DNA of 64,000 bases from an uncultured Candidatus Saccharibacteria bacterium (lineage in GTDB: Bacteria; Patescibacteriota; Minisyncoccia; Phycocordibacterales; UBA9973). Positions 1 through 64,000 of this stretch are shown here, one piece after another. How positions within the stretch are numbered: the first letter of the stretch is position 1; every line of letters starts with the position of its first letter. A program made the translations under genes and the position numbers. Below the pieces are notes generated by a model, which saw only the letters and a program-made list of their open reading frames with translations, was not told the origin of the DNA and made no database searches. The stretch lies in the NCBI GenBank assembly GCA_964606285.1, contig CAZSFP010000002.1, forward strand, positions 43,890-107,889, written 5' to 3'.

Positions 1-630
1 ATAGAACTTCCGGGAGCAGTCTTCGGACTTCCGTGGAATGCTGATCTCGTTCACCAAGTTATCGTGGGTATGGAAGCCAACAAGCGTGCAGGCACAGCGG
101 ATTCAAAAGACCGCAGTGAAGTGCGCGGTGGTGGCCGAAAACCATGGCAACAAAAAGGTACTGGTCGTGCTCGTCACGGATCTTCACGTTCTCCGATCTG
201 GAAAGGCGGCGGTGTCACACACGGTCCACTTTCTATCAAAGGATATGAACAAAAGATCAACAAAAAGATGCGTGCAAAAGCGCTTTATGTGATCCTCTCA
301 AAGAAATTGAAAACTGGAAACATGCTCTTTGTTGATGCGGTTGATCTTGCAGCTCGCAAGACTAAAGATGCGCAAGTATTGCTCTCTAGTCTCGCAAAGA
401 TCACTGGTTTCGAACGTTTGGCAAATGGTACTCGTCCACAAGGACTTGTCCTTGTACCGAACATGGACCTCGCGATAAAAAAGAGTTTCAGTAACTTGTC
501 ATCAGTTCGTGTTGTCGATGTAAAGAACGTCAGCGCGCTTGATGTTATGTCGCACAAGTACGTCATTATTACTCATCCGGAAGATTCAATCGCTTTCTTG
601 AAAGGCAAGTTGACTCCGAACGCAAAATAA
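1..630 (+). CDS. rplD: 50S ribosomal protein L4 (5' partial, continues upstream of window)
   Basis: Frame 1 reads open from base 1 (…LPGAVFGLPWNADLVHQVIVGMEANKRAGTA…KPWQQKGTGRARHGS…). The translation matches the L4 family and the gene sits in the S10 operon. Confidence 0.9.
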   Translation: MELPGAVFGLPWNADLVHQVIVGMEANKRAGTADSKDRSEVRGGGRKPWQQKGTGRARHGSSRSPIWKGGGVTHGPLSIKGYEQKINKKMRAKALYVILSKKLKTGNMLFVDAVDLAARKTKDAQVLLSSLAKITGFERLANGTRPQGLVLVPNMDLAIKKSFSNLSSVRVVDVKNVSALDVMSHKYVIITHPEDSIAFLKGKLTPNAK

Positions 631-634
631 TTTT

Positions 635-961
635 ATGGCACTCCTCCGAACAAAAAAGAAAGCAGCCGAAGAATCAAAAGCGGATGTAAAATCATCATCA
701 CTTATCTTGGGTCCACGCATTACTGAAAAAGCATCTATTCTCGCTGGGAAAAATATTTACACATTTACTGTTGCTTCAAACGTAACAAAAAGTGAACTTG
801 CGAAAGCAATCAAAACGCTCCACAAGGTTACTCCGATTGCGATCAACATGGTCAAAATCCCAGAACGTCGCGTCACTGTTCGCGGCAAGGTCGGTGTTGC
901 AAAAGGCGGAAAAAAAGCCTATATTACCCTGAAGAAAGGCGATACTATCGCATTTGCCTAA
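635..961 (+). CDS. rplW: 50S ribosomal protein L23
   Basis: 108-aa ORF with the L23 signature (…GKNIYTFTVASNVTKSELAKAIK…). It follows rplD in the conserved order. Confidence 0.9.
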   Translation: MALLRTKKKAAEESKADVKSSSLILGPRITEKASILAGKNIYTFTVASNVTKSELAKAIKTLHKVTPIAINMVKIPERRVTVRGKVGVAKGGKKAYITLKKGDTIAFA

Positions 962-970
962 TATATTTTT

Positions 971-1828
971 ATGAAAACATTTCGTCCTACAACTGCATCA
1001 CGCCGACACATGTCTGTCGTCACGTACAAAAACGTGTTGACTGAAAGTGCTCCACTCAAGTCCCTCACAAAAGGATTTCGTCGTGGAACTGGCCGCAACA
1101 ACCAAGGTCGCATCACGACTCGCCACAAAGGTGGTGGTCACAAGCGAAGCTTCCGTGATATTGATTTCAAATATCATGACAAAATGGATATTCCAGCACG
1201 CGTTGCGTCTGTCGAATACGATCCAAACCGTTCAGGTTTGATCGGACTCCTCGTGTATCGTGATGGTGAAAAGCGTTATACGCTTCTCCCAAAAGACGTC
1301 AAAGTTGGCAGTGTCATCGTGACATCTGCGACTGCGCCAGTCACGTCTGGTAACCGTCTTCCACTCAAGGCAATCCCAGTCGGTACATTCGTCTACAACA
1401 TCGAGATCAAGCCACGTGGCGGTGCAAAAATCGCCCGCGCAGCAGGTATCTTTGCTCAAGTTGTCGCGCATGATAACGGTCAAGCCCTCATCAAGATGCC
1501 GTCGACAGAAATCCGCAAAGTCACTGATACGTGTTTCGCATCTGTCGGAACAGTTTCAAATGAAGAGTACAAGCTCATGAACTACGGTAAAGCCGGTCGT
1601 TCACGCCACAAGGGTATCCGTCCAACAGTTCGTGGTACTGCCATGAACCCAGTTGACCACCCATACGGTGGAGGTGAAGGTGTCCAAGGCCGAGGTCTCC
1701 GTCGCGCAAAGTCCCTCTGGGGCAAGCCGACAGGCAAAGGTCAAAAGACTCGTACACCAAAGAAATACTCAAATGTCTTCATTGTTTCTCGCCGAAAGGT
1801 TGGCAAGAATCGAAAGTCAGGAGCGTAA
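971..1828 (+). CDS. rplB: 50S ribosomal protein L2
   Basis: 285 aa with GRNNQGRITTRHKGGGHKR and other L2 motifs. Position in the operon is conserved. Confidence 0.95.
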   Translation: MKTFRPTTASRRHMSVVTYKNVLTESAPLKSLTKGFRRGTGRNNQGRITTRHKGGGHKRSFRDIDFKYHDKMDIPARVASVEYDPNRSGLIGLLVYRDGEKRYTLLPKDVKVGSVIVTSATAPVTSGNRLPLKAIPVGTFVYNIEIKPRGGAKIARAAGIFAQVVAHDNGQALIKMPSTEIRKVTDTCFASVGTVSNEEYKLMNYGKAGRSRHKGIRPTVRGTAMNPVDHPYGGGEGVQGRGLRRAKSLWGKPTGKGQKTRTPKKYSNVFIVSRRKVGKNRKSGA

Positions 1829-1850
1829 TCAAATTTTACAAAACAAAAAT

Positions 1851-1876
1851 ACCGGCAAAAGACCGGTATTTTTGTT
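1851..1876 (+). terminator. Intrinsic terminator-like hairpin (ACCGGcaaaagaCCGGT + T-run) inside the r-protein cluster, after rplB
   Basis: Perfect 5-bp GC-rich stem with a loop, followed by TATTTTTGTTTG, directly after the rplB stop. Confidence 0.5.
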
Positions 1877-1936
1877 TGAAAAATAAGAACATACACACCT
1901 CTGTAAAAGGAAAAATATGGTATGAATTATTTCTCC

Positions 1937-1964
1937 TTGACTTTTATTCTCATTTTGCTAATAT
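1937..1964 (+). promoter_or_regulatory. Sigma70-like promoter (TTGACT-16/17-TGcTAATAT) upstream of rpsS
   Basis: TTGACT at 1937-1942 and an extended -10 TGCTAATAT at 1956-1964. The same TGCTATACT-type extended -10 recurs elsewhere in the window. Confidence 0.45.
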
Positions 1965-2002
1965 CCCCATAGCTCGCTGTGAGCTATTTATTTTTAGGAC
2001 AT

Positions 2003-2347
2003 ATGACACGATCACTCAAAAAAGGCCCATATATTGACGAAAAGCTCTTGAAAAAGATTGCTGGCAAGAAACCTCTCGAAACAGGGGTTATCAAGACATG
2101 GGCACGAGCGGCGCAAATCAGTCCTGAAATGGTTGGATTCACCTTCGGTGTTCACAATGGCCGTGTCCACGTTGAAGTATTGGTCAGTGAAGACATGGTC
2201 GGTCACAGACTCGGTGAATTCTCACTCACACGCAAATTTAACCGTCACGGTGGAAAGATTCAGAAAGAACTTGATATGAAGAAAAAGGAATCTGAAATCG
2301 CCGCAGCACAAGCCGCAAAAGCAGCTCCTGCCGACAAAAAGAAATAA
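2003..2347 (+). CDS. rpsS: 30S ribosomal protein S19 with Lys/Ala-rich C-terminal tail
   Basis: [19 protein letters not shown]… matches the S19 N-terminus. The ORF track starts at 1979, but the family start is the ATG at 2003. Confidence 0.9.
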
Positions 2348-2353
2348 TTTTTT

Positions 2354-2722
2354 ATGAAAGCGTCACTCTCTAATTATCGTCAATCTCCTCGAAAAGTCCG
2401 TCTTGTTGCTGATGTCATCAAAGGCAAGTCTGTTGCTGCTGCTGATGCACAGCTCATGTTCACGACAAAGCGTGCTGCTCCTATTTTCAAAAAACTCTTG
2501 GCATCAGCTGTTGCAAATGCGATCAATGCTGGCGTGAACAAGGATGAACTCATGATTGCTGATCTCCGGGTTGATGCAGGTGTTGTGCTCAAGCGTTTCA
2601 TGCCGCGAGCTCGTGGATCTGCATATCAGATCAAAAAGCGAACGAGTCATGTTACACTCATCCTTGCCCAGAAAGCAGTTGATACAAAGAAAAGTAAAAA
2701 AGCTCCTGTAGCAAAAAAATAA
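2354..2722 (+). CDS. rplV: 50S ribosomal protein L22
   Basis: 122 aa. PRKVRLVADVIKGKSV and the rest match L22, in conserved order after rpsS. Confidence 0.9.
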   Translation: MKASLSNYRQSPRKVRLVADVIKGKSVAAADAQLMFTTKRAAPIFKKLLASAVANAINAGVNKDELMIADLRVDAGVVLKRFMPRARGSAYQIKKRTSHVTLILAQKAVDTKKSKKAPVAKK

Positions 2723-2728
2723 TTTTAT

Positions 2729-3403
2729 ATGTCAAAAATAGTTCACCCATACGCACATAGACTTGTTATCCTCCGTGATTGGAAATCACGCTGGTTTGCA
2801 ACATCAAAGAATTTCAAGAACACACTCCGCGGTGATGTCCTCATCCGTTCATTCCTTGAGAAAAAACTTCGTGGTTCATATGTTTCAAACATTGAAATCG
2901 AACGCAGTAGAAAATTCCTCCGCATCATCATTTCAACATCACGCCCAGGCATGATCATTGGTCGCAGTGGGGAAGGTGCGCAAAAGCTTCGCGAAACACT
3001 TCTCAAAATGATGGTAAAAGAAGGTATCAAGACTCAAGAAGAATTGAAAATCGATATCACTGAAGTTACATCACCAGAATCAGATGCAGCAATCGTTGCC
3101 TTCATGGTTGTTGAAGGACTTGAAAAACGTCTTCCATTCCGCCGTGTCCTCAAGCAAACAGTTGAAAAGGTTATGGCAGTCCGTGGTGTCAAAGGAGTTC
3201 GTATCGTTCTCGGAGGACGTCTTGGCGGAGCTGAAATTGCTCGTACAGAAGAGATCAAGAAAGGTTCTATCCCACTTCAGACTTTCCGTGCTGACATCGA
3301 TTTTGCTCGTGAACGTGCAAACATGGCGTATGGTGTTATCGGCGTCAAAGTATGGATTTACCGCGGTGAAATTTTTACAGACAAGAAAACAACGAAAGAA
3401 TAA
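2729..3403 (+). CDS. rpsC: 30S ribosomal protein S3
   Basis: 224 aa with KH/S3 C-terminal motifs (GRSGEGAQKLRE…GVRIVLGGRLGGAEIAR). Confidence 0.95.
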   Translation: MSKIVHPYAHRLVILRDWKSRWFATSKNFKNTLRGDVLIRSFLEKKLRGSYVSNIEIERSRKFLRIIISTSRPGMIIGRSGEGAQKLRETLLKMMVKEGIKTQEELKIDITEVTSPESDAAIVAFMVVEGLEKRLPFRRVLKQTVEKVMAVRGVKGVRIVLGGRLGGAEIARTEEIKKGSIPLQTFRADIDFARERANMAYGVIGVKVWIYRGEIFTDKKTTKE

Positions 3404-3419
3404 TATTTAATACAATTTT

Positions 3420-3848
3420 ATGTTACTTCCAAAGAAAGTTAAATATCGAAAATGGCAAAACGGACGACGAAATATGTCGAACCCTGTTCCTATGGCAACT
3501 CGCGGTACAACTGTTGCTTTTGGTTCATTTGGACTCAAAGCTGAATCTGCGGCACGTGTGACATCAAACCAGATCGAATCAGCCCGTAAGGCGATGGCTC
3601 GTACTGTAACCAAAGTTGGCCGGTCATGGATTCGTATTTTTCCAGATCGACCGTATACACAAAAAGGTGCTGGTGTAGGTATGGGAAAGGGTAAGGGTGA
3701 TCCACAAGGATACTGTGTCGAAGTCTATCCAGGACGCGTTCTCTTTGAGGTCGACGGTGTCGATGAAAAGATTGCCCGCGAAGCGCTCCGCAAGGCAGGA
3801 ACAAAGCTTCCAGTAAAATGCCGCGTCGTCGCCCGCAAGGACGCATAA
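3420..3848 (+). CDS. rplP: 50S ribosomal protein L16
   Basis: MLLPKKVKYRKWQNGR… matches the L16 N-terminus and length (142 aa). Confidence 0.95.
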   Translation: MLLPKKVKYRKWQNGRRNMSNPVPMATRGTTVAFGSFGLKAESAARVTSNQIESARKAMARTVTKVGRSWIRIFPDRPYTQKGAGVGMGKGKGDPQGYCVEVYPGRVLFEVDGVDEKIAREALRKAGTKLPVKCRVVARKDA

Positions 3849-3891
3849 GCTTTACAAACACTCATTTTTAGAGTAAGGTATCACACAGTCT

Positions 3892-4128
3892 ATGAATACA
3901 ACAACAAACAAAAAAATACTGAAAGGCGTCGTCGTCTCAGACAAGATGGATAAAACTGTTGTTGTCAAAGTCGACCGATACGTCAAGCACCAAAAATATC
4001 AGAAATACTACACTATTTCAAAGAAATTCAAGGCGCATGACGAAGAAAACAAGTCAAAAGTTGGCGATAAAGTCAGTATCGAAGAAACTCGTCCAATCTC
4101 AAAAGATAAGCATTTCAAAGTCATCTAA
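3892..4128 (+). CDS. rpsQ: 30S ribosomal protein S17 (follows rplP directly; no L29 gene between them)
   Basis: 78 aa, [32 protein letters not shown] matches S17. Only 43 nt separate it from rplP, which leaves no room for rpmC. Confidence 0.9.
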
Positions 4129-4160
4129 CATCGTTTGTATTTAATTTTTAATTTAACTTT

Positions 4161-4532
4161 ATGATTCAAGCAGGAACAATCGTGAATATCACAGACAACG
4201 CCGGCGGTAAAGTCGGTAATGTCTTCAAGATTCTTGGTGGCTCACACCGACGCTATGCGGAACTTGGTGATCTCGTGGTTATTTCTGTGCGATCTGCTGA
4301 ACCACGCAAGGGTGTCAAAAAGAAAGATGTCCATCATGCCGTTGTTGTTCGTACACGAAATGCATTTCGTCGCAAGGACGGTTCATATATTCGATTTGAC
4401 GACAATGCTGTTGTTATTCTTGAAAAGGACAAGCAAGATCCAAAAGCTGGACGTATCTTTGGACCAATTCCACGCGAACTTGCTGAACGTGGTTATCAGA
4501 AAATCATTTCATTGGCACCAGAAGTCATCTAA
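4161..4532 (+). CDS. rplN: 50S ribosomal protein L14
   Basis: MIQAGTIVNITDNAGGK… matches the L14 N-terminus; 123 aa. Confidence 0.95.
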   Translation: MIQAGTIVNITDNAGGKVGNVFKILGGSHRRYAELGDLVVISVRSAEPRKGVKKKDVHHAVVVRTRNAFRRKDGSYIRFDDNAVVILEKDKQDPKAGRIFGPIPRELAERGYQKIISLAPEVI

Positions 4533-4544
4533 TTTATATATTTT

Positions 4545-4811
4545 ATGAACATAAAGAAAAACGACATCGTAGTCATACTGACAGGCAAAGACAAGGGCAA
4601 ACAAGGCGCGGTTGTTCGTTCATTGCCAAAGATGAATAAGGTTATCGTCGAAGGATTGAACATGACAAAGAAACACCAAAAACCTCGCACTCGATCTGAG
4701 AAAGGGAAGACTGTGTCAGTTGCAATGCCGATTCATGCGTCAAATGTCCGCCTTGCTGATAAAACTGCAAAAGCCGCTCCAAAAAAGAAAAAGGCAGCAG
4801 TAAAAAAATAA
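4545..4811 (+). CDS. rplX: 50S ribosomal protein L24 (KOW) with Lys-rich tail
   Basis: 88 aa, [25 protein letters not shown] is a KOW motif in the L24 position. Confidence 0.9.
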
Positions 4812-4829
4812 TCCCACTTATACTATTTT

Positions 4830-5369
4830 ATGGAAACGACAAAACAAAAAGAACAAAATTCATACAAGACGCTCAAATCTGAGTTCGGTTATACGAACGC
4901 ACTTGCAGCACCACGCCTCGTCAAAGTCGTTATTTCTGTGGGAACAGGATCAATGATAAAGAAAGACAAGCACAAGAATGATTTCGTTGTTGATCGTCTC
5001 TCTCGTATTGCTGGACAGAAGCCAGCGGTGAAGAGTGCAAAACAATCAGTTGCATCATTTAAGACTCGTCAAGGCGATCCTATCGGTGTTTCTGTAACAC
5101 TTCGTGGTGCACGTATGTATTCATTCCTCGACAAGTTGCTCAACATCGCACTTCCTCGAACAAAGGACTTCCGTGGTTTGAATAGCAAGGCGATCGACAA
5201 TATCGGCAATCTCACTATCGGTATCAAAGAACACTCAATTTTCCCTGAAACATCAGATGAAGAATTAAAAGATGTTTTCGGTCTCGCAATCACACTCGTG
5301 ACAACTGCAAAGACCAAAGCTGAAGCAGCTGCTTTCTTTGATCTCCTCCAGGTTCCATTCAAGAAATAA
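4830..5369 (+). CDS. rplE: 50S ribosomal protein L5
   Basis: 179 aa with L5-family motifs (…GVSVTLRGARMYSFLDKL…). Confidence 0.95.
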   Translation: METTKQKEQNSYKTLKSEFGYTNALAAPRLVKVVISVGTGSMIKKDKHKNDFVVDRLSRIAGQKPAVKSAKQSVASFKTRQGDPIGVSVTLRGARMYSFLDKLLNIALPRTKDFRGLNSKAIDNIGNLTIGIKEHSIFPETSDEELKDVFGLAITLVTTAKTKAEAAAFFDLLQVPFKK

Positions 5370-5378
5370 ATTTTATAA

Positions 5379-5416
5379 AACACAAAAGCCGCTCTAGAGC
5401 GGCTTTTGTGTTTTAT
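5379..5416. terminator. Strong intrinsic terminator after rplE (ACACAAAAGCCGCTC-taga-GCGGCTTTTGTGT + T-run)
   Basis: Perfect 14-bp inverted repeat immediately after the rplE stop, followed by TTTTATTTG. Confidence 0.7.
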
Positions 5417-5473
5417 TTGCTATTTCAAAAATATATGGTATATTATCTTAAAATAAATCTTTATATATCTCCT

Positions 5474-5866
5474 ATGAAAGGACATGCGCCACACCTGAGA
5501 GTCTCTGTTGACTCATTGTATCTTTTAAAAAAGAAAAATTGGGAATACCTTGACTCTCTTGAAAATATTGTATTTATTCGATCTATTCGTGATGAAGTTG
5601 TTGTTCACTGTAGAGATTTAAAAAAAGTTATTGCGTTTATGACAATGAAAAATCTTGTTATATTATTACCAAAGCAAAAATTTATACGCATTCACCGGCA
5701 ATATATAGTGAATCTTGAATTTGTGAAAGAATACAACAAAAATACTTTGTACATGAAAAACGGAAAAACTTTTCCTGTAGGCAAGGTGTATAGAACAGCC
5801 ACCATAAAAGTCGTTCCCCGAAAGAAGACAGAGAAAAAAGCACAGGTATTACAAATGGCAGCCTGA
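5474..5866 (+). CDS. Stand-alone LytTR-family DNA-binding domain protein, inserted into the r-protein operon
   Basis: …ENIVFIRSIRDEVVVHCRDLKK…LPKQKFIRIHRQYIVNLEFVKEY…LYMKNGKTFPVGKVY matches the LytTR domain signature (FxRxHRSYxVNL…NG…PVSR). Its composition is AT-rich compared with the flanking r-protein genes. Confidence 0.75.
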   Translation: MKGHAPHLRVSVDSLYLLKKKNWEYLDSLENIVFIRSIRDEVVVHCRDLKKVIAFMTMKNLVILLPKQKFIRIHRQYIVNLEFVKEYNKNTLYMKNGKTFPVGKVYRTATIKVVPRKKTEKKAQVLQMAA

Positions 5867-5884
5867 TGTCTTGTTGTCTCACTT

Positions 5885-5914
5885 AAAATCCCGCACAAAA
5901 TGCCGGGATTTTTT
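5885..5914 (+). terminator. Intrinsic terminator after the LytTR gene (AATCCCGgcacaaaatgCCGGGATT + T-run)
   Basis: 7-bp GC-rich stem followed by TTTTTCATTTC. Confidence 0.6.
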
Positions 5915-5970
5915 CATTTCATATATATTATTAATATGTAGACTATTCTTCGTTGTGAATAGGGTATCAG

Positions 5971-5998
5971 TTGACATTTTTTCTCGTTCTGCTAAGAT
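5971..5998 (+). promoter_or_regulatory. Sigma70-like promoter (TTGACA-16-TGcTAAGAT) restarting the spc operon at rpsZ
   Basis: Consensus -35 TTGACA at 5971-5976 and an extended -10 at 5990-5998, about 110 nt upstream of the rpsZ ATG. Confidence 0.5.
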
Positions 5999-6109
5999 GG
6001 GCGGGTTGTGATTTTCACGACATATATCGGTCAATCCATCGTCCTTTGCCTGGTTTCAAATGAAAGCAGACAAAATATGATGAGATATTGCCGATAAATA
6101 CTACACAGT

Positions 6110-6295
6110 ATGGCAAAAACATCCACAGTTGCGCGATCGCAAAAAAAACCAAAATTCAGTACACGGGCAAAAAACCGCTGTTTTCGTTGTGGTCGTGGCC
6201 GAGGATACATGGGTGATTTCGGTATCTGCCGTATCTGTTTCCGAGAACTTGCCAATGATGGCTTGATCCCAGGAGTTCGAAAATCAAGTTGGTAA
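6110..6295 (+). CDS. rpsZ: 30S ribosomal protein S14, zinc-binding short form (type Z)
   Basis: 61 aa with a C-x2-C…C-x2-C pattern ([26 protein letters not shown]) and a C-terminal GVRKSSW. Confidence 0.9.
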
Positions 6296-6386
6296 ATAAC
6301 ACAAGTAAAAGGTTCAGGGTGTCAGGGAATAGTCATACGAATGCATTCACTACAACCTAAAACCTCTTACCTATAACCTAAACACA

Positions 6387-6773
6387 ATGGATCCAATAGC
6401 AGACATGTTGAATATGATAAAGAATGCAGGCCGCGGCACAAAGGACGTTGTTGTCGTTCCTTTTTCTACGGTCAAACAATCCATCGCGAACTGCCTCCTC
6501 AAAGAAGGATATATCGCTGGTGCGGCAAAGAAGACACGAGATGAACACCCTGTCCTTGAACTCTCAGTACTCCGTGTCAATGGCGAGCCAAAGATCAATG
6601 ACATCGTTCGTGTATCCAAGCCGTCACGTCGTGTGTACTATGCAATGAAAGACATTCGTCCGATCCGTTATGGTCATGGTCGTGTTTTTCTTTCAACACC
6701 GAAAGGTATCATGACAGGTGAACAAGCCCGCAAAGAACAGGTCGGCGGCGAAGTGCTTTTCAAAATCTGGTAA
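6387..6773 (+). CDS. rpsH: 30S ribosomal protein S8
   Basis: MDPIADMLNMIKNAGRG… matches the S8 N-terminus; 128 aa. Confidence 0.95.
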   Translation: MDPIADMLNMIKNAGRGTKDVVVVPFSTVKQSIANCLLKEGYIAGAAKKTRDEHPVLELSVLRVNGEPKINDIVRVSKPSRRVYYAMKDIRPIRYGHGRVFLSTPKGIMTGEQARKEQVGGEVLFKIW

Positions 6774-6786
6774 TTTATATACTTTT

Positions 6787-7320
6787 ATGTCACGAATCGG
6801 AAAACAAATCATCTCTATACCAGCAGGCGTCACCGTTACAAAAGACGGCATGATTCTTTCTGTGAAAGGTCCAAAGGGAACATTGTCTCGATCATTTTTT
6901 GATTCAATCGCTATCACGATCGCCGACAACACTGTGACATTTGCTCCAGTAAAACTCACTGTCGAATCAAATGCTCTCTGGGGAACATACGCCGCTCATG
7001 TCAAAAATATGATCACTGGCGTCACTGAAGGATTTTCAAAGAAACTTATTCTCGAAGGAGTCGGATACAAATCTGAAGTCAAAGGAAAAGACCTCAATCT
7101 CGCTCTCGGTTTCTCTCATCCTGTTGTTGTTGCAATTCCAGAAAATCTCACAGTGACTGCTGAAAAGAATGTTATTACGTTTTCAGGTATGGACAAGGAG
7201 TCAGTCGGACAATTCGCAGCAAAGATTCGTGCAATGAAGAAACCAGAACCATACAAAGGGAAAGGTTTTCATTATGACGATGAAACAGTTCGCCGAAAAC
7301 AAGGTAAGAAGGCTGCATAA
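6787..7320 (+). CDS. rplF: 50S ribosomal protein L6
   Basis: [21 protein letters not shown]… matches the L6 N-terminus. Start corrected to the ATG at 6787, inside the longer ORF that begins at 6718. Confidence 0.9.
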
Positions 7321-7331
7321 AAAATCATTTT

Positions 7332-7676
7332 ATGAATACAACACTACTACAAAAAAGACTCCGTTTGAAGAAAAAGATACGAACAAAAGTATTTGGTACT
7401 GCAGACTGCCCTCGACTCTCTGTATTTCGATCAAATGCGCATATTTACGCACAACTTATTGATGATACAAAAGGTGTAACACTCGCATCAGCAAGTGATA
7501 TGAGTATGAAGAAAGGAACAAAAAAAGAACATGCTGCACATGTTGGAAAGACTGTTGCCGAAGAAGCAAAAAAGTTGGGTATTGCGAAAATCGTCTTTGA
7601 TCGCAACGGTTTCCGTTATACTGGACGAGTTGCACTCCTTGCAGCCGCTGCACGAGATAACGGACTTACATTTTAA
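7332..7676 (+). CDS. rplR: 50S ribosomal protein L18
   Basis: 114 aa with the L18 signature ([18 protein letters not shown]…[15 protein letters not shown]). Confidence 0.9.
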
Positions 7677-7681
7677 TTTTT

Positions 7682-8272
7682 ATGGAACCACAAACACCTA
7701 CAACTCAATCAGCAGCACCGGCACGACGCCCAAGCACAGGAGCCCCACGACCAATGGGATCTTCAGGATCACGTCCAAGTGGTCGCCGATCTTTTGCTGA
7801 TCGTCCAAAATCTGAATTTGATCAAAAGATCATTGCAATCCGCCGTGTTACTCGCGTCGTCTCTGGTGGTCGCCGTATGAGTTTTGCTGTTGCAATGCTT
7901 ATCGGTGATAAAAAAGGTGCGATTGGATTGGGAACAGGTAAGGCAGCTGATACATCTCTTGCAATCCAGAAAGCACTCAAGGCTGCGCAAAAGCACATGA
8001 TCAAAGTTTCTATCACAAAGAACGGTTCTATTGCGCACAATGTGTCTGCAAAATACTCAAGCTCTATGATCATGATCATGCCGAACAAAAACCGCGGTTT
8101 GGTTGCAGGTTCTGCAATCCGAGACATTCTCGTCCTCGCTGGTGTCAAACATGCGACATCAAAAGTCCTTTCAGGTAGCAAGAACAAATTGAATATGGCA
8201 AAGGCTGTTCTCAAGGCACTCGAAGCGATTTCAACACCACATCGTCCAACTGGTACACCAGCTGTTCAATAA
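7682..8272 (+). CDS. rpsE: 30S ribosomal protein S5 with low-complexity N-terminal extension
   Basis: S5 dsRBD and C-terminal motifs (IIAIRRVTRVVSGGRRMSFAVAMLIGDKKG…). rplO follows directly, with no rpmD gene. Confidence 0.9.
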   Translation: MEPQTPTTQSAAPARRPSTGAPRPMGSSGSRPSGRRSFADRPKSEFDQKIIAIRRVTRVVSGGRRMSFAVAMLIGDKKGAIGLGTGKAADTSLAIQKALKAAQKHMIKVSITKNGSIAHNVSAKYSSSMIMIMPNKNRGLVAGSAIRDILVLAGVKHATSKVLSGSKNKLNMAKAVLKALEAISTPHRPTGTPAVQ

Positions 8273-8281
8273 TATTTTTTT

Positions 8282-8713
8282 ATGCAAAAAAACGAATTAC
8301 AATCAAAGACAAAGCGTGTATTCAAAAAGACTGTCGGTCGCGGTGGCAAACGCGGCAAGACTTCTGGTCGTGGCACAAAAGGGCAGTCTGCTCGTGCTGG
8401 TAATAAAAAGCGTCCACAAATGCGCGATATCATCAAGAAGCTCCCAAAGAACCGTGGGTATCGTTTTAAATCTTTTGCAATCAAGCCCGCATCAGTAACA
8501 CTTGCGGCTATCGAAAAAGCATTTGATGCAAAAGCGATCGTCTCTCCACAGACACTTCTCGAAAAAGGCCTCGTCCGTCTCGTCGGTGGTCATCTTCCTG
8601 TCGTCAAAATTCTCGCAACAGGCACTCTCACAAAATCTCTCACGATTCAAAACGTTGTTGTTTCTAAATCCGCAAAAGACGCTATCGAAAAAGCAGGTGG
8701 TGCGGTACAATAG
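8282..8713 (+). CDS. rplO: 50S ribosomal protein L15
   Basis: 143 aa with a Gly/Arg/Lys-rich N-terminal segment (GRGGKRGKTSGRGTKGQ) typical of L15, placed just before secY. Confidence 0.9.
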   Translation: MQKNELQSKTKRVFKKTVGRGGKRGKTSGRGTKGQSARAGNKKRPQMRDIIKKLPKNRGYRFKSFAIKPASVTLAAIEKAFDAKAIVSPQTLLEKGLVRLVGGHLPVVKILATGTLTKSLTIQNVVVSKSAKDAIEKAGGAVQ

Positions 8714-8719
8714 ACCAAT

Positions 8720-17842: not shown

Positions 17843-17865
17843 CCTCTCCTAGATTAGGAGAGGGT
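17843..17865. repeat. REP-like 23-bp palindrome CCCTCTCCTAGATTAGGAGAGGG (copy 1)
   Basis: Near-perfect palindrome. An inverted partner lies at 17933-17955, and a third copy at 59311-59334. Confidence 0.6.
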
Positions 17866-17932
17866 TGGGGTGAGGTCGATATCTGTATCAAAAAAATACT
17901 ACAATACTTCAACCTCATCCGCCTTTCAGGCA

Positions 17933-17955
17933 CCTTCTCCTAATCTAGGAGAAGG
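17933..17955. repeat. REP-like 23-bp palindrome CCTTCTCCTAATCTAGGAGAAGG (copy 2). Together with copy 1 and the flanking GGGGTGAGGT/ACCTCATCC it forms a roughly 115-bp imperfect hairpin.
   Basis: Reverse complement of copy 1, with two substitutions. Confidence 0.6.
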
Positions 17956-17961
17956 GGAAAC

Positions 17962-17990
17962 AAAAACCCCTCGATAGCGAGGGGTTTTTA
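17962..17990 (-). terminator. Intrinsic terminator of the infC-rpmI-rplT operon (AAAAACCCCTCGctatCGAGGGGTTTTT)
   Basis: Perfect 9-bp GC stem flanked by A- and T-runs, immediately downstream of rplT on the minus strand. Confidence 0.7.
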
Positions 17991-18335
17991 TTATGCGACT
18001 GCTTTGACGATTTTTTCAAAGACTGCTGGTTCGTGTTCTGCAAAGTATGCGAGAACTTTTCGATCGAGTGATACATTCTTTTTCTTGAGTGCATCGATGA
18101 ACTTTGAGTAGGAGAGACCGTGTGGGCGAACCGCAGCATTGAGTTTGACGTTCCAAAGTGTGCGGCGGTCAGCTTTCTTGTCTTTGCGGTGTGCAAAGGC
18201 ATAACTGCCGGCATGAACGATTGCTTCTTTTGCGAGAGCCTCTTTGTTTTTTCGTCCAAAACGAAATCCTTTTGTCTGAGCAAGGACGTTCTTTCGGCGC
18301 TTGTTTTTGATTGTTCCTCGTTTAACGCGTGTCAT
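17991..18335 (-). CDS. rplT: 50S ribosomal protein L20
   Basis: MTRVKRGTIKNKRRKNVLAQTKGFRFGRKN… matches the L20 N-terminus; 114 aa. Confidence 0.95.
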   Translation of the reverse strand: MTRVKRGTIKNKRRKNVLAQTKGFRFGRKNKEALAKEAIVHAGSYAFAHRKDKKADRRTLWNVKLNAAVRPHGLSYSKFIDALKKKNVSLDRKVLAYFAEHEPAVFEKIVKAVA

Positions 18336-18366
18336 AAAGTTAGATTATATGTAGGTATTAGTAATA

Positions 18367-18555
18367 TTAAATGCCAAATGGGAGCATACGGCCTTGCATT
18401 TTGCTGGTCATAACAAAGTTTTGAGCCTTTTTGCCGTTCAATTGCTTGACGCGGGATTGCTTGGCATTGTTGTGGTTAAACCCTGGTTTTCGGGCGAGAA
18501 CCTTGCCGTTCTTTGTTATTTTGAGTCTTTTTGTGTAGGATTTGTTTGTTTTCAT
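18367..18555 (-). CDS. rpmI: 50S ribosomal protein L35
   Basis: 62 aa, MKTNKSYTKRLKITKNGKVLARKPG… matches L35. Confidence 0.9.
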   Translation of the reverse strand: MKTNKSYTKRLKITKNGKVLARKPGFNHNNAKQSRVKQLNGKKAQNFVMTSKMQGRMLPFGI

Positions 18556-18556
18556 A

Positions 18557-19066
18557 CTATTTTTTGTTTCTTTCGATAGTGACCGTGATGCCTTTCGGCC
18601 CCTTTTTCATGTCATCCGCAATCTTATACTCTTCTGTGATTAAATGCAAGATCCGAGCCAATCGTTCCTTAAGGAAACCTTCTTCCATGTATTTTGCACG
18701 TCCGGCGAGATAGAGCTCGATTTTGATACGGTGGCCGTCCTTGAGCCAGTCAGATGCCATCTTGGCCTTGAGTGCGAGGTCGTGTTCACCGGTACCGATC
18801 TTGATTTGGATAGACTTTGTCTCGGTAATCTTTGCTTTTGATTTGGCAAGCTTCTGCTTTTTGTTCAAATCGTATTGGAATTTGCCGTATTCCATGATTT
18901 TTGCAAGTGGCGGATTGCTGTTTGGGTTGATTTCGATCAAATCGAGACCTTTTTCATGAGCAAGGTTCATTGCGTCTCTGAGAGTCATGACGCCGATATT
19001 GTCACCGTTCTCATCGAGAACCCGAAGCTCGGCTGCGCGTATATAGTTGTTGATGCGTTCTTTCAA
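18557..19066 (-). CDS. infC: Translation initiation factor IF-3 (non-AUG start; the ORF track uses TTG at 19064-19066)
   Basis: 169 aa with IF-3 N- and C-domain motifs (…IRAAELRVLDENG…EKGLDLIEINPNSNPPLAKIMEYGKF…). infC classically uses an unusual start codon. Confidence 0.9.
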   Translation of the reverse strand: MKERINNYIRAAELRVLDENGDNIGVMTLRDAMNLAHEKGLDLIEINPNSNPPLAKIMEYGKFQYDLNKKQKLAKSKAKITETKSIQIKIGTGEHDLALKAKMASDWLKDGHRIKIELYLAGRAKYMEEGFLKERLARILHLITEEYKIADDMKKGPKGITVTIERNKK

Positions 19067-19238
19067 TGGCGATGGTAAATATACTAATGAATAGAAAGAC
19101 CATCATAGTAAAAAATAGGCAAAAAGTCAATCCCGACGTAAGGTCAGGACCCCGACCAAAGCGTCTGGAATAGGATAATTTCCTTTACTTTTTCCATATT
19201 TCTTGTATTATAATAAAAAATCTAAAATAATCGTGTTT

Positions 19239-19655
19239 ATGAAAAAAATCCTGTTCTTTATTGTTTGTACTCCTTTTTTCTTCGGCTGTTCACTACCGGG
19301 CCAATCGAGTTTTTATCAAATCTATGATAGTTTCAAAGAAAAGGTCCCGGATGGTACTGTTGCTTCGTATATGGATGAGGCGAATTATTTCTTCATTTAT
19401 ATGGAAAAAGAAAATTTGGCCAAGGGAAACTATATGCGTGTTTTATTTGAAAATGAAACATTTAAAGACAGTGTTGAACTTTCATTTGATCCAGCATCAG
19501 ATCCATTTATTGCCGCCAATTGTAAAAAGTGTCCTTCTGGTACATATCTTGCAACGGTCACATATTTGAGATATGCGAGTATGTATATGAATTCAGTAGA
19601 GTCCTCATATTACACTGACACAGTTAAAGTGTTGCAATTACCCGAAAAGAATTAA
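19239..19655 (+). CDS. Putative lipoprotein (hypothetical)
   Basis: MKKILFFIVCTPFFFGCS… is a signal peptide plus a lipobox-like FFGC. Start taken at the second ATG of ORF 19203..19655. Confidence 0.5.
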   Translation: MKKILFFIVCTPFFFGCSLPGQSSFYQIYDSFKEKVPDGTVASYMDEANYFFIYMEKENLAKGNYMRVLFENETFKDSVELSFDPASDPFIAANCKKCPSGTYLATVTYLRYASMYMNSVESSYYTDTVKVLQLPEKN

Positions 19656-19722
19656 AAAATAAAAATATTGCTTCAAAAAAATCTCCGCCAACCGGTCGGA
19701 GATTTTATGCTATAGTCCTCGT

Positions 19723-20436
19723 ATGATTCTCCCTGTCTGGAAAAACATATATGAGACACCGCTTGCGTGTATCAATCGCACGAAGCTCTCACATCCTGAT
19801 CTTCTCGATCCGGTGACCTATGCCGGTCGGCTCGATCCCATGGCAGAAGGTGTTCTCTTGTTGCTCTCCGGTGATGATGTCCACAAGAAAGATGAATATC
19901 TTCATTTCGATAAAGAATATGAGATTGATGTTATTCTCGGACTTGCAACAGATACAGGAGATTTGCTCGGTTTACCAACTGTTGGAACTATACCGGATGA
20001 GAAAAATATCGAACAAACGATTCTTTCTTTTATCGGTATGTATGAACAATCATATCCATTATTCTCTTCTCGGACAGTTGCTGGAAAACAATTACACGAA
20101 TATGGTAGAGAGGGAACTGATGTTGCATTACCGTCTCATGCAGTAACAATACAAAATATTGAAATTATTTCTCGTGATCAAGTCTCACTTGTAGATCTCA
20201 CGGAACAAGCAATCAAAGCAACAGAAAATGTTACTGGTGATTTCCGACAATCTCAGATTGCAGGCGCGTGGAAAAATATAGAGAAAGAAGTATTATTCCC
20301 ACGTTACACGCTTCGAGTCACGTGTTCTTCAGGCACGTATATGCGTCAGTTAGCGATCGATATCGGCACACGTCTCGGTTCTATTGCGTGTACTTCTCGC
20401 ATTGTTCGCATACGAGTGGGGGAACATAGAATATAA
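19723..20436 (+). CDS. truB: tRNA pseudouridine(55) synthase TruB
   Basis: AGRLDPMAEGVLLL catalytic-Asp motif and TYMRQLAIDIG; 237 aa. Confidence 0.85.
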   Translation: MILPVWKNIYETPLACINRTKLSHPDLLDPVTYAGRLDPMAEGVLLLLSGDDVHKKDEYLHFDKEYEIDVILGLATDTGDLLGLPTVGTIPDEKNIEQTILSFIGMYEQSYPLFSSRTVAGKQLHEYGREGTDVALPSHAVTIQNIEIISRDQVSLVDLTEQAIKATENVTGDFRQSQIAGAWKNIEKEVLFPRYTLRVTCSSGTYMRQLAIDIGTRLGSIACTSRIVRIRVGEHRI

Positions 20437-20437
20437 A

Positions 20438-20470
20438 AATTTCCGAGACAATATCTCGGAAATTTTTAAT
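20438..20470. terminator. Bidirectional terminator between truB (+) and ssrA (-) (AAAAATTTCCGAGACAatatCTCGGAAATTTTT)
   Basis: Perfect 11-bp stem with A/T-runs on both sides. Confidence 0.65.
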
Positions 20471-20473
20471 TTG

Positions 20474-20857
20474 TGGAACTGGGCGGAATCGAACCGCCGT
20501 GCAATCATATTCTCAATACGAATCTCCGTGTGCAGATTCTTTCTTGTTTTAAATCATCTGTCTATGAAAGAAACAAAACAACAGACGATCGATCCCTGTG
20601 TTTCGGACGCTGTATCGGGAGGTACAACATTCCTATCATGAAATATGAAGCTCACTTTCTTCTATCATGAAATCAAAGAAGTGAACTGCTCGCGATTAAA
20701 CGCGGGCAAAAGCAAAGTTTGCCATACCGAAGTATGGAGACTTTACTCCTGAACGAAATGCGTTTGCATTTACGGTGTTGCAAGAAGTTTTGCGAGATTC
20801 CTGTGGACTCGACACGCACGCACTGAGGACACATGACTGTCTAGGCCTTTCAGTCCC
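20474..20857 (-). ncRNA. ssrA: tmRNA (ssrA), one-piece
   Basis: Minus-strand 5' end GGGACUG pairs with the 3' CAGUUCC. The 3' tRNA-like T-arm is GGCGGUUCGAUUCCGCC followed by CAGUUCC-A. The encoded tail is ACAA, so CCA is not fully encoded. The candidate tag ORF reads …GCA AAC UUU GCU UUU GCC CGC GUU UAA (ANFAFARV*). It lies immediately 3' of smpB. Confidence 0.75.
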
Positions 20858-20859
20858 AA

Positions 20860-21303
20860 TTATTTCAATTTCAATGTTCGCCGAATCTCACGATCGGTGT
20901 CTCGTTTTTTGATTGAGGCGCGCTTGTCATGTTTCTTTTTTCCCTTCATGAGCCCGAGCGCGATCTTGAGTTTCGCTCCTTTATTATACACTCGAAGTGG
21001 CACTAGTGTCAAACCCTTCTCATGGATGTCACGTTCGAGTACTTTGATTTCTTTTTTAGTAATAAGGAGTCGTCGTGTCCGGCGTGGATCATAATCGGTC
21101 GGTGTATTTTTTACCTGGTATGGCGGAATAAACATACCAATAATATAGAGCTCACCGCCACGAATGATGCTGTATGATCCTTCAAATGTTCCTTGTCCGT
21201 TTCGTAATGATTTCACTTCATGACCAAAAAGCTCGATCCCAACTTCGTAGGTTTCGATGATTTCATAATCAAATTTTGCTTTTCGGTGCTCGATCAATGC
21301 CAT
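20860..21303 (-). CDS. smpB: SsrA-binding protein SmpB
   Basis: 147 aa, …KAKFDYEIIETYEVGIELFGHEVKSLRNG… and a basic C-tail match the SmpB family. The stop codon is 2 nt from the tmRNA 5' end. Confidence 0.9.
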   Translation of the reverse strand: MALIEHRKAKFDYEIIETYEVGIELFGHEVKSLRNGQGTFEGSYSIIRGGELYIIGMFIPPYQVKNTPTDYDPRRTRRLLITKKEIKVLERDIHEKGLTLVPLRVYNKGAKLKIALGLMKGKKKHDKRASIKKRDTDREIRRTLKLK

Positions 21304-21360
21304 GAGCAGATTCTAACATATTGAATTGATTATGATATATCACCGTAGTATCATAAAGGC

Positions 21361-22794
21361 ATGACTACAGAAAACTTTGTTACTCGAGAAAGAGCAGAAA
21401 ATCTCTCTCCTTTGCATGTGGAGAAGATTGAAGAAATAAAAAGACCTAAAATTGAGATTACGAAAGATGGTAAACTTAGTATTGATGGAGTGATTCAAGA
21501 AAAATATACCGATGTAGATTTTGATAAAAATCCTCAGAAAAATAATTCTGATTTGATTCAATTTCGAGCCTTTTCTGATTCAAAAAGAGAAGACCATAAT
21601 TCGTATATTATTGATGTCAAAAATCCTGAAAAAGAACTTCTGGTTATTTCTCAGGATAAAAATAAAACTATTTTAGTAAATGGAAATAAATGGGATGCAC
21701 TGCAGGGTAAAGATGTCTATTTCGGAGGATATCATGTAGAAGTAGATCCAGAAGGAAAAAAAGTTGTTTTTCGAGAAACCGGACATGATAATGAGAGTGT
21801 TATCGTTAATAATGTTGAATGGAAAACAAAGTTTAAAGACGGGATAAGATTTGCTACTAGTAGGTTTGGTACGACGTATGCACTCGGTGGTGGTGTGTGG
21901 TATTCGAAATTGGTTGTTGATGACAAGGAATGGATATATCCAAAATCTGAACAAGGGAACAGTGCTCATGGTGATGAAATCCGAGATGCTGTAGTGAGTA
22001 AAAATGGTATTGTTGCGGGTGTGGTAAATCTGGCGAAGGGAGCAGGAGAGCATGTTTTTGTCGGCGATAAGATCGGTGCAAAAACAGAATGGAAACACGG
22101 AATGTATTCTATAGAAAAAATTATTATCGATGATAAAACTGACACTGTAGCTGTTTTTGGACAAACAGAATCTAGTTCAAGTAAAAAAAGTTTGATTATA
22201 AACGATATTCCGTATGACATTGAAGGTAATCCAACTTCTTTGGATGTATTTAAATTTGAAGATGGCGAGGTATACAAAGAGAGAGAAGGAGGAGTGCTCA
22301 TAGAATACAAAAATGCCCTCGGAGAAAAAGTGACCGAAAGAATTGAAGTTCGTGAAGGTGCCAAGGAAATCCAAGAACAGAAAGAGAAAAAAAGTAGCGA
22401 AGACAGAGCACTTGAAGATTTGCGTCGAATGATTGCAAAAGAAAATATTCCGCTCGAGGATATCCTCAAACGGTTGAAGAATACAGAAGGACTTGAAAAA
22501 GCGAATGAAAAAAATAAAGAATTGGAATCACAAATCAATGAACTTTCTGCAGAAAAAACAAAACTTGAAATGGGAATACAAAATATGAAAAAATCCCATG
22601 AAGAAGAAACAAGAAATTTGGAAGTACAATTATCAAGAGCAGAAATGGTTGTGAGAAAACTTGAGAATATTTTGAAAGACGCAACGAATGTGACATTTGG
22701 TTCAGACAAAAAATTGTCCGCTGATTCTATGAAATTGGCTATGGAAACTATCCAAGATTTACGAAAGAATAATAACTGGACTCCGGGAACATAA
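21361..22794 (+). CDS. Hypothetical protein with C-terminal coiled-coil (AT-rich, atypical codon usage)
   Basis: 477 aa. The N-terminal part is beta-rich and the C-terminal 120 aa is E/K-rich heptad-like. GC is about 33 %. Confidence 0.5.
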   Translation: MTTENFVTRERAENLSPLHVEKIEEIKRPKIEITKDGKLSIDGVIQEKYTDVDFDKNPQKNNSDLIQFRAFSDSKREDHNSYIIDVKNPEKELLVISQDKNKTILVNGNKWDALQGKDVYFGGYHVEVDPEGKKVVFRETGHDNESVIVNNVEWKTKFKDGIRFATSRFGTTYALGGGVWYSKLVVDDKEWIYPKSEQGNSAHGDEIRDAVVSKNGIVAGVVNLAKGAGEHVFVGDKIGAKTEWKHGMYSIEKIIIDDKTDTVAVFGQTESSSSKKSLIINDIPYDIEGNPTSLDVFKFEDGEVYKEREGGVLIEYKNALGEKVTERIEVREGAKEIQEQKEKKSSEDRALEDLRRMIAKENIPLEDILKRLKNTEGLEKANEKNKELESQINELSAEKTKLEMGIQNMKKSHEEETRNLEVQLSRAEMVVRKLENILKDATNVTFGSDKKLSADSMKLAMETIQDLRKNNNWTPGT

Positions 22795-22810
22795 AAACTA
22801 AAATCTAAGT

Positions 22811-22848
22811 AAAGAAAAAGACTTCCTCAAAACGAGAGAAGTCTTTTT
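22811..22848 (+). terminator. Intrinsic terminator (AAAGACTTCctcaaaacgagaGAAGTCTTT + TTC)
   Basis: 9-bp stem after the 21361..22794 gene. Confidence 0.5.
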
Positions 22849-23259
22849 CTTGTGGATACTAAGAATTGTAGTAATTTTATTTTCCAATAAAAAATCCCCG
22901 CGTGATGATTGGCGAGGAATTTTTTACCACGTGTTTTAGTGTGCGTTTTGTGTTCCGCGAATGGCATGATGATGCGCAAGGGAACTGCACTCTGCGTGGG
23001 TTTTCCTTTGATGATGGAACGATGGCGGTATTACATGCGCTTGTCCGATTGAACGAAGATAAGCTAACAGGAAGGGACCGACCAGGCGTAACTATACAAA
23101 TGGCGTTGTAATTTACATTGCAACGAAAGAACTATGTACTTTATGCTGACGTCTCAGAATAAGATACATTGATTACTGTATACTCCTTTATGCTTCAAAA
23201 GGCAACTATATATAGTCTATGGATGCAAAAAAGCCTGTTTTCATATATACTGTCTCGAT

Positions 23260-25188
23260 ATGGCATCACCATTTCCAAAGAACAAAAAGAATACCAATAA
23301 CGGTAAAGACAAGAACAAAAAGGAGGTCAAGGTCGTCCTTGGGCTCGGTAATATGATTACCGGCGTCATCCTCTTTTTTATTGTTCTATCCGCACTGTAT
23401 TCACTTATAGGTGAAAAGAAATCTCAAGTAACAGATGTCCCTATATCGACATTGGCAGGGGAAGTGATCAACGGCGAAATCAAGGCAATCAGTGTCTTGA
23501 ACGACAAAATCAAGATTGAACGCACAGATGGGGCACTCCAAGAATCAAAAAAAGAAACCGGTGCATCGCTTGTTGAAACCTTGACGAGTTATGGTGTGAC
23601 ACCAGTGCAACTCGCTGCTGTTGAAATATCAGTTGAAAATGAAAGCGGTATTGGTTACTGGATCGTATCACTCCTTCCAATCGTACTCCCGATACTTCTC
23701 ATTTTCGGATTCCTTTGGTTTCTTTCACGACAAATGAAAGGATCTGGCATGCAAGCATTTACCTTTGGTCAATCCAAGGCAAAACTGACTGATCCAAATG
23801 ACAAGAACAACCGAGTAACGTTTGCTGACGTTGCTGGCAATAAAGAAGCAAAGCAGGAATTGCTCGAGATTGTCGACTTTCTTCGTAATCCAAAAAAATT
23901 CCTCGACATCGGTGCGCAAATTCCAAAAGGCGTGATGCTTACAGGTGCACCGGGTACTGGTAAAACACTTCTTGCGCGCGCAGTCGCGGGGGAAGCGTCT
24001 GTACCATTCTTTCATCTCTCAGGTTCTGAATTTGTCGAAATGTTTGTCGGTGTCGGAGCATCACGTGTTCGTGATCTCTTCCAAATGGCAAAACGCGCAT
24101 CACCATCTATTGTCTTTATCGATGAAATCGATGCCGTCGGTCGTGTGCGTGGTACTGGTGTTGGCGGGGGCAATGATGAGCGCGAACAGACACTTAACCA
24201 GATTCTCGTCGAGATGGATGGCTTTGAACCAAATGAAAAAGTTATCGTTATCGCTGCGACAAACCGAAATGATGTCCTTGATCCAGCACTTCTTCGTCCG
24301 GGTCGATTTGATCGTCGGGTCATGCTCGATCTTCCAGATCTCGCTGATCGTGAAGAGATACTGAAAATTCATGCTCGCAAGAAACCATTTGCCGAAGATG
24401 TAAAGCTTCGTACGATTGCCGAACGAACTCCAGGATTCTCTGGTGCCGATCTCTATTCACTGATGAATGAAGGCGCGATTCTTGCTGCTCGTGAAAATCG
24501 CACAACAGTTGCACAAACCGATCTCATTCGATCTATCGAAAAAGTTATCATGGGTCCGGAACGATCAAGTCATCTCTTGTCTAAAAAAGAAAAAGAAATT
24601 ACCGCGTATCACGAAGCGGGGCATGCAATCGTTTCGTCAGTTTTGGAATACGCTGATCCTGTTCACAAAGTAACGATCATTTCTCGTGGTCGTGCAGCTG
24701 GATATACACTCAAGCTTCCACTCGAAGAAAAAAAACTACAGTCAAAAAATGAATTTCTTGATGATCTCGCTGTCTCGATGGGAGGTTATGCTGCAGAGCA
24801 ATTGATCTTTGGTGATATCACGACCGGACCGTCAAATGACTTGCAGGTTGCAACAGGGCTTGCGCGTGCCATGGTGACACGATGGGGTATGAGTGACGTT
24901 ATCGGTCCGATGGCACTTGAAAGCGATGGAGGACGAGCAATGTTTGGTGACGGAATCAATGACGATGTATTGTCGAAATCTTCTTCCGGAAAAATTAGCA
25001 GTGAGGTCAAAAAGATTCTCGACGAAGCACTTGTCCGTGCAAACAAGGTACTCGCTGATCATCGTGGCGCTTTTGATGCGATTGCAAAGAAATTGATCGA
25101 AGTAGAAACACTTGAACAAGCTGAGTACGAAGTCATTCTTCAAAAACACGGTATTGCACTCAAAAAACTCCCGGAAAATAAAGCATAA
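23260..25188 (+). CDS. ftsH: ATP-dependent zinc metalloprotease FtsH
   Basis: TM segments, AAA motifs ([18 protein letters not shown]…), an SRH motif, and the HEAGH zinc site. Confidence 0.95.
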
Positions 25189-25204
25189 TGATACACTCAT
25201 ATAT

Positions 25205-25486
25205 ATGAATCAGACGCAGATAAAAAAGTTGGCAGCGCTCGCCCGCATAGAAATATCAGACGAAGAACTCGCGTCATTTTCTGCCGATCTCGGTGCGATA
25301 TTGGCGTATGTCGATCAGATTCGAGCGGTGACAGAAAAAGTCGGTGATGTTGCAGGCCAGGAAATGCTGGACAATGTTGCACGTGTCGATGTCGTCACTC
25401 GAACAACTGGTGAATACACTGATTCGATTTTATCGCTTGCACCTGATCGCGACGGAAACTATGTCAAAGTAAAAAAGATTTTATAA
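25205..25486 (+). CDS. gatC: Asp/Glu-tRNA(Asn/Gln) amidotransferase subunit C
   Basis: About 93 aa, …IKKLAALARIEISDEELASFSADLGAILAYVDQI… matches GatC. Start corrected to the ATG at 25205. Confidence 0.8.
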   Translation: MNQTQIKKLAALARIEISDEELASFSADLGAILAYVDQIRAVTEKVGDVAGQEMLDNVARVDVVTRTTGEYTDSILSLAPDRDGNYVKVKKIL

Positions 25487-25491
25487 TTTGT

Positions 25492-26931
25492 ATGACTACC
25501 ATCGATCTCAAAAATCTCACAATAGAAAAAGCACATGCGGCTCTCGTAGCGGGTGAGTATACCGTGCGTGATCTTGTCCGTGCGTATCAAACTGTCGCAA
25601 AAGAAAAAAACGGAGATATCAATGCATATCTCGAAATCTTTCGCGATGAAGTCATCGACGAGCAGATCGATCGCGCACAGGATATGTTCACTGTCGGCAC
25701 CGCAACTGCGCTTACCGGTATTCCTGTTGCCATCAAAGACAATATGCTCATGAAGGGTGAAATTTCCAGTGCGTCGTCAAAGATACTTGGTAATCATCAA
25801 GCGGTCTATGATGGTACGGTTATAAAAATTTTGAAAGATGCCGGTGCGGTTATTCTCGGCCGGACAAACATGGATGAATTTGCCATGGGGTCATCAACTG
25901 AAAACAGTGCGTATGGTCCGACAAAAAATCCTGTTGCATTTGATCGTGTACCAGGAGGATCATCCGGTGGTAGTGCAGCGGCGGTTGCTATGGATGGTGC
26001 GCTTATTTCATTTGGTTCAGATACCGGCGGATCGATCCGTCAACCAGCAGCATTTTGTGGACTTGTCGGACTCAAGACTTCATATGGTAGCGTGTCTCGA
26101 TCCGGATTGATCGCGATGGCATCATCTCTCGATCAGATCGGTCCGTTTACAAAAACTGTTAGTGAAGCAGAAACAATTTTCAATATGATAAGTACGTACG
26201 ATCCGCTTGATGGCACTTCTGTTCCAGTTGAAGTACGAGAAAAAATAAAAAATAATGCAAGTCCATTAAAAAAGAAAATTGGCGTGCCACGTGCATGGGT
26301 GGAGAGTGAAGGAATAGCAGAAAGTGTCAAAAAAAATTTTTCAGAAAATTTAAAAACATTGGAGGCGTGCGGCTATGAATTGGTTGATGTCGATATGTCG
26401 CTTGCCGAACACTCGCTCGCGGTCTATTACATCCTTATGCCAGCAGAAGTTTCGAGTAATCTTGCTTGTTTTGACGGTATTCGTTATGGACAAAGCAAGG
26501 ACGGGGTATCACTCCTTGATGTATATGAAAAAAGTCGTGCGCAAGGTTTCGGCAAGGAAACTCGGCGCCGTATTCTTCTCGGTACGTATATTCTCTCGCA
26601 TGGGTATTATGATGCATATTACGGCAATGCATGGCGTCTTCGCCGGGCAATTGAAAAAGAATTTGCAACGCTCTTTGAAACAGTGGATGCGATTGTTACA
26701 CCAACATCTCCGTTCCCGCCATTCAAACAAGGGGAGAAAACAGCAAACCCACTCGAAATGTATATGTCGGATCTTTTTACTGTTCCTGCAAACATCGCTG
26801 GTATTCCAGCAATCGCTATTCCGTCGGGGACTGATGCCGACGGACTACCAATGAGTATCCAGTTTATGGCACCGATGTTCCGTGAAGATATTCTCTTTTC
26901 CATAGGCAAGGATTTTGAACAGCGTGTATAA
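25492..26931 (+). CDS. gatA: Asp/Glu-tRNA(Asn/Gln) amidotransferase subunit A (amidase)
   Basis: 479 aa with the amidase signature GGSSGGSAAAVA and an S-cisS-K triad context. Confidence 0.9.
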   Translation: MTTIDLKNLTIEKAHAALVAGEYTVRDLVRAYQTVAKEKNGDINAYLEIFRDEVIDEQIDRAQDMFTVGTATALTGIPVAIKDNMLMKGEISSASSKILGNHQAVYDGTVIKILKDAGAVILGRTNMDEFAMGSSTENSAYGPTKNPVAFDRVPGGSSGGSAAAVAMDGALISFGSDTGGSIRQPAAFCGLVGLKTSYGSVSRSGLIAMASSLDQIGPFTKTVSEAETIFNMISTYDPLDGTSVPVEVREKIKNNASPLKKKIGVPRAWVESEGIAESVKKNFSENLKTLEACGYELVDVDMSLAEHSLAVYYILMPAEVSSNLACFDGIRYGQSKDGVSLLDVYEKSRAQGFGKETRRRILLGTYILSHGYYDAYYGNAWRLRRAIEKEFATLFETVDAIVTPTSPFPPFKQGEKTANPLEMYMSDLFTVPANIAGIPAIAIPSGTDADGLPMSIQFMAPMFREDILFSIGKDFEQRV

Positions 26932-26939
26932 TACGATAT

Positions 26940-27542
26940 ATGTCACAAATTCCTGATCAAATACAAAATATTCCTGATCCACAGTATTTCAATATCGAAT
27001 ACATTTTTTATAAAATAGCACATTTTTTCGTGGCGCTTGTCGGTGGTGATTTGTCATTCTCGTTATTTTTAGAAAATATTTGGAAAATAATTTCCATCAT
27101 CGTTGGACTCATTGCAGCAGTCTTTTTTGCAATACTTTTTTATTCATGGCTTCGGCACAAAGAGATCGAAGAACAGGAAGAAAAGAAATGGAAAGCACTG
27201 ATCATCGAAGACATGCCAGAAGCACCCACTGAGACGAAATGGGATATCATCGAAGCGCACAGTTATGGTGAAAGTCCGGCTGAATGGCGTCTTGCAATCA
27301 TCGAAGCCGATAGTATTCTCGATCAACTCCTGATCGCTCGCGGATTTGCTGGTGAGAATCTCGGTGAACGACTCAAAAACATTCCGACAGGAAAGCTCGG
27401 TACGATCAATGAAGCATGGGAAGCGCACAAGATCCGCAACCGCATCGCTCACGAAGGATCGAACTTTGCTTTGTCAAAACCCGAAGCTCGTCGCACCATC
27501 GAACGCTACCGCGCAGTATTCAAAGAATTGGGATATATTTAA
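26940..27542 (+). CDS. Membrane-anchored DUF4145/HEPN-like domain protein, in the position where gatB normally follows gatA
   Basis: There are 2 N-terminal TM helices. The C-terminal domain is …LIARGFAGENLGERLKNIPTGKLGTINEAWEAHKIRNRIAHEG…, with an Rx4H motif in a DUF4145-like context. Confidence 0.5.
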   Translation: MSQIPDQIQNIPDPQYFNIEYIFYKIAHFFVALVGGDLSFSLFLENIWKIISIIVGLIAAVFFAILFYSWLRHKEIEEQEEKKWKALIIEDMPEAPTETKWDIIEAHSYGESPAEWRLAIIEADSILDQLLIARGFAGENLGERLKNIPTGKLGTINEAWEAHKIRNRIAHEGSNFALSKPEARRTIERYRAVFKELGYI

Positions 27543-27549
27543 AATCAAA

Positions 27550-27580
27550 AAATCCCCACACGGTTGTGTTGGGGATTTTA
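27550..27580. terminator. Bidirectional terminator (AAAAATCCCCACACggttGTGTTGGGGATTTT)
   Basis: 10-bp stem with A/T-runs, between convergent genes. Confidence 0.65.
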
Positions 27581-28075
27581 GATTTCGAGCAAGCTGGGAT
27601 CTCGAGGTTCATAATAGGAAGGTTTACGAAGAGCCGTTTTGTCTTCATTGAAATAAACGCGACCAAAAAATGTTTCACCGTTGAGGATTTTTGAAACGAT
27701 TTCTTTGTCTGCAGGAAGCATTTTTCCATAAGGAACCATATCAAAAGCAAATTCTTTTGCGTCTTTCATTTCATTTGTGTCTTGGATGACGCCTGTAACT
27801 TCTTTTACAATATAGAAGGTCACATCAAAATCAGGGACGTCAGTATCATTGTTGACAAAGAAAAAATGAACGAGTGCTACCGGATGAATTTTGTCGGGAG
27901 AACACGTAGCCCCACCAGTTTCTTCGGTAAATTCTCTCGCAATATTTTTTCTGATTGTTTCTCCTGTTTCAACTTTACCTCCCCAGCCATTGTAGAGACC
28001 GGCGCCAATTTTTCGCTGTTTTATACCAAGTGTTATTTTGTATCCTTTGATCGGATAGACGACTGTTGCTTTCAT
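27578..28075 (-). CDS. NUDIX hydrolase
   Basis: Nudix box GWGGKVETGETIRKNIAREFTEETG; 165 aa. Confidence 0.8.
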   Translation of the reverse strand: MKATVVYPIKGYKITLGIKQRKIGAGLYNGWGGKVETGETIRKNIAREFTEETGGATCSPDKIHPVALVHFFFVNNDTDVPDFDVTFYIVKEVTGVIQDTNEMKDAKEFAFDMVPYGKMLPADKEIVSKILNGETFFGRVYFNEDKTALRKPSYYEPRDPSLLEI

Positions 28076-28143
28076 ATTGTACTAGTATTTTACTATAGTA
28101 GTACTCCTTTTGTATGCACAATGCAAGGCAGGGTGCCTATGCT

Positions 28144-28189
28144 ATACCCCCACACTTACCTTTGAGAAAAGTAAGTGTGGGGGTATACT
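28144..28189 (+). promoter_or_regulatory. Perfect 16-bp-stem hairpin (ATACCCCCACACTTAC…GTAAGTGTGGGGGTAT) whose 3' arm ends in GGGGTATACT, 6 nt upstream of the pilD ATG. It is a compact relative of the CCCGTTAGA cassette arms, and the TATACT is positioned for a leaderless transcript.
   Basis: Inverted repeat at 28144-28159 and 28171-28186. TATACT at 28184-28189 and the ATG at 28196. Confidence 0.45.
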
Positions 28190-28195
28190 TTTTAT

Positions 28196-28993
28196 ATGAC
28201 ATCACTTATTTTGATCCTCTCGTTTGTATTTGGGGCGATTATCGGCAGTTTTCTCAATGTCGTGATCTATCGCATGAACACAGGTCGTTCCTGGGGTGGC
28301 CGATCGCACTGCATGCGCTGTAACAAGCAGCTCGCATGGTATGAATTGATTCCGATTGTCTCATGGCTCGCGCTCCGTGGTCGTTGTCGGTCATGTACGG
28401 CATCTATATCTCCGCAATATATTATCGTTGAGACTATTATGGGTGTTGTGACACTTCTTACTGTGTTAACATTTTTGCCATTGGCAACTATGTCTATAGG
28501 ATCATTCCTCTCACTCTCGCTAATCTACCTTCTCTTTTTCTCAGTACTTGCTGTCATTGCGTTTTATGATATTCGACACAAGGTCATTCCGCATGTACCA
28601 CTCATCCTTCTCGTTGTTGTTGCTGTCTGGATCAAATGTCTCGGTCCAAGTATTTTTCCACTCCAATTACCAGCGTTTGCAAGTTTTGTTCCGATACTGT
28701 TTGCGGTGCCGTTCTGGTTGTTGTCACGATTTTCTCGAGAGACACTCTTTGGTATGGGGGATGTAAAACTGATTGCAATACTCGCTTTTTTCCTCGGGTT
28801 ATGGAACGGATTCCTCATGATCGTTCTCGCATTTGTCATCGGTGCGGTCTACGGCATCGGTCTTGTTCTTTTGAAGAAAGCAGATAAAAAGACACAAGTT
28901 CCTTTCGCCCCATTCCTTATCCTCTCTACTATACTCATCTTCTTTGGGTTCATATCTTTCCCTATGATCTTTTCTCTGTTTTCGGTATACTAG
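28196..28993 (+). CDS. pilD: Prepilin peptidase (A24 family, PilD-like)
   Basis: N-terminal CxxC…CxxC zinc motif, DIRHKVIPH and GMGDVKL catalytic-Asp motifs, and multiple TM segments. Confidence 0.85.
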   Translation: MTSLILILSFVFGAIIGSFLNVVIYRMNTGRSWGGRSHCMRCNKQLAWYELIPIVSWLALRGRCRSCTASISPQYIIVETIMGVVTLLTVLTFLPLATMSIGSFLSLSLIYLLFFSVLAVIAFYDIRHKVIPHVPLILLVVVAVWIKCLGPSIFPLQLPAFASFVPILFAVPFWLLSRFSRETLFGMGDVKLIAILAFFLGLWNGFLMIVLAFVIGAVYGIGLVLLKKADKKTQVPFAPFLILSTILIFFGFISFPMIFSLFSVY

Positions 28994-28997
28994 ATAT

Positions 28998-29121
28998 ATG
29001 AATCCCGTTAGAAGTCACGATCACAATGGGACAATAATCATATGAAAATAAAAAATATTATCAATTTTAATCAAAAAGGAGATGCACGAACAATGATCGT
29101 GATCTACTTCTAACGGGATGA
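28998..29121. repeat. CCCGTTAGA inverted-repeat cassette, copy 2 (ATGAATCCCGTTAGAAGT … ACTTCTAACGGGATGA). The core carries an AAGGAG SD plus a 6-codon uORF (MIVIYF, 29093..29113) that stops 4 nt before the pilin ATG. The right arm contains that ATG.
   Basis: Arms are 14/14 complementary. The terminal motif is the same as copy 1, but the core sequence is different. Confidence 0.6.
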
Positions 29122-29723
29122 GGAAATCTTTTGATCGCGGTGTTACATTTATCGAACTGATCGTTGTCATCGCGATTTTTGGTATCATCGCTGGCATCAT
29201 TCTTTTCAATTACAGTGGATTTGATAGTAATATCAAATTGCAAAATACTATGAATGATATTGCGACAACTGTAAAATCAGCGCAGATTTCCGGCAGTTCT
29301 GGAAAATTTGATACACGGATGGCAGGGGCAATGGCTGCATATCGTCCAACATACGGTATTTATTTCAAGAATGATGCATTGGGAGGGTCTTTTACTTATT
29401 TTGTTGATACACCAAACAATGGCATCATCAACAACAATGCGTTTGATGCAACATTCAACGAAGATATAAAAATCATTGCGTTTCAAAACGGATTTAAAAT
29501 TAACAAGATTTGTTACGATCAAAAAACATTGTCAGTAAATACTAGTTGCGATACTTCCACGACAGCCGAAGCAACCGCTACTTTTACTCGTCCTGATTTG
29601 TTCGCGTATTTGCCGGACGGTATTGGTGGAAAGTATAATGATGTCAATATTACAGTCGAAGCACCGAACGGTATGATGAAGACATTGGTTATCTATGCGT
29701 CTGGTGCGATGTCTATCGAATAA
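29118..29723 (+). CDS. Type IV pilin-like protein (pseudopilin) 1
   Basis: N-terminal prepilin motif …RGVTFIELIVVIAIFGIIAGI…; 201 aa. Confidence 0.8.
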   Translation: MRKSFDRGVTFIELIVVIAIFGIIAGIILFNYSGFDSNIKLQNTMNDIATTVKSAQISGSSGKFDTRMAGAMAAYRPTYGIYFKNDALGGSFTYFVDTPNNGIINNNAFDATFNEDIKIIAFQNGFKINKICYDQKTLSVNTSCDTSTTAEATATFTRPDLFAYLPDGIGGKYNDVNITVEAPNGMMKTLVIYASGAMSIE

Positions 29724-29724
29724 T

Positions 29725-30339
29725 ATGAAAAAAACTATTTCACACAATAAAGGGTTCACACTTGTTGAGATAATGATCGCAACTGGACTGTTTGTTGTTG
29801 TTGTCACAATCGGTATCACAGCAGTGCTCAATATTAATCGTGGTCACAAAAAGACACAAGCATTTCGAACGGCATTTGATAATCTGTCGTTTATCATGGA
29901 AGACATATCTCGCAATGTACGCCTGGGATCAAATATTCATTGTACAGATTTCAATACTGCGTATACACAAATAATTTTATCCATTCCGGCACCGACATCA
30001 TGCGCGGGTGGCAATAGTGCCATCATTTTTACACCACCCAAAAAAGATCCGGCTGCGATCGGAGATTTGTCTGTGTATGCAATCGATACAAATACCGTTG
30101 CTGATTCTGCGGTTCGACTCTATCATTCAATAGATGGCGGTGCGACGTTTAGTGCAGTAACACCAGGCGATATCACCATAGATCCTGCAAAATCCGGTTT
30201 CATGGTTCTCAATGTAGGACAGGGCGAAGCCGGTCAAGCTCGTGTGACGATTCGCTTGGCAGGCATTGTCACATATCGCGATATTACGACACCGTTTGAT
30301 TTGCAGACAACAGTGTCAGCGAGATTGCTCGATCAATAA
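29725..30339 (+). CDS. Type IV pilin-like protein (pseudopilin) 2
   Basis: MKKTISHNKGFTLVEIMIATGLFVVVV… is a class III signal sequence. Start corrected to 29725. Confidence 0.8.
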   Translation: MKKTISHNKGFTLVEIMIATGLFVVVVTIGITAVLNINRGHKKTQAFRTAFDNLSFIMEDISRNVRLGSNIHCTDFNTAYTQIILSIPAPTSCAGGNSAIIFTPPKKDPAAIGDLSVYAIDTNTVADSAVRLYHSIDGGATFSAVTPGDITIDPAKSGFMVLNVGQGEAGQARVTIRLAGIVTYRDITTPFDLQTTVSARLLDQ

Positions 30340-30340
30340 T

Positions 30341-31081
30341 ATGAAAAAAACTATTTTACATAACAAAGGATTCACGCTTATCGAGACACTCGTCGCATTG
30401 TCTATTTTTTCATTGTCCATTGTCGCTCTCATTGTCGCGGCAGGGCAGGGAGTATCGAATTTTCAGACGATCAAGGCACGATTGACTGCGTCCTATCTCG
30501 CCCAAGAAGGTGTTGAACTTGTCCACAATATCCGTGATACAGAAATGGAAACCGGGTCATGGGCTTCATTTATAGGCACATCATCTCCTGTTGCTAATTG
30601 TTTTTTAAATCAAAATCCGAATGGCTGTACTATCGATGCTGTATATGCACCACAAAACATAGACGTACAAGCTTGCACGTCTTCTGTATGTCCGTTTATG
30701 AAATATGACCAGTTTGTCGGCTACAATCATTCACCAACATATCCAACAAATACTGTTTTTAGACGAACTATAGCATTGACTCTTCTTCCATTGAACAATG
30801 AAGTCGAAGTGAAAAGTACGGTGAGTTATACTATAGGCGGCACGACATCACAGATAGTGATGAGTGAAATTCTTACGAATTGGATAGGAAATATTTCTTC
30901 ATCTCCATCGAGTAATCCATCGCCGCAAACAACCGGTTCACAATCTCCTTCAAATACATCACCAAGTAGTTCATCTCCATCTCAACAAACAACAGGGTCG
31001 CAAAATATGTCACAATCACCACAACAGCAAGTACAACAGGGTCAACCACCGTCATCCAATATGATCTCAACAACACCATAA
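30341..31081 (+). CDS. Type IV pilin-like protein (pseudopilin) 3 with S/P/Q-rich C-terminus
   Basis: MKKTILHNKGFTLIETLVALSIFSL… prepilin motif. Start corrected to 30341. Confidence 0.8.
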   Translation: MKKTILHNKGFTLIETLVALSIFSLSIVALIVAAGQGVSNFQTIKARLTASYLAQEGVELVHNIRDTEMETGSWASFIGTSSPVANCFLNQNPNGCTIDAVYAPQNIDVQACTSSVCPFMKYDQFVGYNHSPTYPTNTVFRRTIALTLLPLNNEVEVKSTVSYTIGGTTSQIVMSEILTNWIGNISSSPSSNPSPQTTGSQSPSNTSPSSSSPSQQTTGSQNMSQSPQQQVQQGQPPSSNMISTTP

Positions 31082-31082
31082 T

Positions 31083-33625
<2,543 letters not shown>

Positions 33626-33627
33626 TA

Positions 33628-33655
33628 CAAAATCCCCTCACATGAGGGGATTTTG
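33628..33655. terminator. Bidirectional terminator (CAAAATCCCCTCAcatGAGGGGATTTTG)
   Basis: Perfect 11-bp stem between convergent ligA (+) and the surface-protein gene (-). Confidence 0.65.
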
Positions 33656-33669
33656 TATGTTAGATTCGA

Positions 33670-35886
33670 TTACGCTTTTGTAAAGTATTTTCGAGTAACG
33701 AGAACGAGGATTGCGATCACGAGTCCGAGAAGGAGCCATCCGAGGAGTGTTCCTGGAAGGAATCCACCAGAACCGAAGAGGGCGAGGCCGGCAAGATTTG
33801 AATTTGATGAACCATTGTTCGACATGTTTTGTGTCGCGTACGCGGTGACATCATGATTCGTATTTGCTGTTCCTGTCGCGAAACTCATTTTTGCAGTTGT
33901 AACGAGAAGATCTCGATTTGTTGCATTCTTGAGGATAGTTCCAGTCACTGTGAATGATCCACTTTGGTGTGCGCCGATAGTACCGAGTGATACGATGAGT
34001 GCGCCATCAGATGCGATTGATCCTGCTGTTGAACGAGTGAGTGCAATTTCTTGTGGTGGGAGAACACGAACGATAGTTTGTTTGAGGTTCGTACCAGTCA
34101 AGTTCTTGTACTTCACGGTAAATGTTGTTTGATCGCCGACATAGACGTTTTCATAGTCAGGCGTGATAGAGAATGAAACGTATTGTGTGCCATTTCCTGA
34201 TGTCACATATACTGTTGTATTTGTGACAGTTGGAGTTGTTGGTTGAACGATTGGGAACACACATGATCCGTTGTTTACTGTCGCTTGTGGGTTATAGTTT
34301 GTCGCTGATGCTACTGTACAACCATAGATTGCTTGTGGTGGCTGAACAGGGAATATACATGAACCGTTGTTGATAGTTGCCTGTGGATTGTAGTTGAGTG
34401 CACCTGAAATAGTACAACCATATATTTGTGTTTGTGGGAACACACATGATCCGTTGTTTACTGTCGCTTGTGGGTTGTAATTCGTTGCTGATACAATTGT
34501 ACATCCATAAACCTGTGGTGGATTTTGTACATAGGTACATGTTCCATTACCAATTGTCGCTTGTGGATTGTAGTTTGTCGCTGATGGGTCAGTACATCCA
34601 TAGACTTGAGTTTGTGTAAAAGTACATGAACCGTTATCGACAGTCGCGTTCGGATTGTAATTGTTTGCAGTTGGATTTGTACAGCCAGAAATTGGTGTAA
34701 CAATGTTTTGACCGACTTGGAATTTAAGGACGATAGATCCTTGTGTGCTCCATCCTTGAGCGATTGTACCGATGTCGATACCGCCTGCAAAGATTGCAGA
34801 CTCACTTTGTCCGTTTGGAAGTGGTTGTGCTGTCTGAGATTGGTTTGGATACCATTTTACAGATCCAGGAATAAAAGTAAGTGTTTGTGATGATGTGATC
34901 GAAACATTGGCACTACCAGAAACTGCTGGTGCGTTGTCTGCAGAGACAGAACCAGAGAGATTGTGCATTGTTGATGCGCCGAGTGACTGTGCTGAAGTAA
35001 CGCGGAGTTTTGTATGGGTCGCAGCAGCAATACCATTGTTATGATAGTAGATTGTCATCGAAACGACATTTCCTGCTTGGAGAATAGCGTTTGAACATGT
35101 GTTATTTGATCCAGGAATAGATGTTGTCCAACATGTTGTTGTGATGCCGTGTTGTGTAAAGTTCATGGCACGAACTGTTGGTCGATCTGAAACGTTGTTA
35201 TTGAAAACTGTTTGTGCTGATGTTTGTACTTCTGGAATGACAAATGTCATTGAACCAGTTGCGTACATCGGAAGGCCTCCGTAGACAGCATATGCTTTTA
35301 CATAGTATGTACCTGGTGTGAGGTTTGAAACAGTAGATTGAAAACTTGGTGTTCCGTTTTGGAATGTTCCGTTTGTCGAAAGTGTCATCGCTGTTGTTGG
35401 TCCGTATTTGAAAAACGTTTGAACTCCTGTTGTGCCGATGTTTGAAAATCCACGAAGTGTAACATCATTGCCGTTAACAATAGGTGCGATATTTTGAACA
35501 GCCGCTTGTGTCACAGTAAATGACACGGCAGTTCCATAGAGTGGGGTGCCGCCTGAAACAGGGAAGCCAACCGCACGGAAATAATATGTTCCCGGGGTTG
35601 AGATCACAACTGGACTTGAAGAGAAAGAAGATGAGCCAGTTGTATTCGAAAGGGCTGTTGTATTCGAAAGGGAATTCGTGTTTGGTCCCCATTGGAATCC
35701 CTTTTGATATGTCTGACCTTGCGTGTTGATAAAGCCGTTAAAAGTAACGGTTGCACCACTGACCATTGCGGGAATTGTGGAGATAGATGGATTTGCTGCC
35801 TTGACGACAGACGGAGCAACGAGTCCTCCGACGAGGGCGATTGCAACGAGAAATCCTTTGATTGTAAGCATATTTTTGATATTCAT
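33670..35886 (-). CDS. Large secreted/cell-surface protein with five 28-aa Cys-containing tandem repeats (YGCTxxSATNYNPQATxxNGSCxFP) and a C-terminal TM anchor preceded by an LPGT(L) sortase-signal-like motif
   Basis: N-terminal signal peptide. Repeats span aa 400-548. C-terminus is …GGFLPGTLLGWLLLGLVIAILVLVTRKYFTKA. Confidence 0.6.
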   Translation of the reverse strand: MNIKNMLTIKGFLVAIALVGGLVAPSVVKAANPSISTIPAMVSGATVTFNGFINTQGQTYQKGFQWGPNTNSLSNTTALSNTTGSSSFSSSPVVISTPGTYYFRAVGFPVSGGTPLYGTAVSFTVTQAAVQNIAPIVNGNDVTLRGFSNIGTTGVQTFFKYGPTTAMTLSTNGTFQNGTPSFQSTVSNLTPGTYYVKAYAVYGGLPMYATGSMTFVIPEVQTSAQTVFNNNVSDRPTVRAMNFTQHGITTTCWTTSIPGSNNTCSNAILQAGNVVSMTIYYHNNGIAAATHTKLRVTSAQSLGASTMHNLSGSVSADNAPAVSGSANVSITSSQTLTFIPGSVKWYPNQSQTAQPLPNGQSESAIFAGGIDIGTIAQGWSTQGSIVLKFQVGQNIVTPISGCTNPTANNYNPNATVDNGSCTFTQTQVYGCTDPSATNYNPQATIGNGTCTYVQNPPQVYGCTIVSATNYNPQATVNNGSCVFPQTQIYGCTISGALNYNPQATINNGSCIFPVQPPQAIYGCTVASATNYNPQATVNNGSCVFPIVQPTTPTVTNTTVYVTSGNGTQYVSFSITPDYENVYVGDQTTFTVKYKNLTGTNLKQTIVRVLPPQEIALTRSTAGSIASDGALIVSLGTIGAHQSGSFTVTGTILKNATNRDLLVTTAKMSFATGTANTNHDVTAYATQNMSNNGSSNSNLAGLALFGSGGFLPGTLLGWLLLGLVIAILVLVTRKYFTKA
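34243..34689 (-). repeat. Five tandem roughly 84-bp coding repeats inside the surface-protein gene
   Basis: Repeated TGTACAACCATA…/TGTACATCCATA… blocks in the DNA and YGCT…NGSC in the protein. Confidence 0.7.
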
Positions 35887-36004
35887 ACCTATATTATAGC
35901 AAATTATACGTATTTGTCAAGGTATATATTGACGTTATTTTATAAGTATTGTGACGCATATATCGGTCGAATATTTCAAAAAAGTTGCCAAAACAGGCTC
36001 ATTT

Positions 36005-36322
36005 GATAGAGTAGGACTGTTGTATTGGATGATTGCGCCGCGTCTGACGTGGTGAGGAAAGTCCGAACACAGCCTTGCCAGAAGAATGATGCGCATTTTG
36101 TTTTGTTTGTATGCTGCCATAGTATATACGCAAGAAATTATTTCTTTACAGGAATAGAGTGCGCATCATTCTTCTGGTACGGAGCATGTAGTGGGTAATA
36201 CCCATCCGGCGCAAGCCGCGAGGTGCGAGCAGTGACGCTCGAGACGAAAGTCGGAGGCCCCGTTAGGGTGAATCTTGTAGAAATACAAGGGTGAAACGGC
36301 TAAATCCTTACATCTGTGCAAG
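36005..36322 (+). ncRNA. rnpB: Probable RNase P RNA (rnpB) with a roughly 100-nt AT-rich hairpin insertion (17-bp stem CAGAAGAATGATGCGCA…TGCGCATCATTCTTCTG)
   Basis: GAGGAAAGUCCGaAC matches the conserved P4 5' strand at 36055-36068. ACGGCUAAAUCC at about 36296-36307 is consistent with the P4 3' strand carrying a bulged U. GGGUGAAA lies upstream of it. The locus is an intergenic GC-rich island between divergent genes. Confidence 0.55.
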
Positions 36323-36620
36323 ATCGTATTCTTTCATTTTTTTAATGAAAGTTTGAATCGCTTGAGGATTCTGGTAACAGAATTCCCAGATAAATGATCA
36401 TCTGATTTGCCATTGCGAAAGTAATGGCAAATCATACAGAATTCGGCTTATAGATACAACAATTATCAAAACCCCGGCTCCGAAGGCTGGGGTTTTGTCA
36501 TGTCTGTTCGCTTGATTCGTCATATATGGTGAGGGCACAGATACTTGACTTTATAGGTATTTCGTGCTATTTTTCACATGAGTTCTCTAACAATTTCACA
36601 AACAAAAAAAACGAAAGTAC

Positions 36621-39005
36621 ATGAAAAAAATGATTCGATTGGGCATGCTTATGGTATGCCTGGTGTTAGCCTTCACAGCAACAAAAGCGCAAGAACAAGG
36701 TTTCTACATAGTAGAAACCAATATTCCAACAAATGTTACATCAACCGGAGGAAATCTACGTGGTGAATTTACAGCCAGTAGTGCAGTGAATGTAGGGTTT
36801 CAAATGAGACCCTTGGATTCACTGTTTACCCCAACTGATTATTTTTTCGGAATGACCAGTAGTAATCCTGTTTTCTCGGATTCAATTAATTATGTTGCAA
36901 GTTCATTGTTTACAGGTGTGCCGTATTATTACCGTTTGGTAATGGTGCGTCCTTTGTATAACGATACTATTTACGGACAAGCAATTGCATTTACACCAAC
37001 GGCACAAGTTGTGGTGGCACCGGTAGTTACCAATGTTCAGCTTAGTTCAGTTACATACAGTTCGATGAATGTATCTTCGTATATAAATACGCAAGGTGCA
37101 AATACGAATTGGCGAGTTAAAATGGGAACAACATTTCCATTGCCGGTCGTTACTGGCTGGATGAACATGGGAACAGTATCAGCAACAGTTTCAACAATCA
37201 TCGCGGTTCCATCAGGAGAACTGGTGCACGTTGAGATCGAAGCAAACAATGGACAAACTGCAACATCGTCACCGGTGTCACAGCAAATCCCGAATGCACC
37301 GATTGCTGATGCGACATGTGCATTGCCGGTAGTAAGTGGTACCACTTGGAATTCAATCAGCTTGCAATCACAAGTTACAACCAACAACAGTCAAACTGAC
37401 ATGAACTGGGAATGGGGAACACAAATTCCTTCGAACAGTTCAACAGGATGGTTGGTGTTCGGTTCGATCAGTGGTAATGCAAATGTAACGATCCCAAATC
37501 TGATAGAAAATACACAGTACATTATTCGTGCTACGTGCAGAAACCAGACAGGGAATGTTCACGTTACAGACTACATTACTGCAACGACAAACAGTCAGCC
37601 ACAAAATTTACCACCAGCAATTGCAACAGCACTGAGTGCGAATACAAGCAGTGTTACAGTAAACGGAACGTGGTCTGCTTCGGGAGTATTTCCGAGTACT
37701 ATCAGAACGGAATATGCACTTAATGCAAATTTCTCTTTTCCGGTAAGTATTGTTTCTCAAAATAATTACAATACACTACAAGGAAATGAGGTGGTAACAA
37801 TCAGTCCATTGAATTCAAATCAACAAGTTTGGGTTCGTCAGATTATTACGAACAGTTCTGGAAGTGATACATCTATTGCGACAATTACCACAGCAGAAAA
37901 TATCGTTCAGGTAACGGTAGGTAATGCAGTGGTTGTGTCTCAATCTGTTGGACAAACAACAATCAGTTTTGTTGTTTCGATGGGGAGTGATTCTCCGGCT
38001 CTTATGGAGCTCGAGGGGTCACTTGATCCACAATTCGGAACAATTACTGAATTTGCATCTGCAAATGTGACTGCAAGCGGAACACAATCATTGAACGCAT
38101 CTTCTGTGCTCTTGTCTGCCGGTTCAACATGGTACATGCGTGTTCGTGCAAGTGATTCGAATAGCAACACTGTTTCAAATACAGTTGTTGTCACAATCCC
38201 TCCGGATCTTGCAGTGCCGACAATCATTGCTGCAACGGTAACTGATACCACCAACGATGGTGGAACAGTTGTCGTAAATTACAACGGTAATGGTAATGCA
38301 ACACAGCTTACACTGTATTCAGGGTTATCAGGTACCACACTCAATGATTCAGTATCACAATTTGGATCATCCGGTTCTGGATCAGCTTCATTTACATTGA
38401 CTGGTTATCTTGAAAATACACAAGTATTTTATCAAGTGAAAGCGACCAGTATTGCTGGATCAGTATGGAGTAATGTTCAATCGTTTGTAACAACGCAAGA
38501 CATCTTGCTTGTGCCTCCAACGGTAGCAACGATCAGTGCCTGGGGAAATTCCTCAGGTGGAAAAATCAAATATAGCTATGCAGCTGTAAATGATTTTCAA
38601 GCATGGGGTGAAGTAACTCAAAACAATTGGAGTACAATCACTCCGACTGCAGTAGAAATAAAATCTGCAGGTGCAGGTATTGATACACTCACGATTGATG
38701 GACCACTTGCCAACGGCACGTATGCTGTTCAGGTGGTGGGTTATGTTATCAATCACGCTCCAGTAAATGGGGGAGTTGCCACGTTTACAGTTGGTTCTGT
38801 CGGTATACCCGAACTGATGAAAAGGATAAAGTTCGAAGGAGTTTTATTTTTGAATTCAGTTGAAGGAAAACTGATGGGAATGCATACTGTAAAGCAATTT
38901 ACTGACATTAGTTTCTTGTACACGGAGACACCAACAGGAGTGTATAATTACACTCTCATAGAGGACAATAAAGTCCTTGGTAGCGGTAAGTTGTTTGTGA
39001 GATAG
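36621..39005 (+). CDS. Large secreted protein with multiple fibronectin type III-like domains
   Basis: Signal peptide MKKMIRLGMLMVCLVLAFTATKA. Recurrent FN3-like signatures are YYYRL, YIIRATCRNQTGN, WYMRVRASDSN, VFYQVKATSIAGS and TYAVQVVGY. 794 aa. Confidence 0.6.
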   Translation: MKKMIRLGMLMVCLVLAFTATKAQEQGFYIVETNIPTNVTSTGGNLRGEFTASSAVNVGFQMRPLDSLFTPTDYFFGMTSSNPVFSDSINYVASSLFTGVPYYYRLVMVRPLYNDTIYGQAIAFTPTAQVVVAPVVTNVQLSSVTYSSMNVSSYINTQGANTNWRVKMGTTFPLPVVTGWMNMGTVSATVSTIIAVPSGELVHVEIEANNGQTATSSPVSQQIPNAPIADATCALPVVSGTTWNSISLQSQVTTNNSQTDMNWEWGTQIPSNSSTGWLVFGSISGNANVTIPNLIENTQYIIRATCRNQTGNVHVTDYITATTNSQPQNLPPAIATALSANTSSVTVNGTWSASGVFPSTIRTEYALNANFSFPVSIVSQNNYNTLQGNEVVTISPLNSNQQVWVRQIITNSSGSDTSIATITTAENIVQVTVGNAVVVSQSVGQTTISFVVSMGSDSPALMELEGSLDPQFGTITEFASANVTASGTQSLNASSVLLSAGSTWYMRVRASDSNSNTVSNTVVVTIPPDLAVPTIIAATVTDTTNDGGTVVVNYNGNGNATQLTLYSGLSGTTLNDSVSQFGSSGSGSASFTLTGYLENTQVFYQVKATSIAGSVWSNVQSFVTTQDILLVPPTVATISAWGNSSGGKIKYSYAAVNDFQAWGEVTQNNWSTITPTAVEIKSAGAGIDTLTIDGPLANGTYAVQVVGYVINHAPVNGGVATFTVGSVGIPELMKRIKFEGVLFLNSVEGKLMGMHTVKQFTDISFLYTETPTGVYNYTLIEDNKVLGSGKLFVR

Positions 39006-39030
39006 CGATGAAATAGCTGCTCTTTTTAAT

Positions 39031-39068
39031 AAAAATCCCCTCACTATTTAGGAGGGGATTTTTTTTGT
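39031..39068 (+). terminator. Intrinsic terminator (AAAAATCCCCTCactatttaGGAGGGGATTTTTTTT)
   Basis: 9-bp stem plus an 8-T run after the FN3-protein gene. Confidence 0.7.
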
Positions 39069-39077
39069 GCCAAATAC

Positions 39078-39106
39078 TTGACTTTTGTTCTCTGATCTGC
39101 TATACT
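39078..39106 (+). promoter_or_regulatory. Near-consensus promoter TTGACT-N17-TGcTATACT with no downstream protein gene
   Basis: -35 at 39078-39083 and an extended -10 TGCTATACT at 39098-39106. Confidence 0.5.
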
Positions 39107-39112
39107 CTTTTT

Positions 39113-39195
39113 GTGAGTGTTTGGGCGATCTCGATTTTTTATCAAACAACACAAATGCTGCACAGACCCGCTTCGGCGGGTTTTGTGTTTTTTGG
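39113..39195 (+). ncRNA. Candidate orphan small RNA (about 80 nt) between that promoter and an intrinsic terminator (ACACAAA…CCCGCttcgGCGGG…TTTGTGT + T7)
   Basis: The promoter (above) is followed by a UUCG-tetraloop hairpin and a T-run at 39181-39193. The next gene lies on the opposite strand. Confidence 0.35.
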
Positions 39196-39207
39196 GGAAT
39201 AGAAAAC

Positions 39208-39236
39208 AAAAAAAGCCCTTTTTAAAGGGCTTTTTA
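39208..39236 (-). terminator. Terminator of the minus-strand gene 39241..39660 (AAAAAAAGCCCTTTttaAAGGGCTTTTT)
   Basis: Perfect 8-bp stem with A/T-runs. Confidence 0.6.
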
Positions 39237-39240
39237 TCAT

Positions 39241-39660
39241 TCAACTGTCTCTTTTAAATACTATCCGTTCGATATTTCCGGTGCTTATCATATACATGTA
39301 AAATTCCTGATCATGTTCGTTTGTGTAACGGATTGTTCCATATGAAATAGATTCACCTAAAAATATATGGTGATCTGTGGCAGAAATTCCTATATGTGTT
39401 GTGCCACCGTTGATAGTTGTTTTATTTTTTGAAATGTTTGAAACAATTTTTGTTTGTTCGTTGTCAGTATGTTTTTCTAGTGTAAAAAAAAGTTTCAACA
39501 TTGATAAAAGAAAATATTTTTCTTTTACTAGATAGTGAAATTCTATTTCGATAGGGTACATGCCGCAATCTTTCATTTTTTGAAATTTTTTATTCCAAAA
39601 TGTCACAGGATCATCTTTTGTGATTTTTTCTTGTATGGATATTTCAATATAATCAGGCAT
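39241..39660 (-). CDS. Hypothetical protein (AT-rich)
   Basis: 139-aa ORF with no recognisable motifs and low GC. Confidence 0.45.
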   Translation of the reverse strand: MPDYIEISIQEKITKDDPVTFWNKKFQKMKDCGMYPIEIEFHYLVKEKYFLLSMLKLFFTLEKHTDNEQTKIVSNISKNKTTINGGTTHIGISATDHHIFLGESISYGTIRYTNEHDQEFYMYMISTGNIERIVFKRDS

Positions 39661-39758
39661 AATAATTCAAGTATAAAGTTCATTTTCTCCTATACTACTC
39701 TTTTTTCTTCATTCGGCAATATCTCCCTTTTTTCTGGCACATATGCTATACTCGGGGC

Positions 39759-39890
39759 AGTGCAGTCTCTCTCTTCATGACCAGCGACTGCACTCACATA
39801 AAGCATTTGTGTTGGAGCTCGCACTCGCTGGTCTTGAAGAGAGAGAAATAAAAATAACCACATATGATGTGGTTATTTTTATTTTTATTG
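39759..39890 (+). ncRNA. Candidate structured sRNA or cis element with two mutually exclusive hairpins. It lies downstream of a TGcTATACT -10 (39744-39752) and ends in a bidirectional terminator.
   Basis: Hairpin A is GTGCAGTC(39760-67)…GACTGCAC(39786-93). Hairpin B is a 19-bp stem, TCTCTCTTCAtGACCAGCGA (39768-87) with TCGCTGGTCtTGAAGAGAGA (39825-44). The shared segment 39768-39785 cannot be in both. Terminator is AAAAATAACCACATatgATGTGGTTATTTTT (39849-39880). Confidence 0.35.
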
Positions 39891-39954
39891 AAAATATATT
39901 TTTTAATTATTTTTTATTTTCTGTTTGTAAAAAAATAAAAAATAATTTTTTGAG

Positions 39955-39963
39955 TTATCCACA
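39955..39963 (+). promoter_or_regulatory. Perfect DnaA-box consensus TTATCCACA inside a roughly 170-bp, more than 80 % AT stretch (39885-40060)
   Basis: Exact 9-mer match. Degenerate related 9-mers (ATAACCACA/TGTGGTTAT) lie at 39854-39875. No dnaA/dnaN is in the window. Confidence 0.3.
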
Positions 39964-40110
39964 CATGTGATGAAAAAAATATTGCATAATATTTGTTTCT
40001 CTATGATAATAGATATAGAAGGTTGTATCGAAAATTTACAAAAGTTTATTTATTAAATTTTTTGTTGGTCGCTCGATGCACATCTTTTAGAAATAATTTT
40101 CGTATATATT

Positions 40111-40200
40111 ATGGCAGCAAAAAAGAAAGCGAAGAAAGTCGCAAAAAAGTCAGCTAAGAAAGGTGCTAAAAAGAAAGCTGGCAAAAAGAAGAAGAAATAA
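40111..40200 (+). CDS. 29-aa poly-lysine/alanine mini-protein (MAAKKKAKKVAKKSAKKGAKKKAGKKKKK), histone H1/Hc-tail-like
   Basis: Uninterrupted ATG…TAA frame with its own upstream AT-rich region. Two intrinsic terminators follow directly, at 40238-40266 and 40272-40298. It is below the 60-aa cutoff of the ORF track. Confidence 0.35.
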   Translation: MAAKKKAKKVAKKSAKKGAKKKAGKKKKK

Positions 40201-40237
40201 TATTTCTCTTCGCACTCTCTTCCAAATGTGCTCAAAA

Positions 40238-40266
40238 CAAAAATCCCAGATGGCGGGGATTTTTGT
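40238..40266 (+). terminator. Intrinsic terminator (AAAAATCCCagatggcGGGGATTTTTGTTTTTT)
   Basis: GC stem plus T-run, 38 nt after the mini-ORF stop. Confidence 0.55.
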
Positions 40267-40401
40267 TTTTTATCTGTCCTCATTCATGAGGGCAGATAAA
40301 AAACCCCTGCGTAGCTTTGTGCGAAGCAGGGTAATTGCTTTTAAAAATATTTTTTATCTTTGCTGCAGGGTCCATTTTGTGCTATACTCACCCGTATTGC
40401 T

Positions 40402-42849
40402 ATGTCATTTATCCAATCAATTTTCGGCGACAAGGGTACCCGATTTGCGCGATCAAATCGCTCTCTTGTTTCGAAAATAAACGCACTTGAGTCTTCTGTA
40501 CAAACGCTCTCTCCAGAAGATTTTCCAAAAAAAACCCAAGAATTTCGTGATCGTCTCGCGAAAGGGGAATCACTTGATGCTGTTGTTCCAGAAGCGTTCG
40601 CTTTGGTCCGTGAGGCAGCAAAACGGGTACTCGGACAACGTCACTATGATGTGCAGTTGATTGGTGGACTCGCACTCTATCAGGGTCATATTGCTGAGAT
40701 GCGAACCGGTGAAGGAAAAACACTTGTGGCAACATTGCCGGTCTATACGCTCGCACTTCGGGGCGATGGCGTGCATGTTGTCACAACCAATGATTATCTC
40801 GCACGTCGTGATGCGGTATGGATGGGACAAATCTACGCATACCTTGGACTTTCTGTCGGTGTTATCAATACACAGACGGTGTCATATCTCTACGATCCAT
40901 CACATACCGAAAAAGACGCAGAACGCGACAATGTCGGTGCATACAAAGTTGAATACGAATTTCTTCGTCCGTCATCACGCCGTGATGCGTATGCCGCCGA
41001 TATTACGTATGGTACGAACAATGAGTATGGTTTTGATTATCTCCGTGACAATCTCGTTGGCCACAAGAATCAGATCGTACAACGATCACATGCGGTGGCA
41101 ATCGTCGATGAAATCGACTCGATCTTGATCGATGAGGCGCGAACACCGCTCATTATCTCCTCTCCAGCAGAAGAATCTGGGGAACTCTATAATACATTTG
41201 CAAAAATCGCCGCTCAACTCGTGCCAGAGACGGATTATACGGTTGATGAAAAAATGCGTGCGATCCAGCTCACAGATGCTGGCATTACGCATGCAGAAAA
41301 ATTATTGGGTATTTCTGATATCTATACAGAACGCGGCATCAAATATGTACATCATTTGGAAACCGCTATTCGGGCAAAAGCACTTTTTATAAAAGACAAA
41401 GAATATACCGTCACAAACGGTGAGATTATTATTGTTGACGCCTCAACAGGACGACTTATGCACGGCAGACGTTACAACGAAGGATTGCATCAGGCGATCG
41501 AAGCCAAGGAGCACGTGACGATTCAAAAGGAGAGTCGGACAGCAGCATCTATTACATTTCAAAACTATTTTAGATTTTATAAACATCTCTGTGGTATGAC
41601 CGGTACGGCAAAAACATCTTCCGAGGAATTTTTCAAAGTCTACGGTCTCGAAGTCATCAGTATTCCGACACATCGGGCAATTGCGCGTCGCGATCACACG
41701 GATCTTGTCTACCAGACAGAGAAGGGCAAGTGGCGGGCGATTGCTGACAAGGTCACAGAGCTTCACAAAAAAGGCCAGCCGGTATTGATCGGAACTATTT
41801 CTATTGAAAAAAATGAATTATTGTCGGAATATTTGAAATCATATGGCATTCCGCATACACTGCTCAATGCAAAAAATCATGAAAAAGAAGGAGAGATTGT
41901 TGCCATGGCCGGTAAACGTGGTGCAGTCACGATTGCCACAAACATGGCGGGTCGCGGTGTCGACATCAAGCTTGGTGGTCCTGATGGAACACCAGCAGAT
42001 GCAGATGAAGTTCGTGCAGTTGGTGGTCTCTTTGTCCTTGGAACTGAGCGACATGAAGCGCGCCGCATCGACAACCAGCTTCGGGGGCGATCTGGTCGTC
42101 AGGGCGATCCGGGTGAAACCCAATTCTTCGTCTCGCTCGAAGATGATCTCATGCGTATTTTCGGATCTGATCGATTGAAAGCGATGATGGGACGGTTTGG
42201 TATTCCAGAAGAACAGCCGATCGAGAACAAGCTTGTCATGCGTGCACTCGAAAGTGCCCAGGAAAAGATCGAGGGCTTTCATTTTGATGCTCGAAAACAG
42301 ACACTTGAATACGACGATGTCATTAACCGTCAGCGTGAATCCATTTATACCCGCCGCCGATCCATGCTTGTTAGTGATAATGCATATATTCTCGAGTATG
42401 TCCTTGGTCTCATTGCGGGGGATACCAGAGAAAACATTATCAAAGAAAAAAGAACAATTTTGGGTGACGAGGCATTTTCTGATACTGCCCGCCGAATCAT
42501 TCTCTATACGACTGATATTCTCTGGGTGGAACATTTGGAAACTATGGAATACACCCGTCAGTCGGTAAACTTGCGGGCATATGGCCAGCGTGAACCTTTG
42601 ATTGAATACAAAAAAGAGGCCCTGATCCTGTTCCGGGACATGGAAGCGAGATTCAAAGATCAAGTCACCCAACTTCTTTCGACCCTTGATGTTGCGGTCA
42701 TAAAACAGTCAGAGCATCCGACAATAGAAGTAATTCCCGAGAAAAATAGTGAAAATACAGGAGAAAAGAAGGTAGGGCGCAATGATCCGTGCCCATGTGG
42801 TAGCGGTAAAAAGTATAAAAAGTGTCATGGTACCGAAACTGATGTCTAG
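40402..42849 (+). CDS. secA: Preprotein translocase ATPase SecA
   Basis: DEAD-like motor motifs (…MRTGEGKTLVATLP…DEIDSILIDEARTPLIIS…) and the C-terminal zinc motif CPCGSGKKYKKCHG. Start taken at MSFIQSIFG (40402). Confidence 0.95.
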   Translation: MSFIQSIFGDKGTRFARSNRSLVSKINALESSVQTLSPEDFPKKTQEFRDRLAKGESLDAVVPEAFALVREAAKRVLGQRHYDVQLIGGLALYQGHIAEMRTGEGKTLVATLPVYTLALRGDGVHVVTTNDYLARRDAVWMGQIYAYLGLSVGVINTQTVSYLYDPSHTEKDAERDNVGAYKVEYEFLRPSSRRDAYAADITYGTNNEYGFDYLRDNLVGHKNQIVQRSHAVAIVDEIDSILIDEARTPLIISSPAEESGELYNTFAKIAAQLVPETDYTVDEKMRAIQLTDAGITHAEKLLGISDIYTERGIKYVHHLETAIRAKALFIKDKEYTVTNGEIIIVDASTGRLMHGRRYNEGLHQAIEAKEHVTIQKESRTAASITFQNYFRFYKHLCGMTGTAKTSSEEFFKVYGLEVISIPTHRAIARRDHTDLVYQTEKGKWRAIADKVTELHKKGQPVLIGTISIEKNELLSEYLKSYGIPHTLLNAKNHEKEGEIVAMAGKRGAVTIATNMAGRGVDIKLGGPDGTPADADEVRAVGGLFVLGTERHEARRIDNQLRGRSGRQGDPGETQFFVSLEDDLMRIFGSDRLKAMMGRFGIPEEQPIENKLVMRALESAQEKIEGFHFDARKQTLEYDDVINRQRESIYTRRRSMLVSDNAYILEYVLGLIAGDTRENIIKEKRTILGDEAFSDTARRIILYTTDILWVEHLETMEYTRQSVNLRAYGQREPLIEYKKEALILFRDMEARFKDQVTQLLSTLDVAVIKQSEHPTIEVIPEKNSENTGEKKVGRNDPCPCGSGKKYKKCHGTETDV

Positions 42850-42899
42850 ACTCTAAAAATTACAAAATTTATTTAAATTATTGTCAAATCAAAATCGAT

Positions 42900-42930
42900 A
42901 AAAAACCCTTATTTTATAAGGGTTTTTTAT
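42900..42930 (+). terminator. Intrinsic terminator after secA (AAAAACCCTTATtttATAAGGGTTTTTT)
   Basis: Perfect stem with a T-run. Confidence 0.65.
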
Positions 42931-43034
42931 GTTTGACACCACTCAAAAATATGGTATAACTATTGACTTTTTATTCGCAATATGCTACTATATACTTGTA
43001 ATCCCGAAAGGGGTTTTTCATTTGGGATAACCAC

Positions 43035-43649
43035 ATGAACCAACCGTCACGATGTTCTACGGAGCACACACCGTCACTTATGACTACAAAAACTACAACA
43101 GCATCTCGTATCTTTTATTCAATTATCATGCTTCCAATGATGTCCGCAGGACTCTCTATCGACCATGTCGATACGATCAATGTTTTGCCGGTTCCAACAG
43201 AAGGAGTATCGATCACAACTTCAATCTCAGAAGACGCAATCATCGAGCAGATCCGTAAGGAACGTGCACAGGCGATTGACGACTACTTTGCATCACGAAA
43301 CCTCCCGCTTGCGGGTTATGGTATGAAAATGGTTATCGAAGCTGAAAAGAATGGTCTTGATTGGCGTTTGATTCCAGCGATTGGTATGCGTGAATCAACT
43401 GGTGGTAAGTTTGCATGTAAAAGTGCCGACTACAGTCCATTCGGTTTCGGTTCATGCCGTATCGACTTTGATTCATATGATCATGCGATCGAAGTTGTTG
43501 CCCGTAACTTGGGTGGTAACAATCCTCGAACAAAGGGTAGTTATGCAAACAAGACGCTTGTCCAAAAATTGAAATCCTATAACTCGGTCATCCCGACCTA
43601 TACAAAAGAAATTTTCTCTATCATGAACAAGATTTCTCCAGACGCTTAA
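43035..43649 (+). CDS. Secreted/membrane hypothetical protein, possibly lysozyme-like (weak)
   Basis: N-terminal hydrophobic segment. The IPAIGMRESTGGKF segment weakly resembles the GH23/SLT catalytic Glu-Ser region. 204 aa. Confidence 0.35.
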   Translation: MNQPSRCSTEHTPSLMTTKTTTASRIFYSIIMLPMMSAGLSIDHVDTINVLPVPTEGVSITTSISEDAIIEQIRKERAQAIDDYFASRNLPLAGYGMKMVIEAEKNGLDWRLIPAIGMRESTGGKFACKSADYSPFGFGSCRIDFDSYDHAIEVVARNLGGNNPRTKGSYANKTLVQKLKSYNSVIPTYTKEIFSIMNKISPDA

Positions 43650-43659
43650 TCGTTTGGGC

Positions 43660-43695
43660 ACAAAAAAATCCCGTCACATTGTGGCGGGATTTTGT
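43660..43695. terminator. Bidirectional terminator (AAAAAAATCCCGTCACAttGTGGCGGGATTTTGTG)
   Basis: GC stem with A/T-runs, between convergent genes. Confidence 0.6.
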
Positions 43696-44228
43696 GTTAC
43701 CGGAGGGAAGAAGTAATTTTCGAAATAGTTTCTGAATTCTGTGATTTTCTTCCAGAACTTTTTCCGAAATCGTGTTTTCTTTTCTCTGTCGCATGTTGCC
43801 TGTATTGCATAGAAGAGTGCTTCTTCTTTGTCCAAGAATTGACTTTTTATTTGAGATAAAGTTTCAATTTCTTCAATGATGAGCGACTCATATTTCTTTT
43901 TTTCAGGATCAGAAACGTTTACCAGAGAAGAACGAGATGGTTGTATTTCACGACACATAGGAGAAATATCATCCATAAAGGATTCAAATGATTGCCATCT
44001 GTTGTGTATTTTGTTATCAGAAAAATGACACGCAAACACTTCTCTCATGGAAATCATAAAATAACTTGATTTTCTTATCGCGCCAATTTTTTTCTTTTTG
44101 TTATAGAGTCGGAGTACGCGTTTTGCTAATACATATGTTTCGTGAAATTTTAATTTTTCTAATTCTTCTCTTGTTTTTAGTTTTTTGGGACGAATTATCT
44201 TTTTCTTTTTGTGATAATATCTTGGCAT
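43674..44228 (-). CDS. Hypothetical basic protein (AT-rich)
   Basis: 184-aa ORF with a K/R-rich N-terminus and no recognisable domain. Confidence 0.4.
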   Translation of the reverse strand: MPRYYHKKKKIIRPKKLKTREELEKLKFHETYVLAKRVLRLYNKKKKIGAIRKSSYFMISMREVFACHFSDNKIHNRWQSFESFMDDISPMCREIQPSRSSLVNVSDPEKKKYESLIIEEIETLSQIKSQFLDKEEALFYAIQATCDREKKTRFRKKFWKKITEFRNYFENYFFPPVTQNPATM

Positions 44229-44356
44229 TTCAAGGAATATAAAAGTTTTCTTTATTCTACGCTATTTTATGGTAGTGTCAACAGCTTCACAATGTACATT
44301 GACTTTAGAGGAATGGTGGGGTAGTGTGCTGGTAAACAATGTAAAAATTCTGTTCT

Positions 44357-45136
44357 ATGAAACCTCGTTTAGAAAAAATTGTTGAAGACAATAAAACCAC
44401 TGAAATAAAAGTATTTTTTAGAAATTCACTTTTGTTTCTCATTCCTTTCATTCTCTGTAGTGTGATTGTATTTTTACTGATATTTTTTGATGTTTGGTAT
44501 ATAAATACAGGCACAGAATTTGCTCGATATATCATACTTCCCGTTTCTGCGGGTCTTGTTCTTGGTGTTATTTTTTGGGTTATGTTTCCAAAGACAACAA
44601 TAAGAAAAATAGAACCGATAGAGATGTGGGTAAACAAAGATTCTCATATCGTTTTTTATCCTCAAACAAGATATAAGATACCTTCAGATGTATTTAAAAA
44701 GGAATTTAAAAATGTTTGTTCCATCAGCCTTAACTCCAGAGCTTCACTTACTATAGACATATCGTTTCTCAGAGAAGCCGAAGAGGTGCGAAAATTGCTT
44801 TGTTCTGTTGAGATCAAATGGAATGGTAGCGGTGGAGACATGCAAAGATTTTTAGATGAAGAAAAAGAGATCATAAAAATGGGGTTATTGTTTGAAAAAC
44901 AGATACAGTATGATAGCCCACAAGAGATCGATGTTCTCACTCCGTTTCTTTATTATCATCTTCCTGAAATGAAGAATCAAAAGGGAAAAGAACTTGCGAA
45001 ATTGTACAATCCTTCCAGTGCAGAACAGCAAGAATTGTATCGTACAATTATTCGCGATTATTTTGATAGTTTAGGATATAGACTTGTTATCAATGGTTCT
45101 TTCGCTCTTCCGGGAGAGATATATACACCTTGGTAA
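44357..45136 (+). CDS. Hypothetical membrane protein
   Basis: 259 aa with two N-terminal TM helices and no recognisable domain. It is AT-rich. Confidence 0.45.
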   Translation: MKPRLEKIVEDNKTTEIKVFFRNSLLFLIPFILCSVIVFLLIFFDVWYINTGTEFARYIILPVSAGLVLGVIFWVMFPKTTIRKIEPIEMWVNKDSHIVFYPQTRYKIPSDVFKKEFKNVCSISLNSRASLTIDISFLREAEEVRKLLCSVEIKWNGSGGDMQRFLDEEKEIIKMGLLFEKQIQYDSPQEIDVLTPFLYYHLPEMKNQKGKELAKLYNPSSAEQQELYRTIIRDYFDSLGYRLVINGSFALPGEIYTPW

Positions 45137-45139
45137 ATT

Positions 45140-45170
45140 AAAAAAAAAGACACACTGTGTCTTTTTTTTT
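45140..45170. terminator. Bidirectional terminator (AAAAAAAAGACACActGTGTCTTTTTTTTT)
   Basis: Perfect palindrome with A8/T9 runs, between the 44357 gene (+) and dnaE (-). Confidence 0.65.
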
Positions 45171-45175
45171 GTTTT

Positions 45176-48100
45176 CTATATCACTTTTACCTGATCAGCA
45201 ATGATGCTTTTCTCACCGTTTCTGACAGAGATTTTTCCCTTTACTAGGAGACAAATATCGGGCTTTATAATGCTTTGTACTGTAACAAAAAGTTTTGGGA
45301 AAAAGACGACTTCGATCGATCCATCATAATCTGCAATTTTTACGAATGCCATCTGATCCTGTTTTTTTGTAAACACTGCTCGGACTGTTTCGATAATTCC
45401 AGCAAGCATAACTACTTGATCAGCTTTGCCAGAAACTAACATGTCTTTACTTGATCGTGGTAGTGCAAGTACTTTCTCTTTGATTCGGTCGAGTGGGTGG
45501 CCAGAAATATACAGGCCGAGCAAATCCTTTTCCCATACCAACTTCTCTTCGTTTGTTGCTGCTGGAGCTGGATCGAGATCAAGGTGCGAAGTGATGAGTT
45601 CCGGATTGAAACTAAAGAGTGATGTCTGCGTACTTGTTTTGACTGCATCTTTGTTAAATCCCAAGAGACGTTCCATGTTTGCGAGAAGTTGACCGCGTTC
45701 ACCGAATGCATCAAGCGCGCCGGATTTAATAAGTGCCTCAAGGGATTTTTTGTTGACGTTCTTGTGGGTGACGCGAGTGAGAAAATCTGACAGACTTTTA
45801 TACAGACCATTTTTTCGCTCGGCAATAATTGCGTCAGAAATATCAACACCGAGATTTTTGATCGTGTAGAGACCAAAGCGGATGGTACGGCTTTCGACGA
45901 GTGTTTTGCCTGTTTCTGGTGCGATACTGAATCCACCAAAACTTTCATTGATATCAGGAGGAAGAATGGCGATGCCCATGCGGCGGCATTCAGCAACGTA
46001 GATACCGATGGTATCGATATCACCAGATTCAGCAGTCATCATGGCGGTCATGTAGGCGACAGGGTAGTTTGCTTTCATGTAGGCGGTTTGGTACGCGACG
46101 CGACCGTACGATGCAGCGTGGGCTTTGTTGAAACCGTAGCCTTGGAATGGTTCGAACAGTGTCCAGATGAACTCTGCTTCTTTTTTGCTCATGCCGCTGT
46201 GCGATTGGCAACCATCAACGAATTTGACGTGCTGCTTCGCCATTTCTTCCGGAATTTTTTTACCGACAGCTTTACGAAATTTATCGACCTCATCCCAGTC
46301 ATAGCCGGCAAGTTCAATAGCCGTGAAGAGCAAGTCATCCTGATACACGAGGAGTCCGAGAGATGGTCCGAGATAACTTCGCATTTTGGGATGATAAAAT
46401 TTCACAGCACTTTTGCCGTGTTTTCGTTTGACATATTCGTCGATGTTCTGCATCGGGCCCGGACGATAAAGCGCCACCATCACGTTGATGTCGTGGATAA
46501 CAGTCGGTTTGAGTTCTTTGAGAATCTTGGTCATACCACCACCGTTGAGCTGGAAGACACCTTCTGTTTCACCGCGAGCAAGCATCATGTAGGTTTTTTT
46601 GTCATCAAGCGGGATTTTGTTGATGTCGATATCGACACCGTAGATGGTTTTGACGAGTTCAATACTCTCTGCAAGGAATGACAGGTTGCGAATTCCCAAA
46701 AAGTCGAATTTCGGTAAACCTGCGTCTTCGATCGAATACATATCGTACTGTGTGATGAGTTTTCCGCCTTTCGGGTCGAGTTGGATCGGCGTGAATTCGG
46801 TCATTGGACGAGGAGAAATAACAACCCCTGCTGCGTGAACGGAGATGTGTCGTGCACAGCCTTCGATTTTTCTCGCCATGTCCATGATGATTGGAACTTC
46901 ACGTTCGGTGTCGTACATTTCTTTGAGTTCGGGAACGAGTTCGAGCGCCTTGTCGATGGTCATTGGTGCACCTTGTGATCCCATAGGAATCAATTTTGAA
47001 ATACGATCGCCAACGTTGTATGGATAGCCGAGTGCGCGAGCAACATCGCGCACTGCACCACGTGCCATCATCGTACCGAATGTTCCGATCTGTGCCACAT
47101 TTTCTTCACCATATTTTTTACGAGCGTATTCGATCAATTCATCACGTCTGGTGTCAGCGATGTCCATGTCGATATCGGGCGGGGACGGACGAAATGGATT
47201 GAGAAATCGTTCAAAAGGGAGATCATAGTCAATCGGATTGATATTGGTAATACCACAAACATATGAAACGAAAGAGCCTGCTGCGGATCCTCGGGTGTTG
47301 GTTAGTATACCGTGCGCACGTGTATATGCCATGAGATCCGCCACAACGAGAAAGTATGATGGATATCCTTTCATTTTTATGACATCAAGCTCATATTCTA
47401 GGCGTTTGATTACAGTGTCTGTTTTTTCTAGTTGGAGACGTTCAAGTCCTTCATACGCCATTTTTTTGAGGGCATCATTTGGATCAGCATTGTCATCGAG
47501 CTTGTACTCAGGGAAGTACAATTTTCCAAGCTCTATTTCGAGATCAACAAGGTCTGCGACTTTTTGAGTATTGAGATATGCATCTGGAATTTCTTTGAAT
47601 GCATTCCATGCTTCGTCAGATGTTATGAATGAATAATTTCCATTCTTCATTGAAATTTTTGAAGCACCGACTTCACTGCCGGTGTTGATGGCGACGAGCG
47701 TGTCTTGGACTTCGGCATCTTCGGCATGGAGATAGTGTGCGTCCCAGGTGCCAACGATCGGTAGGTCCATATCTTTTGCTATGGCAACAATTGTCGGAAT
47801 AAGTGGCATGTACCAGTCGATCTCGTCATGCTTCATGATTTCAACAAAAACGGAATCTTTGCCGAAGCATTCGATATAAAATGCAAGCAATTTTTTCGCT
47901 TCCTCCAATTGATTATTTTTTACATAATGAATAAATCGACTGCCTGGACATCCGGAGAGACAAATAATCCCTTCACCATATTGTCGGAGAATGTCATGAT
48001 CCATGCGCGGTTTGTAATAGTAACCCTCGACGGATGCCATGGTCACTAGTTTCATCAAGTGTTTGTAGCCAGTTTCATTTCGGGCGATCAGTGTGAGGTG

Positions 48101-48400
48101 GTATCGTTTACTGTCGAGTGATGCATCTTTGTCGAGACGACTACGCTCCGCGATGTATGCTTCGACGCCGATGAGTGGTTTGATGCCTGCTTTTTTGCAT
48201 TCTTGATAAAACTCTATTGATCCGTACATTGCGCCGTGATCCGTGAGTGCAAGTGCGGTCATGCCGTCAGCTTTTGCTTTTTTGACGAGTGCGGGGATTT
48301 TTGACAGTCCATCAAGAAGGGAATAGTGCGAGTGTGTATGCAGATGGACAAATTTTTGTTCTGGACGATTCATGCGATCAAAGTATACCCCGTTAGACAT
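45176..48400 (-). CDS. dnaE: DNA polymerase III alpha subunit DnaE. The true start is probably the second ATG at 48373 (MNRPEQKFVHLHTHSHYSLLDG). The first ATG lies inside the IR arm.
   Basis: 1074 aa with an N-terminal PHP domain (HLHTHSHYSLLDG), polymerase core and OB-fold. Confidence 0.9.
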   Translation of the reverse strand: MSNGVYFDRMNRPEQKFVHLHTHSHYSLLDGLSKIPALVKKAKADGMTALALTDHGAMYGSIEFYQECKKAGIKPLIGVEAYIAERSRLDKDASLDSKRYHLTLIARNETGYKHLMKLVTMASVEGYYYKPRMDHDILRQYGEGIICLSGCPGSRFIHYVKNNQLEEAKKLLAFYIECFGKDSVFVEIMKHDEIDWYMPLIPTIVAIAKDMDLPIVGTWDAHYLHAEDAEVQDTLVAINTGSEVGASKISMKNGNYSFITSDEAWNAFKEIPDAYLNTQKVADLVDLEIELGKLYFPEYKLDDNADPNDALKKMAYEGLERLQLEKTDTVIKRLEYELDVIKMKGYPSYFLVVADLMAYTRAHGILTNTRGSAAGSFVSYVCGITNINPIDYDLPFERFLNPFRPSPPDIDMDIADTRRDELIEYARKKYGEENVAQIGTFGTMMARGAVRDVARALGYPYNVGDRISKLIPMGSQGAPMTIDKALELVPELKEMYDTEREVPIIMDMARKIEGCARHISVHAAGVVISPRPMTEFTPIQLDPKGGKLITQYDMYSIEDAGLPKFDFLGIRNLSFLAESIELVKTIYGVDIDINKIPLDDKKTYMMLARGETEGVFQLNGGGMTKILKELKPTVIHDINVMVALYRPGPMQNIDEYVKRKHGKSAVKFYHPKMRSYLGPSLGLLVYQDDLLFTAIELAGYDWDEVDKFRKAVGKKIPEEMAKQHVKFVDGCQSHSGMSKKEAEFIWTLFEPFQGYGFNKAHAASYGRVAYQTAYMKANYPVAYMTAMMTAESGDIDTIGIYVAECRRMGIAILPPDINESFGGFSIAPETGKTLVESRTIRFGLYTIKNLGVDISDAIIAERKNGLYKSLSDFLTRVTHKNVNKKSLEALIKSGALDAFGERGQLLANMERLLGFNKDAVKTSTQTSLFSFNPELITSHLDLDPAPAATNEEKLVWEKDLLGLYISGHPLDRIKEKVLALPRSSKDMLVSGKADQVVMLAGIIETVRAVFTKKQDQMAFVKIADYDGSIEVVFFPKLFVTVQSIIKPDICLLVKGKISVRNGEKSIIADQVKVI

Positions 48401-48494
48401 CGCCTGACAAATTGTTCCTATATACCATAATGCTTTTTTAAAATTCTTATTTTATACACAGTTCTCTGAGATGTTTGTGTCTAACGGGGTATAC
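48383..48494. repeat. CCCGTTAGA inverted-repeat cassette, copy 3 (GTATACCCCGTTAGACA … TGTCTAACGGGGTATAC; 17-bp perfect arms) in the dnaE / small-ORF divergent region
   Basis: Arms at 48383-48399 and 48478-48494 with an AT-rich 78-bp core. On the minus strand, the left-arm TATACT sits 8 nt upstream of the dnaE second ATG. Confidence 0.6.
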
Positions 48495-48588
48495 CAGAGC
48501 GGCGCCTTGCTTGACAAAAAATATGAATTTGTCGTTGTGTACTCGGTGTCTTATCGTGTTTTCTGATATACTTTCAGAAAAGAATCAT

Positions 48589-48861
48589 ATGGATAAAATG
48601 TTCTCTCCTTTTATTTACCGCAAGATGGTTATCGTTCTCACGATCGTAAATATTACACTTCTTTGTGTAACACTTCTCTATTTTCTTTCTATTGAATATA
48701 TTCCACCTTTGTATCGGTCGTATGCATATGATGCGGGAATGTTAGTGTATATGAAAAACATTGTCGGGGTGTGTATACAGGCTGTTTGTATTGTTATCAA
48801 AGAGTCTTTTGAAAGAGACAGGGAATTGTGTTCTCAAAAAATTCTTGATTATATAATCTAA
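48589..48861 (+). CDS. Small hypothetical membrane protein (about 90 aa)
   Basis: MDKMFSPFIYRKMVIVLTIVNITLLCVTLLYFLSIEYI… has two TM helices. The ORF track's 48475 start is a TTG extension that overlaps the IR arm. Confidence 0.4.
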   Translation: MDKMFSPFIYRKMVIVLTIVNITLLCVTLLYFLSIEYIPPLYRSYAYDAGMLVYMKNIVGVCIQAVCIVIKESFERDRELCSQKILDYII

Positions 48862-48865
48862 AAGT

Positions 48866-48888
48866 AAAACGCGCCTATGGCGCGTTTT
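48866..48888 (+). terminator. Intrinsic terminator (AAAACGCGCCtatGGCGCGTTTT)
   Basis: Perfect GC-rich stem with a T-run. Confidence 0.65.
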
Positions 48889-48894
48889 GTTGTA

Positions 48895-48917
48895 TGTGTC
48901 GCCAAACGGGGTATACT
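48895..48917 (+). promoter_or_regulatory. Solo cassette arm TGTGTCgccaAACGGGGTATACT, 6 nt upstream of the rnhB ATG (leaderless-type -10)
   Basis: 19 of 21 positions match the copy-3 right arm TGTGTCTAACGGGGTATAC. TATACT at 48912-48917 and the ATG at 48924. Confidence 0.45.
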
Positions 48918-48923
48918 CTCTAT

Positions 48924-49526
48924 ATGAAGACATCTATAGGTATTGATGAAGTAGGAAGGGGGCCGGTTGCTGGACCGGTGTCAGTGGGAGCAATGCAGGT
49001 CATAGGAAACAGGTTGCGGGGAATAGTAAAAAACACAGAAAAGATACTCGAAGTAAGATTGAAAGATTCTAAAAAGCTTTCAAGAAAACAACGGGAATTG
49101 TGGTTTGAACAAATAAAAGAATGGAAGAAAAAGAAATTATGTGATTTTATTGTTGTTTCTGTTACTGCAAAAGAAATAGATCAGATAGGTATTTCAAAAG
49201 CAATCCGTAAAGCATTGAAACGATCTCTCGCTGCACTTCGTCCAACAAAGCAGACACCCGTTCTTCTTGATGGTGGATTGAAGGCGCCAATAGAATTCAA
49301 AAATCAAAAAACTATCATCAAGGGTGATGAAAAAGAATCAGTTATCGCCCTCGCGTCCATTGTCGCCAAGGTAACCCGAGATAGGTATATGATAGTGCAA
49401 GCAAAAAAATATCCGGCATACGGTTTTGAAACAAACGTTGGATATGGTACAAAGAAGCAGTACGCGGCGATCAAAAAGCACGGATTGACGCCACTCCATC
49501 GCAAAACCTATCTCAAAAACTTATGA
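48924..49526 (+). CDS. rnhB: Ribonuclease HII
   Basis: MKTSIGIDEVGRGPVAGPV… matches the RNase HII DEDD N-terminal motif. Start corrected to 48924. Confidence 0.85.
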   Translation: MKTSIGIDEVGRGPVAGPVSVGAMQVIGNRLRGIVKNTEKILEVRLKDSKKLSRKQRELWFEQIKEWKKKKLCDFIVVSVTAKEIDQIGISKAIRKALKRSLAALRPTKQTPVLLDGGLKAPIEFKNQKTIIKGDEKESVIALASIVAKVTRDRYMIVQAKKYPAYGFETNVGYGTKKQYAAIKKHGLTPLHRKTYLKNL

Positions 49527-50245
49527 CTTATATATACGGTATTCATCCCATAGAAGAAATCCTCCTCACTGACAAAGGTGCGGTGACGAAAGTCTATTGC
49601 AAGGAAACGATCAAAATGCCAGACGGTATCCGTGAATTGCTCAAAAAGACAAAAGTGCCGTTTTCTTTTGTTCCTGAATATAAAATTGAAGCATTTGTCG
49701 GCGATGTCGTGCATCAGGGTGTTGTTGCTGAAATCACGCCTGTTCCGTTTGTTGAACTTGATTCATTTATCAAAACACTTGATCTCGATCAGAATCCCGC
49801 ACTGGTTCTCTTTGATGAACTCGAAGATCCAGGCAATGTTGGTGCGATTATTCGGACAGGTACCGCACTAGGTGTCAGTGGGTTTCTGTTTCCAAAACAT
49901 CGTCAGGTCCAAATTTCTGCCGGTGTCTACAAATCTTCTGCGGGAACGATCGGTCGCGTGCCACTTGTCCGTGTTGGCAACGTCAATGACACACTCCGTA
50001 CGCTCAAAGAAAAACGGTTCTGGATCGTCGGACTCGATGGGACTGCACCGACAACACTTTGGAAAGAAGACTTCGCCATGCCGATTGTTTTTGTGATCGG
50101 CAACGAAGGGGAAGGGCTTCGCGAAAAAACAAAAGAACTCTGTGATTTCCTCATTTCAATTCCTATGCAACACGGTGTTGAATCACTCAATGCATCTGTA
50201 TCCACAGCGCTTGTTCTAGGAGAATGGTACCGTCGGAGAGTATAA
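49523..50245 (+). CDS. rlmB: 23S rRNA (guanosine-2'-O)-methyltransferase RlmB (SpoU/TrmH family)
   Basis: SpoU motifs (…LDELEDPGNVGAIIRTGTALGV…VIGNEGEGLRE…ESLNASVS…); 240 aa. Confidence 0.8.
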   Translation: MTYIYGIHPIEEILLTDKGAVTKVYCKETIKMPDGIRELLKKTKVPFSFVPEYKIEAFVGDVVHQGVVAEITPVPFVELDSFIKTLDLDQNPALVLFDELEDPGNVGAIIRTGTALGVSGFLFPKHRQVQISAGVYKSSAGTIGRVPLVRVGNVNDTLRTLKEKRFWIVGLDGTAPTTLWKEDFAMPIVFVIGNEGEGLREKTKELCDFLISIPMQHGVESLNASVSTALVLGEWYRRRV

Positions 50246-50325
50246 TAGATTGTAACAACCTTTCATTTTTATCTAAAGACATTTTTTAAATGTCTTTTTG
50301 ATCAGATGAAAGAATTTTTATTCTC

Positions 50326-52305
50326 ATGAAGCAAGACACTATTACTTATTTTGCAGAAACGGATTATCGTAACAAACGAACGCGTTTTGGTATCAAAGCG
50401 TCTGATCGGTCTCGTCATATGTATGTCATCGGAAAGACGGGTATGGGTAAATCGACTCTTTTGGAAAATATGGCCATTCAGGACATTCAGAATGGTGAAG
50501 GTATGGCGTTTATCGATCCGCACGGTGGCACCGTCGAAAAACTCCTCGATTATATTCCTGAGCATCGCATCCAAGACGTTGTTTATTTCGCACCGTTCGA
50601 TCTCGAATATCCGATGGCGTTCAATGTCATGGAAAATATCGGTGCTGACAAACGACACCTTGTTGCTTCAGGTCTCATGAGTACATTCAAAAAAATCTGG
50701 GTGGATGCATGGAGCGCCCGCATGGAATACATATTGAACAATACGATTCTTGCGTTGCTTGAATATCCGGAAGCGACCCTCATGGGTGTCAACAAAATGC
50801 TCTCGGATAAAGAATTTCGAAAAACTGTTCTCGAGCACGTGACTGACCCGTCAGTCAAATCTTTTTGGATAGATGAATTTGCGAAATATACCGAACGTAT
50901 GGCGCAAGAGGCTGTGCCTGCGATTCAAAACAAGATTGGTCAGTTTACTGCCAATCCACTCATTCGAAATATTATTTCCCAGCCGACATCATCATTTGAT
51001 ATTCGTGACATGATGGACAAGAAAAAAATACTTCTCATTAACTTGTCCAAGGGCCGGATCGGCGAACAAAACGCTGCACTCCTCGGTGGTATGCTTATCA
51101 CAAAGATTTATCTCGCAGCAATGTCGCGTGCTGATATATCTGCATCGACCCTTGAATCTTTGCCGTCATTTTATTTCTTTGTTGATGAATTCCAGTCTTT
51201 TGCCAGTGATAGTTTTGCGGATATTCTTTCTGAGGCCAGAAAATACAAGCTTGCGATGACGATTACTCACCAGTACGTCGAACAAATGGGAGACGAAGTC
51301 AAGGCGGCGGTGTTCGGTAACGTCGGTACCATGGTGATTTTCCGTGTAGGTTCGACTGATGCGGATATTTTTGAAAAAGAATTTGCCCCTGTGTTTACTG
51401 CTGAAGACATCGTAAATCTCGACAAACGGCAGATTTATCTCCGTCTCATGATTGATGGTGTCGGATCAAAACCATTTTCTGCCGTCACGTTGCCGCCGAT
51501 CCAGATCGCAGGTGGTGTATCGTTTCGTGAACAGGTTATTGCAGCATCACGACAACAATATACGACTGATCGAAAGATTGTTGAAGATAAAATCAAAATT
51601 TGGATTGAAGCGGGTCGCGATACAACTGAGAAGAAGCCTAAAAAGCCGTACGATCCTTCCTATGTGCCGAAATCGTATCAAGGTCAGCAAGGGACACAGT
51701 ATCAATCTCAGTCTCCATCGCAATCATCATATCAACAGCCACAGACACAACCATACAAAAAACCATTTGCGCCACGACCGTCTGGTCCGTCGCCGAAACT
51801 ACATGATCTTCTGCAAAAACTTGAAGCAGGAGATATTGTGCCAGTTGAAGATATACAGCCGGTAGTACAAAAAGAAATTGTAAAACCAGTCATTCCTCCG
51901 CCGCCGGTAGTCAATAAAATTCCAGCCGCGGAAGCAAAATCTCACTTCACTGAAGTTCGTCTACCGGACGGACAAGTTTCTCGGGATAAAGAAGAAAAAA
52001 ATATTTCGCACGCACCACATGGGTCACTTCGAGATGCTCCACTCAAACCACAAGGCCTCGCGCCAAAAATGGCGGCAAAAGTTACCGGCAAGAACAATGA
52101 TGTCTTGAAACAAGCACTTGCCCGAGCGCTTGAAAAAAAGGTCCTCCAACCAGCAGAAACGGTTTCATCGCAAGAATCAGTTGTATCAGCATCAAGTGCT
52201 GTTCCAGAAAAAAAAGAAGAACCTGTGCTACAGTCTCCACAGCAACAGTCACCACAAAAGAAACGAGAAGTACCTGAAGATGTATTGCGACGAATTCTTG
52301 AATAA
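50326..52305 (+). CDS. TraD/VirD4-like (T4SS coupling-protein family) ATPase, paralog 2, with Q/P-rich C-terminal low-complexity tail
   Basis: HMYVIGKTGMGKSTLLENMAIQDIQNGEGMAFIDPHG, ILLINLSKGRIGE, FFVDEFQSF and SEARKYKLAMTITHQY are collinear with the C-terminal half of ORF 12413..15136. Confidence 0.7.
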   Translation: MKQDTITYFAETDYRNKRTRFGIKASDRSRHMYVIGKTGMGKSTLLENMAIQDIQNGEGMAFIDPHGGTVEKLLDYIPEHRIQDVVYFAPFDLEYPMAFNVMENIGADKRHLVASGLMSTFKKIWVDAWSARMEYILNNTILALLEYPEATLMGVNKMLSDKEFRKTVLEHVTDPSVKSFWIDEFAKYTERMAQEAVPAIQNKIGQFTANPLIRNIISQPTSSFDIRDMMDKKKILLINLSKGRIGEQNAALLGGMLITKIYLAAMSRADISASTLESLPSFYFFVDEFQSFASDSFADILSEARKYKLAMTITHQYVEQMGDEVKAAVFGNVGTMVIFRVGSTDADIFEKEFAPVFTAEDIVNLDKRQIYLRLMIDGVGSKPFSAVTLPPIQIAGGVSFREQVIAASRQQYTTDRKIVEDKIKIWIEAGRDTTEKKPKKPYDPSYVPKSYQGQQGTQYQSQSPSQSSYQQPQTQPYKKPFAPRPSGPSPKLHDLLQKLEAGDIVPVEDIQPVVQKEIVKPVIPPPPVVNKIPAAEAKSHFTEVRLPDGQVSRDKEEKNISHAPHGSLRDAPLKPQGLAPKMAAKVTGKNNDVLKQALARALEKKVLQPAETVSSQESVVSASSAVPEKKEEPVLQSPQQQSPQKKREVPEDVLRRILE

Positions 52306-52316
52306 AATAAACTCGT

Positions 52317-53699
52317 ATGAAAAAGATTTTCCTTCTCAGTCTATCTTTTATATCAGTTCATGCTTGTCATGCTTCGGTCATGTTTTCTGAAATCATGTAT
52401 GATCTCGATGGTACTGATACGGATCGTGAATGGGTAGAAATTTATAACGGAGGATCTGACAGCATTGATCTGTCTACTTGGAAATTTTTTGAAGGAAATA
52501 CAAATCACAGTCTCGTTCCTGTAGACGGTAGTGGAACACTTGCTGCAAATACGTATGCAGTTATCGCTGATAAACCAGATACTTTTCGAATTGACTGGCC
52601 GAATTATTCTGGACTGTTGTTTGATTCAAGTTTTTCTCTAACTAATGATCCGGGTGAGACATTGTCACTCAAGGACGCAAGTCTTGCCGTTATTGATACG
52701 ATAACATATACGAATACCAGTGGTGCTCAAGGTGACGGAAATTCCTTGCAGAAAATGAACAGTATTTTGATATCAGCAGCACCTACTCCAGGTGCAGTAA
52801 ATAGTGCTGGTGATTCAGGGGGAGGTGATTCATCACTGGCTGATAGTAGTGGATCTATAGCACCTGCTCCCAAAATCATAGAATCGACAGTCTCTAAAAT
52901 ACAAACTGATATCATCGTACCGCAGACGATTTTTTCCGGCATTTCATTTCAATGTAAAACAAAAACAATCGGTTTTGCATCTGAGAATAGAAATCACGGT
53001 TCGTGGATATGGTCATTTGGTGATGGAAACGCAATTGAGCAAAAAACAAATGATCCATTTTCTTGTATGTATGAATATCCTGGGACATATGTGATGACAC
53101 TTGCGTATAGAACAAATCCATATCTTCCGGAACCCGATGCGACGGACCGTGTTCTTGTTACGGTGGTTGCACCAGATTTGGTTATTTCATCACTGTTGCC
53201 TGACGGGGGAGTAGTACTCAAAAATATGTCGTCGAAAGAAATCGATGTTTCAGGTTGGAAAATAACACGAGGTGCAACAGTGTTTGTATTTCCATCAACA
53301 ACTATTTTTCTTCCAAACAAAGAACTGACTATTAGTCAAAAACATTCTCATCTCTCAACTGATATTCCTGTAACACTTTTCAATCCCGCTGGTGATAGTA
53401 TTTCGATATTTCCCACACCTGTTGTCTCGAAATTTTCTTCAGGTGTTTCATCTACTGTTCGTACTACTTCTCCATCGTCTTCGAGAGTATATACACCTAT
53501 TGCACCAGAAACAGCAGAGAAAAAAGACGGTGCATTGCTCGCGAGTGTCGCAGCTGTACCGGCTGCAAAAAAACCCTGGAAAGCAGTTTTACCGTTTGCT
53601 GGATTTGCGCTTGTCTCTGGTCTCGGTGGTTATACGTGGTGGCGGTACTCAAGACCTCCAAAGGTGGAAGATGAGGATGACTATGAAATAGTTGAATAA
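52317..53699 (+). CDS. Secreted, C-terminally membrane-anchored protein with lamin-tail-domain (LTD)-like repeats
   Basis: Signal peptide. FSEIMYDLDGTDTDREWVEIYNGGSDSIDLSTWKF resembles the LTD motif (SEI…EWIEL.N…DLSGW). A second LTD-like block is …KNMSSKEIDVSGWKITRG…. C-terminal TM is VLPFAGFALVSGLGGYTWW. Confidence 0.5.
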   Translation: MKKIFLLSLSFISVHACHASVMFSEIMYDLDGTDTDREWVEIYNGGSDSIDLSTWKFFEGNTNHSLVPVDGSGTLAANTYAVIADKPDTFRIDWPNYSGLLFDSSFSLTNDPGETLSLKDASLAVIDTITYTNTSGAQGDGNSLQKMNSILISAAPTPGAVNSAGDSGGGDSSLADSSGSIAPAPKIIESTVSKIQTDIIVPQTIFSGISFQCKTKTIGFASENRNHGSWIWSFGDGNAIEQKTNDPFSCMYEYPGTYVMTLAYRTNPYLPEPDATDRVLVTVVAPDLVISSLLPDGGVVLKNMSSKEIDVSGWKITRGATVFVFPSTTIFLPNKELTISQKHSHLSTDIPVTLFNPAGDSISIFPTPVVSKFSSGVSSTVRTTSPSSSRVYTPIAPETAEKKDGALLASVAAVPAAKKPWKAVLPFAGFALVSGLGGYTWWRYSRPPKVEDEDDYEIVE

Positions 53700-53735
53700 T
53701 AAAAACTCTGTGGTCACAGAGTTTTTATTATTTAT
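53700..53735. terminator. Bidirectional terminator (AAAAACTCTGTGgtCACAGAGTTTTT)
   Basis: Perfect 10-bp stem between convergent genes. Confidence 0.65.
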
Positions 53736-54436
53736 CGGACGGTATTTGTAAAGTTAAATGACACAGACGTATTGTCTTTTATCGTTATAATCTTTTCTGT
53801 ATTTGTTCTGATATTTCCGATTGGTGGGAGAATGATAGTATAGGATCCATTAACAAGTGTTGTTTCAAATGTACCTGATGGATTGATAGTGACAGAAGTT
53901 ATTGCACCGGTTGAGGATCTGATAGATGCGGACATGTTTTCAAAGACATACAGTGGACACTCACCTTTATGTGTTGCTTCACAGACATTTGTTACTGTAA
54001 TAACTCCCGTAAGTGTGTGTGATGCTACAGCTGGGGTACTGTTGGTCATGGTGTCATTTCCTCCGGATGTTGTTTGTTCTCCTGTTGTGTCAGGAATTTT
54101 TGCCGCAGGTTCCATGAAGGTTGTCGATTCTATTTGAGTAGAAGAAACAGTTTCAAGAGGGATCGGTTCTATCAACATAGATTTGAAAGGATAGAGCGTA
54201 TCACCGGGATTTGCTTTTGTTGCAAAAAATGTCAAGCCGCTTGTTGCAATAACGAGACCAAGTGTGAGAAAAACCGCACCTTCGAGTAACTTGCTCGTAT
54301 ACCATGGCGAACGAATAGGGGCGCTCACTGGGTGTTTGGCGACGAACATCGAAATCTGCGCGCGTATGCGTGATTTTTCTTCAGCGGTCATGCTGATGTT
54401 TTTTAGTTCTTTGATTGTTTCGTTGAAGTTGTTCAT
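53732..54436 (-). CDS. Putative anti-sigma factor (single-TM membrane protein) co-transcribed with the ECF sigma factor
   Basis: 234 aa with a cytoplasmic N-terminal helix (…MTAEEKSRIRAQI…) and a TM segment (AVFLTLGLVIATSGLTFF). Its start overlaps the upstream sigma-factor stop (ATGA). Confidence 0.5.
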   Translation of the reverse strand: MNNFNETIKELKNISMTAEEKSRIRAQISMFVAKHPVSAPIRSPWYTSKLLEGAVFLTLGLVIATSGLTFFATKANPGDTLYPFKSMLIEPIPLETVSSTQIESTTFMEPAAKIPDTTGEQTTSGGNDTMTNSTPAVASHTLTGVITVTNVCEATHKGECPLYVFENMSASIRSSTGAITSVTINPSGTFETTLVNGSYTIILPPIGNIRTNTEKIITIKDNTSVSFNFTNTVR

Positions 54437-54963
54437 AGAGGTTCTGGAACGTCGCTACCGAGCACTGTTTTCAATTTCTCGAGACCGCGATGGATTTTGA
54501 CTGATGTGGCGTTCTCACTGGCACCAGTGATCTCAGCTATTTCTTTGATTGAGAGATCATCAATATATCGAAGCGTCAGGACATCGCGATATTTCTCATC
54601 AAGAGTTGATAGTGCATCGCGAGCACGCGTGGCATCAAAGATCGTTTCGTGCCGTTCTGTGACATCAACAGAATCTTTGATGTCAAACGTTTCTACTTCG
54701 AGCATCGCATCGAGAGAATAGGATTTTTTCTTGCGACGGTAATCAATGATCAGATTGGTCGCGACTTTGTATAAAAAGGGACGGATCTGATCAACTTTTT
54801 TGCCAGCAGAGAGATATTCCCATGTTTTCGTAAATGTGTCCTGTGCGAGATCGAGTGCGAGCTGGTGGTCGCTCGTCTGAATTTTGCAGTAGCGAAAAAT
54901 AGCATCCGCATACATCTCGTATGCTTCGAGGAATTCTGTCTCGATGTGTTGCCCGGTTGTCAT
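54433..54963 (-). CDS. RNA polymerase ECF-type sigma-70 factor
   Basis: Sigma-2 (…FLYKVATNLIIDYRRKKK…) and sigma-4 (…LTLRYIDDLSIKEIAEITGASENATSVKIHRG…) regions. Start taken at MTTGQ (54963) inside the longer ORF. Confidence 0.8.
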   Translation of the reverse strand: MTTGQHIETEFLEAYEMYADAIFRYCKIQTSDHQLALDLAQDTFTKTWEYLSAGKKVDQIRPFLYKVATNLIIDYRRKKKSYSLDAMLEVETFDIKDSVDVTERHETIFDATRARDALSTLDEKYRDVLTLRYIDDLSIKEIAEITGASENATSVKIHRGLEKLKTVLGSDVPEPL

Positions 54964-55338
54964 GTTGCTTTGATATAGAGACGGAAGACATAGTGTCTTC
55001 TTACAAGGTAAGTATACGAATTTTAGCCTGATAAGAAAAGGGGAAAACAAACAAGCCCGGCTATTTAGCACGGGCTGTTTTTCTTTCTTTCTTTTGTTCA
55101 AAATGCATTTGAAGGAGAACACATCCTGCGATGACTGCGAAGCCAAGTATAGAAGTGATAATCCCCGTTTTCATGTCAGTAACATCTGTGTGAATAAATG
55201 AAGAAAGAATGTCGATAAATTTTGATTTCATTTTTTTATTTTTTTGTTCGTTTCACCTAATATGACGACACATATTTGCATATCTTACAAGGTTTAGAAA
55301 ACCTTTTAAAAATAAGGGTTATATGGCATACTTGGGTC

Positions 55339-56562
55339 ATGCAGCAGAAAAAGAAGGTTGTTATCGTCGGTGGCGGATTTGGTGGTATACGTACCGCCCG
55401 CGCACTTGATCGTTACCGAGATAGTCTCGATGTTATTCTTATTTCTGACAAAACATACTTTGAATATTATCCCGCATTGTATCGCCTCGTCACTGGTGCA
55501 TCACCGATCGAGGCCTGTGTATCACTCGAAGAAATGCTCTCTGGTACCGAGACATTAATCGTGCATGACAAGATCGTCTCAGTCGATAGTACACAAAAAT
55601 CTTGTACGGGAGCAAGTGGGGAAACATATCATGGTGATGCACTCGTACTTGCGCTTGGTAGTCAAACCGCATACTTCAATATTCCCGGACTTCCTGATCT
55701 TTCGTTTGGTTTCAAATCAGTCCACGAAGCACTTGAACTTAAAAAACATCTGCATGATTTATTTGTTTCCTGCAAAGATTCTCTGAAAGACGAATTGGTC
55801 TCTCATTTTCATGTTGTTATCGTCGGTGGCGGCGCATCTGGTGTTGAAGTTGCAGGTGATATGTCAGCGTTCCTTAAAAAAATTGCAAAGAAACACAATG
55901 TGACGCCGTCGTTCGTAACGATTGATATTGTTGAGGCTGCACCGCGACTGATCGCACAAATGCCGGAGAAAGTTTCAGGTCGTATCGAGGCACGACTTCG
56001 AAAAAATGGCGTGAATATATTTCTCAACCGCGCCCTTGTTCGCGAAGAAGTCGAAGGGGTCTATATGAAAGACATGTCGCTCGATGCAAAGACAGTGATT
56101 TGGACCGCGGGAACAGAAGTTAATCCGCTTTATAAAACTATCAGTGGTTTTTCTTTCAATCAAAAAGGCCGTGTCCTCGTCAATGAATATCTGGAAGCAA
56201 AAAACATTTCTGGGGTTTATATCGTCGGAGATGGGGCAGATACGCCGTATACTGGTCTTGCTCAAACTGCGATCCATAATGCGGATTTTGTCGCAAAAGA
56301 CATCGGACGAATACTTGTTGGAAACAAAAAACGATCTGTCTATGAACCTCGAAAAACAGCATTTGTCATTCCTGTGGGGGACGATTGGGCAATTTTTTCA
56401 TATAAACAATTCATGTTTTCTGGTTGGTTTGCATATCTCCTTCGTCATGTTGTTGATTTTCAATTCTTTGCTCGAACCGTTTCGATTTCAACATTATTCG
56501 CTATATTTTTTCGTGGATGGAAATATCGTTCCATCGATGAAGACTGTCCACTATGCCGATAA
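55339..56562 (+). CDS. ndh: Type II NADH dehydrogenase (NDH-2, FAD-dependent pyridine nucleotide-disulfide oxidoreductase)
   Basis: Two GxGxxG dinucleotide folds (VVIVGGGFGG; VVIVGGGASG) and an NDH-2-like C-terminal membrane-anchor region. Confidence 0.8.
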   Translation: MQQKKKVVIVGGGFGGIRTARALDRYRDSLDVILISDKTYFEYYPALYRLVTGASPIEACVSLEEMLSGTETLIVHDKIVSVDSTQKSCTGASGETYHGDALVLALGSQTAYFNIPGLPDLSFGFKSVHEALELKKHLHDLFVSCKDSLKDELVSHFHVVIVGGGASGVEVAGDMSAFLKKIAKKHNVTPSFVTIDIVEAAPRLIAQMPEKVSGRIEARLRKNGVNIFLNRALVREEVEGVYMKDMSLDAKTVIWTAGTEVNPLYKTISGFSFNQKGRVLVNEYLEAKNISGVYIVGDGADTPYTGLAQTAIHNADFVAKDIGRILVGNKKRSVYEPRKTAFVIPVGDDWAIFSYKQFMFSGWFAYLLRHVVDFQFFARTVSISTLFAIFFRGWKYRSIDEDCPLCR

Positions 56563-57329
56563 AAAAACCAACAACCTGGAGTGCTGTTGCGCCGTGGTAT
56601 GACACACTGCTTGAAGGCAGTGCTGACACGTATCAGAGTGCAGTTATCGCACCGAATCTGCTTCGCGTGCTTGATCTCAAAAAAGGGGACAAAGTACTCG
56701 ACCTCGCGTGTGGTCAGGGATTTTTTAGTCGATTGCTTCATGATGCCGGTGCACGCGTGACCGGTGCTGACATATCCGCTGAGTTGATCGCCATCGCCAA
56801 AGAACGTTCACCAAAAGACATATCTTACAAAATTTCTCCATCGCATTCGTTGCCATTTATGACTGACTTGGGGCAAGACGCAGTGCTCATCGTGCTAGCT
56901 CTCGAAAATATCAAGGATGTTGCCGGAACGCTTGTCGAAGCATCCCGCGTACTTCTTCCAAATGGTCACATCTCGATCGTACTTATGCATCCGGCATTTC
57001 GTATTCCTCGCGACAGTGGGTGGATGTATGATGCACCAACACAGAAACAAATGCGCACTATCTCATCGTATCTCTCTGAGAAAGAATACGAGATCGTCAT
57101 GAATCCCGGAGAAACGAATAAAAACAAACAAGTCAAAACCATTTCCTATCACCGATCACTCCAGTGGTACATGAAAACATTTCGCAAGGCCGGTCTCGCC
57201 ATCACTCGTCTCGAAGAATGGATATCTCACAAAGAATCAGGCAAGGGTCCGCGCAAAGCGACTGAGGATACTGCTCGCAAAGAAATACCTATGTTTCTCT
57301 ATGTAGAATTGGTAAAAATCACAAAATAA
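56553..57329 (+). CDS. Class I SAM-dependent methyltransferase
   Basis: Motif I VLDLACGQGFFS and motif post-I; 258 aa. Confidence 0.7.
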   Translation: MPIKKPTTWSAVAPWYDTLLEGSADTYQSAVIAPNLLRVLDLKKGDKVLDLACGQGFFSRLLHDAGARVTGADISAELIAIAKERSPKDISYKISPSHSLPFMTDLGQDAVLIVLALENIKDVAGTLVEASRVLLPNGHISIVLMHPAFRIPRDSGWMYDAPTQKQMRTISSYLSEKEYEIVMNPGETNKNKQVKTISYHRSLQWYMKTFRKAGLAITRLEEWISHKESGKGPRKATEDTARKEIPMFLYVELVKITK

Positions 57330-57456
57330 CCCTTTGTTTTCAATGGTTCTATACCATTGACTTTGTGTATAAATATGCTATAATTATACCGAGGCAGAAT
57401 TACTCTGCAATCGTGTACCGGCATTTCCGGAGTCCTTTAAAAAAACTTAAAAAAGT

Positions 57457-58245
57457 ATGGGACAGAAACAAGAAGAAAGAACAAATCAAATTCTTTCAAA
57501 CACAGAAACAGACGGTCGCATATCGTCCGGAAAAATATATGCGTGTGGATTTCCAATTTTATTTTCTGACAGAGAACTTTTCTGTTGGGGGGTGAAAAAC
57601 AATTTCAAAGGGCAGATATGCTCCAAGGGAGTTGGGTCAACAGCAACTCCTGCGGATCAACCAGGTTCAGCTTTTGAAAGAAATTTGGCGCACCTCATGC
57701 AGCTGGCTGGATTCAATCATTCAGAAAGATCTACCCTCCTGAAAGTATTCAATTTTCAGTTGGAAAAAAATGTTCCAGAAAGGAAAATTCCTTTCTGTAC
57801 CATGGTGCGTGCGTTCATGGAAAAAACCGGAACATATCCGGTACGGTTTCTCAATCCCTTCAAGGGAGATGGTGGCGTGTTTAACCCAAACAGGGCACCA
57901 AAACCGGATCAGTTTTTTTATCCAGTGCTGAGTGTTGTTATCCCACACGGGGATGACACCAAAGTAACAGATGTGAGTAATCTCCGATTGCTTACCCAGG
58001 GAAGTGATCTGCAACGGGATAACTTTGACCCGACAGCATCGGACCCAGACTGGAGAGGGATATGGACCGGAAAAAATCTCGAGAACATCGAGAGAAGTAT
58101 GACTCTGAGTCATATCGACCCATTCAAAAAAAGTTTAGAAGTGATGAAGATTCACTTTAAAGAACTGCAGGAAAATGTAGGGGATGCAAAAAGATATGAG
58201 TATTATAATACTCGAGTAAAACTTTTACAGAAACTTTTGTCCTAA
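57457..58245 (+). CDS. Hypothetical protein with atypical (AGA/AGG/GGA) codon usage and its own consensus promoter TTGACT-N17-TATAAT (57350-57379)
   Basis: 262-aa ORF with no recognisable domain. Its codon usage differs from the core genes. Confidence 0.4.
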   Translation: MGQKQEERTNQILSNTETDGRISSGKIYACGFPILFSDRELFCWGVKNNFKGQICSKGVGSTATPADQPGSAFERNLAHLMQLAGFNHSERSTLLKVFNFQLEKNVPERKIPFCTMVRAFMEKTGTYPVRFLNPFKGDGGVFNPNRAPKPDQFFYPVLSVVIPHGDDTKVTDVSNLRLLTQGSDLQRDNFDPTASDPDWRGIWTGKNLENIERSMTLSHIDPFKKSLEVMKIHFKELQENVGDAKRYEYYNTRVKLLQKLLS

Positions 58246-58456
58246 CAATCAAAGTAAAACCGCACAATCTATCGATGTTGATATCGACAGCGCTTGTGCG
58301 GTTTTTTTATTGTAACAAAACCAGAATAAGGCCGTCTGTATAAGGGAAATAGGGGTTTTTTAGGTATTGACTTTTCATACACAATATGATACAATATTCC
58401 CAAAGGAGGTAACTCCATCGCGCACCGCGAAACTGTGCTTTTTAAAAAACATTAAA

Positions 58457-59242
58457 ATGAAATATATTTTAATCATAGTTCTTGCAATTGTTGTCGGTCT
58501 TACTTCATGTAAACCCGCAAAAGAAGTTTCAAAAGCTGAATCAAAAAAAACTGAAAAGAAAAAAGAAACAAAACAACAGGATACTTTAACCATGAGTGTT
58601 GGAACAATAGAAAAATATGTTCTTGACGCAGAAAAGATGAAAAGTATGCAATATTACCTGAAGGGAAATATTGAGCTGTACTCAAAAAATCCTGCTGATA
58701 CACTCAGTGTGTCACTTTCATCGAAGGTTGATGAAAGTGGAAAATTATTGGTTGGGAAGAAAGGAAATACTCCCGATATAGTGATTCCGAGTGGAACACC
58801 TTGTATCGTGGCAAGTGTTGAAGGTATAGATATATTTGTGCAGTTTTCGACAGATAAAGAAAAGCAGATAAAATTTATGCCACATCTTACTGATAGTATT
58901 TATTATCCTCTTGGAAAATTAAGTAAAAAGATTTACTACGGAGGACAGGTAATGTACATCTCAGAAGAAAGTTTGAATGCACGTTTTGTTTTTTTGAAAG
59001 ATAATTTACCACAGACCAGTAATTCACAAACAGAAAGTGGAGTAACTATTTTTCAAAAAGATGCTCTTCCGGAGGGTTCTGGAGTTCAAAAAAAATCTGG
59101 AAACAATGGAGAGTTTGGAAATTTTTCAATTCCCGGCAGTTCGGGTCAACAACAAACGCAACAAGAACAAAAACAGGAAACAAAACCTGCGAATCAAAAT
59201 CAACAACCAAAGAAAGGAGCGGATCGCTTCGATCTTCCTTGA
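58457..59242 (+). CDS. Lipoprotein (hypothetical) with Q/N/K-rich C-terminal tail
   Basis: MKYILIIVLAIVVGLTSC is a signal peptide plus an LTSC lipobox. Start corrected to 58457. Confidence 0.6.
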   Translation: MKYILIIVLAIVVGLTSCKPAKEVSKAESKKTEKKKETKQQDTLTMSVGTIEKYVLDAEKMKSMQYYLKGNIELYSKNPADTLSVSLSSKVDESGKLLVGKKGNTPDIVIPSGTPCIVASVEGIDIFVQFSTDKEKQIKFMPHLTDSIYYPLGKLSKKIYYGGQVMYISEESLNARFVFLKDNLPQTSNSQTESGVTIFQKDALPEGSGVQKKSGNNGEFGNFSIPGSSGQQQTQQEQKQETKPANQNQQPKKGADRFDLP

Positions 59243-59261
59243 TGATGATTCATCAAATAAA

Positions 59262-59292
59262 AAATCCCCGCACAATCGTGGGGATTTTTTTT
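59262..59292. terminator. Bidirectional terminator (AAAAAATCCCCGCACAatcGTGGGGATTTTTTTT)
   Basis: GC stem with A/T-runs. Confidence 0.65.
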
Positions 59293-59310
59293 ATTGTATA
59301 GGTGTTCTCT

Positions 59311-59334
59311 CCCTCTCCTAGTCTAGGAGAAGGG
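59311..59334. repeat. REP-like palindrome CCCTCTCCTAGTCTAGGAGAAGGG (copy 3)
   Basis: Same motif as 17843-17865 and 17933-17955, again between convergent gene ends. Confidence 0.6.
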
Positions 59335-59341
59335 AATGCTT

Positions 59342-60115
59342 TTACAATACAAATACGAGAAATAAGATACCCACAACAATCCGATAAATGCCGAATGGAA
59401 TAAACGTATGATTGGATATGAACCGCAAGAGCCAGCGCATGGCGATATAGGCAACGATTGCCGCAGTGACAGCTCCGATACAGAGAAGCAGCCACTCGTG
59501 TGCTGTAAATGAAAAACCTGTTTTCAGGAGGTCGAGTCCGGTGGCGGCGCCGAGTGTTGGGATAGCGAGGAGAAATGAAAAATAGACGAGGCTCTTTCGT
59601 CCGATACCAATCAATCGTCCGCCAATGATTGTCGCACCTGAACGGGAAATACCGGGGATGAGAGCTATAGATTGGAAGAGACCAAGGAGAAATGACTGTT
59701 TGTAGGAAATGTCGCCAATTGATCGATCCTCAGGAAGTGACACATTTTCTTTTTTGAACCATTCGACGAGGATCATGATGATACCGCCGATAATGAGTGC
59801 CCAGGCAACGATCGCGGGATTATCGAGAAATTGTTTGACGTATTTGTATGCGAGGAGACCGATGATCGCAGTTGGTAGGAAGGCGATAGCAATTTTTTTG
59901 TATATTTCAACATTGTTCCAAATATCTTTTATCGCGAGAGCAAGAACAGAAATGATCGCGCCGCCTTGAATCACGATTTCAAATGTTTTTAAAAATTCTG
60001 TTGATTCGAGTCCGAGTAGATTACTCGCGAGAATTAAGTGTCCAGTCGAAGAGATGGGGAGGAATTCCGTGATTCCTTCAACGATACCGAGAATGATGGC
60101 GTGGAGGATGGTCAT
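59342..60115 (-). CDS. uppP: Undecaprenyl-diphosphatase (BacA/UppP)
   Basis: 257 aa, 8-TM protein, …EGITEFLPISSTGHL…PGISRSGATI… match UppP motifs. Confidence 0.9.
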   Translation of the reverse strand: MTILHAIILGIVEGITEFLPISSTGHLILASNLLGLESTEFLKTFEIVIQGGAIISVLALAIKDIWNNVEIYKKIAIAFLPTAIIGLLAYKYVKQFLDNPAIVAWALIIGGIIMILVEWFKKENVSLPEDRSIGDISYKQSFLLGLFQSIALIPGISRSGATIIGGRLIGIGRKSLVYFSFLLAIPTLGAATGLDLLKTGFSFTAHEWLLLCIGAVTAAIVAYIAMRWLLRFISNHTFIPFGIYRIVVGILFLVFVL

Positions 60116-60117
60116 GG

Positions 60118-60807
60118 TTAGTTGTTGACCGCATAATACGTGCCGATGATAGCTGCAGTTTCACCACGAAGTACGGTTGGCGCGAGATGGATAAATGTTG
60201 CGCCATGTTTCTCTGCAAGCGCACGTTCCTTGTCAGTCCAACCACCTTCGGGTCCGACAAAAATTGCTTTATTTCCCGGTTTTTTCACTACATCTTTTTC
60301 CTCGGTGATTGTATCGCAAAATAGTATTTCTGTGTCTTTAGAAATACATGCAAATGCATCTTTGAGTGACATGATGTCATGAATTGTCGGAATATAAGCA
60401 CGGCCGGATTGTTCGGCTGCGTTGCGGGCGATCTTGTCCAATCGGTCGAGACGAATACCTGTTTTGATTGTTCGGTCAGTAAGAAGTGGTGTGAAATCAG
60501 TAATCCCGAGCTCGGTTGCTTTTTCGAGGGCGTATTCGGTATGTTCGCGTTTGAGCATGCCTAAAAATAGGTGAATTGTATGTGGTTGTTCATTTTTGTT
60601 TCGGCGTTTCTCAAGTATTTCGATGATAGGAATATCACCGATTCGGGTCATGGTTCCGTCGTATTCGAATCCGTCACCATTGAAGAGAATCACTCGTTCG
60701 TGAATCTTTATTCGAACGACATGGATATGATCAATCGCGACCGTGTCGACGATCGTGTTGGTGCCGAGGGCGAGATTTTGTTTGCAGAAAAATCGGTGAA
60801 TTTTCAT
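60118..60807 (-). CDS. rsmE: 16S rRNA (uracil1498-N3)-methyltransferase RsmE
   Basis: PUA-like N-terminal domain plus …AIFVGPEGGWTDKE… SPOUT motif. Start taken at MKIHRFF. Confidence 0.75.
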   Translation of the reverse strand: MKIHRFFCKQNLALGTNTIVDTVAIDHIHVVRIKIHERVILFNGDGFEYDGTMTRIGDIPIIEILEKRRNKNEQPHTIHLFLGMLKREHTEYALEKATELGITDFTPLLTDRTIKTGIRLDRLDKIARNAAEQSGRAYIPTIHDIMSLKDAFACISKDTEILFCDTITEEKDVVKKPGNKAIFVGPEGGWTDKERALAEKHGATFIHLAPTVLRGETAAIIGTYYAVNN

Positions 60808-60851
60808 GATATAGCCAGAATACCACATTTTTGTTATGATGATATCTTCAT

Positions 60852-61244
60852 ATGAAATTGCTCGACAAAACATATTATGCCGTCAAACGTTCCTCTGCGG
60901 GCTTAGGCATTTTTGCTCAAAAGGATATACCAAAAGGTGAACGGATCATCGAATATGTTGGCCCTATGTTGACTGCTGCGCAAGCTGATGAAAAGGGTGG
61001 GCAGTACCTTTTTGAGATCAGTAGTCGACGGACGATCGATGGTGCGACACGTAAAAATACTGCACGATATATTAATCATTCCTGCGCGCCAAATGCAGAT
61101 GCGTTTATCGAAGGTTCCCGTGTCTTTATCTATGCAAAGCGATTGATCAAAGCAGGGGAGGAGATATCGTACAATTACGGTAAAGATTTTTTCAATGAAT
61201 ACATCAAACCGAAAGGTTGCCGGTGTGTGAAATGTAAAGACTAG
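60852..61244 (+). CDS. SET-domain protein (putative protein-lysine N-methyltransferase)
   Basis: …RYINHSCAPNA…GEEISYNYG… are SET motifs, with a C-terminal Cys cluster CRCVKC (post-SET-like); 130 aa. Confidence 0.75.
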   Translation: MKLLDKTYYAVKRSSAGLGIFAQKDIPKGERIIEYVGPMLTAAQADEKGGQYLFEISSRRTIDGATRKNTARYINHSCAPNADAFIEGSRVFIYAKRLIKAGEEISYNYGKDFFNEYIKPKGCRCVKCKD

Positions 61245-61298
61245 ACCTTTTGCCTTTTTCACATCTTTTTGATAGGATATGTGAGTTCTTGTAGACAT

Positions 61299-61325
61299 GC
61301 TCCCCAGATAGGGATCGAACCTTGG
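61299..61325 (-). pseudogene. Degenerate inverted copy of the tRNA-Asn 3' end (T-arm + acceptor; 21 of 27 positions identical)
   Basis: Minus-strand reading is CCAAGGTTCGATCCCTATCTGGGGAGC, against the tRNA 3' end CCTAGGTTCGAGCCCTAGCCGAGGAGC. There is no matching 5' half. Confidence 0.35.
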
Positions 61326-61360
61326 AGAGTACAAAATAATACAAAAAAACAATTTACCAT

Positions 61361-61436
61361 TCCTCGGTAGCTCAGTTGGTAGAGCGCCTCCCTGTTAAGG
61401 AGGATGTCCTAGGTTCGAGCCCTAGCCGAGGAGCCA
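61361..61436 (+). tRNA. tRNA-Asn (anticodon GTT), CCA encoded
   Basis: Acceptor TCCTCGG/CCGAGGA, D-arm GCTCAGTTGGTAGAGC, anticodon stem-loop CCTCC-CTGTTAA-GGAGG, T-arm GGTTCGAGCCC, discriminator G, then CCA. Confidence 0.9.
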
Positions 61437-62936
61437 GTTAGGACTACTAGCTAGTTCTAGTACTAAATTGAACGGAGAAGCTATTGAAAAATATAGCTTT
61501 TTTCCGTTTACAGTCGGGTTCTGAAGTATATAGTTCAAAAATGCTCTTTTCTCAGCAGGTTCAGAACTATTCTCAAAAATGGTCTTTGCTCTGCGTGCTA
61601 CAGAAATGACTGTAGCAACGGTTGTTTGGTAGTCGTAATCAGCTTTTCTGTGTTCAGAAAGTTCAATTTCCAGTGTCTGCATTTTGTCCTGATACTCTTG
61701 ATGCTTTTTGTCATAGATGTCCTTAGTAATACTCTGGTCTAAGAATGCTTCAAGAAGTCGATCAGTTTTTCCTTTAACATTGTCGTAGTCAGTTCTTATA
61801 CGATTTATTTGTGCTTTATGAAAAACAACTTCTGCTTCAGTGTTCTTTCGTAGTTCGTCAACAAGACCATTCTGAGTTTCCTCAGTGATACTCTCAAATC
61901 GCTCCAAGACCTCATAAATGGGCTTCAGAAGCTCTAGTTCGTTCACATAGACCCTTTCACATATCTTCTTGGAATTGGTACAAGAACCGATTACATACTG
62001 CTTACCACTGGGCTTTAGCTTATGCTCAAATGAGATGGCACATCCGCAGTTATGACACTTCAAAAGTCCTTTGAATATAAAGTCCTTGGAATGTGCCTTA
62101 GAGGGCATTTTCTTGCGTTTTGAGCGTATTTCTTGGCACTTATCGAAGAGTTCCCTTGAAATCAATCGGGGATACTTATGAGCATAAGAGCCATACTTCT
62201 TTGACATAGCAACACCACAGTAAAAACTATCCTTGAGTATATTTTCTATACAACTTTTTGACAGCTTAAAGCCCTTGATACTTCTTAGTCCAAGTTCTGT
62301 CATTTCTATTCGTATGGTTTCAAGTGAGTGATTTCCTGTTGCATAAAGCTCAAACATTTTTGTAATAAGATGACCTCTTTCAGGGTCAATAATGATGTCC
62401 TTACGCAGTCGCTTTTCAGCGTCTAGTTGAACATTCAGATAACCCAAACGAACAGCTCCTGTCCATTCGCCATTTCTTCGCTTTTGTTCAAATGCTCGTC
62501 TTACATTGTCGCCAATCGCATCAGAATAGTATTTAGCCAAACCCAAGCTCATACCAAACTGGAACTTTTCTACAGCCGACATCTGGCTGTTTATGATTTG
62601 ACCCTCTGAAACGAAATGAAGCTCAATTTTGTCAGCTACGGCAAGTTCATAAAGCCGAGCAACTCGTTTATCAAAAACACTTCTTGAAAGACGGTCTACC
62701 TTATCAAAGCAGACCGCAATCTTTTCTTTCTTCATTACTCCTTCAACAAACTCAAGAAGTTTATCGAACTCATCTCGCTTTTCTTTGTAGGCACTTTCAT
62801 CAAAGCTATACGACTTTACGACGTCAAAAGATTTCTTAGAACAGTAACTTCTAATACGCTCTGTCTGAGCAGGTAAAGAGTTACCAGCTTCCTTTTGTTC
62901 TTCAGTTGATACTCGTGATACGTCTATAGCTTTCAT
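61422..62936 (-). mobile_element. Large serine recombinase (resolvase domain, recombinase domain and zinc ribbon). Its 3' end overlaps the tRNA-Asn 3' end, so it is the probable integrase of an island integrated at tRNA-Asn.
   Basis: IDVSRVSTEEQ catalytic Ser and DKVDRLSRS. The recombinase domain is followed by a Cys cluster (CHNCGCA…CTNSKKIC). 504 aa. GC is about 38 % with AGA/TTA codon usage, unlike the core genes. Confidence 0.85.
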
Positions 62937-62939
62937 AGG

Positions 62940-64000
62940 TTATAAATCGTACGAAGTTTTTAGTCGCTTTTCTTTATTGTGTCGTTCAATAGCAAGTTGA
63001 ATTAACTTATCAATTAACTCTGTATACGATATACCGCTAGCTTCCCATAATTTTGGATACATACTAATTTTAGTAAATCCTGGAATGGTGTTTACCTCAT
63101 TGATAATCACTTCTTTACCGTCACGCAAAAACATATCTACTCTAGCCATACCTTCAAGACAAAGGGCTTTAAAAGCTTTGATTGCAACTTGTTGTACTTC
63201 TTCCATTAATTCAGCGGGTAGTTTTGCAGGTATTTCTAATAGAGCACCATTTTCGTCAATATATTTTGCTTGGTAAGAATAAAATTCGTGATTAGGAATA
63301 ATTCTACCTGCGACTGAAGCAATAGGGTTTTCGTTTCCCAGGATAGAACATTCGACTTCATCGCCAACTATTGCTTCTTCTACCAAGATTTTATTGTCGT
63401 ATTCAAATGCTATTTTTATGGCTGTTTCTAACTCTTCTTTAGTATTTGCTTTACTTACACCCACTGAAGAACCTAAGTTAGCGGGCTTTGTAAAAATAGG
63501 CAAACCTAACTGTTCAATTATTTTATCTAAATCAATATCAGAAGAAGTGTCTAAACATATAAAGTCCGCTATAGGCACTCCTGCACCTTTAAGAAGTCGC
63601 TTCATTACATCTTTGTCCATACCAACCGCAGAACCTAACACTCCTGCCCCAACGAATGGTACATCTAAAAGCTTTAGTAATCCCTGAACTGTACCGTCCT
63701 CACCAAATGGTCCGTGCAAAACTGGAAATGCGACATCAATTGGTTTCTCAGGCACATCATTAGATAGCGTAACTAGTTGCTGGCTTGATTGACCTGGAAC
63801 TAAAGCTACTTCTTTACTATTTTCCTTATTTAGTTTTATTAACTTTGGGTTATTGTCGTTAAGCAGGTACTGAGACGCAGTATTGAGTTGCCACTTTCCC
63901 GTCTTATCAATCCCAATTGGAACTATTTCATACTTGTCCTTATCAATTGCATCAATGATATTTTTAGCAGATTGAAGTGAAACTTCGTGTTCTGCCGACT
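62940..64000 (-). CDS. ddl: D-alanine--D-alanine ligase (N-terminus beyond window end), low-GC and island-like
   Basis: …[41 protein letters not shown]…. The reading frame stays open upstream of the ORF-track start (GTG at 63753), through …[39 protein letters not shown]… to the window edge. Confidence 0.85.
   Translation of the reverse strand, partial: [352 protein letters not shown]

Follow-up and report, generated by a model that had tools for sequence, protein, structure and literature searches.

The tRNA-Asn junction and its neighbouring genes

The window, a stretch of 64,000 nucleotides, ends with an intact tRNA-Asn(GTT) gene followed by a gene for a large serine recombinase (LSR) and a D-alanine--D-alanine ligase gene, ddl (Table 1). 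The original prediction described an LSR at the 3' end of the tRNA gene, a ddl and an inverted tRNA fragment, and all three observations were confirmed.

Table 1. Features identified at the right end of the window
Feature	Position	Strand	Basis or remark
Inverted degenerate tRNA-Asn-like 3' end, ATGCTCCCCAGATAGGGATCGAACCTTGGAGAG	61297-61329	+	Weight matrix; 31 nt upstream of tRNA
tRNA-Asn(GTT), intact	61361-61436	+	ARAGORN; Rfam tRNA, 69.2 bits
Conserved bacterial half-site (B' arm) of former attB, the tRNA 3' part	~61404-61434		Conserved across 75 distinct junctions
Crossover region GGAGC (GCTCC on element strand), tRNA positions 70-74	61430-61434		
P arm of attP, the last element-encoded LSR codons (...LELASSPNW)	61435-61466	-	Family-wide conservation at DNA level
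LSR, integrated form, 504 aa	61422-62936	-	Pfam, PHROG
ddl, D-alanine--D-alanine ligase	62940-64000, runs off window	-	Pfam, NCBIfam

We found that the last codons of the recombinase overlap the tRNA 3' end, as had been predicted. The overlap is 15 nt long: read on the opposite strand, the tRNA 3' end spells the last five LSR codons, stop included (TGG CTC CTC GGC TAG, W L L G stop). The element encodes the LSR as far as Trp500, and the tRNA gene provides the final L-L-G and the stop; the CA at 61435-61436, which completes the tRNA-encoded CCA, is derived from the element. Comparison with a syntenic relative, L168, showed 78-83% DNA identity across 52045-61434, with homology stopping at 61434, inside the GGAGC core. 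Past the equivalent position, L168 has another LSR (26% identity) and other cargo. The break in host synteny coincides exactly with the element junction, in agreement with the proposal that an island was inserted by the LSR at the tRNA-Asn 3' end.

The domains of the protein are those of a large serine recombinase: a resolvase-type catalytic domain (Resolvase, PF00239, 1.1e-20, residues 7-158), then Recombinase (PF07508, 5.9e-14) and a zinc ribbon. The match to Zn_ribbon_recom (PF13408; 1.8e-4, 22.2 bits) was slightly under the cut-off of 25.3, the motif CxxC...C...C is visible in the translation, and the ribbon is present in precomputed annotations of most homologues. At the N-terminus, MKAIDVSRVSTEEQ, the nucleophilic serine, Ser10, lies in an R-V-S context. 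The protein matched the PHROG integrase family phrog_95 at 6e-71, and scored far under the cut-offs of the NCBIfam XisF and Ccr models. An exact look-up of the window LSR found no record, which is consistent with an LSR 3' end specific to its junction. Homologues number more than 1500, including LSRs 85-87% identical to it in MAGs labelled as different candidate phyla.

The ddl gene continues 40 nt past the window to a start codon at window-equivalent 64040. Since the full protein has 366 aa (P0121, 100% identical), the GTG start in the list of open reading frames is a window-edge artefact, just as the original prediction had supposed. Pfam matches were Dala_Dala_lig_N (1e-32) and Dala_Dala_lig_C (3e-72), and the NCBIfam equivalog NF002525 gave 535.9 bits (cut-off 457). 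A Van-type ligase was considered for the cargo and rejected, every Van-type cut-off being missed (VanG, 340 against 495; generic D-Ala-D-Lac ligase, 302 against 550; VanA, 250 against 775). The exact Ddl protein and another protein of the element, g379 (P0241), led to a single 4.6-kb Logan contig, L082, in which the order is HTH_17, a 21-nt gap, ddl, a 3-nt gap and LSR. The ddl gene sits between two conserved backbone genes, HTH_17 and LSR, and the backbone genes upstream of it on L082 are conserved in most loci searched. No ddl counterpart was found in the cargo slot of about 105 other elements, and ddl adjoined the LSR in none of 79 genome loci searched. The closest Ddl homologues (67-73% identical) are encoded on chromosomes and do not lie in elements, and tblastn detected no further ddl copy within the window. 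Sequence comparison thus points to a bona fide D-Ala-D-Ala ligase acquired from elsewhere, in line with the horizontal origin first suggested.

Base composition and codon usage also change at the junction. The GC content is 0.379 for 61437-64000 vs 0.419 for the remaining window, and is equally low in 6.6% of host windows of the same size; the predicted fall in GC is real, but too modest to be convincing as a sole signal. The switch to AGA and TTA codons is clear. TTA makes up 42% of Leu codons in ddl vs 6% in 35 core ORFs, and at the window end the share of CTC among Leu codons is 3-9% (38% in the core ORFs) and that of AGA among Arg codons 31-43% (10% in the core ORFs). Other patches of low GC in the window (21-23 kb, 39-40 kb and 44-45 kb) turned out to be just unannotated ORFs amid core genes.

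The inverted, degenerate copy of the tRNA 3' end to the left of the tRNA gene also proved to be real. With a weight matrix built on 66 distinct patescibacterial tRNA-Asn 3' arms, it scored 15.9 bits, second in the window after the tRNA itself (43.5) and followed by a score of -6.0; none of 200 Markov (resampled-dinucleotide) randomisations reached 15.9 bits. The spacing between its acceptor and T-arm parts is of the tRNA (attB) type. The fragment is absent from the syntenic relative L170, a different rearrangement is present there in L168 and L169, and no similar inverted copy was found in the other LSR-bearing loci scanned. By these comparisons, it is lineage-specific and not recurrent in the family. 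It may be a scar of an earlier integration or a recombination partner site, as the original prediction proposed.

Related loci and their attachment sites

The comparison set consisted of about 160 related loci. Among LSR relatives of at least 70% identity, tRNA-Asn was adjoined in 63 of 86 informative cases (43 with tRNA-Asn and 20 with an intron-containing tRNA-Asn), tRNA-Gln in 2, and 21 carried a tail instead; 11 further relatives at this identity reach a contig end. More distant LSR relatives adjoin tRNA-Gln, His, Asp, Arg, Ser or Pro, with corresponding changes in the core. Across genomes, the LSR and tRNA are 77-88% identical at the DNA level.

A direct repeat of the tRNA 3' end had been expected at the distal boundary of the island. 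This was not borne out: when 24-nt copies of the tRNA 3' end (at least 19 matches) were sought within 10 kb in direct or inverted orientation, one was found upstream in only 1 of 45 loci. This near-absence led us to consider a model with attP inside the LSR reading frame. The expectation of a long repeat does not apply to these elements, since their two junctions have only 5-7 bp in common, and it is an orphaned piece of the LSR 3' end that identifies the far boundary. The minimal core common to both junctions is GCTCC (40 loci) and, because it is the sole sequence common to both junctions of integrated relatives, we regard it as the crossover region. Nor is this a tRNA island of the tyrosine-integrase type, given the rarity of the repeat and an integrase that is a serine recombinase.

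About 60 loci have an orphan fragment of the LSR tail on the same strand, 5.1-10.5 kb upstream (median 8.0 kb). When all loci were scanned with a motif, 64 orphan tails emerged; the stop is kept at codon 37 in 23 of them, and pN/pS beyond the att site is about 0.44. Integrated copies end 0-13 codons past Trp500 with arbitrary residues encoded by the tRNA gene. Large chromosomal contigs harbour about a quarter of those close LSR copies whose gene is "full-length". No useful flanking repeats emerged from a self-BLAST of L014, L016, L040 and L046, all of which bear a tail, and the tail of L014 was later explained by a second LSR that adjoins the tRNA. In L014 and L103 at least, elements are arrayed in tandem and the neighbouring element contributes the tail; a fused tail is therefore not always a free attP.

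The consensus of the P arm, TTAGTACTAGAACTAGCTGATAGTCCTAACTG, carries 0.8-1.5 bits per nt, and the host-flank arm just 0.06-0.5 bits per nt. Dyad symmetry, with GTCC at -10 to -7 and GGAC at +12 to +15, places the centre between T2 and C3 of the core, and the central dinucleotide would be TC on the element strand. GG[AG]N occurs at +12 to +15 in both tRNA and P' arms; the position of GAAC, counted from the core, is +18 in the tRNA arm (74 of 75 arms) and +23 in the P' arm (66 of 74). For the Listeria phage integrase, the motif for the zinc-ribbon domain shifts towards the centre by 5 bp from attP to attB (PMC3783163), and the outer motif follows the same rule here. Recombination would be a standard serine-integrase exchange between attP and attB at the central TC, with a GGAC-like motif that does not move between the two sites and a (T)TC(A)GAAC motif, corresponding in attB to the tRNA T-loop, that lies 5 bp closer to the centre there. 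Recognition of attB would depend chiefly on the tRNA half, given the lack of conservation in the other half. If a near-universal tRNA half-site is indeed combined with an unconstrained second half-site, these LSRs would be candidate tools for Patescibacteria; since the att sites can be read from many natural junctions, the system is immediately testable and possibly useful for integration.

Free circles and the nature of the element

Free circular forms were found in relatives of the window copy. L091 has a 123-nt terminal overlap, giving a circle of 8858 bp with a 531-aa LSR. The sequences L084 and L085 come from two assemblies and represent a single 8016-bp molecule, circularly permuted; its LSR is 95% identical to that of the window and has the full-length tail WLAVVDEFRTANWTRIESDLQFSGILQLFPMFELQN. 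L103 and L104 have 7982 bp in common at 99.1% identity, bounded by the two cores and set in unrelated flanks. In relatives only, the analysis demonstrates both a free circle and one element set in different flanks. In the free circle, the LSR gene is about 30-36 codons longer, with attP within its 3' end. Integrated copies have the LSR body fused to the tRNA at the GCTCC core, and their tail piece stands alone at the other end, beside unconserved host flank. The tRNA is kept intact, the TGG (Trp) codon of the element supplying the encoded CCA in the family. By analogy, the window LSR would be about 531-536 aa long in a free element.

We consider it likely, with a probability of roughly 0.8, that the DNA from 61435 onward is the proximal end of an integrated, circle-capable element of about 8 kb with an acquired Ddl cargo, its size and intactness being extrapolated from relatives because neither the window nor the 2.2 kb added by L082 reaches the far junction. 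The gene order in the family is far junction, orphan LSR tail, small ORFs, g280, g55, g379, g99, HTH_17, cargo slot, LSR and tRNA-Asn. Integration would replace the last 30-36 residues of the LSR with tRNA-encoded codons and leave the tail-coding piece orphaned at the far end, 5-10.5 kb away, and excision would rebuild the full-length gene. The g379 protein, which is encoded just beyond the window and for which a Rep_trans fold was found, may replicate or mobilise the circle by nicking. Pfam Rep_trans (PF02486) gave weak matches in 5 of 54 members (best 1.1e-4, under threshold), and Y181, a candidate catalytic tyrosine, and K183 are invariant and D182 nearly so in 129 diverse sequences. At 50% identity, this putative nickase falls into about 1070 clusters. 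No significant match for g379, g99, g55 or g90 came from Pfam, PHROG or NCBIfam, and profile searches against PDB sequences gave no match at E<=1 (A1) and two insignificant ones at E<=10 (A3). The 59-aa HTH_17 protein is excisionase-like and, speculatively, might act as a directionality factor. The biggest cargo clusters are DNA methylases and restriction enzymes, restriction-modification genes being the normal occupants of the slot. The ddl is the only non-defence, cell-wall gene seen there, and through it the element may supply, duplicate or replace an essential function.

With attP inside the integrase gene, the C-terminus of the LSR might report the state of the element. A free circle would produce the full-length LSR, whose conserved tail is about 33 aa long, and an integrated copy a tail-less LSR with a tRNA-encoded end. 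That this tail swap is a built-in switch of activity, directionality or stability is a speculative proposal, to which we give a rather low probability; for example, only the full-length form might be integration-proficient, and the truncated form excision-proficient or stabilised. Such a switch would be a serine-integrase counterpart of integration-dependent regulation. Alternatively, the overlap of attP with the LSR frame may have no regulatory meaning and reflect genome compaction around a dispensable tail, to which we give less than even odds: the residues past Trp500 in integrated copies are arbitrary, and every recognised domain lies upstream of the tail, but the stop position and pN/pS of the tails given above, and conservation at the protein level (consensus WLPLVDEFRTANWT.IKSELQFSGIL..FP..LQN) well past the ~25 bp that an att arm needs, argue against dispensability.

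The integrated-element reading may also be questioned at the join itself, which could be an assembly chimera, with a real element from another patescibacterium in the sample joined via the conserved tRNA-Asn and LSR 3' end. The tRNA is identical in L168, and the DNA identity of LSR and tRNA across genomes, noted above, would favour such a join. Same-strain Logan contigs stop in or just before the tRNA (L001 at 61407 and L002 at 61351), as do the contigs of the relatives L169 and L170, and the join between this host flank and this element is therefore documented solely by the submitted assembly. However, the junction has the exact family structure (P arm, GCTCC, tRNA), its acceptor stem, TCCTCGG, is the form found in the host-lineage relatives L168-L170, and the host flank as well as the element is present in the same samples, SRR16481186/7, at 100% identity. 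We regard a chimera as improbable, and even if true, it would alter only the host assignment and not the nature of the element.

It is still less probable that the element is a small prophage or phage satellite instead of a plasmid-like integrative element. LSRs are typical phage integrases (phrog_95 being an example), the size resembles that of filamentous phages, and one member of the g379 family has a weak match to Phage_CRI. However, PHROG matches in L082 and the circular L091 comprised only HTH, LSR and methylase, apart from a weak terminase-like one (1.2e-4) in an L091 ORF of 129 aa; no Zot-type ATPase or coat gene was present among the L091 ORFs, and a scan of IMG/VR with LSR peptide patterns found no relative. 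To judge from L082, L091 and IMG/VR, the element appears to carry no virion structural or packaging genes.

Finally, the idea of a fixed, domesticated recombinase beside tRNA-Asn, with ddl a native core gene and no mobile island, would suit the tight packing with ddl (3-nt spacer), the modest GC drop and the very wide distribution and conservation of the LSR in Patescibacteria, but is largely refuted by the end of synteny at the tRNA 3' end with a different LSR and cargo in L168, the lack of ddl beside the LSR in all 79 genome loci, the circular copies, the nearly identical element in unrelated flanks and the close LSRs in MAGs of differently labelled candidate phyla.

Comparison with known systems

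Patescibacteria (Candidate Phyla Radiation) have tiny genomes, and the element family is abundant there, in MAGs labelled as many candidate phyla. This distribution, together with cargo that is mostly restriction-modification genes, suggests that the family is probably a major route of gene flow and defence turnover in these bacteria. Searches of open-access text found no described mobile-element family for Patescibacteria, no description of the present family and no serine integrase with attP in its own gene; the family, of about 8 kb elements that insert at the tRNA-Asn end, is widespread in Patescibacteria and apparently undescribed.

Like the LSRs of phages and ICEs (Listeria A118/LI, phiC31, Bxb1, SPbeta SprA, SCCmec Ccr), the window LSR has the order Resolvase, Recombinase and zinc ribbon, and its att sites are short, with a small shared core, a fixed motif and a second motif shifted by 5 bp (PMC3783163). 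Unlike them, the patescibacterial element targets the last bases of a tRNA gene, has attP in the integrase coding sequence and leaves the host-flank half of attB unconserved; the sequence identity of the window LSR to named LSRs is low. In a 2020 survey, tRNA genes were considered unreported as targets of large serine integrases and in need of proof (PMC7192596), and Mageeney et al. (2022) did not mention tRNA. The present junctions clearly document that large serine integrases can use tRNA genes.

Other elements share part of these features. Within the portion of the preprint on Prochlorococcus tycheposons considered here (bioRxiv 10.1101/2020.12.28.424599), 27 of 937 encode a large serine recombinase and attP inside the integrase gene is not described; unlike the patescibacterial element, tycheposons as presented there mostly use tyrosine recombinases and have another backbone and other hosts. 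Streptococcal integrative mobilizable elements (IMEs) comprise some whose relaxases are related to rolling-circle initiators; among these IMEs, serine integrases hit and disrupt protein-coding genes, and tRNA sites are used by tyrosine integrases. The present family differs from these IMEs and from the pT181-family RepD plasmids in a g379 that scores under the Pfam Rep_trans threshold, in its patescibacterial hosts and in a serine integrase that targets a tRNA gene.

The layout is unusual in that the integrase gene itself is rewritten by integration. In SSV1-type archaeal integrases, attP also lies inside int, and integration into a tRNA gene partitions int, which excision restores; these enzymes belong to the tyrosine recombinases and come from archaeal viruses, and large parts of the protein end up apart after the split. 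The patescibacterial element resembles them in having an att site in the integrase frame, a tRNA target and a gene split by integration and presumably restored by excision, but its integrase is a serine recombinase, just the last 30-36 residues are exchanged, and the integrated copy keeps all known domains. In the mycobacteriophages BPs and Brujita, which show integration-dependent immunity and use a tyrosine integrase, attP is located in the repressor gene, and integration yields a C-terminally shortened protein whose properties differ. The present system may be regarded as analogous in that attP lies in a coding sequence and integration shortens the C-terminus of the protein, except that here the integrase itself is shortened instead of a repressor, with a functional consequence that is only proposed.

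A large serine recombinase gene overlapping tRNA-Asn

At the right end of the window, an intact tRNA-Asn(GTT) gene is followed by a 504-aa ORF and by ddl. The Resolvase, Recombinase and zinc-ribbon domains of the ORF product, together with a strong PHROG integrase match, identify it as a large serine recombinase (LSR). Its 3'-terminal codons, TGG CTC CTC GGC TAG, are the reverse complement of the tRNA end ...CTAGCCGAGGAGCCA, so that the two genes overlap by 15 nt, as the original prediction had proposed; ddl, as also predicted, runs beyond the window. The join between tRNA and LSR is based on the submitted assembly, with short-read contigs breaking within the tRNA: in independent short-read assemblies of the strain and its relatives, the Logan contigs L001 and L002 end at window 61351-61407, and L169 and L170 end likewise inside or just before tRNA-Asn. 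These breaks suggest several alternative continuations in the populations, either different elements or an empty site. The other 61 kb of the window encodes core functions (TruB, SmpB with tmRNA, FtsH, DnaE, UppP, RsmE and a SET-domain protein), and no second ddl was found elsewhere in the 64 kb.

Coordinates of the features at the window's right end and in comparison loci
Feature	Sequence	Position	Strand	Basis or remark
Inverted tRNA-Asn-like fragment	window	61297-61329	+	reads ATGCTCCCCAGATAGGGATCGAACCTTGGAGAG; 15.9 bits, tRNA-Asn arm matrix
tRNA-Asn(GTT), intact	window	61361-61436	+	ARAGORN, Rfam
LSR ORF	window	61422-62936	-	504 aa
ddl	window	ends at 62940, continues past the edge	-	3 nt upstream of LSR ATG
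Second-lineage LSR	L168	10577-12130		26% identical to window LSR
Second-lineage LSR	L014	18143-19561		26% identical to window LSR
Second-lineage LSR	L142	3057-4610		26% identical to window LSR
Group I intron in tRNA-Asn	L006	3480-3735	-	Rfam RF00028
Group I intron in tRNA-Asn	L069	10811-11050	-	Rfam RF00028
Group I intron in tRNA-Asn	L092	1860-2145	-	Rfam RF00028
Group I intron in tRNA-Asn	L098	1687-1983	-	Rfam RF00028
Group I intron in tRNA-Asn	L132	5054-5346	-	Rfam RF00028
Group I intron in tRNA-Asn	L010	11549-11790	-	Rfam RF00028

Insertion at the tRNA 3' end, as originally proposed, was borne out by the syntenic relative L168, which shares 78-83% DNA identity with window 52045-61434, has an identical tRNA and diverges at 61434. 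Beyond this point L168 carries a different LSR, the last codons of which (...CTVVLLG stop) lie inside the same tRNA-Asn 3' end. At least two LSR lineages thus share this end as a target, and everything to its right varies. The second lineage has the same GCTCC core, and its CCA is not supplied by the element.

The predicted compositional change held for codon usage, with a clear shift in Leu codons (TTA 42% in ddl vs 6% in core genes; CTC 3-9% vs 38%) and Arg codons (AGA 31-43% vs 10%). The accompanying drop in GC is present (0.379 to the right of the tRNA vs 0.419 to the left) but weak by itself, since 6.6% of host windows are equally low. Window 39001-40000, 44001-45000 and 21001-23000 have GC of 0.31-0.36, below that of the island, and these low-GC patches contain only ORFs lacking meaningful family matches (39241-39660, 44357-45136 and 21361-22794) amid core genes. 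The tmRNA gene (20471-20857, - strand), with a long predicted tag, ANAFRSGVKSPYFGMANFAFARV, adjoins smpB (20860-21303), with neither an integrase nor an island seen next to it.

The inverted copy of the tRNA 3' end also proved real, its score being far above all else outside the tRNA and reached by no randomisation. Its spacing is that of a tRNA (the attB, or host attachment site, type) and not that of the recombinase-tail arm described below, and its acceptor differs from the resident tRNA at three of seven positions. A scan of the other LSR-bearing loci did not find it as a family feature, and it is lineage-specific. When window 61245-61360 was compared with the spacers of L168 (10394-10515), L169 and L170, the first two of these relatives were found to contain a 21-nt duplication (AACCAATATTCCTCGGTAGCT; spacer plus tRNA 5' end) flanking a 34-nt insert with GCTCCGGTGCGAATC; L170 has a short spacer with neither this duplication nor the inverted fragment. 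The spacer between the SET-domain gene and the tRNA is evidently a hotspot for tRNA-derived debris, in which the fragment could be a scar or a secondary site, or else what is left of a second tRNA gene that has decayed.

An attachment site inside the recombinase gene

In islands formed by tyrosine integrases, a repeat of the tRNA 3' end is expected. Such a direct repeat, which the original prediction had suggested seeking at the far boundary, was essentially absent within 10 kb at related loci. We found that LSRs without an adjoining tRNA have 25-36 extra codons past a conserved ...PNW (e.g. WLPLVDEFRTANWTRIKSDLQFSGILSLFPQMSLQN). At about 60 loci this tail is also encoded by itself, in same-strand fragments that have no LSR body and are located 5.1-10.5 kb (median 8.0 kb) upstream of integrated LSRs; the sequence before these fragments is typically host-like, T-rich or terminator-like. 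An integrated element therefore has one junction running from LSR body through GCTCC to tRNA and another running from host flank through GCTCC to tail, with GCTCC (tRNA positions 70-74) being the sole sequence common to both in most loci; elements inserted at tRNA-Gln, Asp or Ser have a different core, which matches the 3' end of the respective tRNA. These structures and their shared core argue that the element's attachment site, attP, lies within the LSR reading frame. Integration would swap the tail for tRNA-encoded residues (L-L-G-stop in the window), and excision would rebuild the long gene. A motif scan covering all loci gave 64 orphan tails, of which 23 have kept a stop at codon 37, and pN/pS was about 0.44 beyond the stretch needed by an att arm, which marks the tail as a maintained coding sequence. 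Many distal junctions (e.g. L010 4803, L019 2509 and L100 396) read xTGCTCC, not TGGCTCC. Unoccupied tRNA-Asn genes may lack an encoded CCA, which the element's Trp codon (TGG) may create on integration.

Several molecules point to mobility. An exact terminal overlap of 123 nt closes contig L091 into an 8858-bp circle encoding a 531-aa LSR; L084 and L085, from two assemblies, are circular permutations of one 8016-bp molecule, with an LSR 95% identical to that of the window; and a 7982-bp stretch, 99.1% identical and bounded by the two cores, is common to L103 and L104, whose flanks are unrelated.

Targets, backbone and cargo of the element family

The original prediction was correct but understated, the island being one member of a large family. 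More than 1500 homologues of the LSR were identified, many of them with 73-95% identity, and we compared loci from species-representative genomes (79) and from metagenomes (80). Among relatives at least 70% identical with a readable 3' junction, the LSR ended at an opposite-strand tRNA-Asn in 43, at a tRNA-Asn split by a group I intron in 20 (RF00028 confirmed in all six loci tested) and at tRNA-Gln in two, while 21 had the longer C-terminal tail in place of a tRNA. In more distant relatives (29-55% identity), the tRNA at the 3' end of the LSR is tRNA-Asn, Gln, His, Arg, Ser or Pro. The introns (57-79 bits) lie in the anticodon loop of tRNA-Asn(GUU), with the same signature in about 27 fetched patescibacterial loci; the metagenome contig L132, which also carries one family element, has a LOOT RNA match (RF03000, 77.8 bits) at 1034-1154 (- strand). 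The labels of the records span numerous patescibacterial candidate phyla, including Nomura-, Kaiser-, Pacei-, Morani-, Uhr-, Gracili-, Peri-, Ryan-, Harrison- and Dojkabacteria, and the few LSR-bearing MAGs labelled otherwise may reflect mis-binning.

L082, a Logan contig of the same strain (window 64000 = L082 2217), adds 2.2 kb and gives the order g90 (partial), g55, g379, g99, a 59-aa HTH_17 protein, ddl and LSR, with the backbone upstream of ddl spanning about 64062-66214 in window-equivalent coordinates. The HTH_17 protein (Pfam 2.7e-11) matches PHROG excisionase families. The cargo slot between the HTH gene and LSR was empty in 19 of 105 loci and 0.5-6.7 kb long in the others. The largest cargo clusters were N6/N4 and C5 DNA methylases, type III restriction subunits, and Eco57I/MmeI-like, CfrBI and Mrr enzymes; the L091 circle bears an HpaII-type restriction-modification pair. 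The ddl gene, which forms its own cluster, is an unusual cargo. DNA similarity between the window and its closest loci is limited to tRNA and LSR, and none of these has ddl near the LSR. The ddl product passes the NCBI D-Ala-D-Ala ligase equivalog; a Van-type ligase was rejected, as the protein fails all Van-type models. The nearest homologues (67-73% identical) lie in chromosomal, non-element contexts. Of the homologues, the few with a source name are labelled KSB1, WOR-3, Yanofskybacteria and Firmicutes. The search for phage structural genes gave nothing beyond one weak terminase-like match, to a 129-aa ORF encoded on L091, and close relatives were absent from IMG/VR.

Comparison with known serine integrases

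The use of tRNA genes by serine integrases was called unreported in 2020 (14 of 297 cases; PMC7192596), tRNA targets are absent from a large LSR survey, and in tycheposons serine integrases at tRNA are present only as a minority (bioRxiv 10.1101/2020.12.28.424599). We found no description in the open-access literature of this element family or of a serine integrase whose own gene contains attP. The window copy belongs to a large, apparently undescribed family of patescibacterial elements in which a serine integrase targets tRNA ends. As site-specific integrative elements, they have an unusual attP-in-gene layout.

In attB, the host-flank arm shows hardly any sequence constraint (0.06-0.5 bits per nt), and attB recognition therefore probably rests on the tRNA half. 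This would also account for tandem arrays: in L014 and L103 one LSR body is fused to the neighbouring element's tail, and several loci contain two to six orphan tails (six in L120, between 8 and 6461; four in L077; two each in L020, L022, L055 and L069). The orphan tails, arrayed upstream of a single integrated element, resemble the debris that repeated insertion at one tRNA would leave (accretion).

Numbered from the G of GCTCC, GTCC at -10 to -7 in the LSR-side arm and GGAC at +12 to +15 in the tail-side arm form a dyad centred on the core TC, and the tRNA arm has GG[AG]N at +12 to +15. Further out, GAAC, which is the T-loop in the tRNA arms, occupies +18 in 74 of 75 of these; in the tail arms it is found at +23 (66 of 74). 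From this pattern we infer the assignment of motifs to domains and TC as the putative crossover. The sites resemble those of the Listeria phage integrase, in which the inner motif keeps a constant position and the zinc-ribbon-domain motif of attB is 5 bp closer to the centre than that of attP (PMC3783163): the att arms of the family show the same fixed inner motif and the same 5-bp outer shift.
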